The notes under the pieces were generated by a model that had not been told where the DNA came from, made no database searches, and was given only the letters and a program-made list of their open reading frames with translations. Shown here one piece after another: positions 1 through 64,000 of a stretch of 64,000 bases of DNA (positions within the stretch are counted from its first letter, which is position 1; the number at the start of each line of letters is the position of its first letter). The stretch is from Yuukianura sp. NJ FZ-2021. Taxonomy: Eukaryota. Made by a program: the position numbers and the translations under genes. The DNA lies in contig CM102288.1 of assembly GCA_046563655.1 (NCBI GenBank), positions 3,162,001-3,226,000 of the forward strand, read 5' to 3'.

Positions 1-10
1 TAAAGATGTT

Positions 11-335
11 TAACTTTAACAATTTAAACTAAAAGGTAACAACAGTTGACTTTTTTTTCTATTTAACCACGTAAAAAGTGATTTGTGTTAAATTTCTCAA
101 AGTAAAATGTGAAAATGTCTGAAAAGGGGAGTAAGGTGACGAAGTTTAAACTCTTCCGTATTATTTACCGTAAACAAACGGTACAAGTTGTACACTTACA
201 TTCCACGGTTCTTATCTACAGCCAATCAGAGACAAGATATCATTCATAATCTTGGAGGCAGGAGAAGTAAGCGTGATTACACCTTATTTGAATGATTTTT
301 TTTTTGAATTGGCGTCTCCCGCTAACTTTGAATTC
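11..335 (+). repeat. Direct repeat copy A (~320 bp, diverged), matching 2172-2515
   Basis: Shared blocks in the same order, e.g. gaaaatgtc-gaaaaggg, gtaaacaaacggtacaagttgtac, ttcttatctacagccaatcag, cattcataa, ggcgtctcccgc. Confidence 0.9.
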
Positions 336-796
336 ACAATTTGAACGCCGTCCATTTTTGCTGCGCCTGAAATATTTTCCAGGTATAACTTTCCTTTTGA
401 TAAAAACTTGTCGCGTTACATTGTGAAACTGCCGTTGGGAATTTTCTAATTTACTAAAATTTGAATTTTCTTACATTTAAAATTTAACTGGATTTCTAAA
501 ATTTAAGTGAAAGTTTATCATTGGATAAATTGGAACGCTGTTGGTTTGAGGAGTAGTAGTACAGAGTATATTGTAAAAAAAAGACAAAAGCTGTACGCAT
601 TATACCCGGCGACTAATTTTGCGGCTTGCCACTAACTAACTGTAATTGTGAAATCATTTGATCACTTAATTACAAACTTAATTGATTGTGGGCTAGACAC
701 TTTCCAGAATCAAAATTTAGAACACATTCTAGTGAAGTCCACTCAGGAAGCCGAGTTTGACGAGCATCGAATTTTGAAAATTCATTTTTCAAAAAT

Positions 797-2110
797 ATGT
801 TTCGAATTTTGACCTTGGTCCTGTTCTTGGCAATTATATCAAATGGAGATGCTTTTGTGAAATGGACTGGGCTGAGAGGTAGGGTAGAATCAAAACTTCA
901 AAACACGTTATGCTTTTAGTTTTTTGTTTAAATTTTGATTTGAAACCAGTCACATGGTGCTACAATCCAAAACCGGAAGAAACCCAATGCTTCGAAGCCA
1001 TTCCGAGAACAGCACATGAAGCAGAAGCTGCTGGATACGAAGAAATCAAAACTACTGGAGGATGTTACCATCATGGAAGATTTCATGGACGAAGATTCGC
1101 CAAAAAAGATAACATTGACATCACTCCTCTGTATGACATCAATGGAATCATAGCTGGACTTCAAATTCATGTAAATCCACAAAGATTTTGTTGTTTTAAA
1201 AAAGTTATACACAAAAGTCTTAAATTTTAGCGGCCAAAATCCGAATTGTTTGCAAAACCAAACCCGTATCAATATAGCAGAGTTCCAGTGTTCCAGAGTG
1301 ACGTCATCCGGGGAACTCCAGTCTACACCCACACGTTCTACTTTGTCCACCCAGGTAGCCATTAGTACAAAAATTCCATTTTTGAAATTTTGAACTTTGA
1401 GGTTTTAGAAATCATTGAAATTTGAAATTTTGACCAATAGACAGGATCTGCAGAGGAGGACGGACAGAACAGGAGCTGGAGGAAGAAGGCACTGGAACTG
1501 GACTGTGGATCCAAAATGGACCGAATACGCATGAGCACAACTTGATTCGCGTACCGCTGTACCGGGACGCTGCAATTGAGCAACGCTGGAGCGATAATCG
1601 TTGTGTTGACACGATGGGTAACGGTTTTTGAAAAATCGCAAAACTTAAAACATCGTTCGTCTTTTGAAATTGAAATTTTAGGTCAGCACAATTACTATGA
1701 TGTTCCATCTATGCAACCCACGAATTGTACAGTCATGCGCCCAATGTTCTTGACGTTCAATAATGAAGGGGAGCTCCACGGTTATGGCAGTGTCGGTATG
1801 GGAACTTTACAGTCAAACCGATTTGAGCGACCTGATGATTCTGGTGTAATGGTAGGATTTTTATGAAATCTGAACTTCTAAATTTCAAGTAAGTGCTAGA
1901 CCTTGACCTTTGACCCTCTAGCTGGCAGTGCTTGGAGAGAAGACTCCCCAGTGCCAGAAGGACTATGCAATGGACCCTGGATACAGCAATGTCCATGTCT
2001 TCTTTGTTGACAATCCCTTGGAATTCAAATGTGCACCATGGGTTCAAGTGGCTCATTCCAGGGACATTTACAACAACCCCAACACAAGACGAAAGTTCTA
2101 CGTTGATTAA
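797..2110 (+). CDS. Secreted protein of unknown function, Cys/Gly/aromatic-rich, about 6 exons
   Basis: ATG797 gives the signal peptide MFRILTLVLFLAIISNGDA. GT-AG introns join the ORF pieces VTWCYNP..FEAIPRTAHEAEAAGY..ITPLYDINGIIAGLQIH, YTHTFYFVHP, GTGTGLWIQNGPN, CVDTMGQHNYY..RFERP and PQC..GYSNVHVFFVDNP to TAA2110. It resembles an uncharacterised invertebrate family; no function is assigned. Confidence 0.8.
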
Positions 2111-2171
2111 AATACGTTTTTCTCAAAAAATTCTAAGCATGAAACCAAATAAAAAGTATAAAAACTACAAG

Positions 2172-2515
2172 TAACTTCAGCAATCAAAGTACAAAGTGAC
2201 AACATTTGGATTTTTTTTTATTTATGCAATGGATATTGTGATTTTTGTTAAATTTCGTAATGTAAAATGAGAAAATGTCCGAAAAGGGAAGAAAGGTGAC
2301 GAAACTTAGACTCTTCCATCGGATTTACAACTTCCGGTTTGGTTATAGTAAACAAACGGTACAAGTTGTACTACTCCACATTCCACTATTCTTATCTACA
2401 GCCAATCAGTGAGAAGCTTTCATTCATAAATTTTGGAGGAGGGAAAAGTAAGCGTCACTACACCTTATGTGAATGAGTTTTCTTTCGAATCGGCGTCTCC
2501 CGCCAAGTTTGAACT
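2172..2515 (+). repeat. Direct repeat copy B, matching 11-335
   Basis: Begins just after the AATAAA (about 2148) of the 797-2110 gene and is colinear with copy A. Confidence 0.9.
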
Positions 2516-2788
2516 TCATTTTGTTAAAGTTAATTTAAAGATTTGTTAAAGTTTGAAATTCAGCATTCCTTCAATGCTGTATGCTGATTTAACACTTTTT
2601 ATTTGATTTTATAATTAATGAATTAAGTAATTGAGATTAAGAGTGTAAAGTTTTCTAAAAGGAAGAACTAGCAGCTGAAGAGTATCTTCGTGATAAGGAA
2701 ATACAGCAACGGTAAATGTTAAAACGATTTTTGAGTATATCCGAATACTGATGAGTGTTTTTAAAAACAGGTTTTGCATTTGCAGTTT

Positions 2789-3507
2789 TTACGCTGGAGG
2801 TGGCTCAAGTCCATCGGGGTCAAAGGTGACCAGTTCAGTTTCCATGTCCGTGGTAGCTGTAGTAGTGACTTCAGCAAGCTCTGTAGCAAACTCTTCAGCT
2901 GATGCTGATGTCGCCGTACCTTCTACAAGGTCTTCTGGAGCAACAGCTTGCGTGGTCGTCTCGTTCTCCGGGTAGGCCGATGTCGTTTCCCTTGGTTCAT
3001 CTATGATTGCTTTTCCTTTTGCTGTTTTCAATCCGAGTCGTTTGATATAGATAGGCTCTTTTGCCACTAGAGGACCGTCCTTCACTTGAAGGTCCTTCAC
3101 TGGAGAATCATGGACCCGTGTGCCAAACGTATCATAGTCACCAAAGTCAACATCACGCCTTCCTGAAATAGATCTCAGAGACGCTGGAGGAGCAGCTACC
3201 AAGACTGGTGAATGCTCCACAGATCCACTTTGAAAATCCAATGATGGTCCAGGTAGGTCAAACAGTTGTCGCTGACCTTGTCGTTGTGCTGGTTGAACTT
3301 TAGATTCTAAAGATTGCTTTTCATTTTGCAGATCTTCACTGCTAGTCTCTTCTCTTGCAAATCTTGTCCTACCTGCCAAGTAATTGGAGTAATTAAGATT
3401 TGCCAAAGTGATAAGGAAGTGCACTAAAACTTGGCAATTGGCTTACCTTGGACTTGATCGTGATTCAAAATTGCGCAAAGTAGGAGGAGAAGTATCCTTG
3501 AATCCAT
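2789..3507 (-). CDS. Small secreted protein with an acidic, Thr-rich (mucin-like) C-terminus, 2 exons
   Basis: Exon 1 (3507-3447) encodes the signal peptide MDSRILLLLLCAILNHDQVQ. A GT-AG phase-1 intron (3446-3373) leads to exon 2, G-RTRFAREETSSED...DPDGLEPPPA*. RFAR is a possible furin site. Confidence 0.7.
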
Positions 3508-3699
3508 GATGTAATGAAGATTTAACTAACAATTTGTGGCTTGTGATCTTGTTCTCGCAGGAATTGCGTCTTGGCGTACGAACAAAGGAGTAATGGCAAA
3601 AGAACTCATCAAAGTCAGTCCAATTTATGATTCAATCTTTAAAAGAATCAGGTAAGCCTTTTACGTCCATGATTTACACATGTAGTTAATAATCTTACC

Positions 3700-4583
3700 T
3701 ACCACTTTTTAGGCGAATTTGAATTCGTCATCAACCAACAGACTCCTTTGAATTGGCGTGGTGTTTTCCGTAGAAATTCATATTGGGTAAGCCAATTCCA
3801 TGACTAAGGTGGTAAAACATCTCCGTCAACACCAATCCCACACTTCAATCAACAAATTAGAGATTTGAGTTGACCTTGCCATTTTTCATGTTCATGCAGT
3901 GTAACAAAAAACGGTGTTCCAAAAGACAATACAAGTGAATAGCTACTTCAAAGAAAATAATCTGTGAAGAATCATTGGAATTTAGGCCTTAAGTGGACAT
4001 GGATAACCAGAGATTATGCGTCCTACGTCTCTTTTGGATTCACGGAAAACCTTCTTTGTCTCAACCCATGGACATACCTGTACGGAGCATGTCGCAAAAT
4101 ATGCAAGTCATACTTTTAAAATTTCTATTTCTGGTGGCAAATTGCCAACTTGCTGACCGTTGTAGTGAAAGTGAAAATTTTGAATCTTGTTGGTTTTTAT
4201 AGCGTCATATTTTGCTGGAACTGCATGACTTGATGCATGAATTAATGCGTCAACAGTTGCAGTTGAAGAAATCATCCGATCTGGACAAAAACGGCTTTTC
4301 CAGATGACATTGTTATTGTCTGTTCCATCCAATGGAGCAGTGTTCCATGCAGAACCACGTGAGTTCAACTGCACTGTAAAGGGAACGTAAAATTCCATTT
4401 GGACAAAATACTTGACAATTACTAGTAACTGGACTAAAAATCTTTGAATCTAATCAAACAAGGGTTATTAGTAAGTGTCACAAACAACTGACATATTTAC
4501 ACATAAATTTAGTATTGCTCTCAATTGTTGTTGCTCAAGTGGGACATAACCCTGGATACTCCTTCATCGAATGTTCAGGTGCT
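3700..4583 (-). pseudogene. Possible decayed multi-exon gene
   Basis: Protein-like segments are bounded by plausible splice sites (SIQGYVPLEQQQLRAILNLC | IQRFLVQ...NNVIWKSRF...EIEILKV*LAYFATCSVQ | IIFFEVAIHLYCLLEHR) but carry in-frame stops. No family recognised. Confidence 0.25.
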
Positions 4584-4870
4584 GTTAAAAAAAACACTTA
4601 TGCTTGTTAGTACTTTTTGATTTTATGTCAAGTTTCATCAAGATCAAAATAGTCAGATGGCTATTTCGATGTTTCATGAATTTATGATTGACATGCCAAA
4701 CCTTTTGTTCCTATCAATTTTAAGTTGTCACTTCTGCATAAATACTCCGCCCATGGCGTGTCATTTCTGCTCCGGATTTCGAGTCAGGGATAGCTTTTGT
4801 TTTACTTTGTAAAACAAGGTTTTCGAAACAAAGTTGACACAAAAGACTAGCGAGGCATTTTTTTTATGAA

Positions 4871-7827
4871 ATGGGCTCTGCCACTTTCTTATTGGTAATG
4901 TTACGCAAAGCTGAATTAGTTTTTTAAGTTAATTTCATTTTCAGTTTTGGAAATTGCAGATTTGTTTGGGGCTGGTGCTGTCGACTTCTGGCCAGGATTT
5001 ACCGACAGTTTACGAATATTTTACTGCCGATGGGATTCAGACCGGATGGGAAGCTAATGGTCCCGGATTATTCAAGTATGTTTTCATAAAATGTTTTTCA
5101 AAATTGAAATTTTTTCAAATTTTCCCCACAATTTTCAGTTTTTTTAAAAAAATTTTTAGGTTGAATGGACGCGACATTCGGATAATCAGTGGAGCTTTGC
5201 ATTACTTTCGCGTTCATCCATCTCTCTGGAGAGATCGGCTCAAGAAGCTGCGAGCTGCTGGACTCAATACAGTAGAAACATACGTTCCTTGGAATCTCCA
5301 TGAACCGAGGATTGGCCAATTTGATTTCGGAGATGGCGGAAACGATTTTTCCCCATTTTTGAATGTGCGGAAATTTATTCAAATGGCCCAAGAAGAGGAT
5401 TTGCTTGTACTTTTCCGACCAGGCCCATACATTTGCTCAGAATGGGAGTTTGGTGGTTTCCCAAGGTTGGATTTTTCAAAAATTTAAAAATTCAAATGAA
5501 AAATTCAGCTCTATTGATTACTCAACTTGTTTTTATAGTTGGCTTCTGCGTGACCCTAACATGAAAGTTCGTACGTCATATCAACCGTTTCTCGACTACG
5601 TCACGGCCTACTTCGATGCACTCTTACCACAAGTTGCCGATTTACAATTTACAAATGGCGGACCAATCATTGGCATTCAGGTACAAGCACAAAATTTTGA
5701 AAAACTTGGAAGTTTGTTTAGAGTTTTATGAAATTCGATATTGCTTGCGGTTTAGATCGAGAATGAATACGGTTCGTTTTATCCGATACACAAATCGTAC
5801 TTGGAGCATATCAAAAATGCTTACGACAGGCACGGTTTTACTGGTCTTCAATTCACTTCTGACGGAGCCTACAATGGAGCCGACGGTGCTCTTCCAGAAC
5901 TCGGTGTTCTCATGACTGCCAATTTCCAGGGAGATCCAAAAAGCAACCTGGACAGACTTCTAGAAGAGCAGCCTGACAAGCCCACGATGGTCATGGAGTA
6001 CTGGAGTGGTTGGTTTGATCATTGGTTTGAAGAGCACCACACAGTTTCCGTGGAAGGTAAAAATCTGGACAACAATTACCGCATTTCCTCGACTACAACA
6101 CGCACTCGTATAAAACGACTATAAGACGCATTCTTGTATAATACGCACCCCAAAATTCTCAAAGTGATTAGCATATTAAGATCAAAACCGTTTAAAGTAG
6201 TTTAGCACATTTGCAATTCTTACAAATTTTTAGCAAAACCCTTCAGTTTTCAGCGAAAAGAAATGTTTTCTCTTCCAATTTTTTCTTTCTTCATTTCTCA
6301 GATAAGATGCGTCTTATAGTCGGGGAAATACAGTAACAAATTTTCAGTGTTTTTGAAATTGTTAGATCGTTTCGTTTTTTGATTTCCAGACTTCGGGGAG
6401 TGGCTCGAAGGAATCTTTACACACAGTCAAACATCAGTGAACTTCTACATGTTCCACGGTGGAACCAACTTTGGGTTCATGAATGGAGCAAATCGAATCA
6501 TTACATATACTCCGGATATCACTAGCTATGGTACGTTCCTCAGTCTAATTCGAACTTGCAATTTTTCGTAGCTTGAGCTCTGACCTTTCCTTATCAGACT
6601 ACGATGCACCTCTGTCCGAAGCTGGAGACTACACGGAAAAGTTCTACAAGGCAATGGAGCTGATCCGACAATACGAAATTCCGCAACTATTTCACCCAGA
6701 ACTGCCTGAACCAACTCAAAAAATTGCTTATCCAACTACCGATGTCACACACTACTTGACCTTCCCTGACATTCTGGGTCAAATTCCTTCTTCGTCAAAG
6801 TTTGAATCCGAGAGAGTGATGACCATGGAACTGTTGGACATGAACGATGGAAGTGGTCAAGGTCACGGCTATATTGTGTATGAAACCACCGTTGAATTTA
6901 CAGAGTTGACGGGAACTTTGACGGTGAGGGTTTGAAAAAATGAAATATTTTTTATGAAAAACTGAAATTTCTGATCCAATTTTCAGGTTCATTCTCCTGT
7001 CCATGACTTTGGAATTATTTTGTTGGATGATGAAATTGTGGGCGATCACACTGGAAACAGGACAGATTACTGGATGACAAGGTAAGAAATCATAAATCCA
7101 TTCAATTTGAAAACTGCATATGGAATGTGTCTGTTTTGTAGAAAGAACAAAGTTAACCTCACCGTCACCTCACTTGGATCTCACCGAATTGCAATCGTTG
7201 TGGAGAATATGGGACGTGTCAATTTTGGATACGAAGAGGACTTTGAACAGCACAAGGGACTCACCGGAGAGTTGTCATTCAATGACCAAGAAATTACGGG
7301 TTTCACAATTTATGCTGCTGAATTCAAACAGAGCTGGGTGGAAGGGTACAATTTTTAAAAATTTGCAACACTTTTGAATATTTTATGATAAAAAAAAACT
7401 CTGAATGAACTTTATTTTTAAACAGACTTACGAACTGGAGAACAATTGAAACTGGCGAGACAGTATCAGGTCCAGCAGTATTTCAAACAACACTGACGCT
7501 TGCGCAGGATCCCGTTGCTGATACCTTTTTGGACATGAGAAATTGGCACAAGGGAATTGTGTTTATAAACGGATTTAACTTGGGACGATACTTCAAAGTT
7601 GGTCCGCAGCAGACTCTGTACCTTCCAGCACCGTTTCTACATGCTGGAGAAAATACGGTAAATCACATGACAAATGAAAATTCGAGACATTTGAAAAGTT
7701 CAATGAACTTTTGGAAATATTTTAAATTTTTCTTGTATTTCAGATTACAATTTTTGAGCAATTGGAACCAAGTACTGAAGTTCGATTTACCGATACACCA
7801 ATTCTTGCATGCACCGGTTGTATCTAA
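4871..7827 (+). CDS. Beta-galactosidase, glycoside hydrolase family 35 (GLB1-like), multi-exon, with signal peptide
   Basis: Motifs [58 protein letters not shown] (acid/base Glu), [11 protein letters not shown] (nucleophile Glu), [61 protein letters not shown]. Stop TAA7827. Confidence 0.97.
6079..6333. mobile_element. Tc1/mariner-pogo (Tc2-like) MITE in a beta-galactosidase intron
   Basis: TA|ccgcatttcctcgactacaacacgc ... gcgtcttatagtcggggaaatacag|TA gives imperfect ~25-bp TIRs, TA flanks and an internal copy of cgactataagacgca. It explains why this intron is unusually long. Confidence 0.85.
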
Positions 7828-7924
7828 AATGGAATTGATTGTAAAAACTAAAATATTATAATATAATCCGATTTAATATATTAAATAATATATACCTATA
7901 ATTGCGAAGTATTTTAATTAAAAA

Positions 7925-7975
7925 TAACCAAGATGCTAACATGCGTGCTGGGGCATCGCTCCAGACCCCCCCTCA
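7925..7975 (-). mobile_element. Possible short remnant of a Helentron/HINE-like 3' end
   Basis: The minus strand reads ggggggtctggagcgatgccccagc...atcttggtt, similar to the GC-rich hairpin at about 59080-59114 and to the cttgtt ends of the elements at 58633-61065. Confidence 0.3.
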
Positions 7976-7984
7976 ATTGTCTTA

Positions 7985-8235
7985 ATTTTTAGCATTTTCG
8001 TGACTTTTCCAGAAGTCCTACTGTAGAAAATTAGAAGGTGTGATGATGTTTTCAAAAAACAATATTTTGGAATTTTAAAATTTCTCATAAATTAGGAAAA
8101 TGCACTTTAGTGATTTTCTCAGCGTAATCGTCAATTTTTCAGAAGTCCTACTGTAGAAAGTTAGAAGGTGTGATGGTGTTTTCAAAAAACAATATTTTGG
8201 AATTTTAAAATTTCTCATAGGAAAATACACTTTGC
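7985..8235 (+). repeat. Recent tandem duplication, period about 130 bp, two copies
   Basis: agaagtcctactgtagaaa-ttagaaggtgtgatg-tgttttcaaaaaacaatattttggaattttaaaatttctcata occurs at 8011 and 8141, nearly identical. Confidence 0.92.
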
Positions 8236-8418
8236 TATTGAATTTAAGTTTACATTTCCAGGGCGTTGCTGCTGTAAATAGAAGTGTTTCCTCCAGAAAG
8301 TTATGTAGCTGTGTCGTCACAAGAATTTGCTTACAATAATTGTAATTAAAAATTATTTTTAATTCAGACTCAGGATGCAAAAGTGACAACCAATTGATTG
8401 GTCCAGCTTGAAATCAAA

Positions 8419-9777
8419 ATGGGCTACTTCGGTTGTGGCGCCATGATTCAATTTTCAGTCATCGTAAGTACATTGCACTATGAAACTCTCAATTCCCTAA
8501 CCATTGACCTTTGACTTAGGGCTTGGTGACAATAGCATCAATGTGTAGCTTGTATGCTTGGTACGGAGACTACCTCTGGGCTGATGAACTCCAGCGCATC
8601 AAAGCGATATTTACAGATGAAGAACTGGAACTACTGGAGCGGAATGGCCAATTCTGGGACATTCCGTACTTGGGTGCTCTTGGAGGTCTCTACATTTTAA
8701 CAATTCTGCACACTGTGCTCTGTTTTTTGAGACAGCATAGCCGATTTCATAAATCGAAACTTGTAAGTTTCAAAATTCAACAAAATACCAAAATTTCAAA
8801 GTTAAAACCTAAATTCTAAATTGCAGAGCTTGATGATGACAGTGGTGATTGGACTTGGACTGATTGTGGTCAGCGCCTGTCCAGTCATCACTGCTTGGGT
8901 ATACGATGCCAACTACTACAAAGTACAAGAACATGACCGTCGTACCTACTCTTACCAAACGGAATTGTTCAACGGTTCGTCAATCAGTGTCAAAACGAAC
9001 TCAATTTTTCATTACTGCCATTTTGGCAATGGGCGCCCTCTGCAGTGGTCCAGACTCAAAGGAATTCGGATGAAAAAGTTCGGAAGCAACATTTGCCAAA
9101 AAGTGGGATTCCGCTACATCTCAGCCTTCCTCACACTCTACGCAGGACTAGTGTACTTGTTAACCCTGAAAGTGCTGGACAGTCGCCACCGTGACAAAAG
9201 TGCTGCTCACATTGCTCTGCTCTTTGACCTGTTCGGTGACCTCGAAGAGTCTATAACTGAATACAATGCAACCAGAGCAGCACAGGCAGAAGATGACGAG
9301 CACTTTGGTTTGCACATGGACATGCAAGCTTACAAACGTGAACTGCTTAAAAATACTTACCAAAATACAAAACTCCCGCCAAAATTGGAAGAATGGCTGC
9401 GGACTGGGAAGTATGAAGAGGAAGATGACGCAGCCTATGACATGGGAATTCTGGAGCCAAACCGGTATCATGTTTCGGAAGACTTGGAAGAAGATGCTGC
9501 CAGAGGTACGGTTTTTGAAATTTTGGTTAAAATTTTTTCAAAAGTAAGTTTTTGAATATTTAATACAATTTTTGAATTTTCAGGAATCCCGGGTTACTTA
9601 ACGAACATTATGGCAGCGAGACTGGAGACTGCGGGTGAAGCGGAAGCGAAAGAGAAAACAAAACGTGAAAATAAGGAAGTCGTGGATCAGCGTAAAGAAG
9701 AATGGATTGAAGCCCGAAAACAGCGTCTGCGTGCCAAACGAATTCGCTACGCCGAAGAAAGTGGAAAACGAGACTAA
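8419..9777 (+). CDS. Four-transmembrane protein of unknown function with a charged cytoplasmic tail, 4 exons
   Basis: MGYFGCGAMIQFSVI|GLVTIASMCSLYAWY (TM1), IPYLGALGGLYILTILHTVLCFL (TM2), SLMMTVVIGLGLIVVSACPVITAWVY (TM3), a Cys-containing loop of about 70 aa, YISAFLTLYAGLVYLLTLKVL (TM4), then an acidic and basic tail ending ESGKRD*. The GT-AG introns keep frame. The start codon is uncertain. Confidence 0.75.
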
Positions 9778-10959
9778 AAAGCAACGTTTTTGAAAATATG
9801 AATTCAACGCATAATTTTTTGAAATTTTAAAAAGAGCAAGCAGGAATTTCCAAAAACCTCGGAATTTGGAGCATCCTTATAAGTTTTTGCGAACATACGG
9901 GCAAAGACACTACTATTTCTTTTTCTTAACACAAGGTTTACGCCGTGACCTCTACTTGACCTGTAACTTTGTGTGTGCAAAAATGAGAGTGACTAAAAAG
10001 TTACATTGGTCACATGACTTAATTTCATTTAAGAGTTTAAAGTCCTTGACTTCTGATCTTAGGAAAATGTTATTTATGGTAAGAGATTTGGCACATGCCA
10101 CAAATTTGCACATGAACTTTCGCGTGCCTCCAATACTTTTTTACGTCTTGCAAATTTTATCTTCTCCGCAAGTTAACTTTTGAATAATTTCGTTGTTATT
10201 TTTTTCTCTTAAAGATTTTAAGTTCCTAACCTTAAAGATATTTCAGCTTGAATGAGATCCATTTCCTGCCTAAACCACAAAAAAGTTCATCTTGAAGCTC
10301 TTTCTATTCCAAAAAGACGCGCAACACTAAAAACAACCAACTCAAAAAAATTTACACCTTCTTTTTAGTTCTCAAAAGTTTTAAAAGTTCAGTTGCTAAA
10401 AAGCGTTCTGAATCACTTGACATCAAGGAAGGAAGCTCCTGTGAGCTTTCATAAGCTTTTCTTTGGTTCACTCACATTCCAAGAAAAAGTACTCCTGGAA
10501 TCGATTTTTTGCACGCGCTAGGCAATACTAAAAAACACAAAGAAAGGGGAGAAAGTAAGATCAAAAGTGAAAGTTGATTCACTTTTTCAACAAGTCTTGG
10601 ACAAAAATCTTCTAAATTCGGTTTCAAAATTTTTGATAGTTCAACATTTCAAAATTTTTTCATATTTCAACAATTCAAAATTTGAAATTTTTGTTAGTTC
10701 AGTTGTGAAATTTATGCTGTGACAATTTTTCGAAAAGTGCTTGCTTTAGTTTGAAAGATTAAGGTGCTAAAGTACAAGACGAAAGGTCAACACATGACCT
10801 TTGGTGGAAATTTTTTGATTAAAAGCTGGAACGAACCATGGCCAATATTTTTTTAGTGCAATAAACTTTAGTAGTTGAAATTGTAACAAGGTTCTGACTT
10901 CACATTGACATTTTTTTGTATGTAAAAATTCTCATTTTGAAGTGCCAATTTTTTGCACA

Positions 10960-12764
10960 ATGTGGGAATTATGGAAAGGAAAAAATCTAAGTGGATTTTG
11001 TATTTTTTGGAATTTTGTACTACTTTCTCTGTCTGTCTTACCACGACTGATTTTGTCCATGAGTCTTCCACAGCAAACGGGACTTGTCTACTCAGATGGT
11101 AAGAATTTCGATAAAATTTTGAAGATAAAATTATAAAATTTTGAAAAATTTTGATTTTCGAAATCTAGAAATGGACAATGATGGAGCTGGAAGTAGCAGT
11201 AGAGTTTCATCAGAATGGAAATATAATTCTCAAGGTCACACACAAATGACAAATCTATTTCGACACTCCAATTCAGTCAATGTCGAGTGGAACAAAATTT
11301 TTGTTTGTGGAGGGCAAGGAAATCCATGTGAGTTCAAAAAAAAAATTTTTGAAAACTTTTTTGAAATTTTGTTGTTTGTTTTGAAATTTCAGGTTGTGTC
11401 GATGGGCTAAGCGTTTTTCTCACTGTGTCTTCACTGGCCAAGTCCAGTCAAGGAGTCCTGCGTGACCGTCTGATAGAACTAAACTGGAATGCTGCCGAAC
11501 CGGTACGCGGTGATTGGGTCGGTTTATTCGACCATCCACCAGATGAGTACGGTACAGATCCCTTGACACAAGTATCGGTCCTCATGTCCCGCGGGTTCAT
11601 CACATCCGACTACCGGTTGGAACGAGTTCCGCTCCGGATCGGTCAAGACCATTGTCTAGGATACTGGATCGCTTATGTCCGGGAAGGTCGCGTTTTGCTC
11701 ACGAACTGCCTCCAGATCTACCCAACATGGATGCAAGACTTGCGAGATGTAATCGGTGACATGCCGATCCATGCCCTCATGATTCCCGGTACACACAATT
11801 CCGGTAGCTGGAAGGAATACGAGGGTCCAAGTTCCGATACCGTCTTTCTCCGATTTCTAGTTTGGTAACCGCCAAAACTTAAAAATTCATAAAAAAAAAA
11901 GTTTTTGATTTCAATTTTGAATCAGTCAGGATGAATCGGTCTACAATCAATTGATGCACGGAATCCGTTACCTGGATATTCGTGTTGGTTACTACGCAAC
12001 GGCTACTGCTGGTGGCGAACGGTTCTGGATCAACCACGACTTTTACCGAATGCGTCCTCTGTCGTCGCTGATCAACGACGTTAAGCGATTTGCTGAAGAG
12101 ACGAACGAAGTCGTCATTCTGGACTTTCATAGATTTCCGGTTGGATTTGATGGACGAAGAGAGCGACACACGGAACTTGTGGAGTATCTGAACAGTGAAC
12201 TGGAGCAGTTTACAGTACCGTCTTCCTTTTGGCCAAACGCCACACCCAATGAGATTTGGACTTCCAATCGATCTGTAATCATTTCATATGCTGATACCAG
12301 AACGGCTCAACAGTATCCCAACTTGTGGCCAACACTTCCTCAGGTCACTTTTCTAAAATAAAACAACAAAATCTCAGAAAAAATATCAACCAAAAATCAA
12401 AATTTTGAAATTTCTTTACCTAATTTCTCACAGTCGCTGTTCTTTGTTGTTTCAGGAGTGGGGCGACAAGAGAAATCTGCCTGAGCTTAAATCGTTCCTG
12501 GGCGAAGCCGTCAAGAAACGTGGCGGGAAAGGTCAAGTGTGGGCTGCCATGGCTGAATTTACTCCAAAACCACTTGACATCGTTCTAAGGCCCAATTTGG
12601 GCTTACGGACAATGGCCCAAACAGTAAACATCCCGGTGACATACTGGTTCCAAGATAAGACATGGTACTCCAAATCAAACGTAATTGCTACTGATTTCTT
12701 TCTGGGTAACAACGTTATTCAGATGAGCATCCTCTCTAATTACAAAAGAGCCAAGTGCATCTAA
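10960..12764 (+). CDS. PI-PLC X domain-containing protein (PLCXD-like), predicted secreted, 5 exons
   Basis: LMIPGTHNSG (catalytic His), QDESVYNQLMHGIRYLDIRV, FWINH (second His), EVVILDFHRFPVGF, NVIATDFFLG, and a hydrophobic N-terminus. Confidence 0.93.
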
Positions 12765-13139
12765 TTATATTTTTCTTTAAATATTAATTAATACTTCAGC
12801 CATTAACATTTCTAGACTAATTTTCAGAATTTTTAGACTCATAGGATCTCATGGTCAATTAAAACCCAAAAAATCATAATTCACTAATTCAAAAGCTTTA
12901 ATCAGAGAATCTAGTAATTCTGCAACTTTAGCATCTAACACAAATCTGTACAAGTGATGGTTTGATGGTTACTTCCTGCTTTAATCTTCCAGTCCTCCTT
13001 GAATTGCCGATTCAGCGATTCAAGAAAACCTTCTCATTGCCGAATCCATGAACTCTTGTTCACTTAACCTAAAAATGGTGACGATAAAAAAAAACTTATG
13101 CGTTTAGCATATTCTTCATCAGGCTCTGGCCCCGCCCCT

Positions 13140-16100
13140 TTACAGCACATAGTCCAACTCGAATCGTCTGAATTCATTCTTGGCTTCACTTGGAACTCTG
13201 GGATACCCCATGACCAACGCATCCTGTCCACCAATGTACAACGAATTGTAAATTTTCCAGTACACATCTCGCACTTTCCGTGCTGGATGAAACAGACCCT
13301 GAAAAAACAAAGAAACAAAACAATTATTGATTCACGCTTGACATAACATCTCCCACTTCCCATAAAAAATCGAGAAAAACAGACCTTCAAATCCTGGACA
13401 TATGCGTGACTAATTGTTATTTGTTAGATGCATGACTAATTGTAGAAACTAAAAAAAATCCATACCTGTAACGTATACTGAAGGACTTTGACCGGCCCAA
13501 GTGAAACTCTCATTCCTTCTACAGCATCCATGAATGCCTGAACCAAATGTGGCGACGTCTCGAAGATATTTGGCCAAACATAGTTCAGTAGATGAACCAA
13601 AGCATCCTCACATCCAAATCCATACACTCCCAGCGCCATGTGCTTGATCGCTGCACAAGATGTTTGTCTATGGACAAGGTCACGGTCCATGAGAGCATCT
13701 TCCAGAAGTGGCGTGACAGCATAGATGTAGTCCTTCCCCATTTCGCCAATGTACTCAAACAGAAACGACAGCGATTTCAGTACTCCATTCTGAACATTCA
13801 ATTCTGGAACTCTGTATTCGTTCATAAGAGCCGGAAGGACCGTAAAAGGTGAACAAGTTTCAGCCACAATTGCAATGGCCACAGTAGTACAAACGCGGTT
13901 TTGACGTTCCTGGACTTTCAAGTTGTTCAAAAGTGTTGCCAGTACATCATGTGGTCCAATTGCTTTTGCAATGTATCCAAACGTATTGACTGTTGCTCTT
14001 CGAATGGCTTTCTTATGTGCTTTGAGTAATTCCAGCAGCTCAAAGCAAATTCGCATCCACTCACGTGCTGAAACATACTCCGGTCCACGATCGGCAATTC
14101 GCCCTACAAGATCAATACAGTTCTCTTGAACCTTCTCATGTCGATTCTTCAGAATTGGAGTGAGACGGGGCAGGAGGTCTTTGATTGGTGGAGTCATCTT
14201 GGTCATTCCAATGACATTGACAATGGCCTTCAGGGCTCCAAGGATACTTCCAAGTACTTCGGGATACTCTTCTCCCAAGTACTCATACAGAACGACTCCC
14301 AAGTGACCCATCAACTTCTCCTCTTGACAAATCTTCATCACTGCAGCGATTTTGGAAATGAGGTCAGCCGCTTGTTGCCGAACTTTGGCTGCTTTGTTGT
14401 TCAAACGCCACAGAATTGTTCCACAGATCTGTGGTAGGTAAGCCTTGACTCGCTTGCCCAGCTGATTGACAATAGTGCCAAATCCATTGAGCAGAACGAT
14501 ATCCTGTAAGATAACAAACTTAATCAATTAGTTCTCACAATTAACAAATTAGTTGTCACGATTAAGCAATTTTGAAGTTAAATTTTTTAAATCGGGAATT
14601 AAAAACGTACCTCTGTCGTTTGTTCCTGAAAAGCATACAGAATTCCATCGATCAGCTGTTCTTCCAACCGTGAATCAATATCCGCTGCTCCTAAATTTCC
14701 CATAGTTTTTTCAATCGTTTCGACGACCATTTTCCGGTAAGTTTCGTTTTCATCTTTCAAATCATCCACCACTCTATTGATAATTTCCGAAACTCCAACT
14801 TTATTTGCAATTTCCACTGTTGTGTCCACAAGTTGTCGGTAGTTCCTCTTGTCCAGAGCCATTCGATGATTCCAAAAGTGTCGAAAGAAGTGCGGCAGGA
14901 TTTCATCCTTGATGTACTGCGGTTCTACTCCATCAGTTGCACAACACTGCTTCACAACTTTCAGAACAATTTTCTTCATCTCTTCATCAGGAGACTGAAA
15001 CTCTCGAATCAGGATCAACATAACTTCCTTCGTGTAGTAACTCGCATATTCAGCATCCATAAGTGGAATCAAGTATCCAATGGCTTTTAAAAATGCTGCC
15101 AACCCTTTACCACGATGTGACCGAATTCCCTTCCATAGTGGTTTGAGAACAGAATCGAAACTTTCAATTCCATAAGGAGTAGCGGCTTCCGCGAGAGCAG
15201 CAATTGCCAAAGCAGTGATCGTTCTTACTTTTTGCTGCTCGTCGACCAATCCATGTTCGATAATTTCCACCAAGCTCTTTAAATGTGGTAAAATTGCACA
15301 CCCCATCAAAATTGAAATTTGTTGAACAATTTTGATTCCAGTATGTCTTGCTTGCCATGACTTTTTACTTTTACATACAGCTTTGAGAAATGGTAGTAGA
15401 GATGGAATTCCAAGTGCAGAAGCGACGACAGCAAATGCTCGAGCAGTCGTATTTCGAACGAATTCGTCAATATTGTCAATATCCGGTCTCATCGTGGAAA
15501 TCATTGTAGCAAGTCCAGCAGCCTTGGCCAAGTTTGAAATAATTTCACGACCTTCGACACGAGCATAGTAGTCTTCATCAATCAGTAGAGGTTCAATAAC
15601 AACAAGGATTTTGTGTACATAAGGCCTAACCAGGTCGTCCAACTTGTACAGAACGCGGTCAATGACCTTGACCAGAAGATGACGTTCTTGATCTTCCAGT
15701 GTAGGCGACATGAGGAGCGGCAGAATTTGATTAAAAAGTGGTCCAGCTCCAAACTCCCTTGCCTTGTCAGTAATTTGCCGAAGTGCTGATTTTCGCATTG
15801 GTGGCGTTCCGTTCTTGATTTTCAACAAAAGTTTCATAATTTTTCGTTCTCGTTGTTCTTCAGGACTCAGTGATTCTTCATCAACATCCAGCAGCAATTT
15901 ATCAAAGTACTGGGCGTCTTCTGGTTTTAAAAAAGGAAGATTGGCTTCTTTCGGTTGTGTTTCCATGAACTTTCCAGCCTTTTCTTCCTGTTGAATAAAG
16001 AATCCCTGGGGAGTTCCAGCAATTGGTGTTGGAGTGGCTGCTAATTTCCGAGCTGGTGTCCGGATTGGAATGTAGCCAGCAGGCGGTGGCAACACTTTGT

Positions 16101-18817
16101 AGCCTGGTGGAAACATTTGATCCAGTTCATCGTCAGCCAACGGACGATTCCTATCATCAATTTCTTTTTCCCAGCGATAGGCCTGTAGTTGCTCTGGAGT
16201 CATCTGCAGCAGTTGACTTGGAGAAGGAGTGGCCATGGCCATTGCTTTAGCTCCTATAGGCGTTGATCCTCCAGGGGTCATCAACATGCTCATACTTGGC
16301 GTATGAGGAGTCATGCTTGGTGTGGCTGGAGTTGATGGTGTCATGGCCACTGCTGGCGTTTCATCCCAACGACTTTTGCGCTTACTGGCTGATGGAGTAG
16401 GCGTATCTTGGATAATATCAACTTCAGTTCTATGAACTTTCGGAGTTTCAGCCCATCCACTGTTATGTCCCGGCGTTTCTCGTTCAGTTTTAGGAGTTTC
16501 ATCCCAACGATTTCTTCTAGCGGATGCTCCAATGTGTCCAGGAGTGGCATGGCCTGGTGTCATGGCATGTGCTGGAGTGGGATCCCATTGTTGAAAGCCA
16601 GGAGTTACTCCTGGAGTTTCACTTCCAAGCGGTTTGTGTCCAGGCGTTTCATCCCAACCAGTGTGGCCTGGAGTCTGAAACAGACAAAGAAACATTAACA
16701 ATTAACATTATGTAGTTAGAAAAACTGTCAGTATAATTACTGCTTCCAACTCACTTCAGCATCCCAAGAAGGCTTCTTTTTCGCTGGAGCCAAATTTTCA
16801 TCAGCTGTCGGCTGCTGTTGATCCCATCGACCGCGCTTCTTCGTGGCTGCTGCAACGGCGGCCGTTTGCTCACCGTTTGTAATAGCAGCTTTCAGCGTTC
16901 CATCTTTGGATTTCTCAACCAGTCTCCGCCGAAACTGCATTGCATAAAAACGTTAGTCAAAATTACATTAATGGCACAGAATTGTTAGAAGCCTTGGCAA
17001 ATTGACTTACGTCACTTTCTTGTGATCGGAGTTGCTGTTCACGCATAACATCCACGTAAGTCCGGGCTCCGACATCCGGGGTTTTCCCACCTTTTTGGAA
17101 CAAAAAATAAAAAGAACAAATTAGAAACGCTGAACTTTGTCTTTATAATGCCTAATCTCAAAACTAAAAAAATCAGCTCCTGAAGCATCATCTCGACAGT
17201 CGACTATTCCTGAAAACGTTACCCGCGTCTTCCAATTCTGTCACTAAGCAAGTTAGTTTTTTTTTAACGTGGAAAAGTTTGAACTTTAGATTGAAAAAAT
17301 GACAAAATTGGAAGAATTTTGTCCCGTATCGGTCATCCTTCCAATCAGTTGCTGGGTATTGTCTAGAAATCATTTGCGATTAGTAAGATTCGTGTAATCA
17401 TTCATACGATCTTTCATTCAAGTGAAGGTATAGAGATTTCAAAATCCATTGTTTACGCAGAAAAGTTCTCTGTTCTATTGAAAACGGTTAAAATTAACGG
17501 CGAAAAGGTGAAATTTCTCGAGAGTAACGCAAGATTTTGAAATCTTTCTTTACATTTTGAAAATTTGAAAAATCGCTGATCCGTGGGCTGAACTACGGCG
17601 AGGACATTGTAGCTTCCCATGAGTTCGTGGACTCTTACCTTCGTAGATGAGAGTAAGACAGCATAACGATTTAGCCTCTCATCCTATCATCATCGCAATC
17701 CCATCTAAAAGATCAGCTCAGCAGTTTCTCTACATTTCATTTTCACAAATCTGAAAAGGAGGGTCAGATTGGCTTTTAGAATCAAAGACAGAGTGGAAAC
17801 ATTGGTGATGACAGTGGGCCCTTACAACGAAATACCCCGACAGACTCAATCCACTTACATTGGCACTTCCGCAGCCATGGCCACTTAGGTTGTCGATCCA
17901 CATTGCAAGGAAACCTAGTGGGAGTGGTTCCTTATGAATCATTTCCTATTCAATTAGCTGTCAAAAGTGGTCAGTAGTAAACATTCGCTGACCAGCTCCA
18001 GCTGATTGACATAACACGTATACCACAATCACACATTCCAAACACACACAATTCATAAACCCATCATCATAACTTTTAAAAAACTACCAAGACATTTGTA
18101 CCGATTTTGCGTAGGTTTGAACTTACCGTCAAGAAATTCGTCAAATCTTTCGGGCGAAATGACCCGCTTTTGTGCTCTTTGAAGGTATTCATTTCCGGAC
18201 TGTCGTTCCATAATCGTCTGCCTCTTGTGCTCCGCAAATGGATCATGATCCTTGTCGGCCTGTTGAAATATAATGTAAATGGGATAAATAAAAGTTCCTA
18301 GTTTAATAGAGCTAAATCTTTTGTAGTACCTGAGGGATATCGTTGAGTATTGAAAGCGGTGCTGAATAATTTTTGCCTTTGACCGGTCCGACAGGAGCAG
18401 CATCAACATCATCCTCCTAATAAAGTAAGTAAAATAATTCATATTAACTTTACTTACACAAACACCACACCCAATTCAATTAAATTAGTACTAATAGTAA
18501 GTTGTTAAGTTGGTCTTACGTACCTCAACGTCATCATTTGGAGCAATTGTGGTGTAGTATCCGTCAAACTTGCTGTTAGATCCATAAATATCCAGGTCAA
18601 ACTTTCCCTTCTCATTGAATCCGATTCTGTTTTCTTCAGGAACGTCCAACTCTTGTTTCTTTTTTCCTTGCATCTGGGTCGCCAGTGCCTCGATTTCTAG
18701 GAATAAGAGCCGATTAATAAGAATGACGTTTTTACTGTACTGTCACACTTAACTTTTGAAAGTATTGAGCTGAAGCTGACTGAACTTACCTTCCTTAGTT
18801 TTAGGAGCCCCTGCCAT
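13140..18817 (-). CDS. SF3B1: Splicing factor 3B subunit 1 (SAP155), multi-exon
   Basis: [22 protein letters not shown] start, RWDETP ULM repeats, many TP sites, [12 protein letters not shown] p14-binding region, HEAT repeats ([49 protein letters not shown]), and the C-terminus [18 protein letters not shown]...RFELDYVL*. Confidence 0.99.
17223..17237 (-). other. Candidate 15-nt in-frame micro-exon, or stop-containing extended exon, in the long SF3B1 intron
   Basis: ACTAAC branch motif, then ttgcttagtgacag|AATTGGAAGACGCGG|gtaacg. It adds ELEDA in frame, or reads on to [16 protein letters not shown] if the donor is missed. Confidence 0.45.
17639..17704 (-). other. Candidate 66-nt poison exon in the long SF3B1 intron
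   Basis: gctgatcttttag|ATGGGATTGCGATGATGATAGGATGA...CGAAG|gtaagag has a near-consensus donor. In the incoming phase 1 it reads DGIAMMIG*. A second acceptor (ctgaccctccttttcag|17750) gives DL*. Confidence 0.7.
17859..17957 (-). other. Candidate 99-nt poison exon in the long SF3B1 intron
   Basis: tactgac branch motif, cacttttgacag|CTAATTGA...GCCAAT|gtaagt. In phase 1 it reads A-N-stop. An alternative donor gtaagg lies at about 17825. Confidence 0.65.
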
Positions 18818-19588
18818 CCTGAAGTCACGAATCTGACAAAACGAAACGTTCGCAAAATTAAGTTTAAAACTGTGAAATGTGAATTGATCAAGTGTTTTAA
18901 CCATTCGGACGGTACCTTATTTGCCAAAAGCAGCTGTTTTGTTTGATGTTGTGGTAAAAGAAATGTGAAAGAGAACCGTTTACTAACCACCGACCGGACG
19001 TAGATCGATCACCCAACGTAGCGTTAACAGGTAAGGTTACAATCCAATTCCAACTCCACTAACTTACTTAAGCATTTAAATCCAAGCTTCTTAAAATTAA
19101 CTAGCGAAACCAATCGTAATCCGTGCCGATTTCACTTTACGAAAAATTGGCAAACAAAAATAAGTCGGAATTCGAAAAATCGAAGTCGTGAGAGGGGAAG
19201 GGGCTTGGGTCGGGTGGGGTGCGGTGCTTCAAGGCGTGTGAAATAGTAGTAATGGGCAAACGAAGCCAACGTCAAATTAAAATTTACTAGAAAAATTTCG
19301 GAAAGATGAAAGATAGTTTTAACTGAATTAGTACTACTACAAACAAGTTTTAACTTTAAAAATTTATTTTGAGTTCTGCATCTGCTATCCCAAATTAAGT
19401 TGGAATCATAAAAGTAGTAGAATTAATTTGTAAGTTAGTACATAACAACATTTATAAAGTTCTCAAAACTACTGCTATCGTTACTTCGCTACTCAGCATT
19501 TGAGTAACTCTACGTAACTAATTCTGATGTTCTTAACTAACTTACTATGCTGAAATGCTGATCGTCAGTGTTAATGCTAGATGAGGAT

Positions 19589-20647
19589 TTAGGTGTCAAT
19601 GGTTGTGGTGGGGCTAGTTGATTGTTCAGCATCACCATCAGCAGCGATTGACGATTCTGCTTGTTCTGCAACGACTCCAGACCCGTCTTCTTCTCGAGCT
19701 GCAGGCGTTTCTCGTCCCCCGCCGTCACTTTGGTCGCCATCTTCATCCTCCGAATCCTTGAGCTGCTTGGCTTTTTGCAACTTTCTTCCCTGTTCCAATT
19801 CCAAATCGCTTCCGTCATCTGAAGAATACGTGTGTCCGGATGTACCACCACCTTTCTTGTATCGGTTTTTAATTGCTGCAAGGCTGATGGAATTGCCATC
19901 TTCGGAGTACTCGTCATTCAAGTAGGACGCACTCAATATGCCCTTAGCTCCTTGTTCTCGAATGCGTCGCTGCTGATTTTCTCTACGCGTTGCAGCCCTG
20001 TGCTTGTCTTCTTCTTTCTTGATCAAAGCTCGACGTAGAGCAATCGGATCCATTCCACCAGCCGAAAAAGGATTAAAGATGAACTTGATTCCACGCACTT
20101 TTGAATTTTGATCGACGATGGACTTGGTCATCCTCTGATGAGTGACGGATTCAGTCGACTGTGGGCGGAACGTCAACTTGGAACGAAAGACAGCTTGACC
20201 TTGGAGACCCATGCCTTCTTTCACGAACAAATGGTTGTGGTCATCATGAAGTGACTGTTTCTCGACATCGAATACTTCGTCACCGAGATGAAGACTTAGA
20301 GAACCGTCGGACCATCTGACGAAGCGAGCATTGGATTCCTTAACGAAGGCCCCCTTCTCATTGAAACGCTCACGCCAGCGAATGGTATTCTGTACTTTGA
20401 GTTTCAGTTTTTGATTTCCCTCGTCATCCAGAATTTCTTCATCGTCAATTTCATCTTCGTAAGTCTGAGGGTCAAATGGACGAGTGTCTACAGACAAGAA
20501 GTTCGGTAATTTGACGAAATGGATTCCTCTCCCTAGATCCACCGAAATTTTGGGAACTTCCACACCAATACGAGTTTCCTCTTCTTGTTTTACGGGTTCA
20601 GCCGGTGGTTCGTGGATGTCGTTGGGACTTTCCATGTTCACCGACAT
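19589..20647 (-). CDS. LEO1: RNA polymerase-associated protein LEO1 homolog (PAF1 complex); intronless CDS lacking the usual long acidic N-terminus
   Basis: Leo1 domain FVKLPNFLSVDTRPFDPQTYEDEIDDEEILDDEG..KLKVQNTIRWR..ESNARFVRWSDGSLSLHLGDEVFDV..DHNHLF..GLQGQAVFRSKLTFRPQSTES.TH, plus ISLAAIKNRYK. The first in-frame ATG is at 20647, just after an acceptor at 20659. Confidence 0.92.
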   Translation of the reverse strand: MSVNMESPNDIHEPPAEPVKQEEETRIGVEVPKISVDLGRGIHFVKLPNFLSVDTRPFDPQTYEDEIDDEEILDDEGNQKLKLKVQNTIRWRERFNEKGAFVKESNARFVRWSDGSLSLHLGDEVFDVEKQSLHDDHNHLFVKEGMGLQGQAVFRSKLTFRPQSTESVTHQRMTKSIVDQNSKVRGIKFIFNPFSAGGMDPIALRRALIKKEEDKHRAATRRENQQRRIREQGAKGILSASYLNDEYSEDGNSISLAAIKNRYKKGGGTSGHTYSSDDGSDLELEQGRKLQKAKQLKDSEDEDGDQSDGGGRETPAAREEDGSGVVAEQAESSIAADGDAEQSTSPTTTIDT

Positions 20648-21377
20648 GAGTACTGGTTCTATAGTTAAAAATCCGTTAGTCAATCCGGTCACAGGTCAAT
20701 GTCAAAGATACGAAACAGAAACCGGATACCGGAAGGAAGGAACGTGGTATGCCAGTCTCGCGAATTTGCCGCGCAGAACGTTGGAGCAGACGAGCTGTGA
20801 CAAAGGTAACATGCCAATCAGCAAGCTTTGTGATAACATTACTTACATTATGATAAATTCAATCAAATTCCTGTAATGGAATGCAAAGTTTAATTATTTG
20901 TTAATTGTTAAACATCAATTATTCAAGTCAATAATTCTTTAAGTTTATATGTAATTAACTTATAACTGTTAGTGAATTGTGATGACCATCACTGCATCAT
21001 TTTCTGAGCATGGGTGACACTAGGCTATAGAGTAACTTTTATAGAGTCTAACCGAGTCATGTGTTTACCCGCGAAGTTGCATCATTTCAACATTCGGTTC
21101 TTTTTTTTTGTGAGTGAGTGAGTGTGCTTTTTTTATTCTGTTCGATTACACCGCCTTTTATGCTGCTGAAGTTAGTTGGTGAGTTCTTGATTAATTGCTA
21201 ATTGATTTAGATTGCGGGAGGAGTAAAGGTAATGTAAATTGATTCTGACATTATCCTGCATGGTGTGTTACACATGTACTTTGGCTGATTGATAAACTTG
21301 ACTGATTTGTTTTCAGAATTCAGAGTTGAAAGTTCTCATATCAATCAAGGAAATTTCATTGACCCGACGGAAGGAAA

Positions 21378-22869
21378 ATGGCACAAAGTAAGCTAAATGA
21401 CCTCGCTGGAAAGTTCGGAGGGGGCCGGGGACTGGGCATAGGTCTCAAGTTTGCTGCTGTTGCTGGAGCTGCACTTTACGGAATCAGTCAATCGATGTAC
21501 ACAGGCGAGTAGATTTGTTATAATTGTTCCCTGAATGATAAAGAAGAAGTTGGTTGATCATGGTTTTGTTTTGTTTAATTAGTTGAGGGAGGTCAACGAG
21601 CTATCATCTTCAGTAGGATCGGTGGTGTTCAGGATGATATCTACACAGAAGGACTTCATTTCCGAATACCGTGGTTTCAGTATCCTATTATCTATGACAT
21701 CCGTTCTCGTCCAAGGAAGATTTCTTCACCTACAGGAAGCAAAGACTTGCAAATGGTGAACATTTCTCTTCGAGTTCTTTCCAGGCCAGACGCTCTGCAG
21801 TTACCAACAGTTTACCGTCAACTTGGACCAGACTATGACGAAAAAGTGTTGCCTTCCATTTGTAACGAAGTGCTCAAAAGTGTCGTTGCAAAGTTCAATG
21901 CCTCTCAACTTATTACCCAAAGACAACAGGTACTATTCAATTACTTTATAGTTACGTTATACTCTGTTGTTTTTGTCTTACTAAACAGTATCATTTCTAG
22001 GTGTCACTTCTAGTTCGTCGTCAATTGACAGAACGAGCTCGTGACTTTAACATGATCCTCGATGATGTGTCCATTACTGAACTCAGTTTTGGTAAAGAGT
22101 ACACCGCAGCTGTTGAAGCCAAGCAAGTTGCACAGCAGGAAGCTCAGCGAGCTGCTTTTGTCGTTGATCGTGCAATTCAGGAAAAGCAACAGAAGATTGT
22201 ACACGCTGAGGGAGAAGCCCAGGCTGCAAAAATGGTAATTCCAAAGTCAATTAATTAACTTTAACTATTTCTTTCGTTGATATGATGAGAAACCAGAACT
22301 GACTGCCCGGTTACCTCCCAATGTAAATCTTGATGAGGAGAAACAGATTAACCTTTCCTCATTTTAAATGCAGTGGAATATGAAATCGAAGGGTGAACTA
22401 TTGGTCAACTTCTGTTACTCAGAAAATTTACTTTTATTTCACCTGACCGCTATCAGATTGATCATCAATCACCGATGTTCTGCAGTTTTAGAACAATTTG
22501 GTTCGTATAGCGGTAACATCTCTTTTTTTTTTTAAACACGGTAGAGGTAATTGGGCTAAGATGGCGTTCTTTAGTAATCTGATCACAATCTGAACTGAAA
22601 GTGATTTTTTTCCGAATCAGTTTCTCTATTTAAATCGTTTTCCGTGATTTTTGTAATTGTAGTTGGGAGAGGCACTTAGCACGAATCCTGGTTACTTAAA
22701 ATTGAGGAAGATTCGAGCAGCACAAGGCATTGCCCGAACAGTTTCTCAGTCGCAGAACAAGTTGTACTTGAGTGGCAACACTTTGATGCTGAACATCAAC
22801 GATACTGAGTTTGATGAAACTATGGAGCGACTCGGTGGAGATCCAAGAAAGAAGAAAGCACATTTCTAG
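21378..22869 (+). CDS. PHB2: Prohibitin-2, 4 coding exons, first coding intron GC-AG
   Basis: [24 protein letters not shown]..., [105 protein letters not shown]. Confidence 0.99.
22277..22587 (+). ncRNA. U85-type composite box C/D-H/ACA scaRNA guiding U5 snRNA modification, in the last PHB2 intron
   Basis: C box ATGATGA 22282-88; D' CTGA 22299-302; a 13-bp stem gcccggttacctc/gaggtaattgggc enclosing the H/ACA domain; a hairpin followed by H box ATATGA 22378-83; hairpin accgctat/atagcggt followed by ACA 22516-18; TCTTTAGTAA (antisense to U5 UUACUAAAGA) then D box CTGA 22579-82. Confidence 0.9.
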
Positions 22870-23785
22870 AAATCTAAACTAAACTACAAACTAGAAAAAA
22901 ACGTAGCCTTTGACGTAATTCTACAATCGTGAGAGATGTCTCTTACGGTTGTAAAAAACGTATACAGAAAATTTAGTGCATAACTTACTTGAATGTTGAA
23001 AAGTCTTGTGGCTTTTCAAGCTCTTGCTACTGTTCTGAATTCAACAGAATTAAAATTTCTAGGTTTTTCTTGAAATTTTGAAATTTTTGACAGATGTTTT
23101 ATTAACACCCTTCAAAAAGTTGAAGGATTTCTAAGAAACTACAAAAGCCACAATTGACTGAATTTGCTAAATTTGCTAACTTGTACAATTGCATATTGCT
23201 CTGTTCTAAATTTTAGGTGCATCTAAAAAGATTTGCTGAAGCGATGTTCTATAGAAGCCTAAATTTAGAACTAAAAACTTCTAAAATTTTAGTTTTTAAA
23301 CTAAAATTGAACAATTCTACAAAACCCTTTTCATCTAAAGGACTCTTGCGTTTTGTACTGTCGAGTTCGTTTCATTTTACACATTTTTGTTATTCTCAGA
23401 AGAGGCTTCATTTAATTAACAATTGGTAATTAATTTTGTTGCGGCTCAAAATAATTCAAAAATGGTCCATGGTTCCTGGAAAATATCTCTTTTTAGACGG
23501 GGGTCCATGGTTTTGGAGAAAAATGGCAGCAATTTTAGCTTGTACTTTTCAAAATTTGTCATTTGCTGAAACAAAACTAATTTTTACCGTTGCTGGAAAT
23601 TTATGTGAAACTAATTTTGATTTGTTGATTTTTTAGGAGATTCGATGAAACTAATGATGGATCGGTGAAAGTGGGACGTCTGATGACAGGCAATCTACAA
23701 AAGCTGGAAGTGCTCAGGTGAAGCGACAGGATATTGACGAAGCAAAGCGACGCTTTCAACGAGTGAAGCGCCACGTTGGTGGAGG

Positions 23786-26700
23786 TCAGCATGGTCTAGC
23801 TGAGTGTAAGCGGTCCATAGACAAGCACTCCAGAACGGCTCCACCGAGGCTGCTACGCCGTGTTTGCATGGATGAAAAGACGGTCCATTTGTTGAGCCGC
23901 GTGTCGTACTTCTCACAGGTATTGAGACTGTTGCTTCCGTCGTTTCCTCCAACGACATACAAACAGTTTCCTTCCAGACTCAAGAGCTCATGGGTTGACC
24001 TGAAATTTTGAAATTGGTTTTTTAGAAATTTGGAAACTACAACTTGGAATTTTGGCTTACCTTCTCGTATGCATCGGAGCAATTGTTTCCCAACGCATTC
24101 GTCTTGGATCCAACTTCTCTCCAGTTTGAAGACAAGTATTTCCGTCTGTGCCACCAACGCAGTAGAGACAACCGTCTAAAAAATTTTTGCATCAACATTG
24201 CGGACTTGCGGTTAGTACGTGGAACTTTATGGAATTTCATTTGTACAGTTGAATTTTTTCAAAACTTTTAGAAAACGTTTTTTTTCTATTTTAGCTTTAC
24301 CCAGCGCTGCGAGACCGGAAGACGATCGCTTTTGGCTCAGCGAAGAAACTGAGATCCACTTTCCCTCCCGGGGATCCAATCTCTCCACGACGCTGAGTGC
24401 AATATTCGAATCCAAACCACCCACGGCCCAAACACTCCCATCTACAAAACGGATTAAAACAAATGAAGTCGAAGTGGAATTCAATATGGTCATTGACCTT
24501 ACCAAGAGCAGCCAATCGACAGTACCGTCGTCGCTGCGATAAAGCTGGACAACAGCTCCAGATACCCGTAAGAGGATCGTATCGTTCTGCAGAACTGAGG
24601 CAAGAAGCACCATCGTATCCACCTAATCATAAAATCAATCAGAAATTCAATTGATTCAGTTTCTTTTTTGATTTTGAGAATCTAACCGGCAGCATAGAGG
24701 AGACCATCCATAGAACAAAGTCCAAGACATGAACGGCGCGTTCCCATTGGTGCAATTCCGGCCCATTTGTTAAGTCTGGGATTGTAGCTCTCTCCGCTAG
24801 CCAAGTCGCTGGAACCGTCGTACCTGAGTCAACAAATTGCGGTCAAAAATCTGACTCCAAGCTCAGGATACCGAGATGTAAATATCTCACCCTCCAACAG
24901 CATACAAAAGACGTCCGATACTTCCTACTCCACATCGCGAGCGTCTTGTCGACATCGGAGCAATTGGAATCCAGCGATCTGTTCTTGGATTGTAACACTC
25001 ACATTCACTGTGAATTGCAAACAGGCTCCCACCACCTACACAAATTCAAGAAGAAGTCGACATTCTTGACAGCATTTGGGAAATGGACACGATGCCTCCA
25101 ATTTTTCGGGTTTTAGACTCACCAATTGAGAAAATGTAGGAGCGCATTCCATCAGGTCGACGCTCCACTGTCCTCTCGGAAGCGAGAGAAGCCCTTTGCT
25201 CTGGTTAGATTGATTCAAATTCAAAAACTTATTGAAAAGTATTTTTATATTAATATTTTTATTATTATTTCTTCATTCTAAAATTAGTGCCACGGTACCT
25301 GGCTGAAGATGATATCGCATCGCTTCCAACATCAATTCTTTACATCCGGCGTCTTCCCGTATCAGCTCTTCGGAATCTACTGTACTCATCAAAAAGCGTC
25401 TCGACAGCAGCGGAATTCTAACTTTGGACATGAGTCGTGACAAGTACGATCCCCGTTGCTCCACGTCATGTCGTACCCATGCCATCGCGGCTTCAAACGC
25501 TTCTTCCTCACTGGCGACATTCAACTGATTACTTCCAATCAGCTCCTCCACCTGAAATCATCACATGGCAAAGCACGTAAGTTTGAAGAATACTGAACGT
25601 TTTACACAATTTAATTTAATTTTCCTAAAACTAGGCTAATTTTCGGCGATTGGCTGGCGCCATAACCTTGGTTTTAGTTTTTCTACTACTAAATTGGATT
25701 TTGGTGTGGGAAAAAGTAAAGTGAAAGCAAACATCATCAAGGCTGACTTGGTGGCACTTCAAAAAAGCGAAGGAAAGCAGAACAAACAAGCCAAATTTCG
25801 ATGTGACTTGAGGGGCTCTGCGTAGGCTTAGGTTCAAGCGCCAGGCAAATCAAACAAGTCTAACCAACTGCTTGCTTTGATCGCTTCCAGCGTATCATTG
25901 ATTCTATTTTTCATATTTGAATTGTTCTAAAACATTTCTCTTCTTCTTTATTACTTTTTCTAGTCGTTATTGATTATAACGTTACGGAAGCCTCGCAGCG
26001 TCCCAGCGCGTGTCAGTTATTACGAAAATCTGTGCCCATTTGAACAGTTTCAAAAGGAAAAGTGCGGCAGGCACCAGATGCGGAAATCGCTGCTTATGGG
26101 TTCCCGAAATCACTGTGTCTAGCCTTAGCTTTCACCAGAGCGGGATGAATTATGACTTTACTTTTGTAGTTTTTAGATTTGGCTATTGATTTTACTTTTG
26201 TTCTTTACCGCAAGTGAGAAGTGAAAAAAACTTTCAATTTTTTATGCTTTCTCTTTTGTCGCAAGCGAGAAAGTGTGAAATCCTTTTGTTCTTTTTTCTA
26301 TTCTTGTCAGGTACCAATTTTCATAAAAAATTTTTACTTTTCAGAAAAGCTGAAATTCTGACCTCTTCCAGGGGCAGGACGAGAAACTCCTCGGTGTTCA
26401 TAACGTCTGGGAAGTTCTGGAGAGCGAATCGATGAGATCTGGTGTGGAGGTCGTGGCAAGAATGCGTGTCAGCAAAAGTCCGAATTCCCAAGCAGTTGGT
26501 GGGATGAAGTTGTCGAAGCAGAAACTTGCAACATGCCTCACGAACTAGAGACATTTGAAGTAGACTTGACGCTGGAAGCAAAGCCTTCATATTGAAAAGA
26601 AAAATGAAAAGGTCAAAGGTCAAAATAAGTTTTTAGTAGCACAAACTTTTTTTAATCAAACTTTTTTCTTTTGAAACAGGAACATTTTGTTACTTGGACA

Positions 26701-27337
26701 TTGTCTTCGGTTATGAGCATGTCTCCAGTGTAGGCGTAGTTGACGAGCTGCTCCATCGCTTCTGGATCAATCTCATGAATTCGAATGATCTTCTGTGTTT
26801 TCTCTGCCAAATCGTCTGTAAGTTTTCGAGTTTAATTACATTTTGGCTCAACTTATCACTCTTTTTTTTGCTGTTTTCAGGGAGCTCTGGATTAGCTCAG
26901 CATCAGTCTTTTCCAGATCACTTACCGTTGAACATAGCTTGGAAGTAAGGGCTGATGGCAGCCAAAATGACCTTGTGGGCTGGAATGGAGACTTTGTCAT
27001 CGACGTTGATGATGACGTCACAGAGGAGGTGACTCTGTCGCATCTTGGCCAAGGCATCAAAGGCAGTAGTGGCATGGTTTGGATTTTTGTGAGCAAAGGG
27101 CAGCACAGGACCAACAGTGGATCCGTCTCCGACGGCCCCTGAAGACGGTGAACTCGGTGAACTATTGAATGTCGGTCGATCGCTGGAGGATGAAGACTGG
27201 AAAGCTTGACTTCCGCCTAGAGTTAGGCTGGAAGTTAGTGGCAGTTTGAGAGACACGCGATTCAGAGAGCCCGTTGAAGCCACGCCGTTCAAACTCGAGG
27301 TCATTGAACTCAGGGTTGAGGTCAGCTCGGGACCCAT
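23786..27337 (-). CDS. KLHL17: Kelch-like protein 17 / actinfilin-like (BTB-BACK-6 Kelch; CUL3 adaptor), multi-exon
   Basis: BTB LCDVIINV..PAHKVILAAISPYFQAMF; LLPASSLLQM..ACCKFLLRQLHPTNCLGIR; GGGSLFAIHSECECY; GGYDGASCLSSAERYDPLTG; RSTHEL..LYVVGGNDGSNSLNTCEKY; RRSSLGGAVLE. The start codon is tentative and upstream exons are likely. Confidence 0.9.
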
Positions 27338-29194
27338 CACCTAACTGCTGAAAAATAAAACCAAATTCATAGTTTCCGTAAGTTTTCATAAAAAATTCAA
27401 CCTTTTCGTTCAAGTTTTGTGTTTTACGCTTCTAATGACTTTTATTTCTGTTTTTAGAACTTCAATTTTCTGCGCTGGGAGTCTTATCCCGATATCGGAT
27501 ATCGTGTAACAAAAGCGGGTTATCGGATTATTGACATCAGCTTTACCTTTTCCAAAGGTTGTCATTTGACATGTCGTAAACCTGACACAAATTCCAATAA
27601 TGTCACCAGAGACAAATGTACTTCTGCTGCTTTCTCTGATACTTTCCTATTGTTAGTTTTTGTTTCCATCAAACATTATGTTCACGTAGACCTTCTCACA
27701 CCACAAACGCTGCAAGCATCAAGCAAAAGGAAACAAAAAGCACACAATGGATCGCCGAAAACAAAGTTTCCGTTTCAGTGCGTGACGGAACAGGAAGAGG
27801 AAGAAAAACCGATTTTCAGGATCAAGTTCCGTCAAAAACAGAAAGCGGTTTACCCCAGCCACTGCGTCGTGGCGGTTAAAATCCCTTTTCATGGTTTTGG
27901 CAGAGAGAAAAAGTTTCGTGGGAAGTTTAAGCCCTTGTCTTCTAAAATTACGAAATAAGTTCATTCGAGTAGGGTGCAATGACCATTAGAGTCTTGGGGG
28001 AGCGGGAAAAAATTGAATCATGTTTCGTTTATAAGAAAAAAGCAGAGTTTTCTCTCTGCTTTCCCCAAAATATAATAAATTGTCCAGGGAGGAAATTGAC
28101 CATCAAAAGCCCAAAATCATGAACGATGATCCTCTGTTGCAACTTTCTCTTCCGGACCTATTTCTGGAGAAAGTTCAGAAATGTACACCGTGTTCCATAA
28201 AGATTTCTGGAGAAACAAAAACCTTTAGCAACATTCCAGAAAAGAAGGCCAACTTCTGGAGAAAGCAAGGCTGAATTTTCTTTCTCCTTTTTTCCTCAGC
28301 GAGTTTTTTCTTGTTTAGAGCTAATTTTCCATGATCCGTAATGTACTTTCTCCAAATTCTTTCCTTGAACTCGAAATGAAATGAAATGAAAACGACTCCC
28401 AGATTGGTGTCCATTATTTGGCTCTAAATCTGGCCAGAGGAACAGAAAAGTAAAGGGGCTTATCGATTCCGTTAGTCTCTCGTTCATAGTCCTCTATAGT
28501 CCTTTAGTTGGCCAACAACGAGACTTTCACTTTTCGAAATTGACTTTCTCCCAGGCTACTCAAGTGGTGCTCAACACAGTGGAAAAGCCGTCGGGTTCGC
28601 TCAGGACGAGGGCAACAGACGATCCATTTTTAGCTCCTTCTAGAAGTTCAACCTCCTTCGTTTCTGTCTAGTGACGCTGATGACGCTGAATTAAGGAAGC
28701 ACTAAATCTTGGCAGGTTTCCTTCCTCTCTCGTGTCACAATATCACTGCACCTCATCAGCGATACGCTTAAAGGCGAGACTGATGACCTTTCTCCCTTCT
28801 TACTAAGACGCTGAAATGTCTTTCTTAAAGTTCCTTCAACTTTCCTGGGGTCCTTTATGACATTCTGGAGCCCTTACACCGTTATAGTATACGCTCCATT
28901 AAGATTTCAATTATGATTACAAAAGAAATTGACGTCTGGTGCATAATTACTAGGCTGGCAGAGTCATTTTTCAAATGGTGCAGAAAAACCAGCGAGCCGA
29001 ACTTTCACCTTGCTTTCCTACTTCTTTTAATTCAAAATTTGCTCTTTAGAAAAAATCCATGCACTTATAAGGCCAAGGATTGCGAAAGAAAAAAATCAAT
29101 ATCTGGAAATTCATTTTTGAAATTCTTCAGGTGATTCTGAGTTTAGTGGTGAAAAAATTAGCTTTCTGTGACATTTTGTTTCAGAGAAATGAAT

Positions 29195-29453
29195 TTTTAA
29201 AGTTTTTGAATTTTAGAATTTTTTGGAAAAGATTTTACGTGGGGAAGCTAAAGGTTCTGCTTTGAAACTGTCCGGAGCTATGCGGGGATCGTACGATCCA
29301 GAAAGGCTCCTCGCCTTTCTCAACTTTTTTTCCACTACTGACGGCATTCCCATACAAAAGCCAGGCAGAGGACGATTTCCTATCTACCTCTTTGCTTCGT
29401 ATAATCCCCTATCTCAAACCTCGAAAAATTCCTAGTGCACTTTCAGAATCTTC
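29195..29453. repeat. Duplicated self-complementary element, copy 1
   Basis: Highly similar to 30173-30427 (ggggaagctaaaggttctgctttgaaactg...gtgcactttcagaatcttc) and contains nested internal stems. Confidence 0.9.
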
Positions 29454-30172
29454 GCCCACAAAACACAGCAACAGACGCAGCATCTTCTCTACTTTTCGCA
29501 AGCGCTTCAGACGCTGCAAACCAACGCTGAAAAATCAGCACCGGAAGCACTCCGTTCACAAAATTTTCAAACTTATTTGCGTTTTTAAAAAACTTACAAA
29601 TTTTTCAATTTTTCATTTATTTCTTAGGAAACCAAAAACCAAACCAACAAACGCAGAATCTTTAAAGATAAAACCTCGCAATTCGAAAGTTGAATTTGCA
29701 AAAACCAAAAATTCGCAAAAACTATAGAAAAACCTGACTCCCTTTCTCCAATTTTCACAAACTAAAACATGAATGAATTTTCAATTCTTTAGCCTAAAAA
29801 CGACGCAAAAAATTCGGAAAACAACGGGATTGTTCTAGAATTTGTTTAAAAATAGAGCATGCTCTTTTATTCCTACTCTGAAACACTTTGAAAAGGTGCA
29901 ATAGAAAGTGGGCGTGCAGAAATCATTGGCTCTGAAATAAAAATTTGAATTATGAAAACAGTTTTTAAAAATCGAGACGAAATTTTATTTTAACACAACA
30001 GAATTCTGTTACACCACTGAAATTGTTTTATTTTAACAGAATGGAATTTTATATTTGATTTTTAAAACGATTTTGTTTTGAATTTTTAAAACGTTAAAAA
30101 ATACTTGAGATCATTATGAATTTAGCTTTGAATAGATTAACTTTCTAACGCATTTCGTTGAAAAGATATAAA

Positions 30173-30427
30173 TTTTTAAAGCTTTTGAATTTTAAATTTT
30201 TTTTGGAAGAGATTTTTACATGGGGGAAGCTAAAGGTTCTGCTTTGAAACTGGCCGGAGCTATGCGGGGATCGTACGCTCCAGAAAGCCTCCTCTCCTTC
30301 CTCAACTTTTTTCCCACTAGCGGCATTCCCATACAAAAGGCAGGTAGAGGAGGATTTCCACCTCTTTGCTTCGTATAATCCCCTATCTCAAACCTCGAAA
30401 AATTCCCAGTGCACTTTCAGAATCTTC
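30173..30427. repeat. Duplicated self-complementary element, copy 2
   Basis: Direct repeat of 29195-29453, about 980 bp downstream. Confidence 0.9.
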
Positions 30428-33400
30428 TCGTTGTGTCATACACTAAAATATTTTTTTTAAAACGTTGTTCCTTTGCAATTCTTTTTGTCTTATCGCCATT
30501 AAAATTCCGAATTCAAACGGAAAAGACCGTGAATTCAAAATTTGAGTTTTTCAAATTTTTCGTTGGTGTAATATTTTCACAACTTCACTTTGTACCAGAA
30601 CTAAAAACGAACAACGGAAATGCAAACAACTTTTTAATGAAAACTTTCTCAAGCGGCTTCGATGTTAAAGTTTGTAGTTCCTGTGCTGCTCTTTTCTAAA
30701 ACTTTTGAAACTTTGAAAAATGAGGTTGAACAACATGTTTGAAGGGTATTAAAAATTGGATTAAATTTTTAACAAAAGGAAGAGTGAATGAACTGAGAAG
30801 TGCATGTTAAAGTAAGCCCGAATAAGTGTAGAACGTTGTATGAAGGAATATTTAACAATAGAAGAGAGAGATCGATTGTTATAGAGCAATTCCTACGGGA
30901 GTTCACTTTCCTTTAGAATTCCAGAATTTCAGAGCACTTTCTCTTTGTTCAGGTGCCTTTTCAATTTTGAGTTAGTGACAGAATGTAGATGAATATAAAA
31001 AAGTTTTCGAAGTTTTTTCAACTTCCTAAATCAAACATTCCTTACACGAAAATGAGGAAACAAGCACAAAAACTTTCCTTTTTAATAACAAAGTTAAGGC
31101 TCAACCAAATTCTCAAGAATACAATGCAGTAGCGTCCTTATAAATAAAAAATTTCAGAAACTAGTGAAAGTGCAAACAACCAAAGTAAAAACACGAAAAA
31201 AGTTTTCACATCGGTGCTCCATTTTCATTAACACTAAAAGCAAACCCTCACACTCACTTTAATTGAAGTCTCAAGAGAGAGTTGAGCACAAGAAAAAAGT
31301 TCGTTTCAACTTTCAGCTGCAGCCGTGCCTGTTCCATTTTCTAAAAAAAAAACTAAAAAGAACTACTAATTAGAATTTCTGACGCTGGCTTTCTCCAAAA
31401 TTGTCAAAACAAAAACACTATAGAAAATCACAATTCGAGAAAAAAAAACTTTCTCCTAAAAAAAACTCTCAAAACTCGTTCGAATTTGCGTGCTCAAATC
31501 CAAGGTTTGTCTGGATAAGAAAAAAGAAGCTTTTGATGTTTTTGCGGAAAGATAAAAAATTAACGCGTCCAAGGCCTTCTTACGTTATTACGTGTGTACG
31601 AAATAGCACGCACATTGGATAAAAAAGTGCCAACATTTTGTGAATTAGGTCATATATCTTTCCACACTAAAAAAGAAAACTAAGGTGCTCCGTTAAGCCT
31701 ATGTACTAATGAAAATGAATTTTTATTTGTCCATTTTATTGCCATTCTAACTACGCAGTTTTCAGAGTTTTAGTTTCCAGCTTTCTCTTTACGAAGAGTA
31801 AAAACGAAGGTCAACTGCTGGGGTCTGAATAATAGACTAAAGCCTCTAATTTATTAGACACCAAGAGCCCAGCAGTTCCATTTGAACAAAGTGTAAAAGT
31901 AGGACACCAGACTGTTGCTGGATACTGTTACAGTTAGAATTCCAAGGACAAAGGAGAAAGCAATGTAATGAATGTTAGTTTTTTTTAGAACATTGTTTTC
32001 CAGGGCTGGAAGATCCAAAGTTTACATAACCATCTCATTCCAGAACTTCCATTTTGAATTCTGCGGAATTAGGTTTTATGGTTTACGGTCATTGTCAAGA
32101 AAAGTATTGCTTTCGTAAGCTACTTCTCCAGTGCTATTGTTCCCTGATGACCCATAACTCAGCATCTTGGATCCATTCCCCATAGGGTCATAAAACCTCA
32201 AGGTCAACTGTCTACTGACCCAGATTCATAACTCGTCTAACTTTCTCCTCAGTCTGGACACATTTTGATAAGGCATGACACACTGGCCGAGAGTACTTAG
32301 AAAGAACAGAACATGTCAAGTCAATCATAAAAGCAGACAAGAGTGGAAAAATCGTTTACGAAAGTCGATTTTCTCTTTTCTGTACAAAAAGGAATCGATT
32401 TCTTCAAAATTGGCAACGCAAATCTACAAAACCAAAAATCCATACTTATGGAGTACCTCAAAAACTGACATAAAGACCTCGAAGTTATTAAAAATATCGA
32501 TTTTCAACTTAACACTAACGATAATTAAAAACTTAAATCTAGGTCATCTCAATAGCTTAAGTTATAACTTACAGATCTCCGAAATGTTTTCAAAAGTGAC
32601 CTCTTGACCTTGACACAGCTCCTTTGATGAATTAATTTCTTGACGTTCTTCTTGCTTGCTTTCTTCGGCAGTGAAGTTGATTTCGAGGCGCGCGGGAGCC
32701 CTTAAGTCCCTTCCTTAGTAACAACTCGAAGTCTGTTGTTGCTCAGTTCTCTCCTACTTCTCTCTACGCTTTCTCCCGCCCGACTAAAACTTCCGTCCGT
32801 TCCTCTACTTTCTCTAGGCTGAAAAAAACGCGCCAAAGCCCCTCAAATCGAGTCGTCGGCTAGGCAGAGGGCTTTGAACTTTTCGTCTTTTCCGTTTGTG
32901 GATTCTCTGGAGAAAGCGACAGACTTCCTCTACACGCATCCTCCAGAAATCCCACCCAGACAACCACACACTTCCAGACACGACTAAAACGTCATTTCTC
33001 ATCCTGTCCAGCTCTCTCTTTAAAATTGAAACTTTCCGAAACCCCAAGGTACCTACGTCAGCAAGGTACCTCAAGGTACCGGTAAGCTACCTTACTTTCT
33101 CTAAGGATGGGCTCGTAGGGTACGCTTTTTACTAAAATCCAAACTATGTTATACGTGTTAACTCTTACATACAAATTAATCTAAACTAATATGACGGATT
33201 ACTGTATTAAGTTAGCAACATTTCATTTGTTAATGTACTCACATAGGCCTACCTTCACTTAAATCGTTAAGGAAAATCCTAACTCTTGGAATTCTTTTTC
33301 TGGATGACATTGGATCTGGATGGAATGAAATTTTATAGTACAAGGCCAAAAATTGAACCATTAATCACAATTTATACTAACTTCAAAAAATTACCAATTT

Positions 33401-33431
33401 CTCAAATCTGAAATTCTCCTACGCTTTTCAG

Positions 33432-33472
33432 AAAAATTCAGAAACAGGGAAATTCCCTGTTTCTGAATTTTT
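33432..33472. repeat. Perfect 20-bp inverted repeat with a 1-nt spacer
   Basis: aaaaattcagaaacagggaa-a-ttccctgtttctgaattttt, about 250 bp past the yurt stop codon. Confidence 0.95.
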
Positions 33473-33723
33473 TTCCCAAAACTACTAAAATTTTTGTAAA
33501 TGGCACTTTTCAAATTACTCTACCTCTACCACCTGAAGTGATCTATGCTTTCAATGGGTAGTTATGATCATCTTACGAATTTTAAAAACAAACGGCCTCT
33601 AAATCATCCAAAACTTTCTGACTCCTCCTAATTTTCACAGAATCCATGTACACTGTAAAGTACATTTTGTATAAAAAGCAGACGCTGATTCAGCGACAGT
33701 CTCCAACTTTCTCCAGCATCCGT

Positions 33724-36700
33724 TTAAATTTGTGTCGTAATCACCGTTCTTCGCGTAATTACTGCCGGTTTCTCCTTTTCGTAATTTCCATTCAAGTTCC
33801 CATTGTTTTGACTCAAGACGGAATTTGCTCTGGGCTTCGGTACTGGCGTTGGTGTGAGCTGCTTCTCATTATCCTGCAATAAAAACCAAAAACAAAAAAA
33901 ATTACTTAAAGAACTTTTAAAAAATCTTAAACCTTAAGCTTTCAGTGATCTCCCGCCGATTAATGGTAGTTGACAACATGTCACTTTAAAAATTAATCAA
34001 GCCAAGGTTAGGTTTTTAGGTGTTTGTGGCAAAGTGTAAACAAAAGTGGTTAAGCTAAAAGCCCATTTCCAAGATTCAGATCAGCAGTTAGCTTAAATTG
34101 CAGTTTCTCCAATTCCAGCGTCTTTGTGGACCAATTCCAGCGCTTATTTCACAGATCCCATCAGCAGTAAGTAGAAAAAGCATCCCAAGAAGAAACCATC
34201 TCCCACAGCTTAGAAAAGATTTTGAAAAAGTAGAAAATCGAGTTCCAGGCCCCGGAGTGAAGCAGTAAGAACCAAGAGCCTCCAGAAATCTTTATGTCCA
34301 ACATCCCAGAGAGATTCAGCGACTCAATTTGACTCGCCTCCAAAACTTACTCTTTGATTTAAGTTTGGACTGCTGAGCTTAGCCTTTGTACACGGATCTT
34401 CTTGGCCTCTGTCCATTGCCGGGGAAGTGGACATGAGGAAGGGATTATGGAAGGGATTCGTGCTATTTGACATACTTAGGAGGGCAGAGGTGATGGCATC
34501 CAATTGCTCAAAGTCAAACGGATTTCCTGGAGGGGGACTTGAGGATAGTGGGTCCTTGACAGTGAGTTCAGTAAAAAATGGATTAGTGGAAGATCCATTC
34601 TTGACAGGAGATGAAGGGACTTCAGTAATTACAATTTCCTTGTCTCCTTCATCCACTCCTTTCTTAAACTTTGACTCTCCATTTTTGAGCTCCACACGAC
34701 CCTGGCCACTGAAGTGGGTCAAGGTCACGGAGCGCGTGATGTCAGGCTCAAGGAGTGGCAAACTGTCATCCCCACTCAACTGTTCGTCACTGGAGGAGGA
34801 GTGGCCACCAAATGGTGCTGGAGGGGGCGAGGACGTGCGGGGAGGAAGTGGTGGTGGTGTTGAGGAAAAGGACAGCGTTAACTTATCTCCTCCCTAATTT
34901 ACAAATTCAAACAATACAACATTAATTAGTAATTACACTTTTTACAAAAAACACGCCCGAATGAACACAAACAAAATTTTGAAAAAACGAAAAACACGCA
35001 AGGTCATTTCGAAACACATTTCCTAAACTACAAAGTTCTGTAAGTTAGTGACACGTTTTGAATTTGAATTTAAAACTTCTACTTTTTCTTTTTTTAGAAA
35101 AACAAAAACTCACCACTGAAATGAAAGTTGCCGCTTCATTGCTGTGATGATGGTCGCCATTTTGGATCGTGTTTTCGCGCTTTTTCACCGAAAATAAGTC
35201 TCTGCAAATAAAAATCAACATAAATTACTGCATAATCCAGCAAAGAATCCTCAAAAAGTGACAAATTTTCAAAAAAATTTGAAAACCACTTACGGACTAA
35301 TCGCTCCAGGCACTTTCCGCAGCTCTTCGTCAATTTTGGCTTTCCAGATATTACATTTCAGCTGATCCGGTGGCAGTGGCTTTGGCAGGGAGACATATTT
35401 CGTCTGATTATTCGGCACAATATTCAAATCTGCTTCAGTCGGTATCCCTGGACTCTCTGAGGTGGCCACGACATCAACCCCACCAAAGAACCCACCAGCT
35501 TCCTTTGCAATACTCTTGATCAGAGTATCCAACGGATCATCTTTTGGACTTGGCGAAACCTCAACATCCACCACTTCCAAAGGACTAGGCGTTGAGGTGG
35601 ATCTGGAAGTTGGCGTTTGTGGTGGCGACATTGAATTACGTCCACTTGGAGCTGGCGGTGAAGCGTTTTCGATTCTTGGACGCAGAACGCGTGGTTCCTC
35701 GGACAAAAGTAGATCGGTTTCAATTTCAGTTGGTCGTTTGACTGCTGCTGGTTTCCTTTCTGCAAGTGACGGTGATGATGGAAAATCCTTTGGAATTTGT
35801 GGCAATGGTTCTGCTGCTTCGTTGTTTGGTTTTTCTTTCTGCCGCTCTCTCAGAATATGAGACTGTCGACGAGCGTAGCGTTGGCTCGGCCGTCTTTCAA
35901 ACTGGACTGTTCTTCGAGATCTATTTTGTGCAATCGTTTGAACTTCTGTTCGACCGCTGAAATCAAACAAAATCCTTGTAAGTTCACTGAAACCAACCAC
36001 TAATTCAATCCGAGAGAACTGGTTTTACCTGTATCGAAAGCGGGATCCCATTCGGAAAAAGTTTTGTCTGGCGTTTGGAGCCTTCGCTGCCGCTTTGAGT
36101 CTGAAGAACGCATGGTGTTCAACTGCACATTTCCTAAAAAAAATCAAAAATACACAAAACCTTGTCACAAATTTCCGAATTCGTTCTGATTTTGAAACTT
36201 TAGAATAAAGATTTACCAAAGGTGTTTCGCTGCCTTTTCATTGTGTAATCTGCATCAAAATAAATTAACAATTCCAATTATCATCCAACAACAAAAGCTG
36301 ATTTTCAATTTCGAATCGAAATCGATTCTTCTTTCATTGAAATTTTGAAATACCTAAACACAAACGTGTGTTCTCGCTCTTTTCCTTCTTCGTCATCCTC
36401 CACTACAATCAGCGTCAGTTTCTTCTTTTTGAAATCCAATTTCGTAATTTTAGGCCAAAAGAACAGACCGATTTTGGAAGTTCCCTCGAACACTAAAATC
36501 CCAGTTGGTGTAAGGCCGAGTGAATACTCTGCTCCATCTTTACCCTAAAACACAACACAAAATTAGCAACACACAAACAACTAATTAATTTAGATCAATT
36601 CATCAGAACTTAATCGATCTTACAAGAACAGTGTGCATGTCAACTCCATACATCTCCAACCACTTTGCCTTGTTCAAATAATTCATCTCTGCTTGTGCTG

Positions 36701-39700
36701 GTGTCATTCCCCTGCAAAAAAAATGCATTTCAAAATTTTCATCATTTCAACATTTCTCATCATTTTCTAAGCAATTTTCGAAAATTCTCATCTTCAGAAT
36801 TTCAATTTTTACCTCAATTTCTTAAATTCCTCCAAAATTCCAATCTCCACCTCTTCATTCTGTTCTTCGAAAAAACGAAATTCCGAGACGAATGCGGGTG
36901 TATGAATCTCTTCTTCGTAGTCTCCGGCCTCCGCTGGACAAAAATCCAAACAATTATTACAAAACACCCCACAAAACTAAAGTTTCACAGTTAAACTTTA
37001 ACTCAGACATCAAACCCAAATCAGTGAAAAATGTCAAAGTGCTTACACTGAATACACAGTGCTGCCAGTTCAATGGAAGTTTGGAGCGGTGGTTGCAACT
37101 TCCCAGTGAGCACATCTTGCTTAATTTGTAAAAAGAACTGATACCTGTAAACCAAAAGACAAAAAACTTAATTAGTTAAACCATTAAGCCTTAATTTATT
37201 AATTCACACGTTTTCGTCACCTCCCTCCCATTGCATAACATTCACTAATAACTGCCCAATCACTTTCTGGCACCACAAAGCCCCATTTAACTCCATCTTT
37301 TAATGTCATTACGCTGCAACTTAAATCCTTTGTTACTTTCTCCCTCGTCATTGTCTAAATGATCAACGACAATTAAAATGTGGCGTCTCAGAGCAGTCAC
37401 TCTGCACACAATAGTCGCAATCTGTGCAAAAATCTTGCGCAGATTTCATATCAAAAGTTAAAATCAACGTTAATTCTTCAAAATCATCATCATCTGCTGT
37501 TTCCACATGCGCAAAACGTAAGTCAAAGAAATTCTCCAAGTTGTCTCCCAGCACATTTTCGCATCCTGTTTTGCCAATTCTCACCTCGTCAATTCCTCTC
37601 GGAGATTATGAGGTTCAGATGAATAGAATTTCACCTTCAGTCTAAAAGTAAATGGAGGCCCAACTGCAAATAAAAAAAAAAGAAAATCCAACAATTAAAA
37701 ATCTCACAAAACTAATTTTATCTTATCACCCACCCACACACATTTAAAAAATTCACACAACTCAAAAAAACAAGTAAAATTTTCACATCCTGTTTAATTA
37801 TCATCTTAAACCCAATTCCCCTGCAACTTTCATCGGAAATTAATCCAAATCCATTTGAAAATCTAGATACAACTTTCTTCCACAAAACTTTTAAAGCTCG
37901 ACGCCATCCAGCAAACTTCTTCTCACCAGCTCCTATTTTTTAAATTTTCAACGTAAGATATGACAGGCCAACTTTCGCAGTTTCTAAAAAAAAATTATTT
38001 TGCTAATTTCTGTGTTTACGTGTAAGTTTAACTAGTTAAAAACCACAAACCGTAGTGCCAAAATCGCAATTTTTTGCATTCAAAAAAAAATTCATCGTAT
38101 TTTTCAAGGCCTCCGGGGGTCCTGGCACCGTAAAATCTTTGCAAATCGTAAAGCACCGAGGAAGCAACCGTACACTTCCTCGTCTGTCTGTTCGCCTCTG
38201 CATTTTCCTCCTGGCTCCAAGATTTATTGCAAATTCAAATCCAATCGTATTGGAAGTATCGTAACACACCAAATTTCTACACAAAGAAGGATTGGCAACA
38301 AAATACCCTATCATCCACATCCTCTCAAATTCAAGATTCATCCCTGCCAGGAGCTCATACTGCTTCTACATCTACTCAACCCTCCAACACCTCACCAATA
38401 AGTTTTACACATATTTTGCACATTTAAGTACGTTGAATCTTCATCTTGCACGTTTTGCACGTTGAATCTTGCTTCTTCTTCCCTGGTCAACGTCCTCCAC
38501 CAACTTTAAAACAACTCCGCCCAGTCACTTCCCAATCATAAATTAATTGATCCCTCACACTTTACATCTAAGAAACATTTAACCGCACTGCTCAACATCC
38601 AACTTCACTCGCAGAAAAATCCAACTTAACAAAAATGCAAAATCCAACTTCAAAAAAATTATGCAAAATCCAACTTCAAATTTGGCAAACCCCCTCAAAC
38701 CTAACACAACCCGGTAAAAAATCACACCTAAGTACAGTTATCTTCAATAAAAATATTCTTTGATAACTTTTTGCCTTAAATTCAGGTTTAGAAAAATGTA
38801 AGGTCAAGTTGTCAGTTAAACTTTGCGTCAACGTCAAAGCCCGGAGGAAGTTGTCACATACCTTGCATTTTCCTAATCTTAAACTTCCTCGCAAATTAGT
38901 CGAATTCGCTGTGCAAAATTACCCCACACCGTACACAAACAGAAAGTTGCGGAAGCCATTTCCCGGGGCGGTGGCGCCGGAATTCAAAATTCACAAGTCA
39001 CGTTAATTCTCACGCCAACATTCGAACATTCTACAATCTCCGCTCGCTACTTCTCAAGCATCCTACCCATCATCCTCCGAGGTCAACATGACAATGTCCG
39101 TGGCCTTCCCGTGACATTTCAAATGTCACTCCGCCCTCAAATGTCTAATCGTTACCATTTTGAAAATCACAAGGAAACGACATAACAATACCCAAAATCT
39201 ACCTCATCATCTCTCATTATAAAGATCCACCAAGAGGAACCAAAACTGCCAAACGCAAAAAAATCAAAAAGCAAAAAACGTCCTCCAGGACTAACAAATT
39301 CAACAAAGCAAGAAAGTAACAAGAAAAAAAATGAAGCCGAATAGGTTCCTCATCTTAATTTTTTGCATCTGCCTCTCCTGCATCTCTTGCCATTAGAAAG
39401 GAAACAAGTTTCCTGCTCCCGGCAGTTGATTCCAATGACCAACCGAAACGAATCTGAATATGCAGACACTAAATCCCACAAACACCACAAAAGAAGTCAC
39501 ACAAAAGAATTCCTCTACCGAATTCTCCCTTCCCAGGAAATAACAAAAGAAAATAGCATATTTCTTATTATAATCCGCCGAAATGCATGCAACCAAAGGC
39601 ACCGAAGTGCGTAAAGAAAGTAACAAAAAATGACAGAGACAAGGGCGGATACTTTTCAACTTTTCTTTCATTTGCAACGGAAGTGGCATATGATACACAT

Positions 39701-42700
39701 TTTAAAAACGAGTAATTTCGCAAGTTTTTCTTCTCTCGATTCCAGAAACAACCAAAATTTCCCCATGCTTCATTCAAACAACTTTCGTGCGTTTCAAAAA
39801 TTTTCAAGCAAAAAATACATTTTTTTAAATATTTCATTATGGTCCGTCCAATTGTGCCTCCTTTTCAGCAAAATTAATTCAAAAATTTACAAAATCCAAA
39901 GCAGATGTGTAAAATAGAGTTCCTTGTTCCAAAGTTTTCATTTTGAATAAATTCGGCATTTTTTGATAAAAAGTGAATCATGAATACGAAAATCACCAAT
40001 AACAAGTCGTAAAAATTAAATAAAAATCCATTCAGTTTTCCAATCTGTTCGTTCTTGTCAAAAGCCCAATTTGGCAGACTTCGAAACCACGCAACTTTTG
40101 TTTTGCACTTTCCTTAACTTCTTCTACTTAACTCACAGTTCAACTCCAGATATCCCTCGCTCTCGCTCTTATGAATTCATCAATTCATATTCACAACATT
40201 CATGAAATTCAACATACGCAGCACGCACACACAAAAATTAAAAAAATCTTCAAAACTTACTTTTTACTTGTTTCTTGATAGGTTTGGTTGCATCCAGCCA
40301 GTGCTAAATTCCAGCATAAAATCAGAAAAAAAAGCAAAGATTAAGATCTCTCTGTCATTAAGTGCAACTTCCTTAACATCCTCAACTTCTCTCTTGAATT
40401 TACATTTTTCAAAACAAAATTACCTGAACGTGGTTAGAATCCGTAAATTGGAGTCCAAAGTAGTCCTTCTCAATTAAATCCAAATTATAAAAGACTTGGT
40501 CATACAGTTCACATCCCAGCGCCTTTTTCTAAAAACACAAAAACATAGTTGTACAATTCAAAATTTCACATTTTCACCTCCACCCAAAAAAATTTTAACC
40601 AAAAGCGTATCAAAAAATCAAGCTCGTAGTTGCAAGTCCCCCATCCAAAACTTAAAGTAAAAAATTCGGTTTGTCAGATTCCAGCCTTTAATTACGCTTC
40701 TAATGAAAGCATCTTCTGGAAGATCTTATCGTAAACTTTTTAACGCATTCAAAAGAAAAAAACAGCTCCTCCCGCAACAAGCAAAATCAAGCTCATCTTC
40801 ACAACATCTCAAGATCATTTTTTCATAAACTCGAATCATAAAATGCAGTGGAGCCACAAGTACAAAAACGCTGGCTGTCAAGTTCAAGGGCACAGTCTCT
40901 CCCACACACCTAGGCAATTACCTAAACGATTAGAGACAATGGCGAATCAAAACTAGCCTTGGACCAACCTAGGGATTCCACTAAACACAGAGTCATCAAA
41001 CCATAGCCAGAGCTAGTCCATTTTTTAGTCTCCAATTTACACATTCTACACAGATCCGCTCTACATCATCACTCGTCCATACCATCCACATTTTATTTCT
41101 ACTTCTGCATTTTTACGAGATGCAACACAATCAAAGTACCTCAACTCACCATAACCCTCAAGTACAAAAAAAAACATAAAAAAAAAGCAGTGCTGAAGAT
41201 CAAGTGCTCAAAAACACACAAAAAAGCATTGCTGTAAAGATCATATGTGAATGAAATGTCCAAGGTAAACTAAACTTCACGCTCTACAGAACTTTAATTT
41301 TTTTAAATCCTCAAAATCCACACACACTATTAAACCCAACCCCTTTTTCAAAACAACATTTTTTTAAATTTCGAAATCCATTAAAACCATATTTCAAAAA
41401 CACAAACAAACATTTCCAAACAAAAATTTCAGCACTGCATTCTGGGTTTGTGAAATTCGACGCCTATTGCCAAACTTCAAACTCGTCGAAAACAAAGTTA
41501 GCACAAGGCTGCTTTAATTTTCGAACGGTTTCAAACCAATACAAAAATTAGTCAACGCAAATCCTAACACCACATCAAACGGGGGGACTTCAACATCAAC
41601 TTAAAAAGCGCAGTGGGCCCTTTAAAAAAGAAGTCAAAGTCTTTTAGCTTGTTAAGTGCCCCTCGAAGCCATTTTGTCCAGTTGAAGCACTACAATGGAC
41701 GTTTTAAATATAAAAAAAGTTAGAAAGTGAATGGGAGGGTAGTCACAACTTAGAAACGTAAAACCTGCTTTACACAATGGACTCAGAATGAGACGAATAA
41801 AAAAATTCAGTTTCCATCCCTCGTCTCACCTTGTTGAAGATCAAGGTAAAGTACCCTCCAAGTACCCTTAAGGCTTCTACCCCCTCATCTTCTCCTAAGC
41901 AACAACGCTTTTAAGGCATCATCCAACCATCCTTAAACATTTTAGCTCCTCTGCTGCACCTAAACTTCGTTCTTCCGTCGGATTTCAAGACAAAAGCCTT
42001 TAAGGGTCCACCTTAAGACGTTCTTAAACAAATGACCCTACCAAAATTCAGACAGGTCAACAAAATACAAAACATCTCCTCATCTTCCTCAACTTTCAAA
42101 AAAAAAAAAGACAGAGACCTTAACACAATTTCACTTCCTTCTTACACAAAAACAACCTAACAAAATTTCGAATGCATTTTTCCATTCAAAATTAGCAACG
42201 CCAAAAATCTTCCCAAAAATTCGACTTGTACCTCCCGAAATTAATTCACACTTTGTCCCTACTTCCAAGAACTCATACAAAATCCACAGTTATTTGGCTG
42301 AAACCTGATTCTCAACACATCCCAAGTCATGAAATCTGAAATTCCGAGTTACCATAGGTTTAGTATGGCTTCCTCCACCACCAGCCAGCACCAGAGTAAT
42401 TTTGTGCCATAAAACAAATGCCCAAGTATCGATTCCATATTCCAAATGCAAGTAAAATTAAGCTTTTACACCCAGAAAATTATTCCCAAGCAGGAAAACC
42501 TCCCTCATACAACTCCACATTCACCAAATGTGAGTCACCCTTCAATCGATTCTCTCCATTTCCCGTTCCATCTCTCCATTTCACAAATAATTTCTACTTC
42601 AAAACTAACAATTTCCAAGTACAACTTATACTAATCCTAAAAACTACTCACAGAAAGTACAACTTGATACATTTGATTCCATACAATGTGACGGCTGAGA

Positions 42701-45700
42701 GCAAAGTTCAAGTTAAACAGCAAAGTATTTTATAACGGCACTTCCTTTTTCTCCACTTTAAAGCACTTGCAAATATAATTACAACGTCCGCCAAGACCTG
42801 ATTCCTCCAAGACTCGGATTAACATCCACTCTACACACAACTACAAAAGTCCCGTTCAATTTCTCAGCCTCAACAATGCAGAAAAAAATTACTGAAGCAA
42901 AAGCCACAGGGATAAACCTCACACACAATACCCAAATCCTGTTAAGTTAAAAGTTAAATCAAAGTTAACGCCACTTTAAAATTGTTTGTTGCATCTGTAG
43001 TGAATTTAACTTTTTTTCTCAAGTTTCCCTATTCTCAATTCACGGTGTTTAAATCAAACAAAAGTGAAAAGTTAAATCAAAGTTAAACGCCACTCAAAAT
43101 TTCTCCCTTTGTTATTCATGAGTTATTCAAATTAATCAAAAATCAAAGTTAGAAATTCAACCAGAAGGTGGACCGAAGCAGAACGTCACCCAAAAATTGC
43201 GTGCAAAACCTACGGTGAACGGTGATTACGAAATTTTTCTAAAGTTTTCTGTGGTATTTCTCTCAGGATGGCGTCGAATTCTATCAAAAACAAATTGTTT
43301 TCTTTTTGTATTTCATGAAAAATCAAAAATCCCAATAATTGAGATTTTTTGATTTATATTTGATTTATATTTTATATTTGATTTATAATTATTATAAACA
43401 TTGCATCTACATGTTAAAATCTCAACTGCTTAATTGCTCTTTAGACAATAGAACAAAGATTGGGGATTAGCAGAAAACAAGCATAAATCAAGCAGTTTTT
43501 ATCCAACACTTAATTTTCTCCTACCCATTATCTGCCTGCGTAATTCCTTAAAAGAAAAAAGAACAATGGGAAGTTACTAATCAAAAGTACAAGGCTTTTG
43601 GCATGTTCCTTCTCTGGAGACAGTCATGGCCATCTCTATCAAAACAATGAACTTCAAACCATAAATTTAGCCATTTTCAATTACGTCAAATTTCTAAAAT
43701 CTCAGCTTCCCAAAAACATAAAGCTAAAACTTCCTGACTAAAAAAAACATCATTCATCATATTCAGTACCTTCGCAGTTCATCAACTCAATTAAAAACCA
43801 AAAACAAAAAGTTTCTAATTTTCCTATTTCCACTACTTTGCTTCCCGTTTTGCCAAGAAAATAATTTGCAAACAAAAAGTTACTCAAGTGCAAAAATCCA
43901 AAACCGTTAAAAACTTATCACTCAAAATCTACTTCTTAAAAATTTTTGATCTCCCAGTTACAGTTATTTAAGGAAAACCCAGTTAACTCTTTCACCTTAT
44001 ACAATTTAATTATCTAAAATCCCAATTAACTAACCATTGTTTGAACTTTGCTCCTCTTCGGCCTGAATTCGTAGCTTGCAAGTTGCAGCAACAAACTATA
44101 AAAAGCGCCCCACAGGATTTACAAGAGGTCAAACATTGCTGCCCTCTTCTGCCTCCATAACTTTTGCCAAAAATGGAAACCCCAATAAATTAGACTTTTT
44201 ACTTCCACTTTAGCCAAAGTTGTATAATTACAATCCATACATTTTACTCAGGTCACCTTCTCCCTAAACTTCTTATTCGCACAAACTAACAAAAATTATA
44301 GCCATTTCCTTGCACAAAATTAGCATCAAACACGCAAAGCAATAATTCCAAAGTTGCAAAAAAATGGCAAGTCTTCCCCTATTAGCATCTCAAAGTCAAA
44401 TTTCAAACTCACTCTTCTAAAAATTGACATGGATGACTTCAGATTCACAAATTTCGACAGCAATTTTGACGTAACTCCTCTCCCAATTACCTCTCACTTG
44501 AGTCCTTTGCAAATGAACCTAACGTTGTACCGTAGTTGGTCTTCATTTGATTACAAAGAATAGATTCCCTAATGATAACTTACTCAAGACATCTTAAGCA
44601 AAAAAATGAGATCTCTCAAGAAGTACAATGGAAGAATTGGTTGACCAAAAAAGCTAGGCTAAGTTATGCTGACCAAAAAAGTTTCGCCCAATCTAAGTTA
44701 TACTGACCAAAAAAGTTAGCATGCCGAACCTAAAGAGTTAACCATAACGACCGGACGTAATTTGTTCCTGCTCCATTCCTCTTCCTACAAGATTTTGCAA
44801 TTCTTCTAGAAAAAGAGAAAGTTACCTAAGAGCAATTGATCTTCGACTTCGTGAATCACAAAAGAATTTGAAATCGTGTCTTAAAAATAATAATAATAAC
44901 AATAACTTCAGCAGCAGTAAGGACAATTAAACTTTTACGATCTCCAATCATAATAACACTACCACTTCAAAATCCTTTCAGCCTCGTAATTTCCAACTAC
45001 CAAAATCGTGCATCTCAAATTTCACAATTCGTAACTCTTAAAAAAAATCAAAATCATAAAATCAAGAATCACAATAGAAATTAAAAGTAGACCAAAAGCC
45101 ACCCACTCAATCAACTGCGATCAAAAACAGTCAAAAGTGTCAAAAACTTTGCCAGCCTTTTCTTCCAACGAAAAAAAATCCGCCAACTTCTAGATCGACC
45201 CAACACTTCAATTTCCAAAAAAAAAAAAATAAAAATAAAAATCTCGATTTTTCAAAAGCGACAGGTTGCAAAGTTAACTTTTTATTTTTTTCCGTATTGA
45301 AAATCAAATTCAAAACAAGGAAAAAAATTTTCGTCCCAGTTCGTGAACCGTTTAAATAACAGTAAATTTTAATAAATGTTTCAAATTAATTAAATCACTG
45401 TCACGATCTCGTCCAAAACAAAATTGTACCTAAAATTCAACTTTTCATCAAAATGCTTTCATCCTAATGCCAAAACATCTTCAAAAGCATGATTCCTCTT
45501 CCTTTAACAGTAACTTTTAATGCAACTACACGTCCATTTTTCAAAATTCCGCAAACAACATGAAACACACGTCCCTGGCACTCCAAAAAACACAAAAATT
45601 AATTGCAGGGTTAACCAATTGACAGCAAGTCGAACATAACTCACACCAAACAAAAATTCCATCAGTTACACTTTGTCATTGCAAATTAATATTTTGCAAC

Positions 45701-48446
45701 TCCTCCGCTTCCACTGTAAATTCCAATTATCTAATCCACATCCGCACACCTCATTTGCTCACAATTAGAAATTCGTCGGCCTTAATCCCCCACACTACAC
45801 TACAAAACATAAAGAGCCCTTAAGGGCCCTAAAGTTCAACCCATTTACGTAACATCCAAAAGCATCCGTCATGATCAGTGTCACTTGGCCAAAACCTTTA
45901 CCAAATCACAAAATCAGGCGAGAACAAAGGCACTTGCATTGCAAAAACTTTAACTTTTAATTTATAAGTCTCCACCCACAGGAGACATAAGGTGCTTGAG
46001 GCCAATTTTTACAGTTTTTCTACCCGAACAAAAGAAGTAGGAAGAAAATGCACAATCCAAAATCCAAAGAATCCTACACTCAAAAAAAAACTTAATCTCT
46101 AGATCTTCAGCATACTGAATGTTAACGTTAACATTTTAAACGTAAGTGTTTTTCAACAACCGAACATTATTGTTAGGATAACATTCACAAGGTTACACTT
46201 TCCCGTGATCAAAAAATTCCTATTATTCCTTGAAACAAAAGCTGGGAAGCAATTAATCAGAGGGCCCTTGTGAAATATGGCCATTTCACAGATCTTTGTC
46301 ACTAACGTGATCTGGGACCAATTAGCCCTGGGCCCTTAGACGCTTAGGGACCATCAGCCATAGTTTTAAAAGCTCAACAAAATTACATAACCTGATAGGC
46401 AGAACTTCATGTTTTGTTGCTTAACATTGCAGCTACTTCTGAATAATACACAGATTTCAGGAGAATTTGATCTTGTGAGGATAAAAATGACTAGAACGAC
46501 TGCAAATTGGCATCGAGATGATCAAATGTTACCTAAAGTGGGAAAAGTGGCTGACCTCGACGCTTTCGGCATGAATCATGACCTTATGGCTATGGCGTTG
46601 CGGACTTAACATAACACTTTGGGCTAAAAAACGAAAGTGGAAAAAAACGAAAGTGGGAGGTTGACATTATGACATTGGGCAGTCTCTGCACAAATCCTTC
46701 CAAATAAGTACTTTTAAGACTAAAAATTTGAGAATGAGGTGTGAAAACCAATTGTTAAGGAAATTACAAAATCCATCAAGATTAACGTCATTCATTTGGA
46801 ATTGGTGGCCTATCGTTTAGCTTTTAAGTGGTTTGAGTACGTGGGAGTACTGATAAAAATTTTATCATCACAATTATTAAAAACCAAAACTGAACAGTTT
46901 TTGTCGAATCTTCGAGCAAAATGGAAAATCTAATCTGAAAACGCTTTGTATTGTATATATCTCTGTCCCTCGCAAACCGAGCTACTACCGAGTTATTTAC
47001 ACTTCGAAATTAGCCAAAATTGAGTCTACTAATGTGATGTTGGTCTGTGCTCTCATTTCAATTTCCAAAGTGACATTTCCAACAGCCACAAATGGATTAG
47101 AGATAATAAATCATTGTGTATTTCATTATACAGTTTGCCATTTTCAGCGTCCCTGCACCTTTTCCATTATTCATGTCATGGAACAACATATGATACAAAA
47201 TTTCAACGGAAAATGAAAGTTTATGATTTCTGCGGGCAGAATGACAAATGGTATCTGATGGTACCAGTGGAAGATCCATGCAATTTCCAAATTCAACGCT
47301 CGACTGACTCAGTAAACATCTTTTAAATAAAGCTTTTTCAAAAAACTTTTCTGAAAGCTCAAACGTACATTATATGAATCGTAAAAGGCAGTTATTACTC
47401 ACACAGGGTGAGGAATGGTGAAATGTAGGGAGTAACTATGAAGTTGAGAGTAGATTTTTTCGTTTGCTTCAAATACAAAGCATAACTTTCATGTTAGCAA
47501 CTTTATAAAAAGCTCTAAGCGTTTCATAACGCTAGCTCTTCTGGCATTGTTGTCCTTTTAAAAGTGTTCGTGACATTGAAATTGTTTGAGGATAACAATG
47601 TGGCTACGATGAAATCAACTTGAAGCATGTGTGGTGCAGTGCAATAAGCTAAAAAAAAAGCAACAACCATATGAAAACTAAAAGCTGAAAGCAAGACAAT
47701 GGAAAATCCAAGTCCCAGTGACCGAGACGTCAGCAAAAGTTTTGATCCGGAGGCGAGATAGCCGGATCCTTCACTTCCGAGATCAAACTAGAGACTTCCG
47801 TGTCTGTCAATCACGATAGACGAAACTCCAATGCTTCGAAGTACCTTGATGCTGCTGAAGCTTTTAGCAATTAGTCAATTGTTTAAAAAGCTAGGTCATT
47901 GCCAATTGCTGCGATCGAGATAACTTTAAAAGCCAGCAGCAACAGCAGCAGTAATAAGCCAAGCGTAAATGGACATGCTAATTTCATGCTTCATTTTCAA
48001 TGCCGTTCCATGGTTCCATCCAGTACAGGTATTCATTCATTCAGAACTGACGAATTCGCGACAAGTGTCGACAATTAGATTCGGAGTTGCTAAAGCAGAG
48101 GTTTTGCAGGAATCAGGAGCAGCTTTGAAAAATTAGCACTAAATTAGTGTCACCAACCCCCCAAAGCAAGAGTCTAAAAGGAAAGAGCTAAACACATCAA
48201 GATGACCTCATGCTAAAGGTAAGATCATTGCAAAATAAGGACAGCTTTGCTTACCGGCAGTTCAATGGACAAATCCGTTCCGTCTAAGACAATGACTTTG
48301 CAGAGGATACAGTGTTTGTTTGGCTTTAACTGTGTCGATGGCTGAACTCTGTTGTTTGCTGAAGAAACTCCCGTTGTTGCAGATTGTTGTAACTGCGGCT
48401 GCTGGGTATTCCGCCCTTTCTTCCGTCCACTCAGGAATCGTAGCAT
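33724..48446 (-). CDS. yrt: FERM-FA domain protein Yurt / EPB41L5 (band 4.1-like), multi-exon with long introns
   Basis: [28 protein letters not shown] | [28 protein letters not shown] | [14 protein letters not shown] | [27 protein letters not shown] | [10 protein letters not shown] | SELGDY..FVSEFRF | [27 protein letters not shown] | [46 protein letters not shown]. The C-terminus [10 protein letters not shown] is a PDZ-binding type. Confidence 0.93.
44640..44720 (+). repeat. Short degenerate tandem repeat, three copies of tgaccaaaaaag with a ctaagttat spacer
   Basis: tgaccaaaaaag at about 44642, 44670 and 44704, inside the first coding intron of yurt. Probably a transposon remnant. Confidence 0.6.
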
Positions 48447-50100
48447 TGCGGTTAATTAAACTCTCCCCTTGCCCTTCCTATTGTCTTCTACTGCTCTGGG
48501 TAAAACTACCCCGTGGAACTTTTCCGGTACGTTTTCAGGATTCAGGAGTGTAGTAATTGCAGTTAACTTGCAAACTTAACCATTGTCTGCAACTGTTCAT
48601 GAATGTTTCACTTCATTTAAATGAATGAACCACACTTCTTGAAGCGATTCTTCTGAAATGTCCGTGAGCGTATCAAATGTCCATACAATTCACTTCTCCA
48701 AGCGCCCGTGCCGCTGCTATCCGTACCAGGATCCACGAATGTAATCTGAACAAAACAAAACGTCCAAGCACGAGTCAGTAACGAAAACGTAATTTGACCT
48801 GTTCGATTTGTACCCAGTAGAAGTTAAAAGAATGAAGTAAACTGAAAGAGACTGGCTCTTACCGTTTTCTTGTTCAAGTCCCTGCTTCTCCTGCGTTGCG
48901 AAAAATGAGCCCTCCGCGAAGATGTCGAAAGTAGACACTTACGAACCGGAAGCAATCCTTAGCAGGCGACGAGGGTGACACGATCACTGGTCCAACAACA
49001 GTTAACTGCCAAAACAGACGATCTCCTGCGAGCTCAAAACTTGGAATGAGTCAACAACACCTTTTCCCTAAATGTCAATGCATCTCTTCTGTGTTCTCAC
49101 AGGTTCTGCTCCCTTCCCCACTCACTTCTCTGTATACACAGCAAAAAGCAACCACATTCCACACACAAGAACCAATCCAAAACAAAACACCTTCCTCATC
49201 CTCACTACCCCCAGGCACTTAACGTATAACATCTGATGCACAGTTGGCGTTAGCTCAACCCACGTTCAAAACTAATTATTAACAAATAAATTAAGTAATT
49301 AATTTAAAGCGAATTGCTAACGTTGGTAACAAATGTAGCAACGGCGATTAATTAATTTACCGAGTTAGAAATGCCCATATGTGAGGAGAACTTTAAAATT
49401 AGTTGGACGGGTTGGTGTTGTGTGGTAGCTTTTTGGCTTACCAAACTTACAGTCTGGGACTGACACAAATCTTTTTGTCACGCGAAAACAATCAAATAAA
49501 CAAACGATGATTTTTTTTAAGTCGTAAGCGTATTAAGGTGTACAATTTAATACAAAATCTACATTCACAAAATTAAAATTATTTAATCAGTCGAAGCGTA
49601 AACTTATTTTATAAAATGAAGCTGGATCAAACCAGGGTAAATAGAACACACATTAGGAATTTCTTAATGCATCCCACCCAATTTGGCATGTGCAAGAAAC
49701 ACAATTAACTTGTACCTATACGTCATGCCATAATTATTGAAGCGTTGCAAATTACAAATTTCCGCTAATGTACAAGTTAAAGATGTTATTAAGTTGTTAA
49801 TTTGTTTTCTAATAATTAGTAGTTAATTACCATTTCGATAACGGGTTTTAAGGTATCTGAAATAGCGACTGTAGCGCAGACTGTAAACTGCTTTTGAGTT
49901 TGATTACGGGAGGCGGGAAAACGGTTGTTTTGGAGGCAAATTTTTTGTGAAAGACAAGAGGAAGAAAGGAATCTTGTTGCTCTTTGGCCGCATTTTTTTG
50001 TTTTGTGTTAATTTTTGTCAAAGGATTATCTCTTCATTGTTTTCGGCGAATTTAACTAGACTTCAACAATTCGCCTACACAAAGTAGTGCATATAACGTA

Positions 50101-53100
50101 ATGGAAGAGGGGAACCACGGAAAGCAAGACATTGACAAAAGTTACCTTCGTTTCGCTGCTACCGCTGGGCCCATGACAGAGGAAGAACGAGAATACAGGA
50201 TTCGGAAAGGAATTCAGGAGGATGCGATGGAGGAGGATTGTGGTGAAACGTAAGGGCAGAGATACATGCCAGCATTCTAGTTTTACTAAAGGAGTGTAAT
50301 TGGTAATGCAATTTATTATTTTCGTGGTAATGTTCTTTCTAGCCGGCTCAGCTTTCATTTGACTGGAGACGAATTGATTGTGGATGCGAAAGTGAAACCC
50401 AAAGGTCCAGCTGGGACATCCGAAGAAACAGCAGCTCATTGCAGCCAGTCGAAGCCTGTGTTCTCAATTGCCGAAATGGTTGAAGAAGCAGCAAAAATCA
50501 ACGCCGAGGCAGCACTTCATGCAAGCCCAGCAGTTGCAAAAAGCCTAGCGCCTGTTCAGTAAGTCAAATTAGCCAATCCTAATTCGGCGGTGATTCACTT
50601 GTTATAACTTTTTGAAATGAACATTTTTAGGGTGGAGTAAGGCAGACGTGGCGTGTGTTAATACTCCATATCCCCTCCCGAACTTCCTCCAATGGTTTGT
50701 ACTGCGCTGTTGCCCAACGTAACCAAACCTAACCTAACCTAACCTTAAAATGAATAGGCAACAGCGCAGTGTAAACCATTGGAGGGGATACGGGAGTGGA
50801 TATGGAGCAATAGCACACGCCACGTCTGCCTTACTCCTGCCCATTTTTAGGGAACAGGACGAAGACGATGCAATGATCACTGAGTCCCATACTGCAACGG
50901 ACGCTTCCCACAACGAAGACAACTTTCCCAACATCGATGTGTCGGAAGAGCCAGCTAGCAACGTCGCTACTTCTAGTGTCAAACCTGGAACCAAGGATCA
51001 AATGAAGACGCCATCGCTACTCCACGATGAAAAGAAGACTCCCAGATTCAGCAGTGCTAAACCGAATCGTAAAAGTGGCTTGCATCCTTCCAGTGCGAGT
51101 GCAGCTTCAACTCCTCTGGGTGGATGGCAATATAGTTCTGGGAATTCGAGCCTCTTTGTCAACTTCAGTTCCTTCCAGTAATCACAATTAGTTCAACTTA
51201 TTACTAAATTTCTCTTGATGTAACTTTAACCCCTTCATATTGTTTAGGGAACTCAACACGTCATTTGGAAGCAATGATGGCGGAGAGCCAGAGTCTAATG
51301 TCATGAACACGAACGAAAAACCACAATCCGATGGAGATTTTGCATACGGAACTGAAGGAGATTTGTTTGAAGAAAGCAAACTATCCGAGTTGGGATCTTT
51401 ATGTGAGGCAATGAGCATCAACTGCACAAAGCAGTCAGATTCAGTTCCAGCGACCAATGCTACCGAAGTCGCGAATGTCACGCGACCAGATTCTTGTGCT
51501 TCCGCGAATTACAGTTACCGTGGGGGACTCCGATCGCTTCTTGGCACGCCTCGTCCTCCGGACCTTCTCAACAGCCTTCTGGTCAATGTATCATCAAAGT
51601 CTGCTTTGGCACAGTATGTTTTTCCCCGCTTGAATCGAAAAAAAAGAAAAGAATTCTGAAAATAATTTTGAATTTACAGGCATTTGGATCTAGCAAATGA
51701 GAGTTTGGGCACTGCTTTCGATGAGGATAGTTTCTCAGTTGGTGTTGACAAAGATTTGGAAGATGATGACGGCGAAGAGTGGGCGTTGACGGGGGAAGAT
51801 GTCGTGCCATCAACGCAGTAACAAACGTTTCATTAGAATTTTAACATTAGTTATGCGATTTGTTAATGTTTTAAATGTCCCTCCTCGTGGCTGTAGGGCT
51901 GTGAATGTGAACAACGTTACGGATGACAGCAGTATGGATTTAGACGGGAGTTTTGTTCCATCAACTCCCATGGTTGCTGGCTCATCAACTCCAGCTATAA
52001 TCCCATTGAGTTCTTCTGAGGTCAAGTACGTCTCTGCTTTCCTTGAAAAACGTTTTCTTATTTCACAACCACCACCACCAAGCCTACCTCCTTTTGCTCC
52101 GCTTGATACCACGGTAATAGATCTGGACAAGAGTCTTGGAGAACCTAAGGATGTACCCACCACACAGTTAGTTTCACCACTCCTAATGCGTGTTATTCCA
52201 CCATTCCTGTGTTGTCTAAAATCAAAACACATGTAATTTTTCGAGTTGTAGTATTTTGCTTTTGAACTTTTAGGGAATGTCTTCAGGAACTCGAGGCCGA
52301 GGAAGAGGACCGAACTGACGAAATTTTTCTTCCTACTCAATACCCGACCAAGATCATTGGCTGTCAACATCCGGAAGAAGATATGGAGAACAATGAAGTG
52401 CCGGCTACAAAGGAACAAAATACTGCAAATGTTGCTGAGTAAGTCCACTATACAAGTTGTACTTACTTTGTAACTTAGTAATCACATCCTAAATTCTGTC
52501 TATTATTGTTATTAGGGAGTCGTATCACGACATTGAGCTGGGAACGTGTGAGTCACCATCAGTTCCACAATCTTGCTATTCCCAGGATGGCATCCAAGAT
52601 GGCACTACGCAGGCTGAGAAAAAGTTGCCTAGGAAAAGTAGGGTTTCATCAGTCCAGCTAAATGTGACTTTCGAGAAAGACGATTTTGAATCCTCTTCCA
52701 GTTCAGACTCAGAGCAAGAGCAAAATGAAATCTGCGATGAAAGCAACATGGATGAATCTCAAGCTGAATATGAAAATTCTGGCCTCAATAAAGAGAACTA
52801 CTCTCCTTCTCCCAGAAAATTGAACAGTTTCTACACAACTGGCTCTGACACGTAAGTTCAAGAATGTTGACAGTATTTTAAAAATAAAGTTTGTAAGAAT
52901 TTCGTGGATTTAAAAATTAAGAGTGAATCATTCCAATAGGGATCTGGACGATACGATAACCAACATGGAACGACTATTGGCATTGGCAGACCAAGCAGAA
53001 TTGGCCGCTGAACAAGGAGGAGCTGCACCTTTCGAGTTTGACTTGGAGCCATTTCCAGCAAATCTTCCTTGTAGTTTCATTGAAGACGAATTGGCTCAAA

Positions 53101-54652
53101 AAGGACAAGGAGAAGAACTTCAGCAAGTCGAGGGAATGCAATTGGATGTCAATTCCGAGGATGCCGTGGGAGAAGTCATACTTTCACCCAATGGAAAAGC
53201 GAAGGAAATCTCCAAGAAGATTGGATTCAAGAAAGTCATTGCAAATGAATTGATGCTGTCACCAGTAGCTCCAACGTCTCCATCTCCTTCGACTCCAAGA
53301 AGTGCCTCTAAGAAAAGCACACCGATCAAGTCGCCACGAAGCATTTCATCGAAAACTCCCTCGCCAAGTCCAAAATCAGCGAAACCTGCTGCTGCTAATG
53401 CTCACTCTGATGCAATCATTTTCAAGACTCCAGCAGTTCCTAGCAAAACGCCATCAAAGTTTAAGCGGGCAGATGACCTTCCAGGAAAGTCTCCATCACC
53501 AGCAGTTGGTAAAACCGTGGCAATGCTTAGAGGCCAAGGCCCGTCTTCCGTTACTCCTAAGAAGTTCACCACTTCGACACCTTTGCAACCTAGCAAGGTC
53601 AAACCAGTTCCGCTTCTTATGAATTCTCCAGCTTCTACTATTGGCTACCCAACACCACCGTCGGTGCGAGACAAGAATTTGGGGAATCCAAAAGCTTTTC
53701 AAAAAGTTCCATCGCGATTTCGAAATCAAAAAGCAACGATTTCTCCTTTCATGTTGCCAAGGAAGTCGCCAATAGCTGGACCAGGAGGGGAACCAAGACT
53801 TATGACGCTCGTTTCACCAGTGGCTGATTACATTTACAACAGCCCTCCTGTTCAACAGCTTCAACAACAACAGCGATCTAATATCCGAAACCACTTTGGT
53901 CCAAATGTTGTTCAGTCTCTGCCAAGAAAGATTCGGCGCCCTGATGACGATAAAGCGAAAGTATCAGCCATTCCAATTCGAAAAGCATCTCTGCCAGTTC
54001 CTTCAAAAAATCAGGGCAATCCAATTGTTTCTCCAGCTCCTCCAGTATCCAAGAAGCCCAAAATGAAACAAGTGTCTACAACTGATTCTCCAGCGCTGAT
54101 CAACTTTGATTCTCCGGCAGAAGGACTTACTGATTGCAGCTCTCCAGCTCTCATGGACTTTGATTCGCCTACTTCTTGTGAAGTAATTGAAAAAAATAAG
54201 GAGAATGAAGAAGAAAGTGGAGATGGATTCAAGATTCAAGTTCCGGTGGATCTGCCGTCGGACTCTGGCGAATTACAGGATTTGATGGAATTGTCGACGG
54301 TCAAGATTCGTGAATCTGAGCACAAGGATTTGAAGAAAGTAAGGTATTTTGGATCTGAGAAATTGCGGGATGGCAAGGAAAGAACTGTGGAGGCACCAAT
54401 CATTCCGTTCACGCAGTCTAATCCAATTATCGTTCTCGGCTTATGTACCAAGGACAACCTGGTTGCTCAACGTCATACTGGTAAAAACTTGAAACTAAAA
54501 AAAGTACAGAGTTTTGAAATGAAAATTTGATTTCATCATTTGGTTTTTTAGGACTCATGAGTGAAAGTTTTGGAACTTCAATTGTTCGGAGCGAGCCGGT
54601 AATCAAAAGTTCAATTCCATCGCGAATTGCATCAATTGCTCACAAGAAATGA
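50101..54652 (+). CDS. Large intrinsically disordered protein (acidic N-half, basic S/T-P-rich C-half) with SxIP and KEN motifs, about 10 exons; family not recognised
   Basis: ATG50101 MEEGNHGKQDIDKSYLRF.... Nine GT-AG introns keep the frame through the ORFs at 50359, 50851, 51248, 51680, 51897, 52273, 52516 and 52923 to the last exon ...KSSIPSRIASIAHKK* (TGA54652). The gene is head-to-head with yurt. Confidence 0.8.
50631..50841. mobile_element. Mutator-like (MULE) MITE, 211 bp, ~85-bp TIRs, 9-bp TSD CATTTTTAG
   Basis: The left arm ggtggagtaaggcagacgtggcgtgtg...actgcgctgttgcc is the reverse complement of the right arm ggcaacagcgcagt...cacacgccacgtctgccttactcctgcc. The spacer holds (AACCT)n. 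The TSD is at 50622-50630 and 50842-50850. Confidence 0.92.
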
Positions 54653-57600
54653 AAAAACATCGTCGGCTGTACACAGTTATCTTCTACAAAGTTGATCTTT
54701 CTACATATGAGTTTTTTCTTCATCAGTTAACATAACTAATCTACTTACTAATTAATTCTTACTTATTTCACGTTTTTGTTCTAAAACTAAATCAAAATGG
54801 TAAGTTGTTTTGAACTTTTGGATTCGTTTTCATTTTTTGTGTGTGTAGAAATTATGGAGCTGTTAATTTTTTCTGAGTTTCTGATTCAAGTGTTCAGGAG
54901 AGGTTGTGTTTACCTTGCAATGTTTAGTGTTTAGAAGATTATGTGAAGAGATGACTGTTAATGCTTTAGCATTTCATACTACTATTAGAGAAGCTGAATT
55001 TCAATTAAAGTGAACCTGGGTGAGTGAGTAAAAGTATGTTTTTAGGCGTAGTATAACTGGAGTGTTTATTGTGATTTTTTTTGAGGCGGGGTGAAAACAT
55101 TCATTGGACTTTACACTTTAGGCTTTTCATTGTTTTGCAGATTTTTGACGCACGGAAAGTTTGCTAATCCAAAATGTGTGCATTAGTTGCACGCGTGGCT
55201 CTTGCGAACTAAAATTGACAACAAGCTTGTCATGTCCATATCACACTCAAGTGCTAAAAATTCCCTTGCAGGAAAATTTTGAAAAAAAAAAACGGAACAT
55301 TACTGGAAATGCTCAATTAAAAAAGTTGACGCTGGAAATTGAAAAAATATTGTAGATGTGCATGGAAAAAAAATCTTTAGAAGGAAAATTTAAGCGTTGT
55401 TTTGAAAAATGATCTCTATCTTCTTTAGTTTTTTGAAGTGAAGAAGATGGGGGACCCTTAAGAAATCCTGAAGGAGGCCCTTGAATCAACTCTTTTTTCT
55501 GAAGCAGACAGTCGGGGTCCAAGGGGTCACTTGAGTCTGAAGGTCACTCTTGTCATGATCCTTGACTGTTCACATGTCCATGGCACATGATCTTCAAATC
55601 ACGACTCAGACGAATGCACATTTCTAAATCTTTAACGAAACTTGCTCTGCGTCTGGTAGCACTTAAACCATTTCAAATCCATCTCCACCACGAGTACAGG
55701 CAGGAAGCTTAGAAATTTTGATTAAAAGCGGAGGAAAACAAGACATAAGAAGAGGAGAAAATCTCCTTTCTAAGGATTCTTTAAAACAAAATCATTTTTT
55801 GACATGTTCATTCATTGACGTTTTAATAAGGTCAAAGGTTGTTTACAATTCCAATGGTCAAAATGAAGAAAAACTACTTCTTTTTTTTTGTAGTTTTACT
55901 TCAATTTTTACCGGTTTTGTTTCAGTTTTCAACGTTTTATTTCAATTTTCAACTTTTTTTTTGAAAATTTAAGACACGATCTTTTTGAAAAAAAAATCTT
56001 CTTGAACGATCTGAATTTTGATACTTTCTTGGGGTTACTAAAAATTATTTTTTTACTGAGTGGAGTTTAAATGAAACAATGGTTCAAGTATTTTTTTAAA
56101 CTTTAGTTAACTACTAACTTTAATTTAAGTTAAGTTAAATTAAATGAAATATTAGCATTTGAAACATTGGATACTTCAAGCACGTGGTTGTTTGTTGATG
56201 TTGATCCGGTTGAAACTAAAAGTAGGCCACTCAAAGCGTCATTCGAACTGTTCCGTTGACAGCATGTTTGGGAAACCAAAGGTCGAATTCCAAAAGATTC
56301 ACAAACATTAGGATGACATGCCGGTTTCAGCATCAGCGTCTGTCTGCTGATGCTCAACTGACCAAAGGTCACGGCAAAATTGTTCCTAAATATGGCTAAA
56401 CATAACTCGAAAATTTAGCAAAGTTTTCAGTAAAATTTTTACCTTCCCCCAGTCCAAGTTTTTAACAATAAATTGCATTTTCGGTTTAGCATTATTGGCG
56501 ATTTAAATTAAAATGATCATATATTCAATTTTAGTAAAAACTAACTTCCGCTGGTACAATGAATAATTGCGACATGAATTTTATATTTTAGAACACGTTT
56601 TCTCTAAAAGTAGTGAGTCATTCGTGCCAATGTCATCGGTATTGCGAAAAAAAAAACAGAAACAGAAGTGTAAGTGAAACCAATCTTGTAATCGAATCCT
56701 CCACACTTCATTTATTGTAGATTTGATTCATTGATTCGATGTGATATGGTAAATTAAAATACTTTTTTTAAGTTTTTTAAACAAAATTTGAGATCTGCGC
56801 TTTTGGAGTTAACGCAACTCAGAAATTTGGAATCACCGTCTAATCTAAAATTCTTGAGTAACGATGAACCAGAATGATCAAGAAAAATTTATTTTTAGCG
56901 TTGGGCTTTATAAAAAAAATTTGCGCTTGTGAAAATTTTCGATTTTGATAAGTGCTGGTGTCTGAAAATGATGCAAGGCATGAATCCAGATTGCAAGAAG
57001 CCTTTTCTCCTTATCGTCCTCTGACTTTTTGCACTTCAGAGGTCAACTTCCAGCTTATGACGAGGAAATGTTCAATTACGCAAAGGAAATGACCTCCCTC
57101 AATAACTTTCTGATTTCATAACACTTGACGTAATCACAATTAAACTCAAAGTGTAGCCCAATTAAATATGTAACTTAAAATTTTTCCTCCTTTCTACCAA
57201 AATTCCAGAATTTTAGTCATTTTGCGTTAGTGATACAAAATAATTCCAAAATTTGACGCAACTAATTTTCCAATGTGTGGTCGCATCAACCACAAAATTA
57301 GCACGTTCTACATCATCACGCCCTTTATGCTTATACTCCAATGTGAAAATTTTAGGAATCTGCCAAAATATAAAAAAAAAAATTGACAAATTTTCAAAAT
57401 TTGAATTTTCAACAACTCTTGTGTCGAAACTTACCTACACTCTGCGTATCTGTACAACCTGAGCTTGCTTCTTAAAATTTAAAACGTGAACAGAATTTGA
57501 AAATTTTGAATTTAGCACCTATCAACTGCCCTTTTGCTGCGATGTGACAGAATGTCAAAGGTCAGAGACCACTCAGTTGACATGCATATTCATCGTGTGC

Positions 57601-58632
57601 CGTGTCACGTTGTCCTATAAAATCTGGATATTTTATCAAAACTTTGTTACAGGAGTATATTCTAACCTGGAATTGCAATTTAAGTTCCAAAATTAAAGTT
57701 TGTGGAGGAGGGGAGTCTCTATATTAGTAAAAAGCTTATTTTCCCTGATGAAAATTTAAGTATTTTGGGAGCCGGAGGGGTTTTCTGGTCTACGTGCTGT
57801 CCTTGGTATTCTACACTCCACAACAGGGAAAACAGAAACAAAAACTAGAAGTTACAGGGGACATACAGATCCCACAGTCATTGCAGTCTGCTTTATACAC
57901 ACAACCAAGCAACACCTTACTATTCAAAAGCTTCAAAATTTTACTTTTTCCAAAGATTTACTTCAAATTTCAGTAGTTCTGCTGAAGAGCATGTCCTTCA
58001 CCTCATCTTCCTCCAAAAACAGTCCAGAGGTCACGAGGTCAACTTCAACCGAATCCTAGCAAAACGCTAAAACTTTACAACCGAAAACGCCGCTCTATAT
58101 TTTGGTAAGTTTTACGCACTCGCAACATTTAATTATTGTAAGTTTTGTTTGCTTAATTTGCCGTCAGACAGAGACCGCAAGCTTTCTAATTGAACTTTTC
58201 CATAAAATTTTGTTCGTTTTTTGTCAAAAATTTCTCTTTTTGAAATTTTTTGTTCCAAACCGGGTATCCGCTTTGTTTAAATAAAATATTAGAAGTGGGA
58301 ATCAATATCTCCAGCACACGTCCATAAATCATTCTCCAAAGTTTCCTGGAAGAGAAGGACACGTCAAAGACTTTTTGACTTGTTCGTCATCATGTTCTTC
58401 TTTCCTGCTTTTCTTGTCTGTCACTTTTACGCAAAAGTGGTTACAGTCACCCTCCATCCTTAAAAAAAACACTTTTTCAAAAAATTGGACTTCCGAAATG
58501 GTATTTTCTACGCTTCTCGCATTTTCAAGTGTCACACTGCCACAAAAACAGCGAAAAAGAGAAACGTTTTGAAAAAAATTCTATTGTAGAAATTCAACGC
58601 CAGACGAAATTTTTCTAAATTTTCCTTACTCA

Positions 58633-60022
58633 TTTTTAGTCTTCTGGAGACGCACGTCTACGACGTGCTGAAGAAGACTATTGATACGAGTTTGTCTGTC
58701 TGTCCGTCCGTCTGTCACGTTTTTTAGAATCCTTTTCACTGAAACATTAGCCCCATCGCAGTCGGGGGGTTATCTGTAGCTCAAGTTTTTTCATTACCTC
58801 TACATTGCACTCAAACTCGTACATTAACAACGTAGAAGCAGGCGGCTACTTTACGTACCCGCAGTATCGTGGCTCCGCAAAACTGTTTTGGTTTCGATTG
58901 CACTCAAAATCATACTCTAATTGACGAGCGTTGCTCCGTCCCAATGTTAATAGCATGACCATGCAAACTAATATGTGCAAAGAACTCTCTGTGTGGAAGA
59001 GTGGAAAGATTCAGGGGTGTCCCTTTTCCATTACTCCTCCAAGCACAGACTTCCAAAAATTCCATCTCAACTCAGAAGCAGGGGGGGGGGTCTGGGGGGG
59101 CTTGCCCCCCCAGCCTCGACAATGCATTTTCTATTCAACTAGCCAGAAACCCGTGATGCTTAAAAGCACTAGGTCATCGTTGGGTCAAACGAAAGAGCTA
59201 GGGGATTTTTGACAAAATGTTAAAAATCCTCTTGCTCCATGTCATCGTGATGTGTAAACATCACGGGTTCCGTCTAGTATTTATAAACAACGGAGTTTTG
59301 ATCTGGTCATTTTCTGGCAGTATGTTTAATTACGTTGTTAAATTAACACTGATCAGAGGGTAGAAAATCCGGCTTAAATGTTTAGCATGTGAATAGTGCA
59401 TAACAGGGGTCAAAGTTGCATTTACTAGAAATTTTTATAATTTCGAATTTCACAAGCGATATCCGACCCCTCGAGCCAGCGTTCATTTTTGTGCATGACG
59501 CATACTTATGACCAACAGGGATACAAAACGTTGAATTGTGCATTTACATAAACCAATTTTGATTTAGAAGAAAGTATATCCGACATCCTCCTTATCGTTC
59601 AATTTTGTGCATGATGCACGAAGCTAAATTTCGATATCATTATTTTGATGCTGTTAGGTTCACGCTCTTTTCGCTATTCGCTAATACTACATTTCCATGG
59701 CAACACAGAAAATACATTCTTGTGCATCTTGCTCAACGAACTAATGACATCAATTTAGTGCAAATATTTTGGGGCTCAAAACTCGAACATGATTTTAGTG
59801 CATTTAAATGGTAGAATTGCCAAACCAGTTTTGGTGCAACGCACGCAAAAAGTAAAACCTCACATTCGCGCTGAAAACGAGCGGCGGTTTGTTACATTCG
59901 CTACATGAAAACGGTTTCTCAGTTTTTCTACAGTGTTGACGCAGGCCGGTTTAAGTCGCATCAATTGCCAACTCCCTCCAGAAGACCAATGCTCAACCCT
60001 TGAGCATCGCCCTACCTTGTTT
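58633..60022 (+). mobile_element. Non-autonomous Helentron (HINE / DINE-1-like) element, copy 1
   Basis: 5' subTIR agtcttctggag, nearby inverted partner gaagacta, (GTCY)n microsatellite tgtctgtctgtccgtccgtctgtc, internal ~115-bp tandem units, 3' subTIR ctccagaagacc, 3' hairpin atgctcaa-ccc-ttgagcat, end ccttgttt. Flanks are T-rich with no TSD. Confidence 0.85.
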
Positions 60023-60119
60023 CCATAAGACAAGTTTCATGGCGTCGGAAATTGTTACTTTGTCGGAATTTTTTTTCGGAATTTTTACAATTGGCTTCAG
60101 AGTGTACATTTTTTTTTCA

Positions 60120-61065
60120 TTTTAGTCTTCTGGAGACGCACGTCTACGACGTGCTGAAGAAGACTATTGATACGACTTTGTCCGTCTGTCCGTCTGTCCG
60201 TCTGTCCTCCGTTCGCTTTTTTAGGATCTTTTGCACTGAAAAATTAGCCCCATCGCAGTCGGGGGGTTATGTATGGCTCAAGTATTCTCACTAGCTCTAC
60301 ATTGCACTCAAAGTCGTACATTAACAACGTCAAAGTATGCGGCTGAATCGCGTAGCTGTTTCTTTAGTCCTCAAAATTGTTGTGTCAGGTCTGCATTATA
60401 CTCAAAATATTTTTTAACAACGAAGTTTTGATCTGCTCATTTTCCGACAATATGTTAATTTACGTTGTTAAGTTGGGGCTTATTAGAGGGCAGAAAATAC
60501 GGCTTAAATGTGTAATATGTGAACAAAGCATGACAGGTTCAAATTTGCGTTCACAAGAAATTTTGATTTTAAATAGCGATATTCGAGCCTATAACTTATG
60601 CACTTAACAACACATGGTGCATTTATTTGAACCGATTTTGATTCTACAGAAACGATATGCGACACCCTTTCCTCAACGTTCAATTTTGTGCATGTTGCAC
60701 ACTTATTGCACATCAATGTAAAATTGTGCAGTTATGTTGACGCTGGGTAATGGACGTTGTGGCGTTAAAACCTGTGCATATTTGGGAACAATTGTGCAGC
60801 AAAAAATTTTGAAGAGAGTGAAAACTGTTCAGTTGAACAACATTTTGATGCAAACGGTTTTTAACATTTTGGTGCAATTGTGCACAGAAGGCCCCACATC
60901 TGCACTGAAAAGTATGAGCGATGTTTCGTAGGATAAATGTCGTGAAAACGGTTTCTTAACGTTTTTCTTCAACGGGTTTGCGGACAGCGGTCTAAAAGCC
61001 GTATCAATTGTCAACTCCCTCCAGAAGACCTATGCTCAACCCTTGAGCATCGCCCTACCTTGTTT
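60120..61065 (+). mobile_element. Non-autonomous Helentron (HINE / DINE-1-like) element, copy 2
   Basis: Same ends as copy 1 (tagtcttctggagacgcacgtctacgacgtgctgaagaagactattgatacga ... ctccagaagacctatgctcaacccttgagcatcgccctaccttgttt) with a shorter, diverged interior. Confidence 0.85.
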
Positions 61066-63196
61066 GTAAAATTTTACGATTTTCGTTTTTGGCCAAGAGG
61101 CATTAGCGGAAAACAGAGTTGTATTTTTTCGCCTGAATTTCCTGCCTGCTGTTACATTCCGTTCAATGTGTGAGATCTTCTTTGTTTTTGATGCTCAAAA
61201 CCTTAAAGTTTTTAAGTGCTCAAATTCACAACGTTTTGTGACTCTGCAAAAACTCTTTTTGCATGCTATGGTTTTGATTGTTCGGAAGGAGCGTCTCTAG
61301 AGAATTTTCATTGTAAAAGAAATTGAGGTTAGATTGTTAACAGAGAAGACGAGTTCATTCTCCTCCTTCTTTGAAAAGGCGTTTCAGCCTAAAGATTCGT
61401 AAAGTTCTTTTTATTTTCAACTTTGGAAAAACAGTATAATTTTCAGTTTAAATTGGAGCAGAAGAAATTGTAGGCATGAGACTAAAAACGACTTTCCAAA
61501 ATAATTGTTCAAAAAATAAAAGTTTGAGTAGAAGAAATGGAAGGGGAGGAAATTGCTGTCTTTGGTTCAAATGACTCATTTCCTCTTAAAAGTTAAACAT
61601 GAACAAGACAATTGCCAATTAACGAACATGTCAACTGGCAATGAAAAACAAACAAAAAATGAATGAGTTTCGAATTTCAAATTCTAAAGTTTCTAAAACA
61701 CGATTTTCTTGGAAAACTGTTTTAAACAAATGTAATTTGAGAGCAACTTTTTTGAAAACGTATTTTTTCCAAACTTGATTTTGAAGATAACTTTGACTGT
61801 GACCTTTGATAATTCTAACTTTAAAAATCTAGTATGTTGACAACAAACTAAACTGAGTTTGACCTTCGTTGTCCTTTGAAAGTCAAATTCAAAACAACAA
61901 AACGACAAAAATTTTGAAGTGGACACTTGAATTTGTAAAATGTTGAAGAAAAGAGACGATTTGCGCGTTGCATGTTGAGGCAGGGCAGAAAATTGTTATT
62001 TGCAAAATTTACATAAAAAAAATTAAATTCAGACGAATCTTCAAGTGCTCGAGGGCAGTTTGGAAAAGTTTGCAAAAAAAAAAATCTGGTTGCATGCCAA
62101 TTTTTTCTTGTCTCATTTTCTTAAGTTTCTTTTTCGCACGTAACCTGAATTGTGGTAACATTTTTGCAAAAGTCAACATGATTACATGAGTCATCTAAAC
62201 CTGGGAATCTTCAAGCTTCAAGTTTTAAGCAAACTTCGAATTGGAAATTTTTTGCACAAAAGACCTTGAGAATCTCGAATTTCAAGGTCGGAATTAACAA
62301 GATCATGCTGGTTACTTAATCCACACCAACGTGACACTAAAAACGAGTTAAAGTCACCTTTAAAATCTTAACTAACTTAAGCTCTAACTGAGAGGATAAA
62401 CTTTTTTCAAATCTGTAGGAAATGCAACATTCGCAAAAAATTTAAAGATTACGCCATATCACAAAAGCGAAAAATTGGCACAAACAAAATTCGCGACTTT
62501 ATCACAATTTATCCAGGTGATTGGACTAAAATTGACTCACTAGTCACTACTTGTACTTCGCAAATTCTGGCGGCGGTTTCATAAAAGTTCATTTTCAATT
62601 TGCGAAAAACATTTGCAAAAAATATGAGCGCAAAAAGTAGAAGATTGAGATTAGAAATGAAATTTGACTCCTAAAAGCGTCGTTTTCGACGCTTCCACGC
62701 CCATAATTCCAATCTCTAGTGTTTTTTCCGTTTTCAATGACCGATAAAAATTGTTATTGCCGATTTAAAATTTATTGCAATTTTCAATTGTTGCACTCCG
62801 ATTTCGCGAGTTACTTGAATTTCATGTCTCGTTTTTGGTCGTACAGTTTATCTTTTTGCAGCTCCAATTTTATTATCATCACTCAATTGTTCCATTACTT
62901 CCCCTTTGAAACTTTGTGTAATTCGCAAATTCTTTAGAACTCTTTTTTCTTTTTGCAATTCCAGTGACTAAGGAGCGTTGTTGGCAAGGAGCCAAACATT
63001 TTGCAGCGTGACATTTGACCCCAAGAAGCTAACAAAAAAAAATTGAGCAGTTGCAGACAGTCGGACGAGTGCATCAGTTGCCAAATCACTTCCAAATTGC
63101 AACCAGCCGCTTCAGTATCACACTTGACGTTGTCCTAATAGTTTGCAAAAGTCCATTTTTTAATATTCCCGAAGAATCGCCAATTTCACGCCAAAT

Positions 63197-63886
63197 ATGA
63201 GCAACATCACGGAACTCGAATTTATCCAGCTCCTGCACCAGGCACGCAGTCGCCTCGGAGTGCCAAATCGTGAGTTACAAAATTTTAAAAATTGAAACAA
63301 TTTGGAAAAAGTGGAAAATTGTAATTTTTTTTTATTACAGCAGTTGGAGGCGGTGACATGACGGAAGATGACGACCAAGACCAAGGGCTTGTGATGAAGC
63401 TTGACTCAAGAGTTCCCGCGCCCGCAAACATTTGTAGTCAGTCACAAGGGGCCATTGACCTCGCCTTGACCTCTGCCTTCATCCTCACTTCCGTTCCAGA
63501 CCTGTTGCTCAAAAAGTTAAACCTGGTAGGCCTCACTTTAAAATGTTCAATCCAACATTTTCAACAAGAAACGTAGAATTTTCAAAAAAATTTGTAACAT
63601 TTGACCTTTGGCTTTCTAGGTGTCAGAATTAGTCCAGAAGAACTCCGCCCGTCTCCTTCCGTTACTTCTGTACGCAAGTCTGTTGTTCCTCGGATGTCAA
63701 GCCGTCGCTGTCGTCGTTCTGCTCACGTCTGCCATTTTGTCTGCCGGACTTTTGTTCCTTCTGACCTGCGCATTAGTCCTAGGCACCCTCTTCATCCATA
63801 CTTGTCAACTTGGTCTGGACCAGCAACCGTCTCCACCACCGTCACCGTCCCACTCCTCAACCTCACTCTCCAACTACATGATGTAA
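63197..63886 (+). CDS. Small membrane protein with one very long hydrophobic segment, 3 coding exons
   Basis: MSNITELEFIQLLHQARSRLGVPN|PVGGGDMTEDDDQDQG...LLKKLNL|VSELVQKNSARLLPLLLYASLLFLGCQAVAVVVLLTSAILSAGLLFLLTCALVLGTLFIHTC...YMM*. The GT-AG introns keep frame. Confidence 0.72.
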
Positions 63887-64000
63887 AGGTCACCAGAGGT
63901 CATTCACCACACACAATCCAATTAAAGTCGTTGTATCTTAAGTTACCTTGCTGGGACAAATTTACTTTGGGAATCTAGTAGTTAGAATTACACTGGATGC

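Follow-up and report, generated by a model that had tools for sequence, protein, structure and literature searches.

Within the spliceosome, SF3B1 is the core protein that binds the branch site. In the human gene, experimentally validated cryptic stop-containing exons within intron 4 promote retention of this intron (PMC6097662), and SF3B1 is among the splicing factors most frequently mutated in human blood cancers (PMC11162794). PMC6097662 and PMC7373989 describe the regulated intron 4 in vertebrates only, with conservation from fish to mammals, and the open-access literature searched yielded no paper on an element of this kind in invertebrate SF3B1 genes. The window (the whole stretch of 64,000 nucleotides that was analysed) contains an SF3B1 gene with a single long intron, and the question arises whether this intron is the counterpart of the regulated vertebrate one. 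Judging from its sequence, intron 4 is probably a conserved regulatory intron carrying an unproductive-splicing module, that is, a poison or decoy exon.

Gene Structure and Position of Intron 4

The gene is on the minus strand; its model of nine coding exons translates without interruption into 1313 aa. The long intron is the fourth coding intron, with the boundaries GACG/gtaagt ... ccaaaaag/GTGGG (slashes mark splice junctions); it splits EFLDG/GKTPD, as the initial annotation had proposed, and is in phase 1. The seven other introns are 93, 107, 70, 76, 80, 107 and 167 nt long, so that the contrast drawn there between introns of about 60–165 bp and one of 1036 bp is borne out (70–167 nt vs. 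1036 nt). The last full codon of exon 4 (D) aligns to human SF3B1 D138, and the split falls where human D138/G139 aligns. The intron may correspond to human intron 4, provided that the human exon 4/5 boundary lies at this codon. The AAG acceptor is indeed weak, scoring 5.4, the second-lowest value among the eight real acceptors (range 3.6–14.0), on a PWM that approximates the metazoan consensus, is not fitted to the host genome and was identical for all controls. It is not conserved: two relatives have strong CAG acceptors (14.2 in L001 and 10.8 in L002, see below). The features of the region are collected in Table 1.

Table 1. Features of SF3B1 intron 4 and the adjacent exons (positions in the window; scores are PWM scores).
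Feature	Position	Strand	Description
SF3B1 coding exon 4	18127..18259	-	133 nt, ends with ...EFLD + base 1 of the Gly codon
SF3B1 intron 4	17091..18126	-	1036 nt, phase 1, GTAAGT...AAG
UG/GAAUG-rich tract	18023..18056	-	ATGAATTGTGTGTGTTTGGAATGTGTG..., first part of intron 4
99-nt candidate exon	17859..17957	-	acceptor 5.8, donor AT/GTAAGT 8.6, A-N-stop; weak candidate
Island A	17902..17943	-	38/43 vs. L001 (E 8e-10); small hairpin AAGGAACC..GGTTTCCTT within the 99-nt candidate exon
Island B	17701..17782	-	71/82 vs. L001 (E 5e-19); CTGAC branch-like site, TCCTTTTCAG acceptor (17750), TCTTTTAG acceptor (17704)
Candidate poison cassette exon X	17639..17750	-	112 nt (66 nt with the 17704 acceptor), in-phase D-L-stop
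Island C	17632..17649	-	exon X donor CATCTACGAAG/GTAAGAG, with its GT at 17638-17637; local alignment z 5.0
Stem D, 5' arm	17533..17545	-	GATTTCAAAATC
Stem D, 3' arm	17434..17446	-	GATTTTGAAATC; island E lies 14 nt downstream
Island E	17355..17421	-	54/67 vs. L001; core 17363-17420 conserved in four species
Possible second cassette Y	17223..17362	-	140 nt, island-E AG to weak donor CGG/GTAACG; speculative
Stem F, 5' arm	17300..17315	-	TCTTCCAATTTTGTCA
Stem F, 3' arm	17228..17243	-	TGACAGAATTGGAAGA, ends 4 nt short of the donor-like site at 17223; z 5.9
Island H	17145..17169	-	22/25 vs. L001; TTTTAGTTTTGAGATTAG/GCAT, acceptor-like 7.1; z 9.0
SF3B1 coding exon 5	17011..17090	-	80 nt, 26 protein letters

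Conservation of Intron 4 in Relatives

The comparison set comprised the window, two metagenome relatives, L001 and L002, and a third relative, L003. An intron at the same codon and in the same phase is present in L001 (6137–7201, 1065 nt) and in L002 (3798–5031, 1234 nt), where, identically to the window, it splits the Gly codon (phase 1) after (F/L)(A/L)D. The other SF3B1 introns are about 73–235 nt long in L001, and mostly about 70–235 nt in L001 and L002 taken together. L001 is also syntenic with the window, with a LEO1-like gene upstream. L003 has no GT where the exon-4 donor would be expected, and is possibly not an ordinary copy of the gene. A search with its intron-less N-terminus (142 aa) returned four proteins among seven candidates, all of them genomic ORF fragments of L003 relatives and uninformative on isoforms. 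A further candidate from the genome contig scan, L004, was discarded as a 21-aa chance match on an Actinomycetes MAG contig with 70% GC; a scan of viral contigs for more relatives found none.

Fourfold sites are saturated between the window and L001 (61/165 identical), and six of the short introns do not align, their interiors being 32–49% identical. Against this background, intron 4 retains six islands with about 80% identity or more (38/43, 71/82, 18/23, 54/67, 23/29 and 22/25), and the intronic blastn matches at word size 11 fall in intron 4 only. The indels inside these islands have lengths not divisible by three. The islands are single-copy within the window and the loci of the relatives. 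An origin from a mobile element was rejected, as neither the intron nor the islands have other copies in the window or these loci and none of the six intron ORFs matches Pfam.

Splice-Site Content and Candidate Exons

All internal AG and GT sites listed in the initial annotation are present (acceptors 17957, 17750, 17704, 17474, 17362 and 17237), with an 18-nt candidate at 17474, TACTAAT upstream of 17362 and ACTAAC upstream of 17237. Three of the six acceptors (17750, 17704 and 17362) are conserved; 17474 and 17237 are not, nor is the AG of 17957 at the aligned position of L001. L001 does have a GTAAGT (7.8) a few nucleotides off. The further idea of an intron packed with a ladder of sites fails as an argument from density. 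With the lowest-scoring real sites as the cut-off, the sense strand of intron 4 holds 12 acceptor-like and 4 donor-like sites, and the antisense strand 9 and 5, respectively; 500 dinucleotide shuffles of the intron gave 9.85 ± 2.5 and 3.4 ± 1.7. Among 124 tiles of 1023 nt covering both strands of the window, 40% hold at least 12 acceptors and 44% at least 4 donors. The density is thus the same as in the shuffles and in the other 1-kb tiles, and equal density was among the outcomes that the annotation itself had named as able to overturn its claim.

This equality favours an ordinary long intron with chance motifs and residual neutral similarity. We give that explanation a negligible probability, since neutral similarity is contradicted by the saturated fourfold sites, the unaligned short introns, the matches at E 5e-19 and 8e-10 and a block common to four species (island E, below).

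What is unusual is one pair of sites, the acceptor at 17750 (8.7) and the donor at 17639 (10.5). These are the best acceptor and the best donor of intron 4, both within the range of real sites, and they delimit candidate exon X. Exactly one pair of a strong acceptor and a strong donor 25–150 nt apart occurs in each of the window, L001 and L002 (112, 102 and 46 nt), and an equally strong pair was found in 21, 19 and 31 of 3000 shuffles, respectively, at thresholds chosen after data inspection; the tests are not fully independent because the window and L001 are kin. In L003, the donor has no strong acceptor ahead of it. The 102-nt counterpart in L001 likewise reads D-L-stop, and the 46-nt analogue in L002 would shift the frame. 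The sequence of exon X is conserved between the window and L001 only, the L002 analogue being positional. In the window, the stop comes two codons into the exon and four introns follow downstream, which places it over about 50 nt ahead of a later exon junction, as in AS-NMD poison exons. The MAFFT global alignment displaces island C, which contains the donor, by 8 nt.

The other candidate exons are less convincing. Island A, within the 99-nt candidate, was not detected in L002 or L003. The donor of cassette Y (5.8) is conserved in L001 (GG/GTAAAG, 5.9), and in L002 and L003 the donors that follow island E are weak and do not align.

Each of the four species has its strongest internal donor (10.5, 10.5, 11.5 and 12.4) at most 300 nt upstream of island E; the shuffle probabilities of this placement are 0.0225, 0.019, 0.0085 and 0.001, with thresholds set after data inspection. 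Such an arrangement could also serve constitutive stepwise (nested or recursive) removal of a long intron, with no level-setting role, in an organism whose splicing otherwise works by intron definition on introns of about 100 nt. The candidate sites would cut the 1036 nt into pieces of 169, 108, 276 and 132 nt, which is ordinary intron size, and the distance from the X donor to the island-E AG is 143–296 nt in all four species, an interval that stem D would shorten. The strong donor moreover follows an AG and a fairly pyrimidine-rich stretch in every species (GAAG/GTAAGA, CAAG/GTAAGA, CCAG/GTAAGG and TAAG/GTAAGT), with acceptor scores of 5.7, <4.0 (L001), 4.4 and 5.7, the AG being also part of the donor consensus. 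Recursive splicing is, however, typical of introns of tens of kb. Ligation of the X acceptor to exon 4 would regenerate no 5' splice site, because the exon starts with ATTTGT, and stepwise removal leaves unexplained a 1-kb intron kept at one position in three lineages. As the putatively orthologous human intron is also regulatory (PMC6097662), we regard stepwise removal as quite unlikely.

Island E, RNA Stems and UG-Rich Motifs

Island E consists, in order, of GAATG..GTATGAATGA..TTACACG..TTACTAAT..ATGATTTCTAG, the first base after the AG being 17362. The core of about 60 nt can be summarised as GURUGAAUG..CUACAC..UACUAAU..UAG, with the AG 17 nt past UACUAAU. It was matched between the window and L003 (E 1.4e-5) and between L002 and L003 (E 8.4e-7), with z values of 23, 5.7 and 9.5 and 28 invariant columns. 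CUACAC is presumably complementary to the part of U2 snRNA that recognises branch sites, but lacks the bulged adenosine. The AG itself scores poorly as an acceptor (0.3–4.0 vs. 3.6–14.0 for real acceptors) because it has no pyrimidine tract; therefore, island E may be a protein or snRNP binding platform rather than a 3' splice site. RNAalifold on island E gave only a 5-bp helix with no covariation. An alternative terminal exon after island E was rejected, with no AATAAA or ATTAAA downstream in the window, L001 or L003.

Two long-range stems bridge or flank these sites. Stem D (13 nt, 100% complementary) is conserved in L001 in both arms and not in the loop, and it appears in the MFE fold of the window and of L001 (z −2.75 and −3.78); at its end, one A-U pair is replaced by U-A between the species, a compensatory double change. 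Stem F (16 nt, 94% complementary) has a 5' arm conserved in L001, and three A/G changes in the partner arm preserve A-U or G-U pairing; it likewise appears in the two MFE folds (z −3.69 and −2.3). Both arms of both stems are thus kept while the loops vary, a sign of function at the RNA level.

Early introns often hold transcriptional elements, and the islands might accordingly act as a DNA-level enhancer or promoter, or belong to a hosted small non-coding RNA, the likeness to splice sites being incidental. The hairpin of island A and island H, neither with a clear splicing role, would fit such a function, as would the poor PWM score of the island-E AG. The conserved letters, however, are those of the splice consensus and on the sense strand only (TCCTTTTCAG and TCTTTTAG directly before their junctions, AAG/GTAAGAG, TACTAAT). 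The complementary arms with variable loops, the indel lengths and the lack of Pfam matches in all six intron ORFs also argue against this explanation, and we consider it very unlikely. A scan of positions 12000–20000 against Rfam gave no family at the gathering score; the one hit up to E 1, suhB/mmgR (16339–16419, plus strand, E 0.75), falls in exon 7 and thus outside intron 4.

Clusters of TGAATG and GTG, as in the UG/GAAUG-rich tract of the window, are likewise present in L001 (intron positions ~90–115) and L002 (~235–262). In the four introns taken together, GAATG occurs 18 times vs. 4.4 expected (z 6.2), at a density of 3.9–4.9 per kb in the introns vs. 1.0–1.4 per kb in the window. GT[GA]TGAATG has five matches on the two strands of the window, L001 and L002, all of them in intron 4 and in sense orientation. 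TDP-43 represses cryptic exons at UG tracts, and the GAATG repeats, which have the form of TDP-43/TBPH motif clusters, are candidate binding sites by motif match. Island E of L001 contains GUGUGAAUGA, the first ten letters of a 12-mer oligonucleotide used with the TDP-43 RRMs (PMC8523171); 22 papers mention this 12-mer together with TDP-43.

The sensor may thus be a TDP-43/TBPH-type UG/GAAUG-binding protein that occupies the GURUGAAUG clusters upstream of the internal 3' sites and silences the cryptic exons, in which case SF3B1 would follow the activity of that protein by cross-regulation rather than autoregulation. The enrichment of GAATG, the confinement of GT[GA]TGAATG to intron 4 and the ten-letter match in L001 speak for such a sensor. 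The link is, however, one of motif match; the island-E copy of the window deviates at one position (GUAUGAAUGA), and CELF/Bruno-type UG binders or RNA structure could explain the motifs. We hold cross-regulation of this kind to be possible, although doubtful.

Proposed Mode of Regulation

A conserved module with an unproductive splicing outcome is suggested because the long intron, the islands, the paired splice signals, island E and the stems recur at saturated divergence. From the position and length of the intron, its conservation, the strength of its sites, the stops and the complementary arms, we infer how the sites would be used, how the products would become unstable or the intron be retained, and what would choose between the outcomes. 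The core would be the non-coding cassette X (17750 or 17704 to 17639), whose inclusion would introduce a stop or frameshift right after codon 140, with the core of island E (17363–17420) lying 70–300 nt further downstream. The spliceosome could join the exon-4 donor to the acceptor of X, and the donor of X either to exon 5 or to the island-E AG; the resulting mRNAs would end translation early and be degraded. Alternatively, the internal sites may tie up the terminal ones in non-productive pairings, which would leave the intron in place. In either case, the share of productive exon 4–exon 5 splicing would set the level of SF3B1, and stems D and F together with the GURUGAAUG clusters could tune which pairing wins.

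A more far-reaching version, which we consider unlikely, is that the switch is ancestral to bilaterians and that 17363–17420, with the consensus branch site UACUAAU beside CUACAC, is a U2 snRNP trap gated by TDP-43/TBPH-type GURUGAAUG sites, with the branch-point reader itself or the activity of U2 and TDP-43 setting SF3B1.

If the unproductive-splicing module does operate in invertebrates at the same intron, this kind of control over a core spliceosome protein would predate what has been shown so far by hundreds of millions of years. The whole element is about 1 kb long, which would make its dissection possible in small, compact genomes, and the four-species element combining a branch-site consensus with TDP-43-type motifs offers a short target for mutagenesis.

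Comparison with Known Systems

The closest parallel is intron 4 of human SF3B1, with the decoy exons E4a–E4f described by Parra et al. 2018 (PMC6097662) and an antisense follow-up (PMC7373989). Judging from these sources, the two introns share the gene, probably the aligned codon, an outlier length (>1 kb in human), stop-introducing cassettes with paired sites and more than one candidate cassette. Of the architecture that the initial annotation claimed to be shared with the vertebrate intron, the conserved long intron, the stop-containing exon (17750 or 17704 to 17639) and the TACTAAT/AG element at 17362 are retained, and the ladder of dense sites is not. The human cassettes are, as described, 29–56 nt long and lie in an intron of several kb, whereas exon X measures 112 or 66 nt (46 nt in L002) in introns of 1.0–1.2 kb. 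Judged by eye, the published 25-nt antisense sequence for the human decoy donor offers no convincing resemblance. The use of the human exons is documented in these papers by junction reads, RT-PCR, U2AF eCLIP and minigenes, whereas the parallel drawn here is at the sequence level, at which the intron has the outlier length, the paired 3' and 5' sites, the non-coding cassette and the conservation (islands B and C vs. L001, not L002 or L003) of a decoy intron.

A second parallel is the poison exon of animal SF3B3 with an intronic stem-loop concealing the branch site (PMC11162794; PMC13100119). As far as these sources describe it, both cases concern genes for SF3b subunits of the U2 snRNP and combine a poison exon, a conserved structure near a branch site and conservation beyond vertebrates. 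SF3B3 is, however, a different gene, and stems D and F bridge or flank sites with no visible hiding of UACUAAU.

Ultraconserved poison exons have reportedly been found in SR and other splicing-regulator genes (Lareau and Ni, both 2007, are said to have described them). These are likewise conserved stop-containing cassettes in splicing factors and follow the same homeostatic logic. The SR-gene elements are of vertebrates, and their coupling to NMD and their auto- or cross-regulation are proven, whereas conservation here favours the splice sites and flanks over the exon body.

Cryptic exons repressed by TDP-43 likewise have UG/GAAUG clusters just upstream of internal 3' sites of non-coding exons. 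In intron 4, conservation extends to the motif clusters as well as the exon signals, in contrast to the human TDP-43 cryptic exons, which are mostly non-conserved.

The recursive splice sites, or ratchet points, of Drosophila, reportedly described by Burnette in 2005, resemble the X donor in having AG/GTAAG after pyrimidines, a feature present in all four species. Intron 4 is about 1 kb long, in contrast to the tens of kb of the Drosophila ratchet introns, and a separate strong upstream acceptor defines a cassette.

The SF3B1 gene, its long intron and its relatives

Nine coding exons on the minus strand of the window (18817 to 13140) specify a complete, 1313-aa SF3B1 protein. Its C-terminal HEAT part can be aligned over its full length to the human SF3B1 chains in the PDB. 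Intron 4 splits the protein site EFLDG|GKTPD; the remaining seven introns measure 93, 107, 70, 76, 80, 107 and 167 nt. The D encoded by the final complete codon of exon 4 is the aligned partner of human D138, so the split corresponds to human G139, which we take to be the exon 4/5 boundary of human SF3B1. Directly upstream on the same strand lies a LEO1-like (Paf1 complex) coding exon (19592-20695), whose protein resembles a cluster with mostly arthropods among its known members. From this, the source can be placed as an invertebrate, probably an arthropod. Elsewhere in the window, a strong GC skew of −0.25 to −0.43 (C over G, plus strand) with positive AT skew is sustained over ~10 kb (36000-46000). 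A small tandem repeat at 38616-38680 is the only one in this region, and no long ORF stands out.

Of 362 pattern matches returned by a metagenome scan for the exon-4 peptide, three encode a relative: L001 (89% identity), L002 (70%) and L003 (62%). The same Gly codon is split in the same phase by introns of 1065 nt in L001 and 1234 nt in L002. In both, most of the remaining SF3B1 introns measure 70-235 nt; L002 has a second long intron (~750 nt, 8205-8982) where the window has intron 7 (aa 915). At the level of sequence, these comparisons show a long intron held at one codon in three lineages. A LEO1-like gene is also found upstream of SF3B1 in L001 (3928-4788, 69% identity), and the locus is therefore syntenic. 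The HEAT region of L002 carries many additional introns absent from the window, and L001 has two (near aa 373 and 403) within the window's single 2064-nt exon.

L003 is a 1257-nt contig with intron-less exons 1-4 (residues 1-142 at 183-640, without introns 1-3), no GT at the expected exon-4 donor and no exon 5 in the 649 nt beyond; we drew on it for intron-like sequence alone. Such a structure may reflect an aberrant copy, a pseudogene or a misassembly. Past exon 4 it continues as FFADDLQMV-stop, where the related database ORFs P0002 and P0003 read FFADG. Scans of genome_contigs and viral_contigs yielded no further relatives. A 21-aa match to the exon-4 peptide (62%; L004, 6001-6063) on a 70% GC contig, from a MAG labelled uncultured Actinomycetes, was dismissed as chance, the rest of SF3B1 being unmatched.

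Features of SF3B1 intron 4 and its candidate elements
Feature	Position	Strand	Details
SF3B1 intron 4	18126 to 17091	−	1036 nt, phase 1, GACG|gtaagt ... ccaaaaag|GTGGG
Island	17943-17902	−	38/43 identical to L001
Island	17782-17701	−	71/82 identical to L001
Island	17455-17434	−	18/23 identical to L001
Island E	17421-17355	−	54/67 identical to L001
Island	17322-17294	−	23/29 identical to L001
Island	17169-17145	−	22/25 identical to L001
Inverted repeat 1	17533-17545/17434-17446	−	found in window
Inverted repeat 2	17300-17315/17228-17243	−	found in window
Candidate exon X, window	17750 (or 17704) to 17639	−	112 or 66 nt; D-L-stop in phase
Exon X, L001 counterpart			102 nt; also D-L-stop
Exon X, L002 positional equivalent			46 nt; one strong pair (acceptor 10.0, donor 11.5); frameshift

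Splice-site density and conservation

The initial annotation had described intron 4 as packed with cryptic and poison exons. All the sites it listed are present at the coordinates it gave, with their stops. Sites were scored with a simple donor/acceptor PWM, built by us to approximate the metazoan consensus and used without change on all controls, with the minimum scores of real SF3B1 sites (donors 4.9-12.4, acceptors 3.6-14.0) as the cut-off for counting. The sense interior of the intron holds 12 acceptor-like and 4 donor-like sites, the antisense strand 9 and 5, and dinucleotide shuffles (n = 500) 9.85 ± 2.5 and 3.4 ± 1.7; at least 12 acceptors occur in 40%, and at least 4 donors in 44%, of 124 window tiles of 1023 nt taken on both strands. 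Since the counts are close to those of shuffles and tiles, the description as packed does not hold: judged by the annotation's own criterion, the density is that expected by chance. The sole pair standing out is acceptor 17750 (8.7) with donor 17639 (10.5), equalled in 21 of 3000 shuffles at thresholds picked post hoc. The sequence observation was correct and its statistical framing wrong; the interpretation gains partial support from comparative evidence beyond the annotation's reach. Three of its six acceptors (17750, 17704 and 17362) have an aligned AG in L001, and three (17957, 17474 and 17237) do not.

Between the window and L001, third codon positions of exon 8 differ by 48.6% and fourfold sites are identical in 61 of 165 cases, so neutral sequence is saturated. 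The inner parts of six short introns are 32-49% identical, and just one of the six contains a 20-column window above 70%. This patch lies in intron 8 (13326-13344, minus strand; ATGTCAAGCGTGAATCAAT vs ATGCCAAGCGTGACTCAAT in L001; 20-column identity 0.85). Intron 4, aligned end to end, has 49% identical columns overall but six islands in which identity reaches 80% or more; a further conserved stretch around 17639, CATCTACGAAG|GTAAGAG, emerges from local alignment. In word-11 blastn of the whole gene, non-exonic matches are confined to intron 4 (E 8e-10, 5e-19). Chance, to which the site counts conform, is a highly improbable account of the intron 4 pattern as a whole.

The islands are single-copy, their indels are not multiples of three, and ORFs spanning them have no Pfam matches. 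Conservation of this kind could mark a DNA-level element or a hosted RNA, a reading we hold to be quite improbable; the conserved stretches include splice signals in sense orientation. Island 17782-17701 contains a CTGAC branch-like site and two acceptors, TCCTTTTCAG (exon start 17750) and TCTTTTAG (17704). Paired with the conserved donor AAG|GTAAGAG, these acceptors delimit the stop-containing candidate exon X. L002 has no sequence match to exon X. The alignments show that the sense-strand splice signals on either side of this stop-containing segment are under purifying selection.

Island E, repeats and RNA stems

Of the intron 4 islands, only E, through its core (17363-17420), can be recognised across the four species (z-scores of 23, 5.7 and 9.5 in local alignment; 28 invariant columns; BLAST E 1.4e-5 for window-L003 and 8.4e-7 for L002-L003). 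Its order is GAATG, GT[GA]TGAATG, CTACAC(G), 5-7 nt, (T)ACTAAT and ~14 nt ending in ATTTNTAG; position 17362 is the base following its AG. The best-scoring internal donor (10.5, 10.5, 11.5 and 12.4) lies 70-240 nt upstream of island E in 4/4 species, with shuffle probabilities of 0.0225, 0.019, 0.0085 and 0.001 for this layout. The distance from that donor to the island E AG, 143-296 nt, is an ordinary intron size, as constitutive removal of the long intron in steps would have it. We regard such removal as unlikely. The AG scores only 0.3-4.0 as an acceptor because the preceding stretch is A-rich, which makes it less likely that island E is simply a 3′ splice site.

At positions 220-297 of its intron 4 (4017-4094), L002 carries the island E layout a second time, with three GAATG, AGTAAT and then TTTGCTAG. 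This copy precedes L002's first strong internal donor and matches island E of L003 (E 8.6e-4), which suggests duplication of the module within that intron.

GAATG occurs 18 times in the four introns against 4.4 expected (300 mononucleotide shuffles). When the window, L001 and L002 are searched on either strand for GT[GA]TGAATG, all five matches are in intron 4 in sense orientation. They group into two clusters, and an internal 3′-site-like element lies downstream of each. Both inverted repeats keep their arms in L001 and not the intervening sequence, and minimum-energy folds of both species include the two predicted helices (z −2.3 to −3.8). The first helix has one A-U to U-A double change, and the second three A/G changes with pairing kept. 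The comparison shows conserved complementary arms and a branch-site-like element with UG/GAAUG repeats in four species.

Proposed working and comparison with known systems

We consider it fairly probable that intron 4 is an unproductive-splicing module tuning SF3B1. The spliceosome would use the candidate sites; inclusion of exon X, or engagement without inclusion, would lead to degraded or retained RNA, and the share of this route relative to productive exon 4-5 splicing would tune SF3B1. SF3B1 or U2 snRNP as the putative sensor, as the initial annotation proposed, takes about half of this confidence and is itself only tentative. An equally concrete candidate is a TDP-43/TBPH-type protein: the GT[GA]TGAATG motif coincides with the first part of an RNA that PMC8523171 uses with the TDP-43 RRMs.

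According to PMC6097662 and PMC7373989, about half of the SF3B1 transcripts of human late erythroblasts retain intron 4, which contains six cryptic exons, 29-56 nt long and with conservation reaching fish or reptiles; all but one of them introduce a stop. When NMD is inhibited in cells, these exons are seen spliced to exons 4 and 5; they are bound by U2AF, and minigene retention needs them. PMC11162794 and PMC13100119 describe a conserved poison exon under structure control in animal SF3B3. A literature search of open-access papers and bioRxiv preprints found no description of an invertebrate SF3B1 with such an element. The present case rests wholly on comparative sequence from four species; at that level, the window's intron 4 has every feature of the human intron 4 class. 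If the reading is true, a clinically relevant regulatory intron would extend far beyond vertebrates.

Follow-up and report, generated by a model that had tools for sequence, protein, structure and literature searches.

Intron 3 of the prohibitin-2 gene (PHB2) in the window (the whole 64,000-nucleotide stretch of DNA that was analysed) very probably harbours a U85-type scaRNA (SCARNA10; scaRNA:MeU5-C46 in Drosophila), a composite of box C/D and H/ACA elements, at 22277-22587 on the plus strand, and we put the probability of this reading at roughly 0.88. A U85-like composite scaRNA in a PHB2 intron had been proposed in the initial annotation of this DNA, and the proposal is supported because of the architecture of the element, its pairing to U5, a metagenome relative (L023) with a homologue at this intron and the RNA-library contigs. 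U85 is among the few guide RNAs that unite both modification machineries, and its target is the U5 loop that holds the exons during splicing. The finding is a sound annotation of a known RNA family and is unsurprising as such; what would be new is a divergent hexapod U85 orthologue, missed by the Rfam threshold, together with a second sequence from L023, and the two sequences could improve the snoU85 family model.

The host gene was identified as PHB2 by Pfam, by matches to PDB chains and by an RNA contig, and comprises the following features.

21378..22869, plus strand: prohibitin-2 (PHB2) host gene (Pfam Band_7, PDB chain matches, RNA contig)
21378-21504, 21583-21929, 22001-22234 and 22663-22869, plus strand: PHB2 coding exons, the last of which carries the stop codon
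22235..22662, plus strand: host intron 3 of PHB2, 428 nt, GT-AG, between the codons of ...AAKM and LGEA... (sequence and reading frames)
22640..22648, plus strand: TTCCGTGAT, 15 nt upstream of the 3' splice site (sequence)

Band_7 was matched by exons 2 and 3. Among PDB chains, exon 2 scored highest against Prohibitin-2 (199 bits, E 1.4e-58), ahead of Prohibitin 1 (144 bits); in the alignment to Prohibitin-2 the AAKM/LGEA boundary corresponds to residues 237|238. The PHB2 protein is that of an animal and most resembles those of springtails and insects, and the junction between exons 1 and 2 was spanned by one RNA contig (run X1). The intron at AAKM/LGEA is long, as had been claimed for it, with 428 nt compared to 78 nt (21505-21582) and 71 nt (21930-22000) for the remaining two coding introns.

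The elements assigned within this intron are given below.

22277..22587, plus strand: predicted composite C/D-H/ACA scaRNA of the U85 type, ~308-311 nt (cmscan snoU85, fold, RNA-library contigs)
22279..22281, plus strand: 5' strand UGA of a short terminal stem, paired with UCA at 22583-22585 (read from the sequence)
22282..22288, plus strand: C box AUGAUGA, fitting RUGAUGA, identical in L023 at 4747-4753 (sequence)
22299..22302, plus strand: D' box CUGA, preceded by bases that L023 does not conserve (sequence)
22304..22316, plus strand: 5' strand GCCCGGUUACCUC of the closing stem (Stem I), a 13-bp duplex with 22544-22556
22318..22376, plus strand: 5' H/ACA hairpin with the putative pseudouridylation pocket (fold)
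22378..22383, plus strand: H box AUAUGA, fitting ANANNA and aligned on the model H box by cmscan (sequence)
22391..22444, plus strand: hairpin A, an additional hairpin that separates the H box from hairpin B (predicted by folding both the window and L023)
22446..22514, plus strand: hairpin B, the 3' H/ACA hairpin, without an assigned target (folds)
22516..22518, plus strand: ACA box, with AACA aligned and identical in L023 (sequence)
22544..22556, plus strand: 3' strand GAGGUAAUUGGGC of the closing stem (fold, L023 comparison)
22558..22564, plus strand: C'-like box AAGAUGG, at the start of a 26-nt block GATGGCGTTCTTTAGTAATCTGATCA; AUGAUGG in L023
22568..22577, plus strand: antisense element UCUUUAGUAA, with 10 Watson-Crick pairs to U5 42-51, identical in L023
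22579..22582, plus strand: D box CUGA (sequence and cmscan)

The order that the initial annotation had described (C, D', stem, hairpin, H, hairpins, ACA, stem, D) was thus recovered element by element. As expected of U85, the terminal C and D boxes are joined by a terminal stem, albeit a short one (UGA/UCA) with one unpaired base between its UGA and the C box, a complete H/ACA domain lies between D' and C' behind a long closing stem, and both an H box (ANANNA) and an ACA box are present. The duplex energy of the 13-bp closing stem was -22.8 kcal/mol. The 311-nt RNA had a minimum free energy (MFE) of -86.4 kcal/mol (z = -3.85), with one of 100 shuffles equally stable. The CAB box (ugAG) of the apical loop is required for Cajal-body localisation. 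A canonical UGAG was absent from the apical loops of the window RNA, whose UGAG copies are confined to a stem and the C box. At the tip of the 5' hairpin (loop 22342-22353) the window has ACAG and L023 has GGAG; A(U/A)UAA then follows in both.

The 3' part of the H/ACA domain was drawn differently by cmscan, as a single long 3' hairpin (UGAACUA/UGGUUCG) followed by AUA replacing ACA. This model was disfavoured as the main one because L023 has hairpin A at this place with an unrelated sequence, and because AACA is the conserved box. Two variants in the RNA-library contigs (22504 C>T and 22505 G>A) would be compatible with pairs of the cmscan stem but would disrupt one pair of the MFE fold. The fold of hairpin B is uncertain because contig variants break four of its MFE pairs when read by hand (G180-C194, A199-U222, U202-A217, C178-G229).

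To our knowledge the loop 1 sequence of U5 is invariant, and the pairing of the window RNA to a vertebrate U5 relies on this. The segment used, U5[37-57], was the vertebrate sequence (PMC6984369 supplement) and not the organism's own U5. C45 of U5 faces a G that is the fifth base upstream of box D, the placement typical of the U85 antisense element, and lies inside 10 consecutive Watson-Crick pairs (U5 42-51), confirming the earlier claim of a G five bases before box D opposite C45. The duplex between the antisense element and U5 was predicted at -10.6 kcal/mol compared to -2.5 +/- 1.5 kcal/mol for shuffled elements, with 1 of 2000 shuffles as good. The window holds a single copy of the 15-nt antisense-plus-D pattern, compared to 0.05 expected (at most 1 mismatch), and 5 of 100 shuffles contained a match.

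For the second modification, the 5' strand of the putative pocket (AAAUCUU, 22325-22331) pairs with U5 48-54 over 7 pairs (by hand). The 3' strand (UUAAA, 22364-22368) forms only 4 pairs, with U5 41-44, and has a U mismatched against C45 beside the target. The pocket of L023 has 7 + 5 pairs, with GUAAG as its 3' strand and a G opposite C45. As judged from these pairings, the pseudouridylation arm is predicted to be weaker in the window than in L023, because a U stands opposite C45 next to the target where L023 has a G. The H box of the window lies 14 nt past the top of the pocket 3' strand, compared to the 14-16 nt usual for the U85 pocket. The predicted geometry fits U46, although the activity of the window form is uncertain.

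The alignment to the snoU85 model (RF01296) that the initial annotation had anticipated was found end to end, with model positions 1-329 placed by cmscan exactly on 22277-22587, but it fell below threshold, with 19.3 bits against a gathering score of 41, which is an operational cut-off of the model and no biological criterion. Its E-value was 0.0043 over the 601 bases searched and 0.46 over the whole window, the lowest among 6 sub-threshold matches in the window; at the gathering threshold, Rfam gave 0 matches in the whole window. Agreement with the model, which we take to be built from vertebrate and fly sequences including Drosophila U85, was best in the C box, the pocket strand UGUAAAUCUUG and UCUUUAGUAAUCUGAU.

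A homologous element was found in L023, whose PHB2 protein is ~12-16% apart from that of the window. Both flanking exons were matched at 72 metagenome PHB2 loci, 70 of which (mostly cDNA-like contigs) are intronless at AAKM/LGEA. L023 carries a 481-nt intron at AAKM/LGEA, the same position as in the window. The host intron is of the AT-AC (U12-type) class in L023 but GT-AG in the window; in L023 it corresponds to intron 3 of the gene model drawn for the window. In the L023 intron snoU85 gave two matches of 15.6 and 16.5 bits, both of them sub-threshold pieces. The C box, the D' box, UGUAAAUCUUG, AACA and the 26-nt block GATGGCGTTCTTTAGTAATCTGATCA, which spans the antisense element and the D box, are identical in the window and L023, whereas the stems differ. 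The terminal stem of L023 is AUGA/UCAU in the same register as in the window, and its closing stem has 12 bp with a sequence unlike the window's. RNAalifold, run on these two sequences, gave 42 pairs, 13 of which have both sides changed and are still paired; these two-sided compensatory pairs occur, among other places, in the closing stem and in the 5' hairpin's upper stem. The order of domains in the folds is the same in both RNAs, hairpin A included, despite unrelated hairpin A sequences. In L023 a hairpin terminates 1 nt upstream of an ACA, and the hinge H box, AUUAAA, departs from ANANNA. Taken as a pair, the window and L023 show that the two guide elements are constrained along with the boxes and closing stem, while hairpins A and B and the linker vary freely. 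A tblastn search for synteny with Leo1 of the window gave no match in L023. In a tree of Leo1, the protein of the window joined metagenome proteins alone, on a long branch, and was not placed further.

Evidence for expression came from run X1, a metatranscriptome of an organism 95-99% similar. Three contigs of this run lie inside the predicted RNA (22305-22428, 22399-22574 and 22399-22565; 95-99% alike) and jointly cover 22305-22574, and the same run gave a spliced PHB2 contig. These are contigs and not reads, such libraries can contain DNA, and neither the termini nor the length or strand of the RNA can be read from contigs. Run X1 was the sole RNA run listed and holds 9% of the sampled words. 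Exons 3-4 and the rest of the intron were uncovered in it, which does not count as evidence that the RNA outlasts its flanks. Of 13 differences between the contigs and the window, 0 fall within the 95 covered positions of the boxes, guide strands, closing stem and 5'-hairpin stems (P = 0.0036 in a post hoc test, if differences were uniformly spread).

By analogy with known intronic snoRNAs, the scaRNA would be carried by the prohibitin-2 primary transcript, from which splicing of intron 3 and trimming by exonucleases would free it. The C/D core proteins would bind the C/D ends and the H/ACA proteins the domain between D' and the C'-like box. By sequence, the element upstream of box D pairs with U5 loop 1 (42-51) and would thereby select C45 (human numbering) for 2'-O-methylation, and the pocket of the 5' hairpin pairs with U5 48-54 and 41-44, which leaves U46 and A47 unpaired and would select U46 for pseudouridylation.

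Two other explanations of the element were weighed. A long AT-rich intron that resembles a scaRNA by chance and yields no stable RNA would agree with the sub-threshold covariance-model score and with expression support at the level of contigs and not of reads. We consider this very improbable: the same intron in L023 has identical guide elements and covarying stems, the fold scores z = -3.85, no second U5 complement occurs in the window and the RNA-library contigs fall inside the element. A true scaRNA might also act as a methylation guide alone, with its H/ACA domain kept for stability and Cajal-body targeting and with Psi46 made by another guide or absent. The UUAAA 3' strand of the pocket, with its U opposite C45 and 4 pairs compared to GUAAG in L023 and GUAAGG in the Rfam consensus, speaks for such a role, as does a Xenopus precedent in PMC5733568, where one of two U85 copies yielded only Cm45 in yeast despite good pairing. 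The 7-pair 5' strand of the pocket, the stems, the 14-nt H-box spacing and indeed the whole hairpin are nevertheless retained, and the pocket is unchanged in the RNA-library contig. The eleven pocket pairs in total also fall within the range of functional guides, and we regard a methylation-only role as unlikely, if clearly less remote than a chance resemblance. A guide for both modifications, of the U85 type, is the reading we retain.

The predicted RNA was compared with known members of the family. SCARNA12/U89 and snoU85 presumably belong to one Rfam clan (the cmscan output gives the clan number CL00082). Human U85/SCARNA10 has the same element order as the window RNA, and the whole snoU85 model was aligned by cmscan. 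The snoU85 consensus antisense UCUUUGGUAAUCUGA is nearly the same as UCUUUAGUAAUCUGA of the window. Human U85 guides Cm45 and Psi46 of U5 (PMC5733568), in agreement with the targets stated in the initial annotation and with those predicted for the window RNA. Compared to human U85, the window RNA is set apart by hairpin A, by a 3' pocket strand that pairs less strongly and by apical loops without UGAG. Drosophila U85 (scaRNA:MeU5-C46, CR32863, FBgn0043853), likewise from a hexapod, is like the window RNA a composite C/D-H/ACA RNA, of 316 nt compared to ~310 nt. According to PMC2063731 and PMC4053861, it directs methylation of the loop-1 C and pseudouridylation of the adjacent U of U5, as predicted here (C46 and U47 in PMC2063731). 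Human U89/SCARNA12, which guides U5 Psi46, shares a PHB2-intron host with the window RNA (PMC10618143; PMC12995542); it has 270 nt and Psi46 as its sole described target, whereas the window RNA keeps an intact C45 methylation element. Because this element is intact and conserved, the window RNA is, by sequence, predicted to be functionally U85-type, and it lacks the profile of U89 (Psi46 alone, ~270 nt). In Xenopus tropicalis, scaRNA10a, scaRNA12 and scaRNA10b are likewise family members that guide U5 C45 and/or U46. A placement of Drosophila U85 in l(2)03709/Phb2 was refuted by the coordinates in the PMC13228274 supplement.

The human hosts given in the initial annotation agreed with the literature: SCARNA12/U89 (hg18 chr12:6946761-6947030; PMC6984369 supplement) derives from an intron of PHB2 (PMC10618143; PMC12995542) and U85 lies elsewhere on chr12, in a host other than PHB2 (hg18 chr12:6489649-6489978; PMC6984369 supplement). 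The human SCARNA12 host is given as PHB2 'intron-6' (PMC12995542), and sharing with the RNA of the AAKM/LGEA intron is confirmed at the level of the gene. In a limited literature search, no paper was found that places an invertebrate U85 in PHB2. The shared host gene could mean, as the initial annotation suggested, that the U85/U89 family resided in a PHB2 intron of the bilaterian ancestor, with human SCARNA12 and the window RNA as relics and the chicken NCAPD2 and Drosophila 3R locations as later moves, and this would make a rare link between a snoRNA and its host kept across Bilateria. The retention of the RNA in the same PHB2 intron by the window and L023, at the protein distance given above, is consistent with such an origin, as is the U5 Psi46 guide in human PHB2, and a chance repeat of one host gene among thousands would be unlikely. 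Further, a U12-type AT-AC PHB2 intron is conserved as fly intron 3 and human intron 5 (PMC2831892 table), and the AT-AC host intron of L023, at the third position, could be this same old intron. Taken literally, the published numbers separate the human host (intron 6) from the U12-type intron (intron 5), although intron numbering varies from one transcript to another. Set against an ancestral PHB2 host are the positions of Drosophila U85 (chr3R:7472906-7473222) and Phb2 (chr2R) in the PMC13228274 supplement, in contrast to the window RNA inside PHB2, and the single chicken U85/U89 homologue given in PMC2653536, which lies in NCAPD2 intron 3 in a main text where PHB2/prohibitin is absent. In addition, the snoU85 scan matched 0 of 12 other genomic metagenome PHB2 loci (L020, L022, L027, L071, L036, L070, L072, L073, L074, L076, L077, L078), although these are from more distant taxa or lack the intron. 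The three Xenopus tropicalis genes also argue against it, as they lie within 4.4 kb on the plus strand of chr7 (1658713-1663113) with scaRNA12 (143 nt) between the two scaRNA10 copies, and this cluster fits a local vertebrate origin of U89 from U85. On balance an ancestral PHB2 host is doubtful.

We lean slightly towards independent relocation, in which U85-family guides move among highly expressed hosts and PHB2 was reached separately in the hexapod and the mammalian U89 lineages. The hosts differ by lineage (PHB2 in the window and L023, the chr3R locus in Drosophila, NCAPD2 in chicken), the two human chr12 loci are 457 kb apart (PMC6984369 supplement) and the Xenopus family members are clustered. 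Relocation would nevertheless need two hits on one host gene, and the inventory for chicken, published in 2009, may lack copies.

A more specific and rather improbable form of the ancestral origin would place the original home of U85/U89 in the ancient U12-type AT-AC PHB2 intron shared from fly to human, so that splicing by the minor spliceosome would release a guide for U5, the snRNA common to both spliceosomes. L023 would represent that state, the window a U2-type GT-AG conversion in which the guide was kept, and human SCARNA12 a vertebrate relic. If the host intron is the conserved U12-type intron, modification of U5 would be tied to the splicing of minor introns. Read against the branch-site consensus of U12-type introns, TTCCGTGAT in the window intron could be what is left of a U12-type branch site; TTCCTTAAT stands at the matching place in the AT-AC intron of L023.

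A prohibitin gene was located at 21378-22869 (+), with a Pfam Band_7 match in exons 2 and 3. Among proteins of solved structure, exon 2 was closer to Prohibitin-2 chains (199 bits, E 1.4e-58) than to Prohibitin 1 (144 bits), identifying PHB2. The best named relatives of this exon were the springtails Allacma fusca (94%), Orchesella dallaii (93%) and Folsomia candida (92%), with insects at 90-93%; the source organism is an animal and, with some reserve, can be called springtail-like. The best named relative of the neighbouring Leo1 protein was a termite (61%), and a rapidly built tree of this protein left the organism unplaced. The intron sizes in the initial annotation, and its placing of a long intron between residues AAKM and LGEA, were borne out, and within this intron every element it had listed for a U85-like RNA (C, D', stem, hairpin, H, hairpins, ACA, stem, D) was found in the same order.

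Features of the PHB2 locus and the predicted composite scaRNA
13436-16701 (-), SF3B1 (splicing factor), just upstream of PHB2
19589-20695 (-), Leo1 (Paf1-complex subunit), just upstream of PHB2
21505-21582 (+), PHB2 coding intron 1, 78 nt, GC-AG; flanking exons joined in an RNA-library contig
21930-22000 (+), PHB2 coding intron 2, 71 nt
22235-22662 (+), PHB2 coding intron 3 (host), 428 nt, GT-AG, between ...AAKM and LGEA...
22277-22587 (+), predicted composite scaRNA, opening with a short UGA/UCA terminal stem, C box AUGAUGA, D' box CUGA and strand 1 of a 13-bp closing stem
within 22277-22587 (+), middle part: internal-loop hairpin, H box AUAUGA, two hairpins, ACA, U-rich linker
within 22277-22587 (+), 3' part: closing-stem strand 2, C'-like AAGAUGG, antisense element UCUUUAGUAA, U, D box CUGA

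The element folded at -86.4 kcal/mol (z = -3.85), with 1 of 100 shuffles equally stable. In the covariance-model check proposed at the outset, Rfam snoU85 (RF01296) aligned over its full length exactly at 22277-22587, but the score of 19.3 bits fell below the gathering score of 41, so the model alone is insufficient to establish the scaRNA. The E-value was 0.0043 for the 601 bases searched and 0.46 for the whole window, where it was the lowest of six weak matches; at the gathering threshold Rfam gave no match.

According to PMC5733568, U85 (SCARNA10) is a compound C/D-H/ACA RNA that directs both Cm45 and Psi46 of U5, as verified in human and Xenopus; these are also the targets given for it in the initial annotation. 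Pairing was examined with the vertebrate U5[37-57] substrate sequence from the supplement of PMC6984369, which is also named in PMC5733568. The antisense element upstream of box D paired with U5 42-51 over 10 uninterrupted Watson-Crick pairs, in which C45 (human numbering) faced the fifth base upstream of the box, as the initial annotation had stated. Only 1 of 2000 shuffled antisense elements bound U5 equally well, and the element together with its D box occurred once in the window (0.05 expected). In the 5' hairpin, AAAUCUU (22325-22331) paired with U5 48-54 and UAAA (22365-22368) with U5 41-44, leaving U46 and A47 unpaired 14 nt before the H box, a geometry that is predicted to be a Psi46 pocket. 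The window base due to pair with C45 is a U, which makes the pseudouridylation arm weaker than canonical.

Scanning metagenome contigs with PHB2 exon 2 returned 80 PHB2 loci, 72 of which matched both flanking exons. These exons abutted in 70 of the 72, the majority being cDNA-like contigs, and a further locus (L022) had 133 spare bases between them, insufficient for such an RNA. The remaining locus (L023), from a relative with 84-88% PHB2 protein identity to the window exon by exon, had an intron of 481 nt at precisely the AAKM|LGEA position, within which snoU85 matched twice (15.6 and 16.5 bits). The C box, D' box, UGUAAAUCUUG and AACA were common to both sequences, as was a 26-nt block that starts at the C'-like box and takes in the antisense element and the D box. 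Two stems, the closing one and the upper one of the 5' hairpin, differed in sequence and kept their pairing; RNAalifold on the two sequences gave 42 pairs, 13 with both sides changed, and the closing-stem duplex energies were -22.8 (window) and -21.2 kcal/mol (L023). The 3' pocket strand of L023 was GUAAG, which places a G against C45. Unchanged guides and boxes, covarying stems and free variation elsewhere are, as far as two sequences go, the pattern predicted for a functional U85. The Leo1 peptide of the window had no match in L023, and a snoU85 scan of other genomic PHB2 loci, covering more distant taxa and excluding cDNA-like loci, gave 0/4 and 0/8 matches. An extra hairpin, unrelated in sequence between the two RNAs, separated the H box from the 3' H/ACA hairpin in both (window 22391-22444; L023 4859-4901) and is absent from the Rfam U85 consensus structure.

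One metatranscriptome run contained, besides a spliced PHB2 contig, three contigs over 22305-22574, 95-99% alike and all within the predicted scaRNA. Their 13 differences from the window were located in loops, the 3' H/ACA hairpin (22446-22514) and the linker; the boxes, guide strands, closing stem and 5'-hairpin stems, of which the contigs covered 95 positions, had none (P = 0.0036, post hoc, under a uniform spread). Such contigs are not informative on ends, size or strand and may include DNA carry-over, and they hint at a stable RNA rather than prove it.

The element is a real U85-type scaRNA, a further member of a known family. It is predicted to act like U85, the Rfam cut-off being the only point on which it failed, and differs from the U85 consensus in three respects: an additional hairpin, a 3' pocket strand that is weaker, and no canonical UGAG motif in a loop. 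The Drosophila form of U85 has a length of 316 nt, and its targets are C46 and U47 (PMC2063731). U89 (SCARNA12), a 270-nt guide for Psi46, is processed out of an intron of PHB2 (PMC10618143), given as 'intron-6' in PMC12995542, which confirms the human host named in the initial annotation; the window RNA shares this host gene but not the single-function design of U89.

The initial annotation had gone on to propose PHB2 as the ancestral bilaterian host of the U85/U89 family. Retention of the RNA at one PHB2 intron position in two lineages (window and L023), the presence of human SCARNA12 in PHB2 and the improbability of an independent second arrival in one gene argue for this proposal; we nevertheless consider it doubtful, as the chicken U85/U89 homologue lies in NCAPD2 intron 3 (PMC2653536) and Drosophila U85 (scaRNA:MeU5-C46) was ruled out as a resident of Phb2, being located at chr3R:7472906-7473222 with Phb2 on chr2R (supplement of PMC13228274). 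Xenopus scaRNA10a, scaRNA12 and scaRNA10b, within 4.4 kb on one strand, also speak against it, and this cluster suggests that U89 originated next to U85. Independent moves of U85-family guides into PHB2 are the reading we favour, at a probability of about 0.55.

The L023 host intron (4677-5157) starts with ATATCC, ends with AC and has TTCCTTAAT 11 nt before its end, and we take it, by the U12-type consensus, to be a U12-type AT-AC intron. Fly Phb2 intron 3 is an AT-AC U12-type intron orthologous to human PHB2 intron 5 (PMC2831892), and its splicing depends on U6atac (PMC2952598). Human intron 5 may be the 'intron-6' given for SCARNA12, numbered differently. The orthologous window intron is GT-AG (GTAATTCC...) and retains a branch-site-like TTCCGTGAT (22640-22648) 15 nt before the AG, which looks like a U12-to-U2 conversion in which the scaRNA was kept.

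Matches to other small RNAs were also recorded. A weak snoZ7/snoR77 (box C/D snoRNA family) match in the window at 37427-37496 (-) scored 24 bits (gathering score 43, E = 8) and may be another intronic snoRNA or chance. In locus L036, where PHB2 has no introns, a weak SCARNA7 match (25.8 bits, gathering score 65, E = 0.026) lay at 7213-7337 (+), ~2.5 kb downstream of that gene. Two related metagenome contigs from a more distant eukaryote, both with an intronless PHB2, carried a U4 snRNA gene that scored above the gathering score of 46 (L070 3158-3287, 75.9 bits; L072 1862-1989, 74.7 bits) and lay ~700 nt upstream of the match to exon 2.
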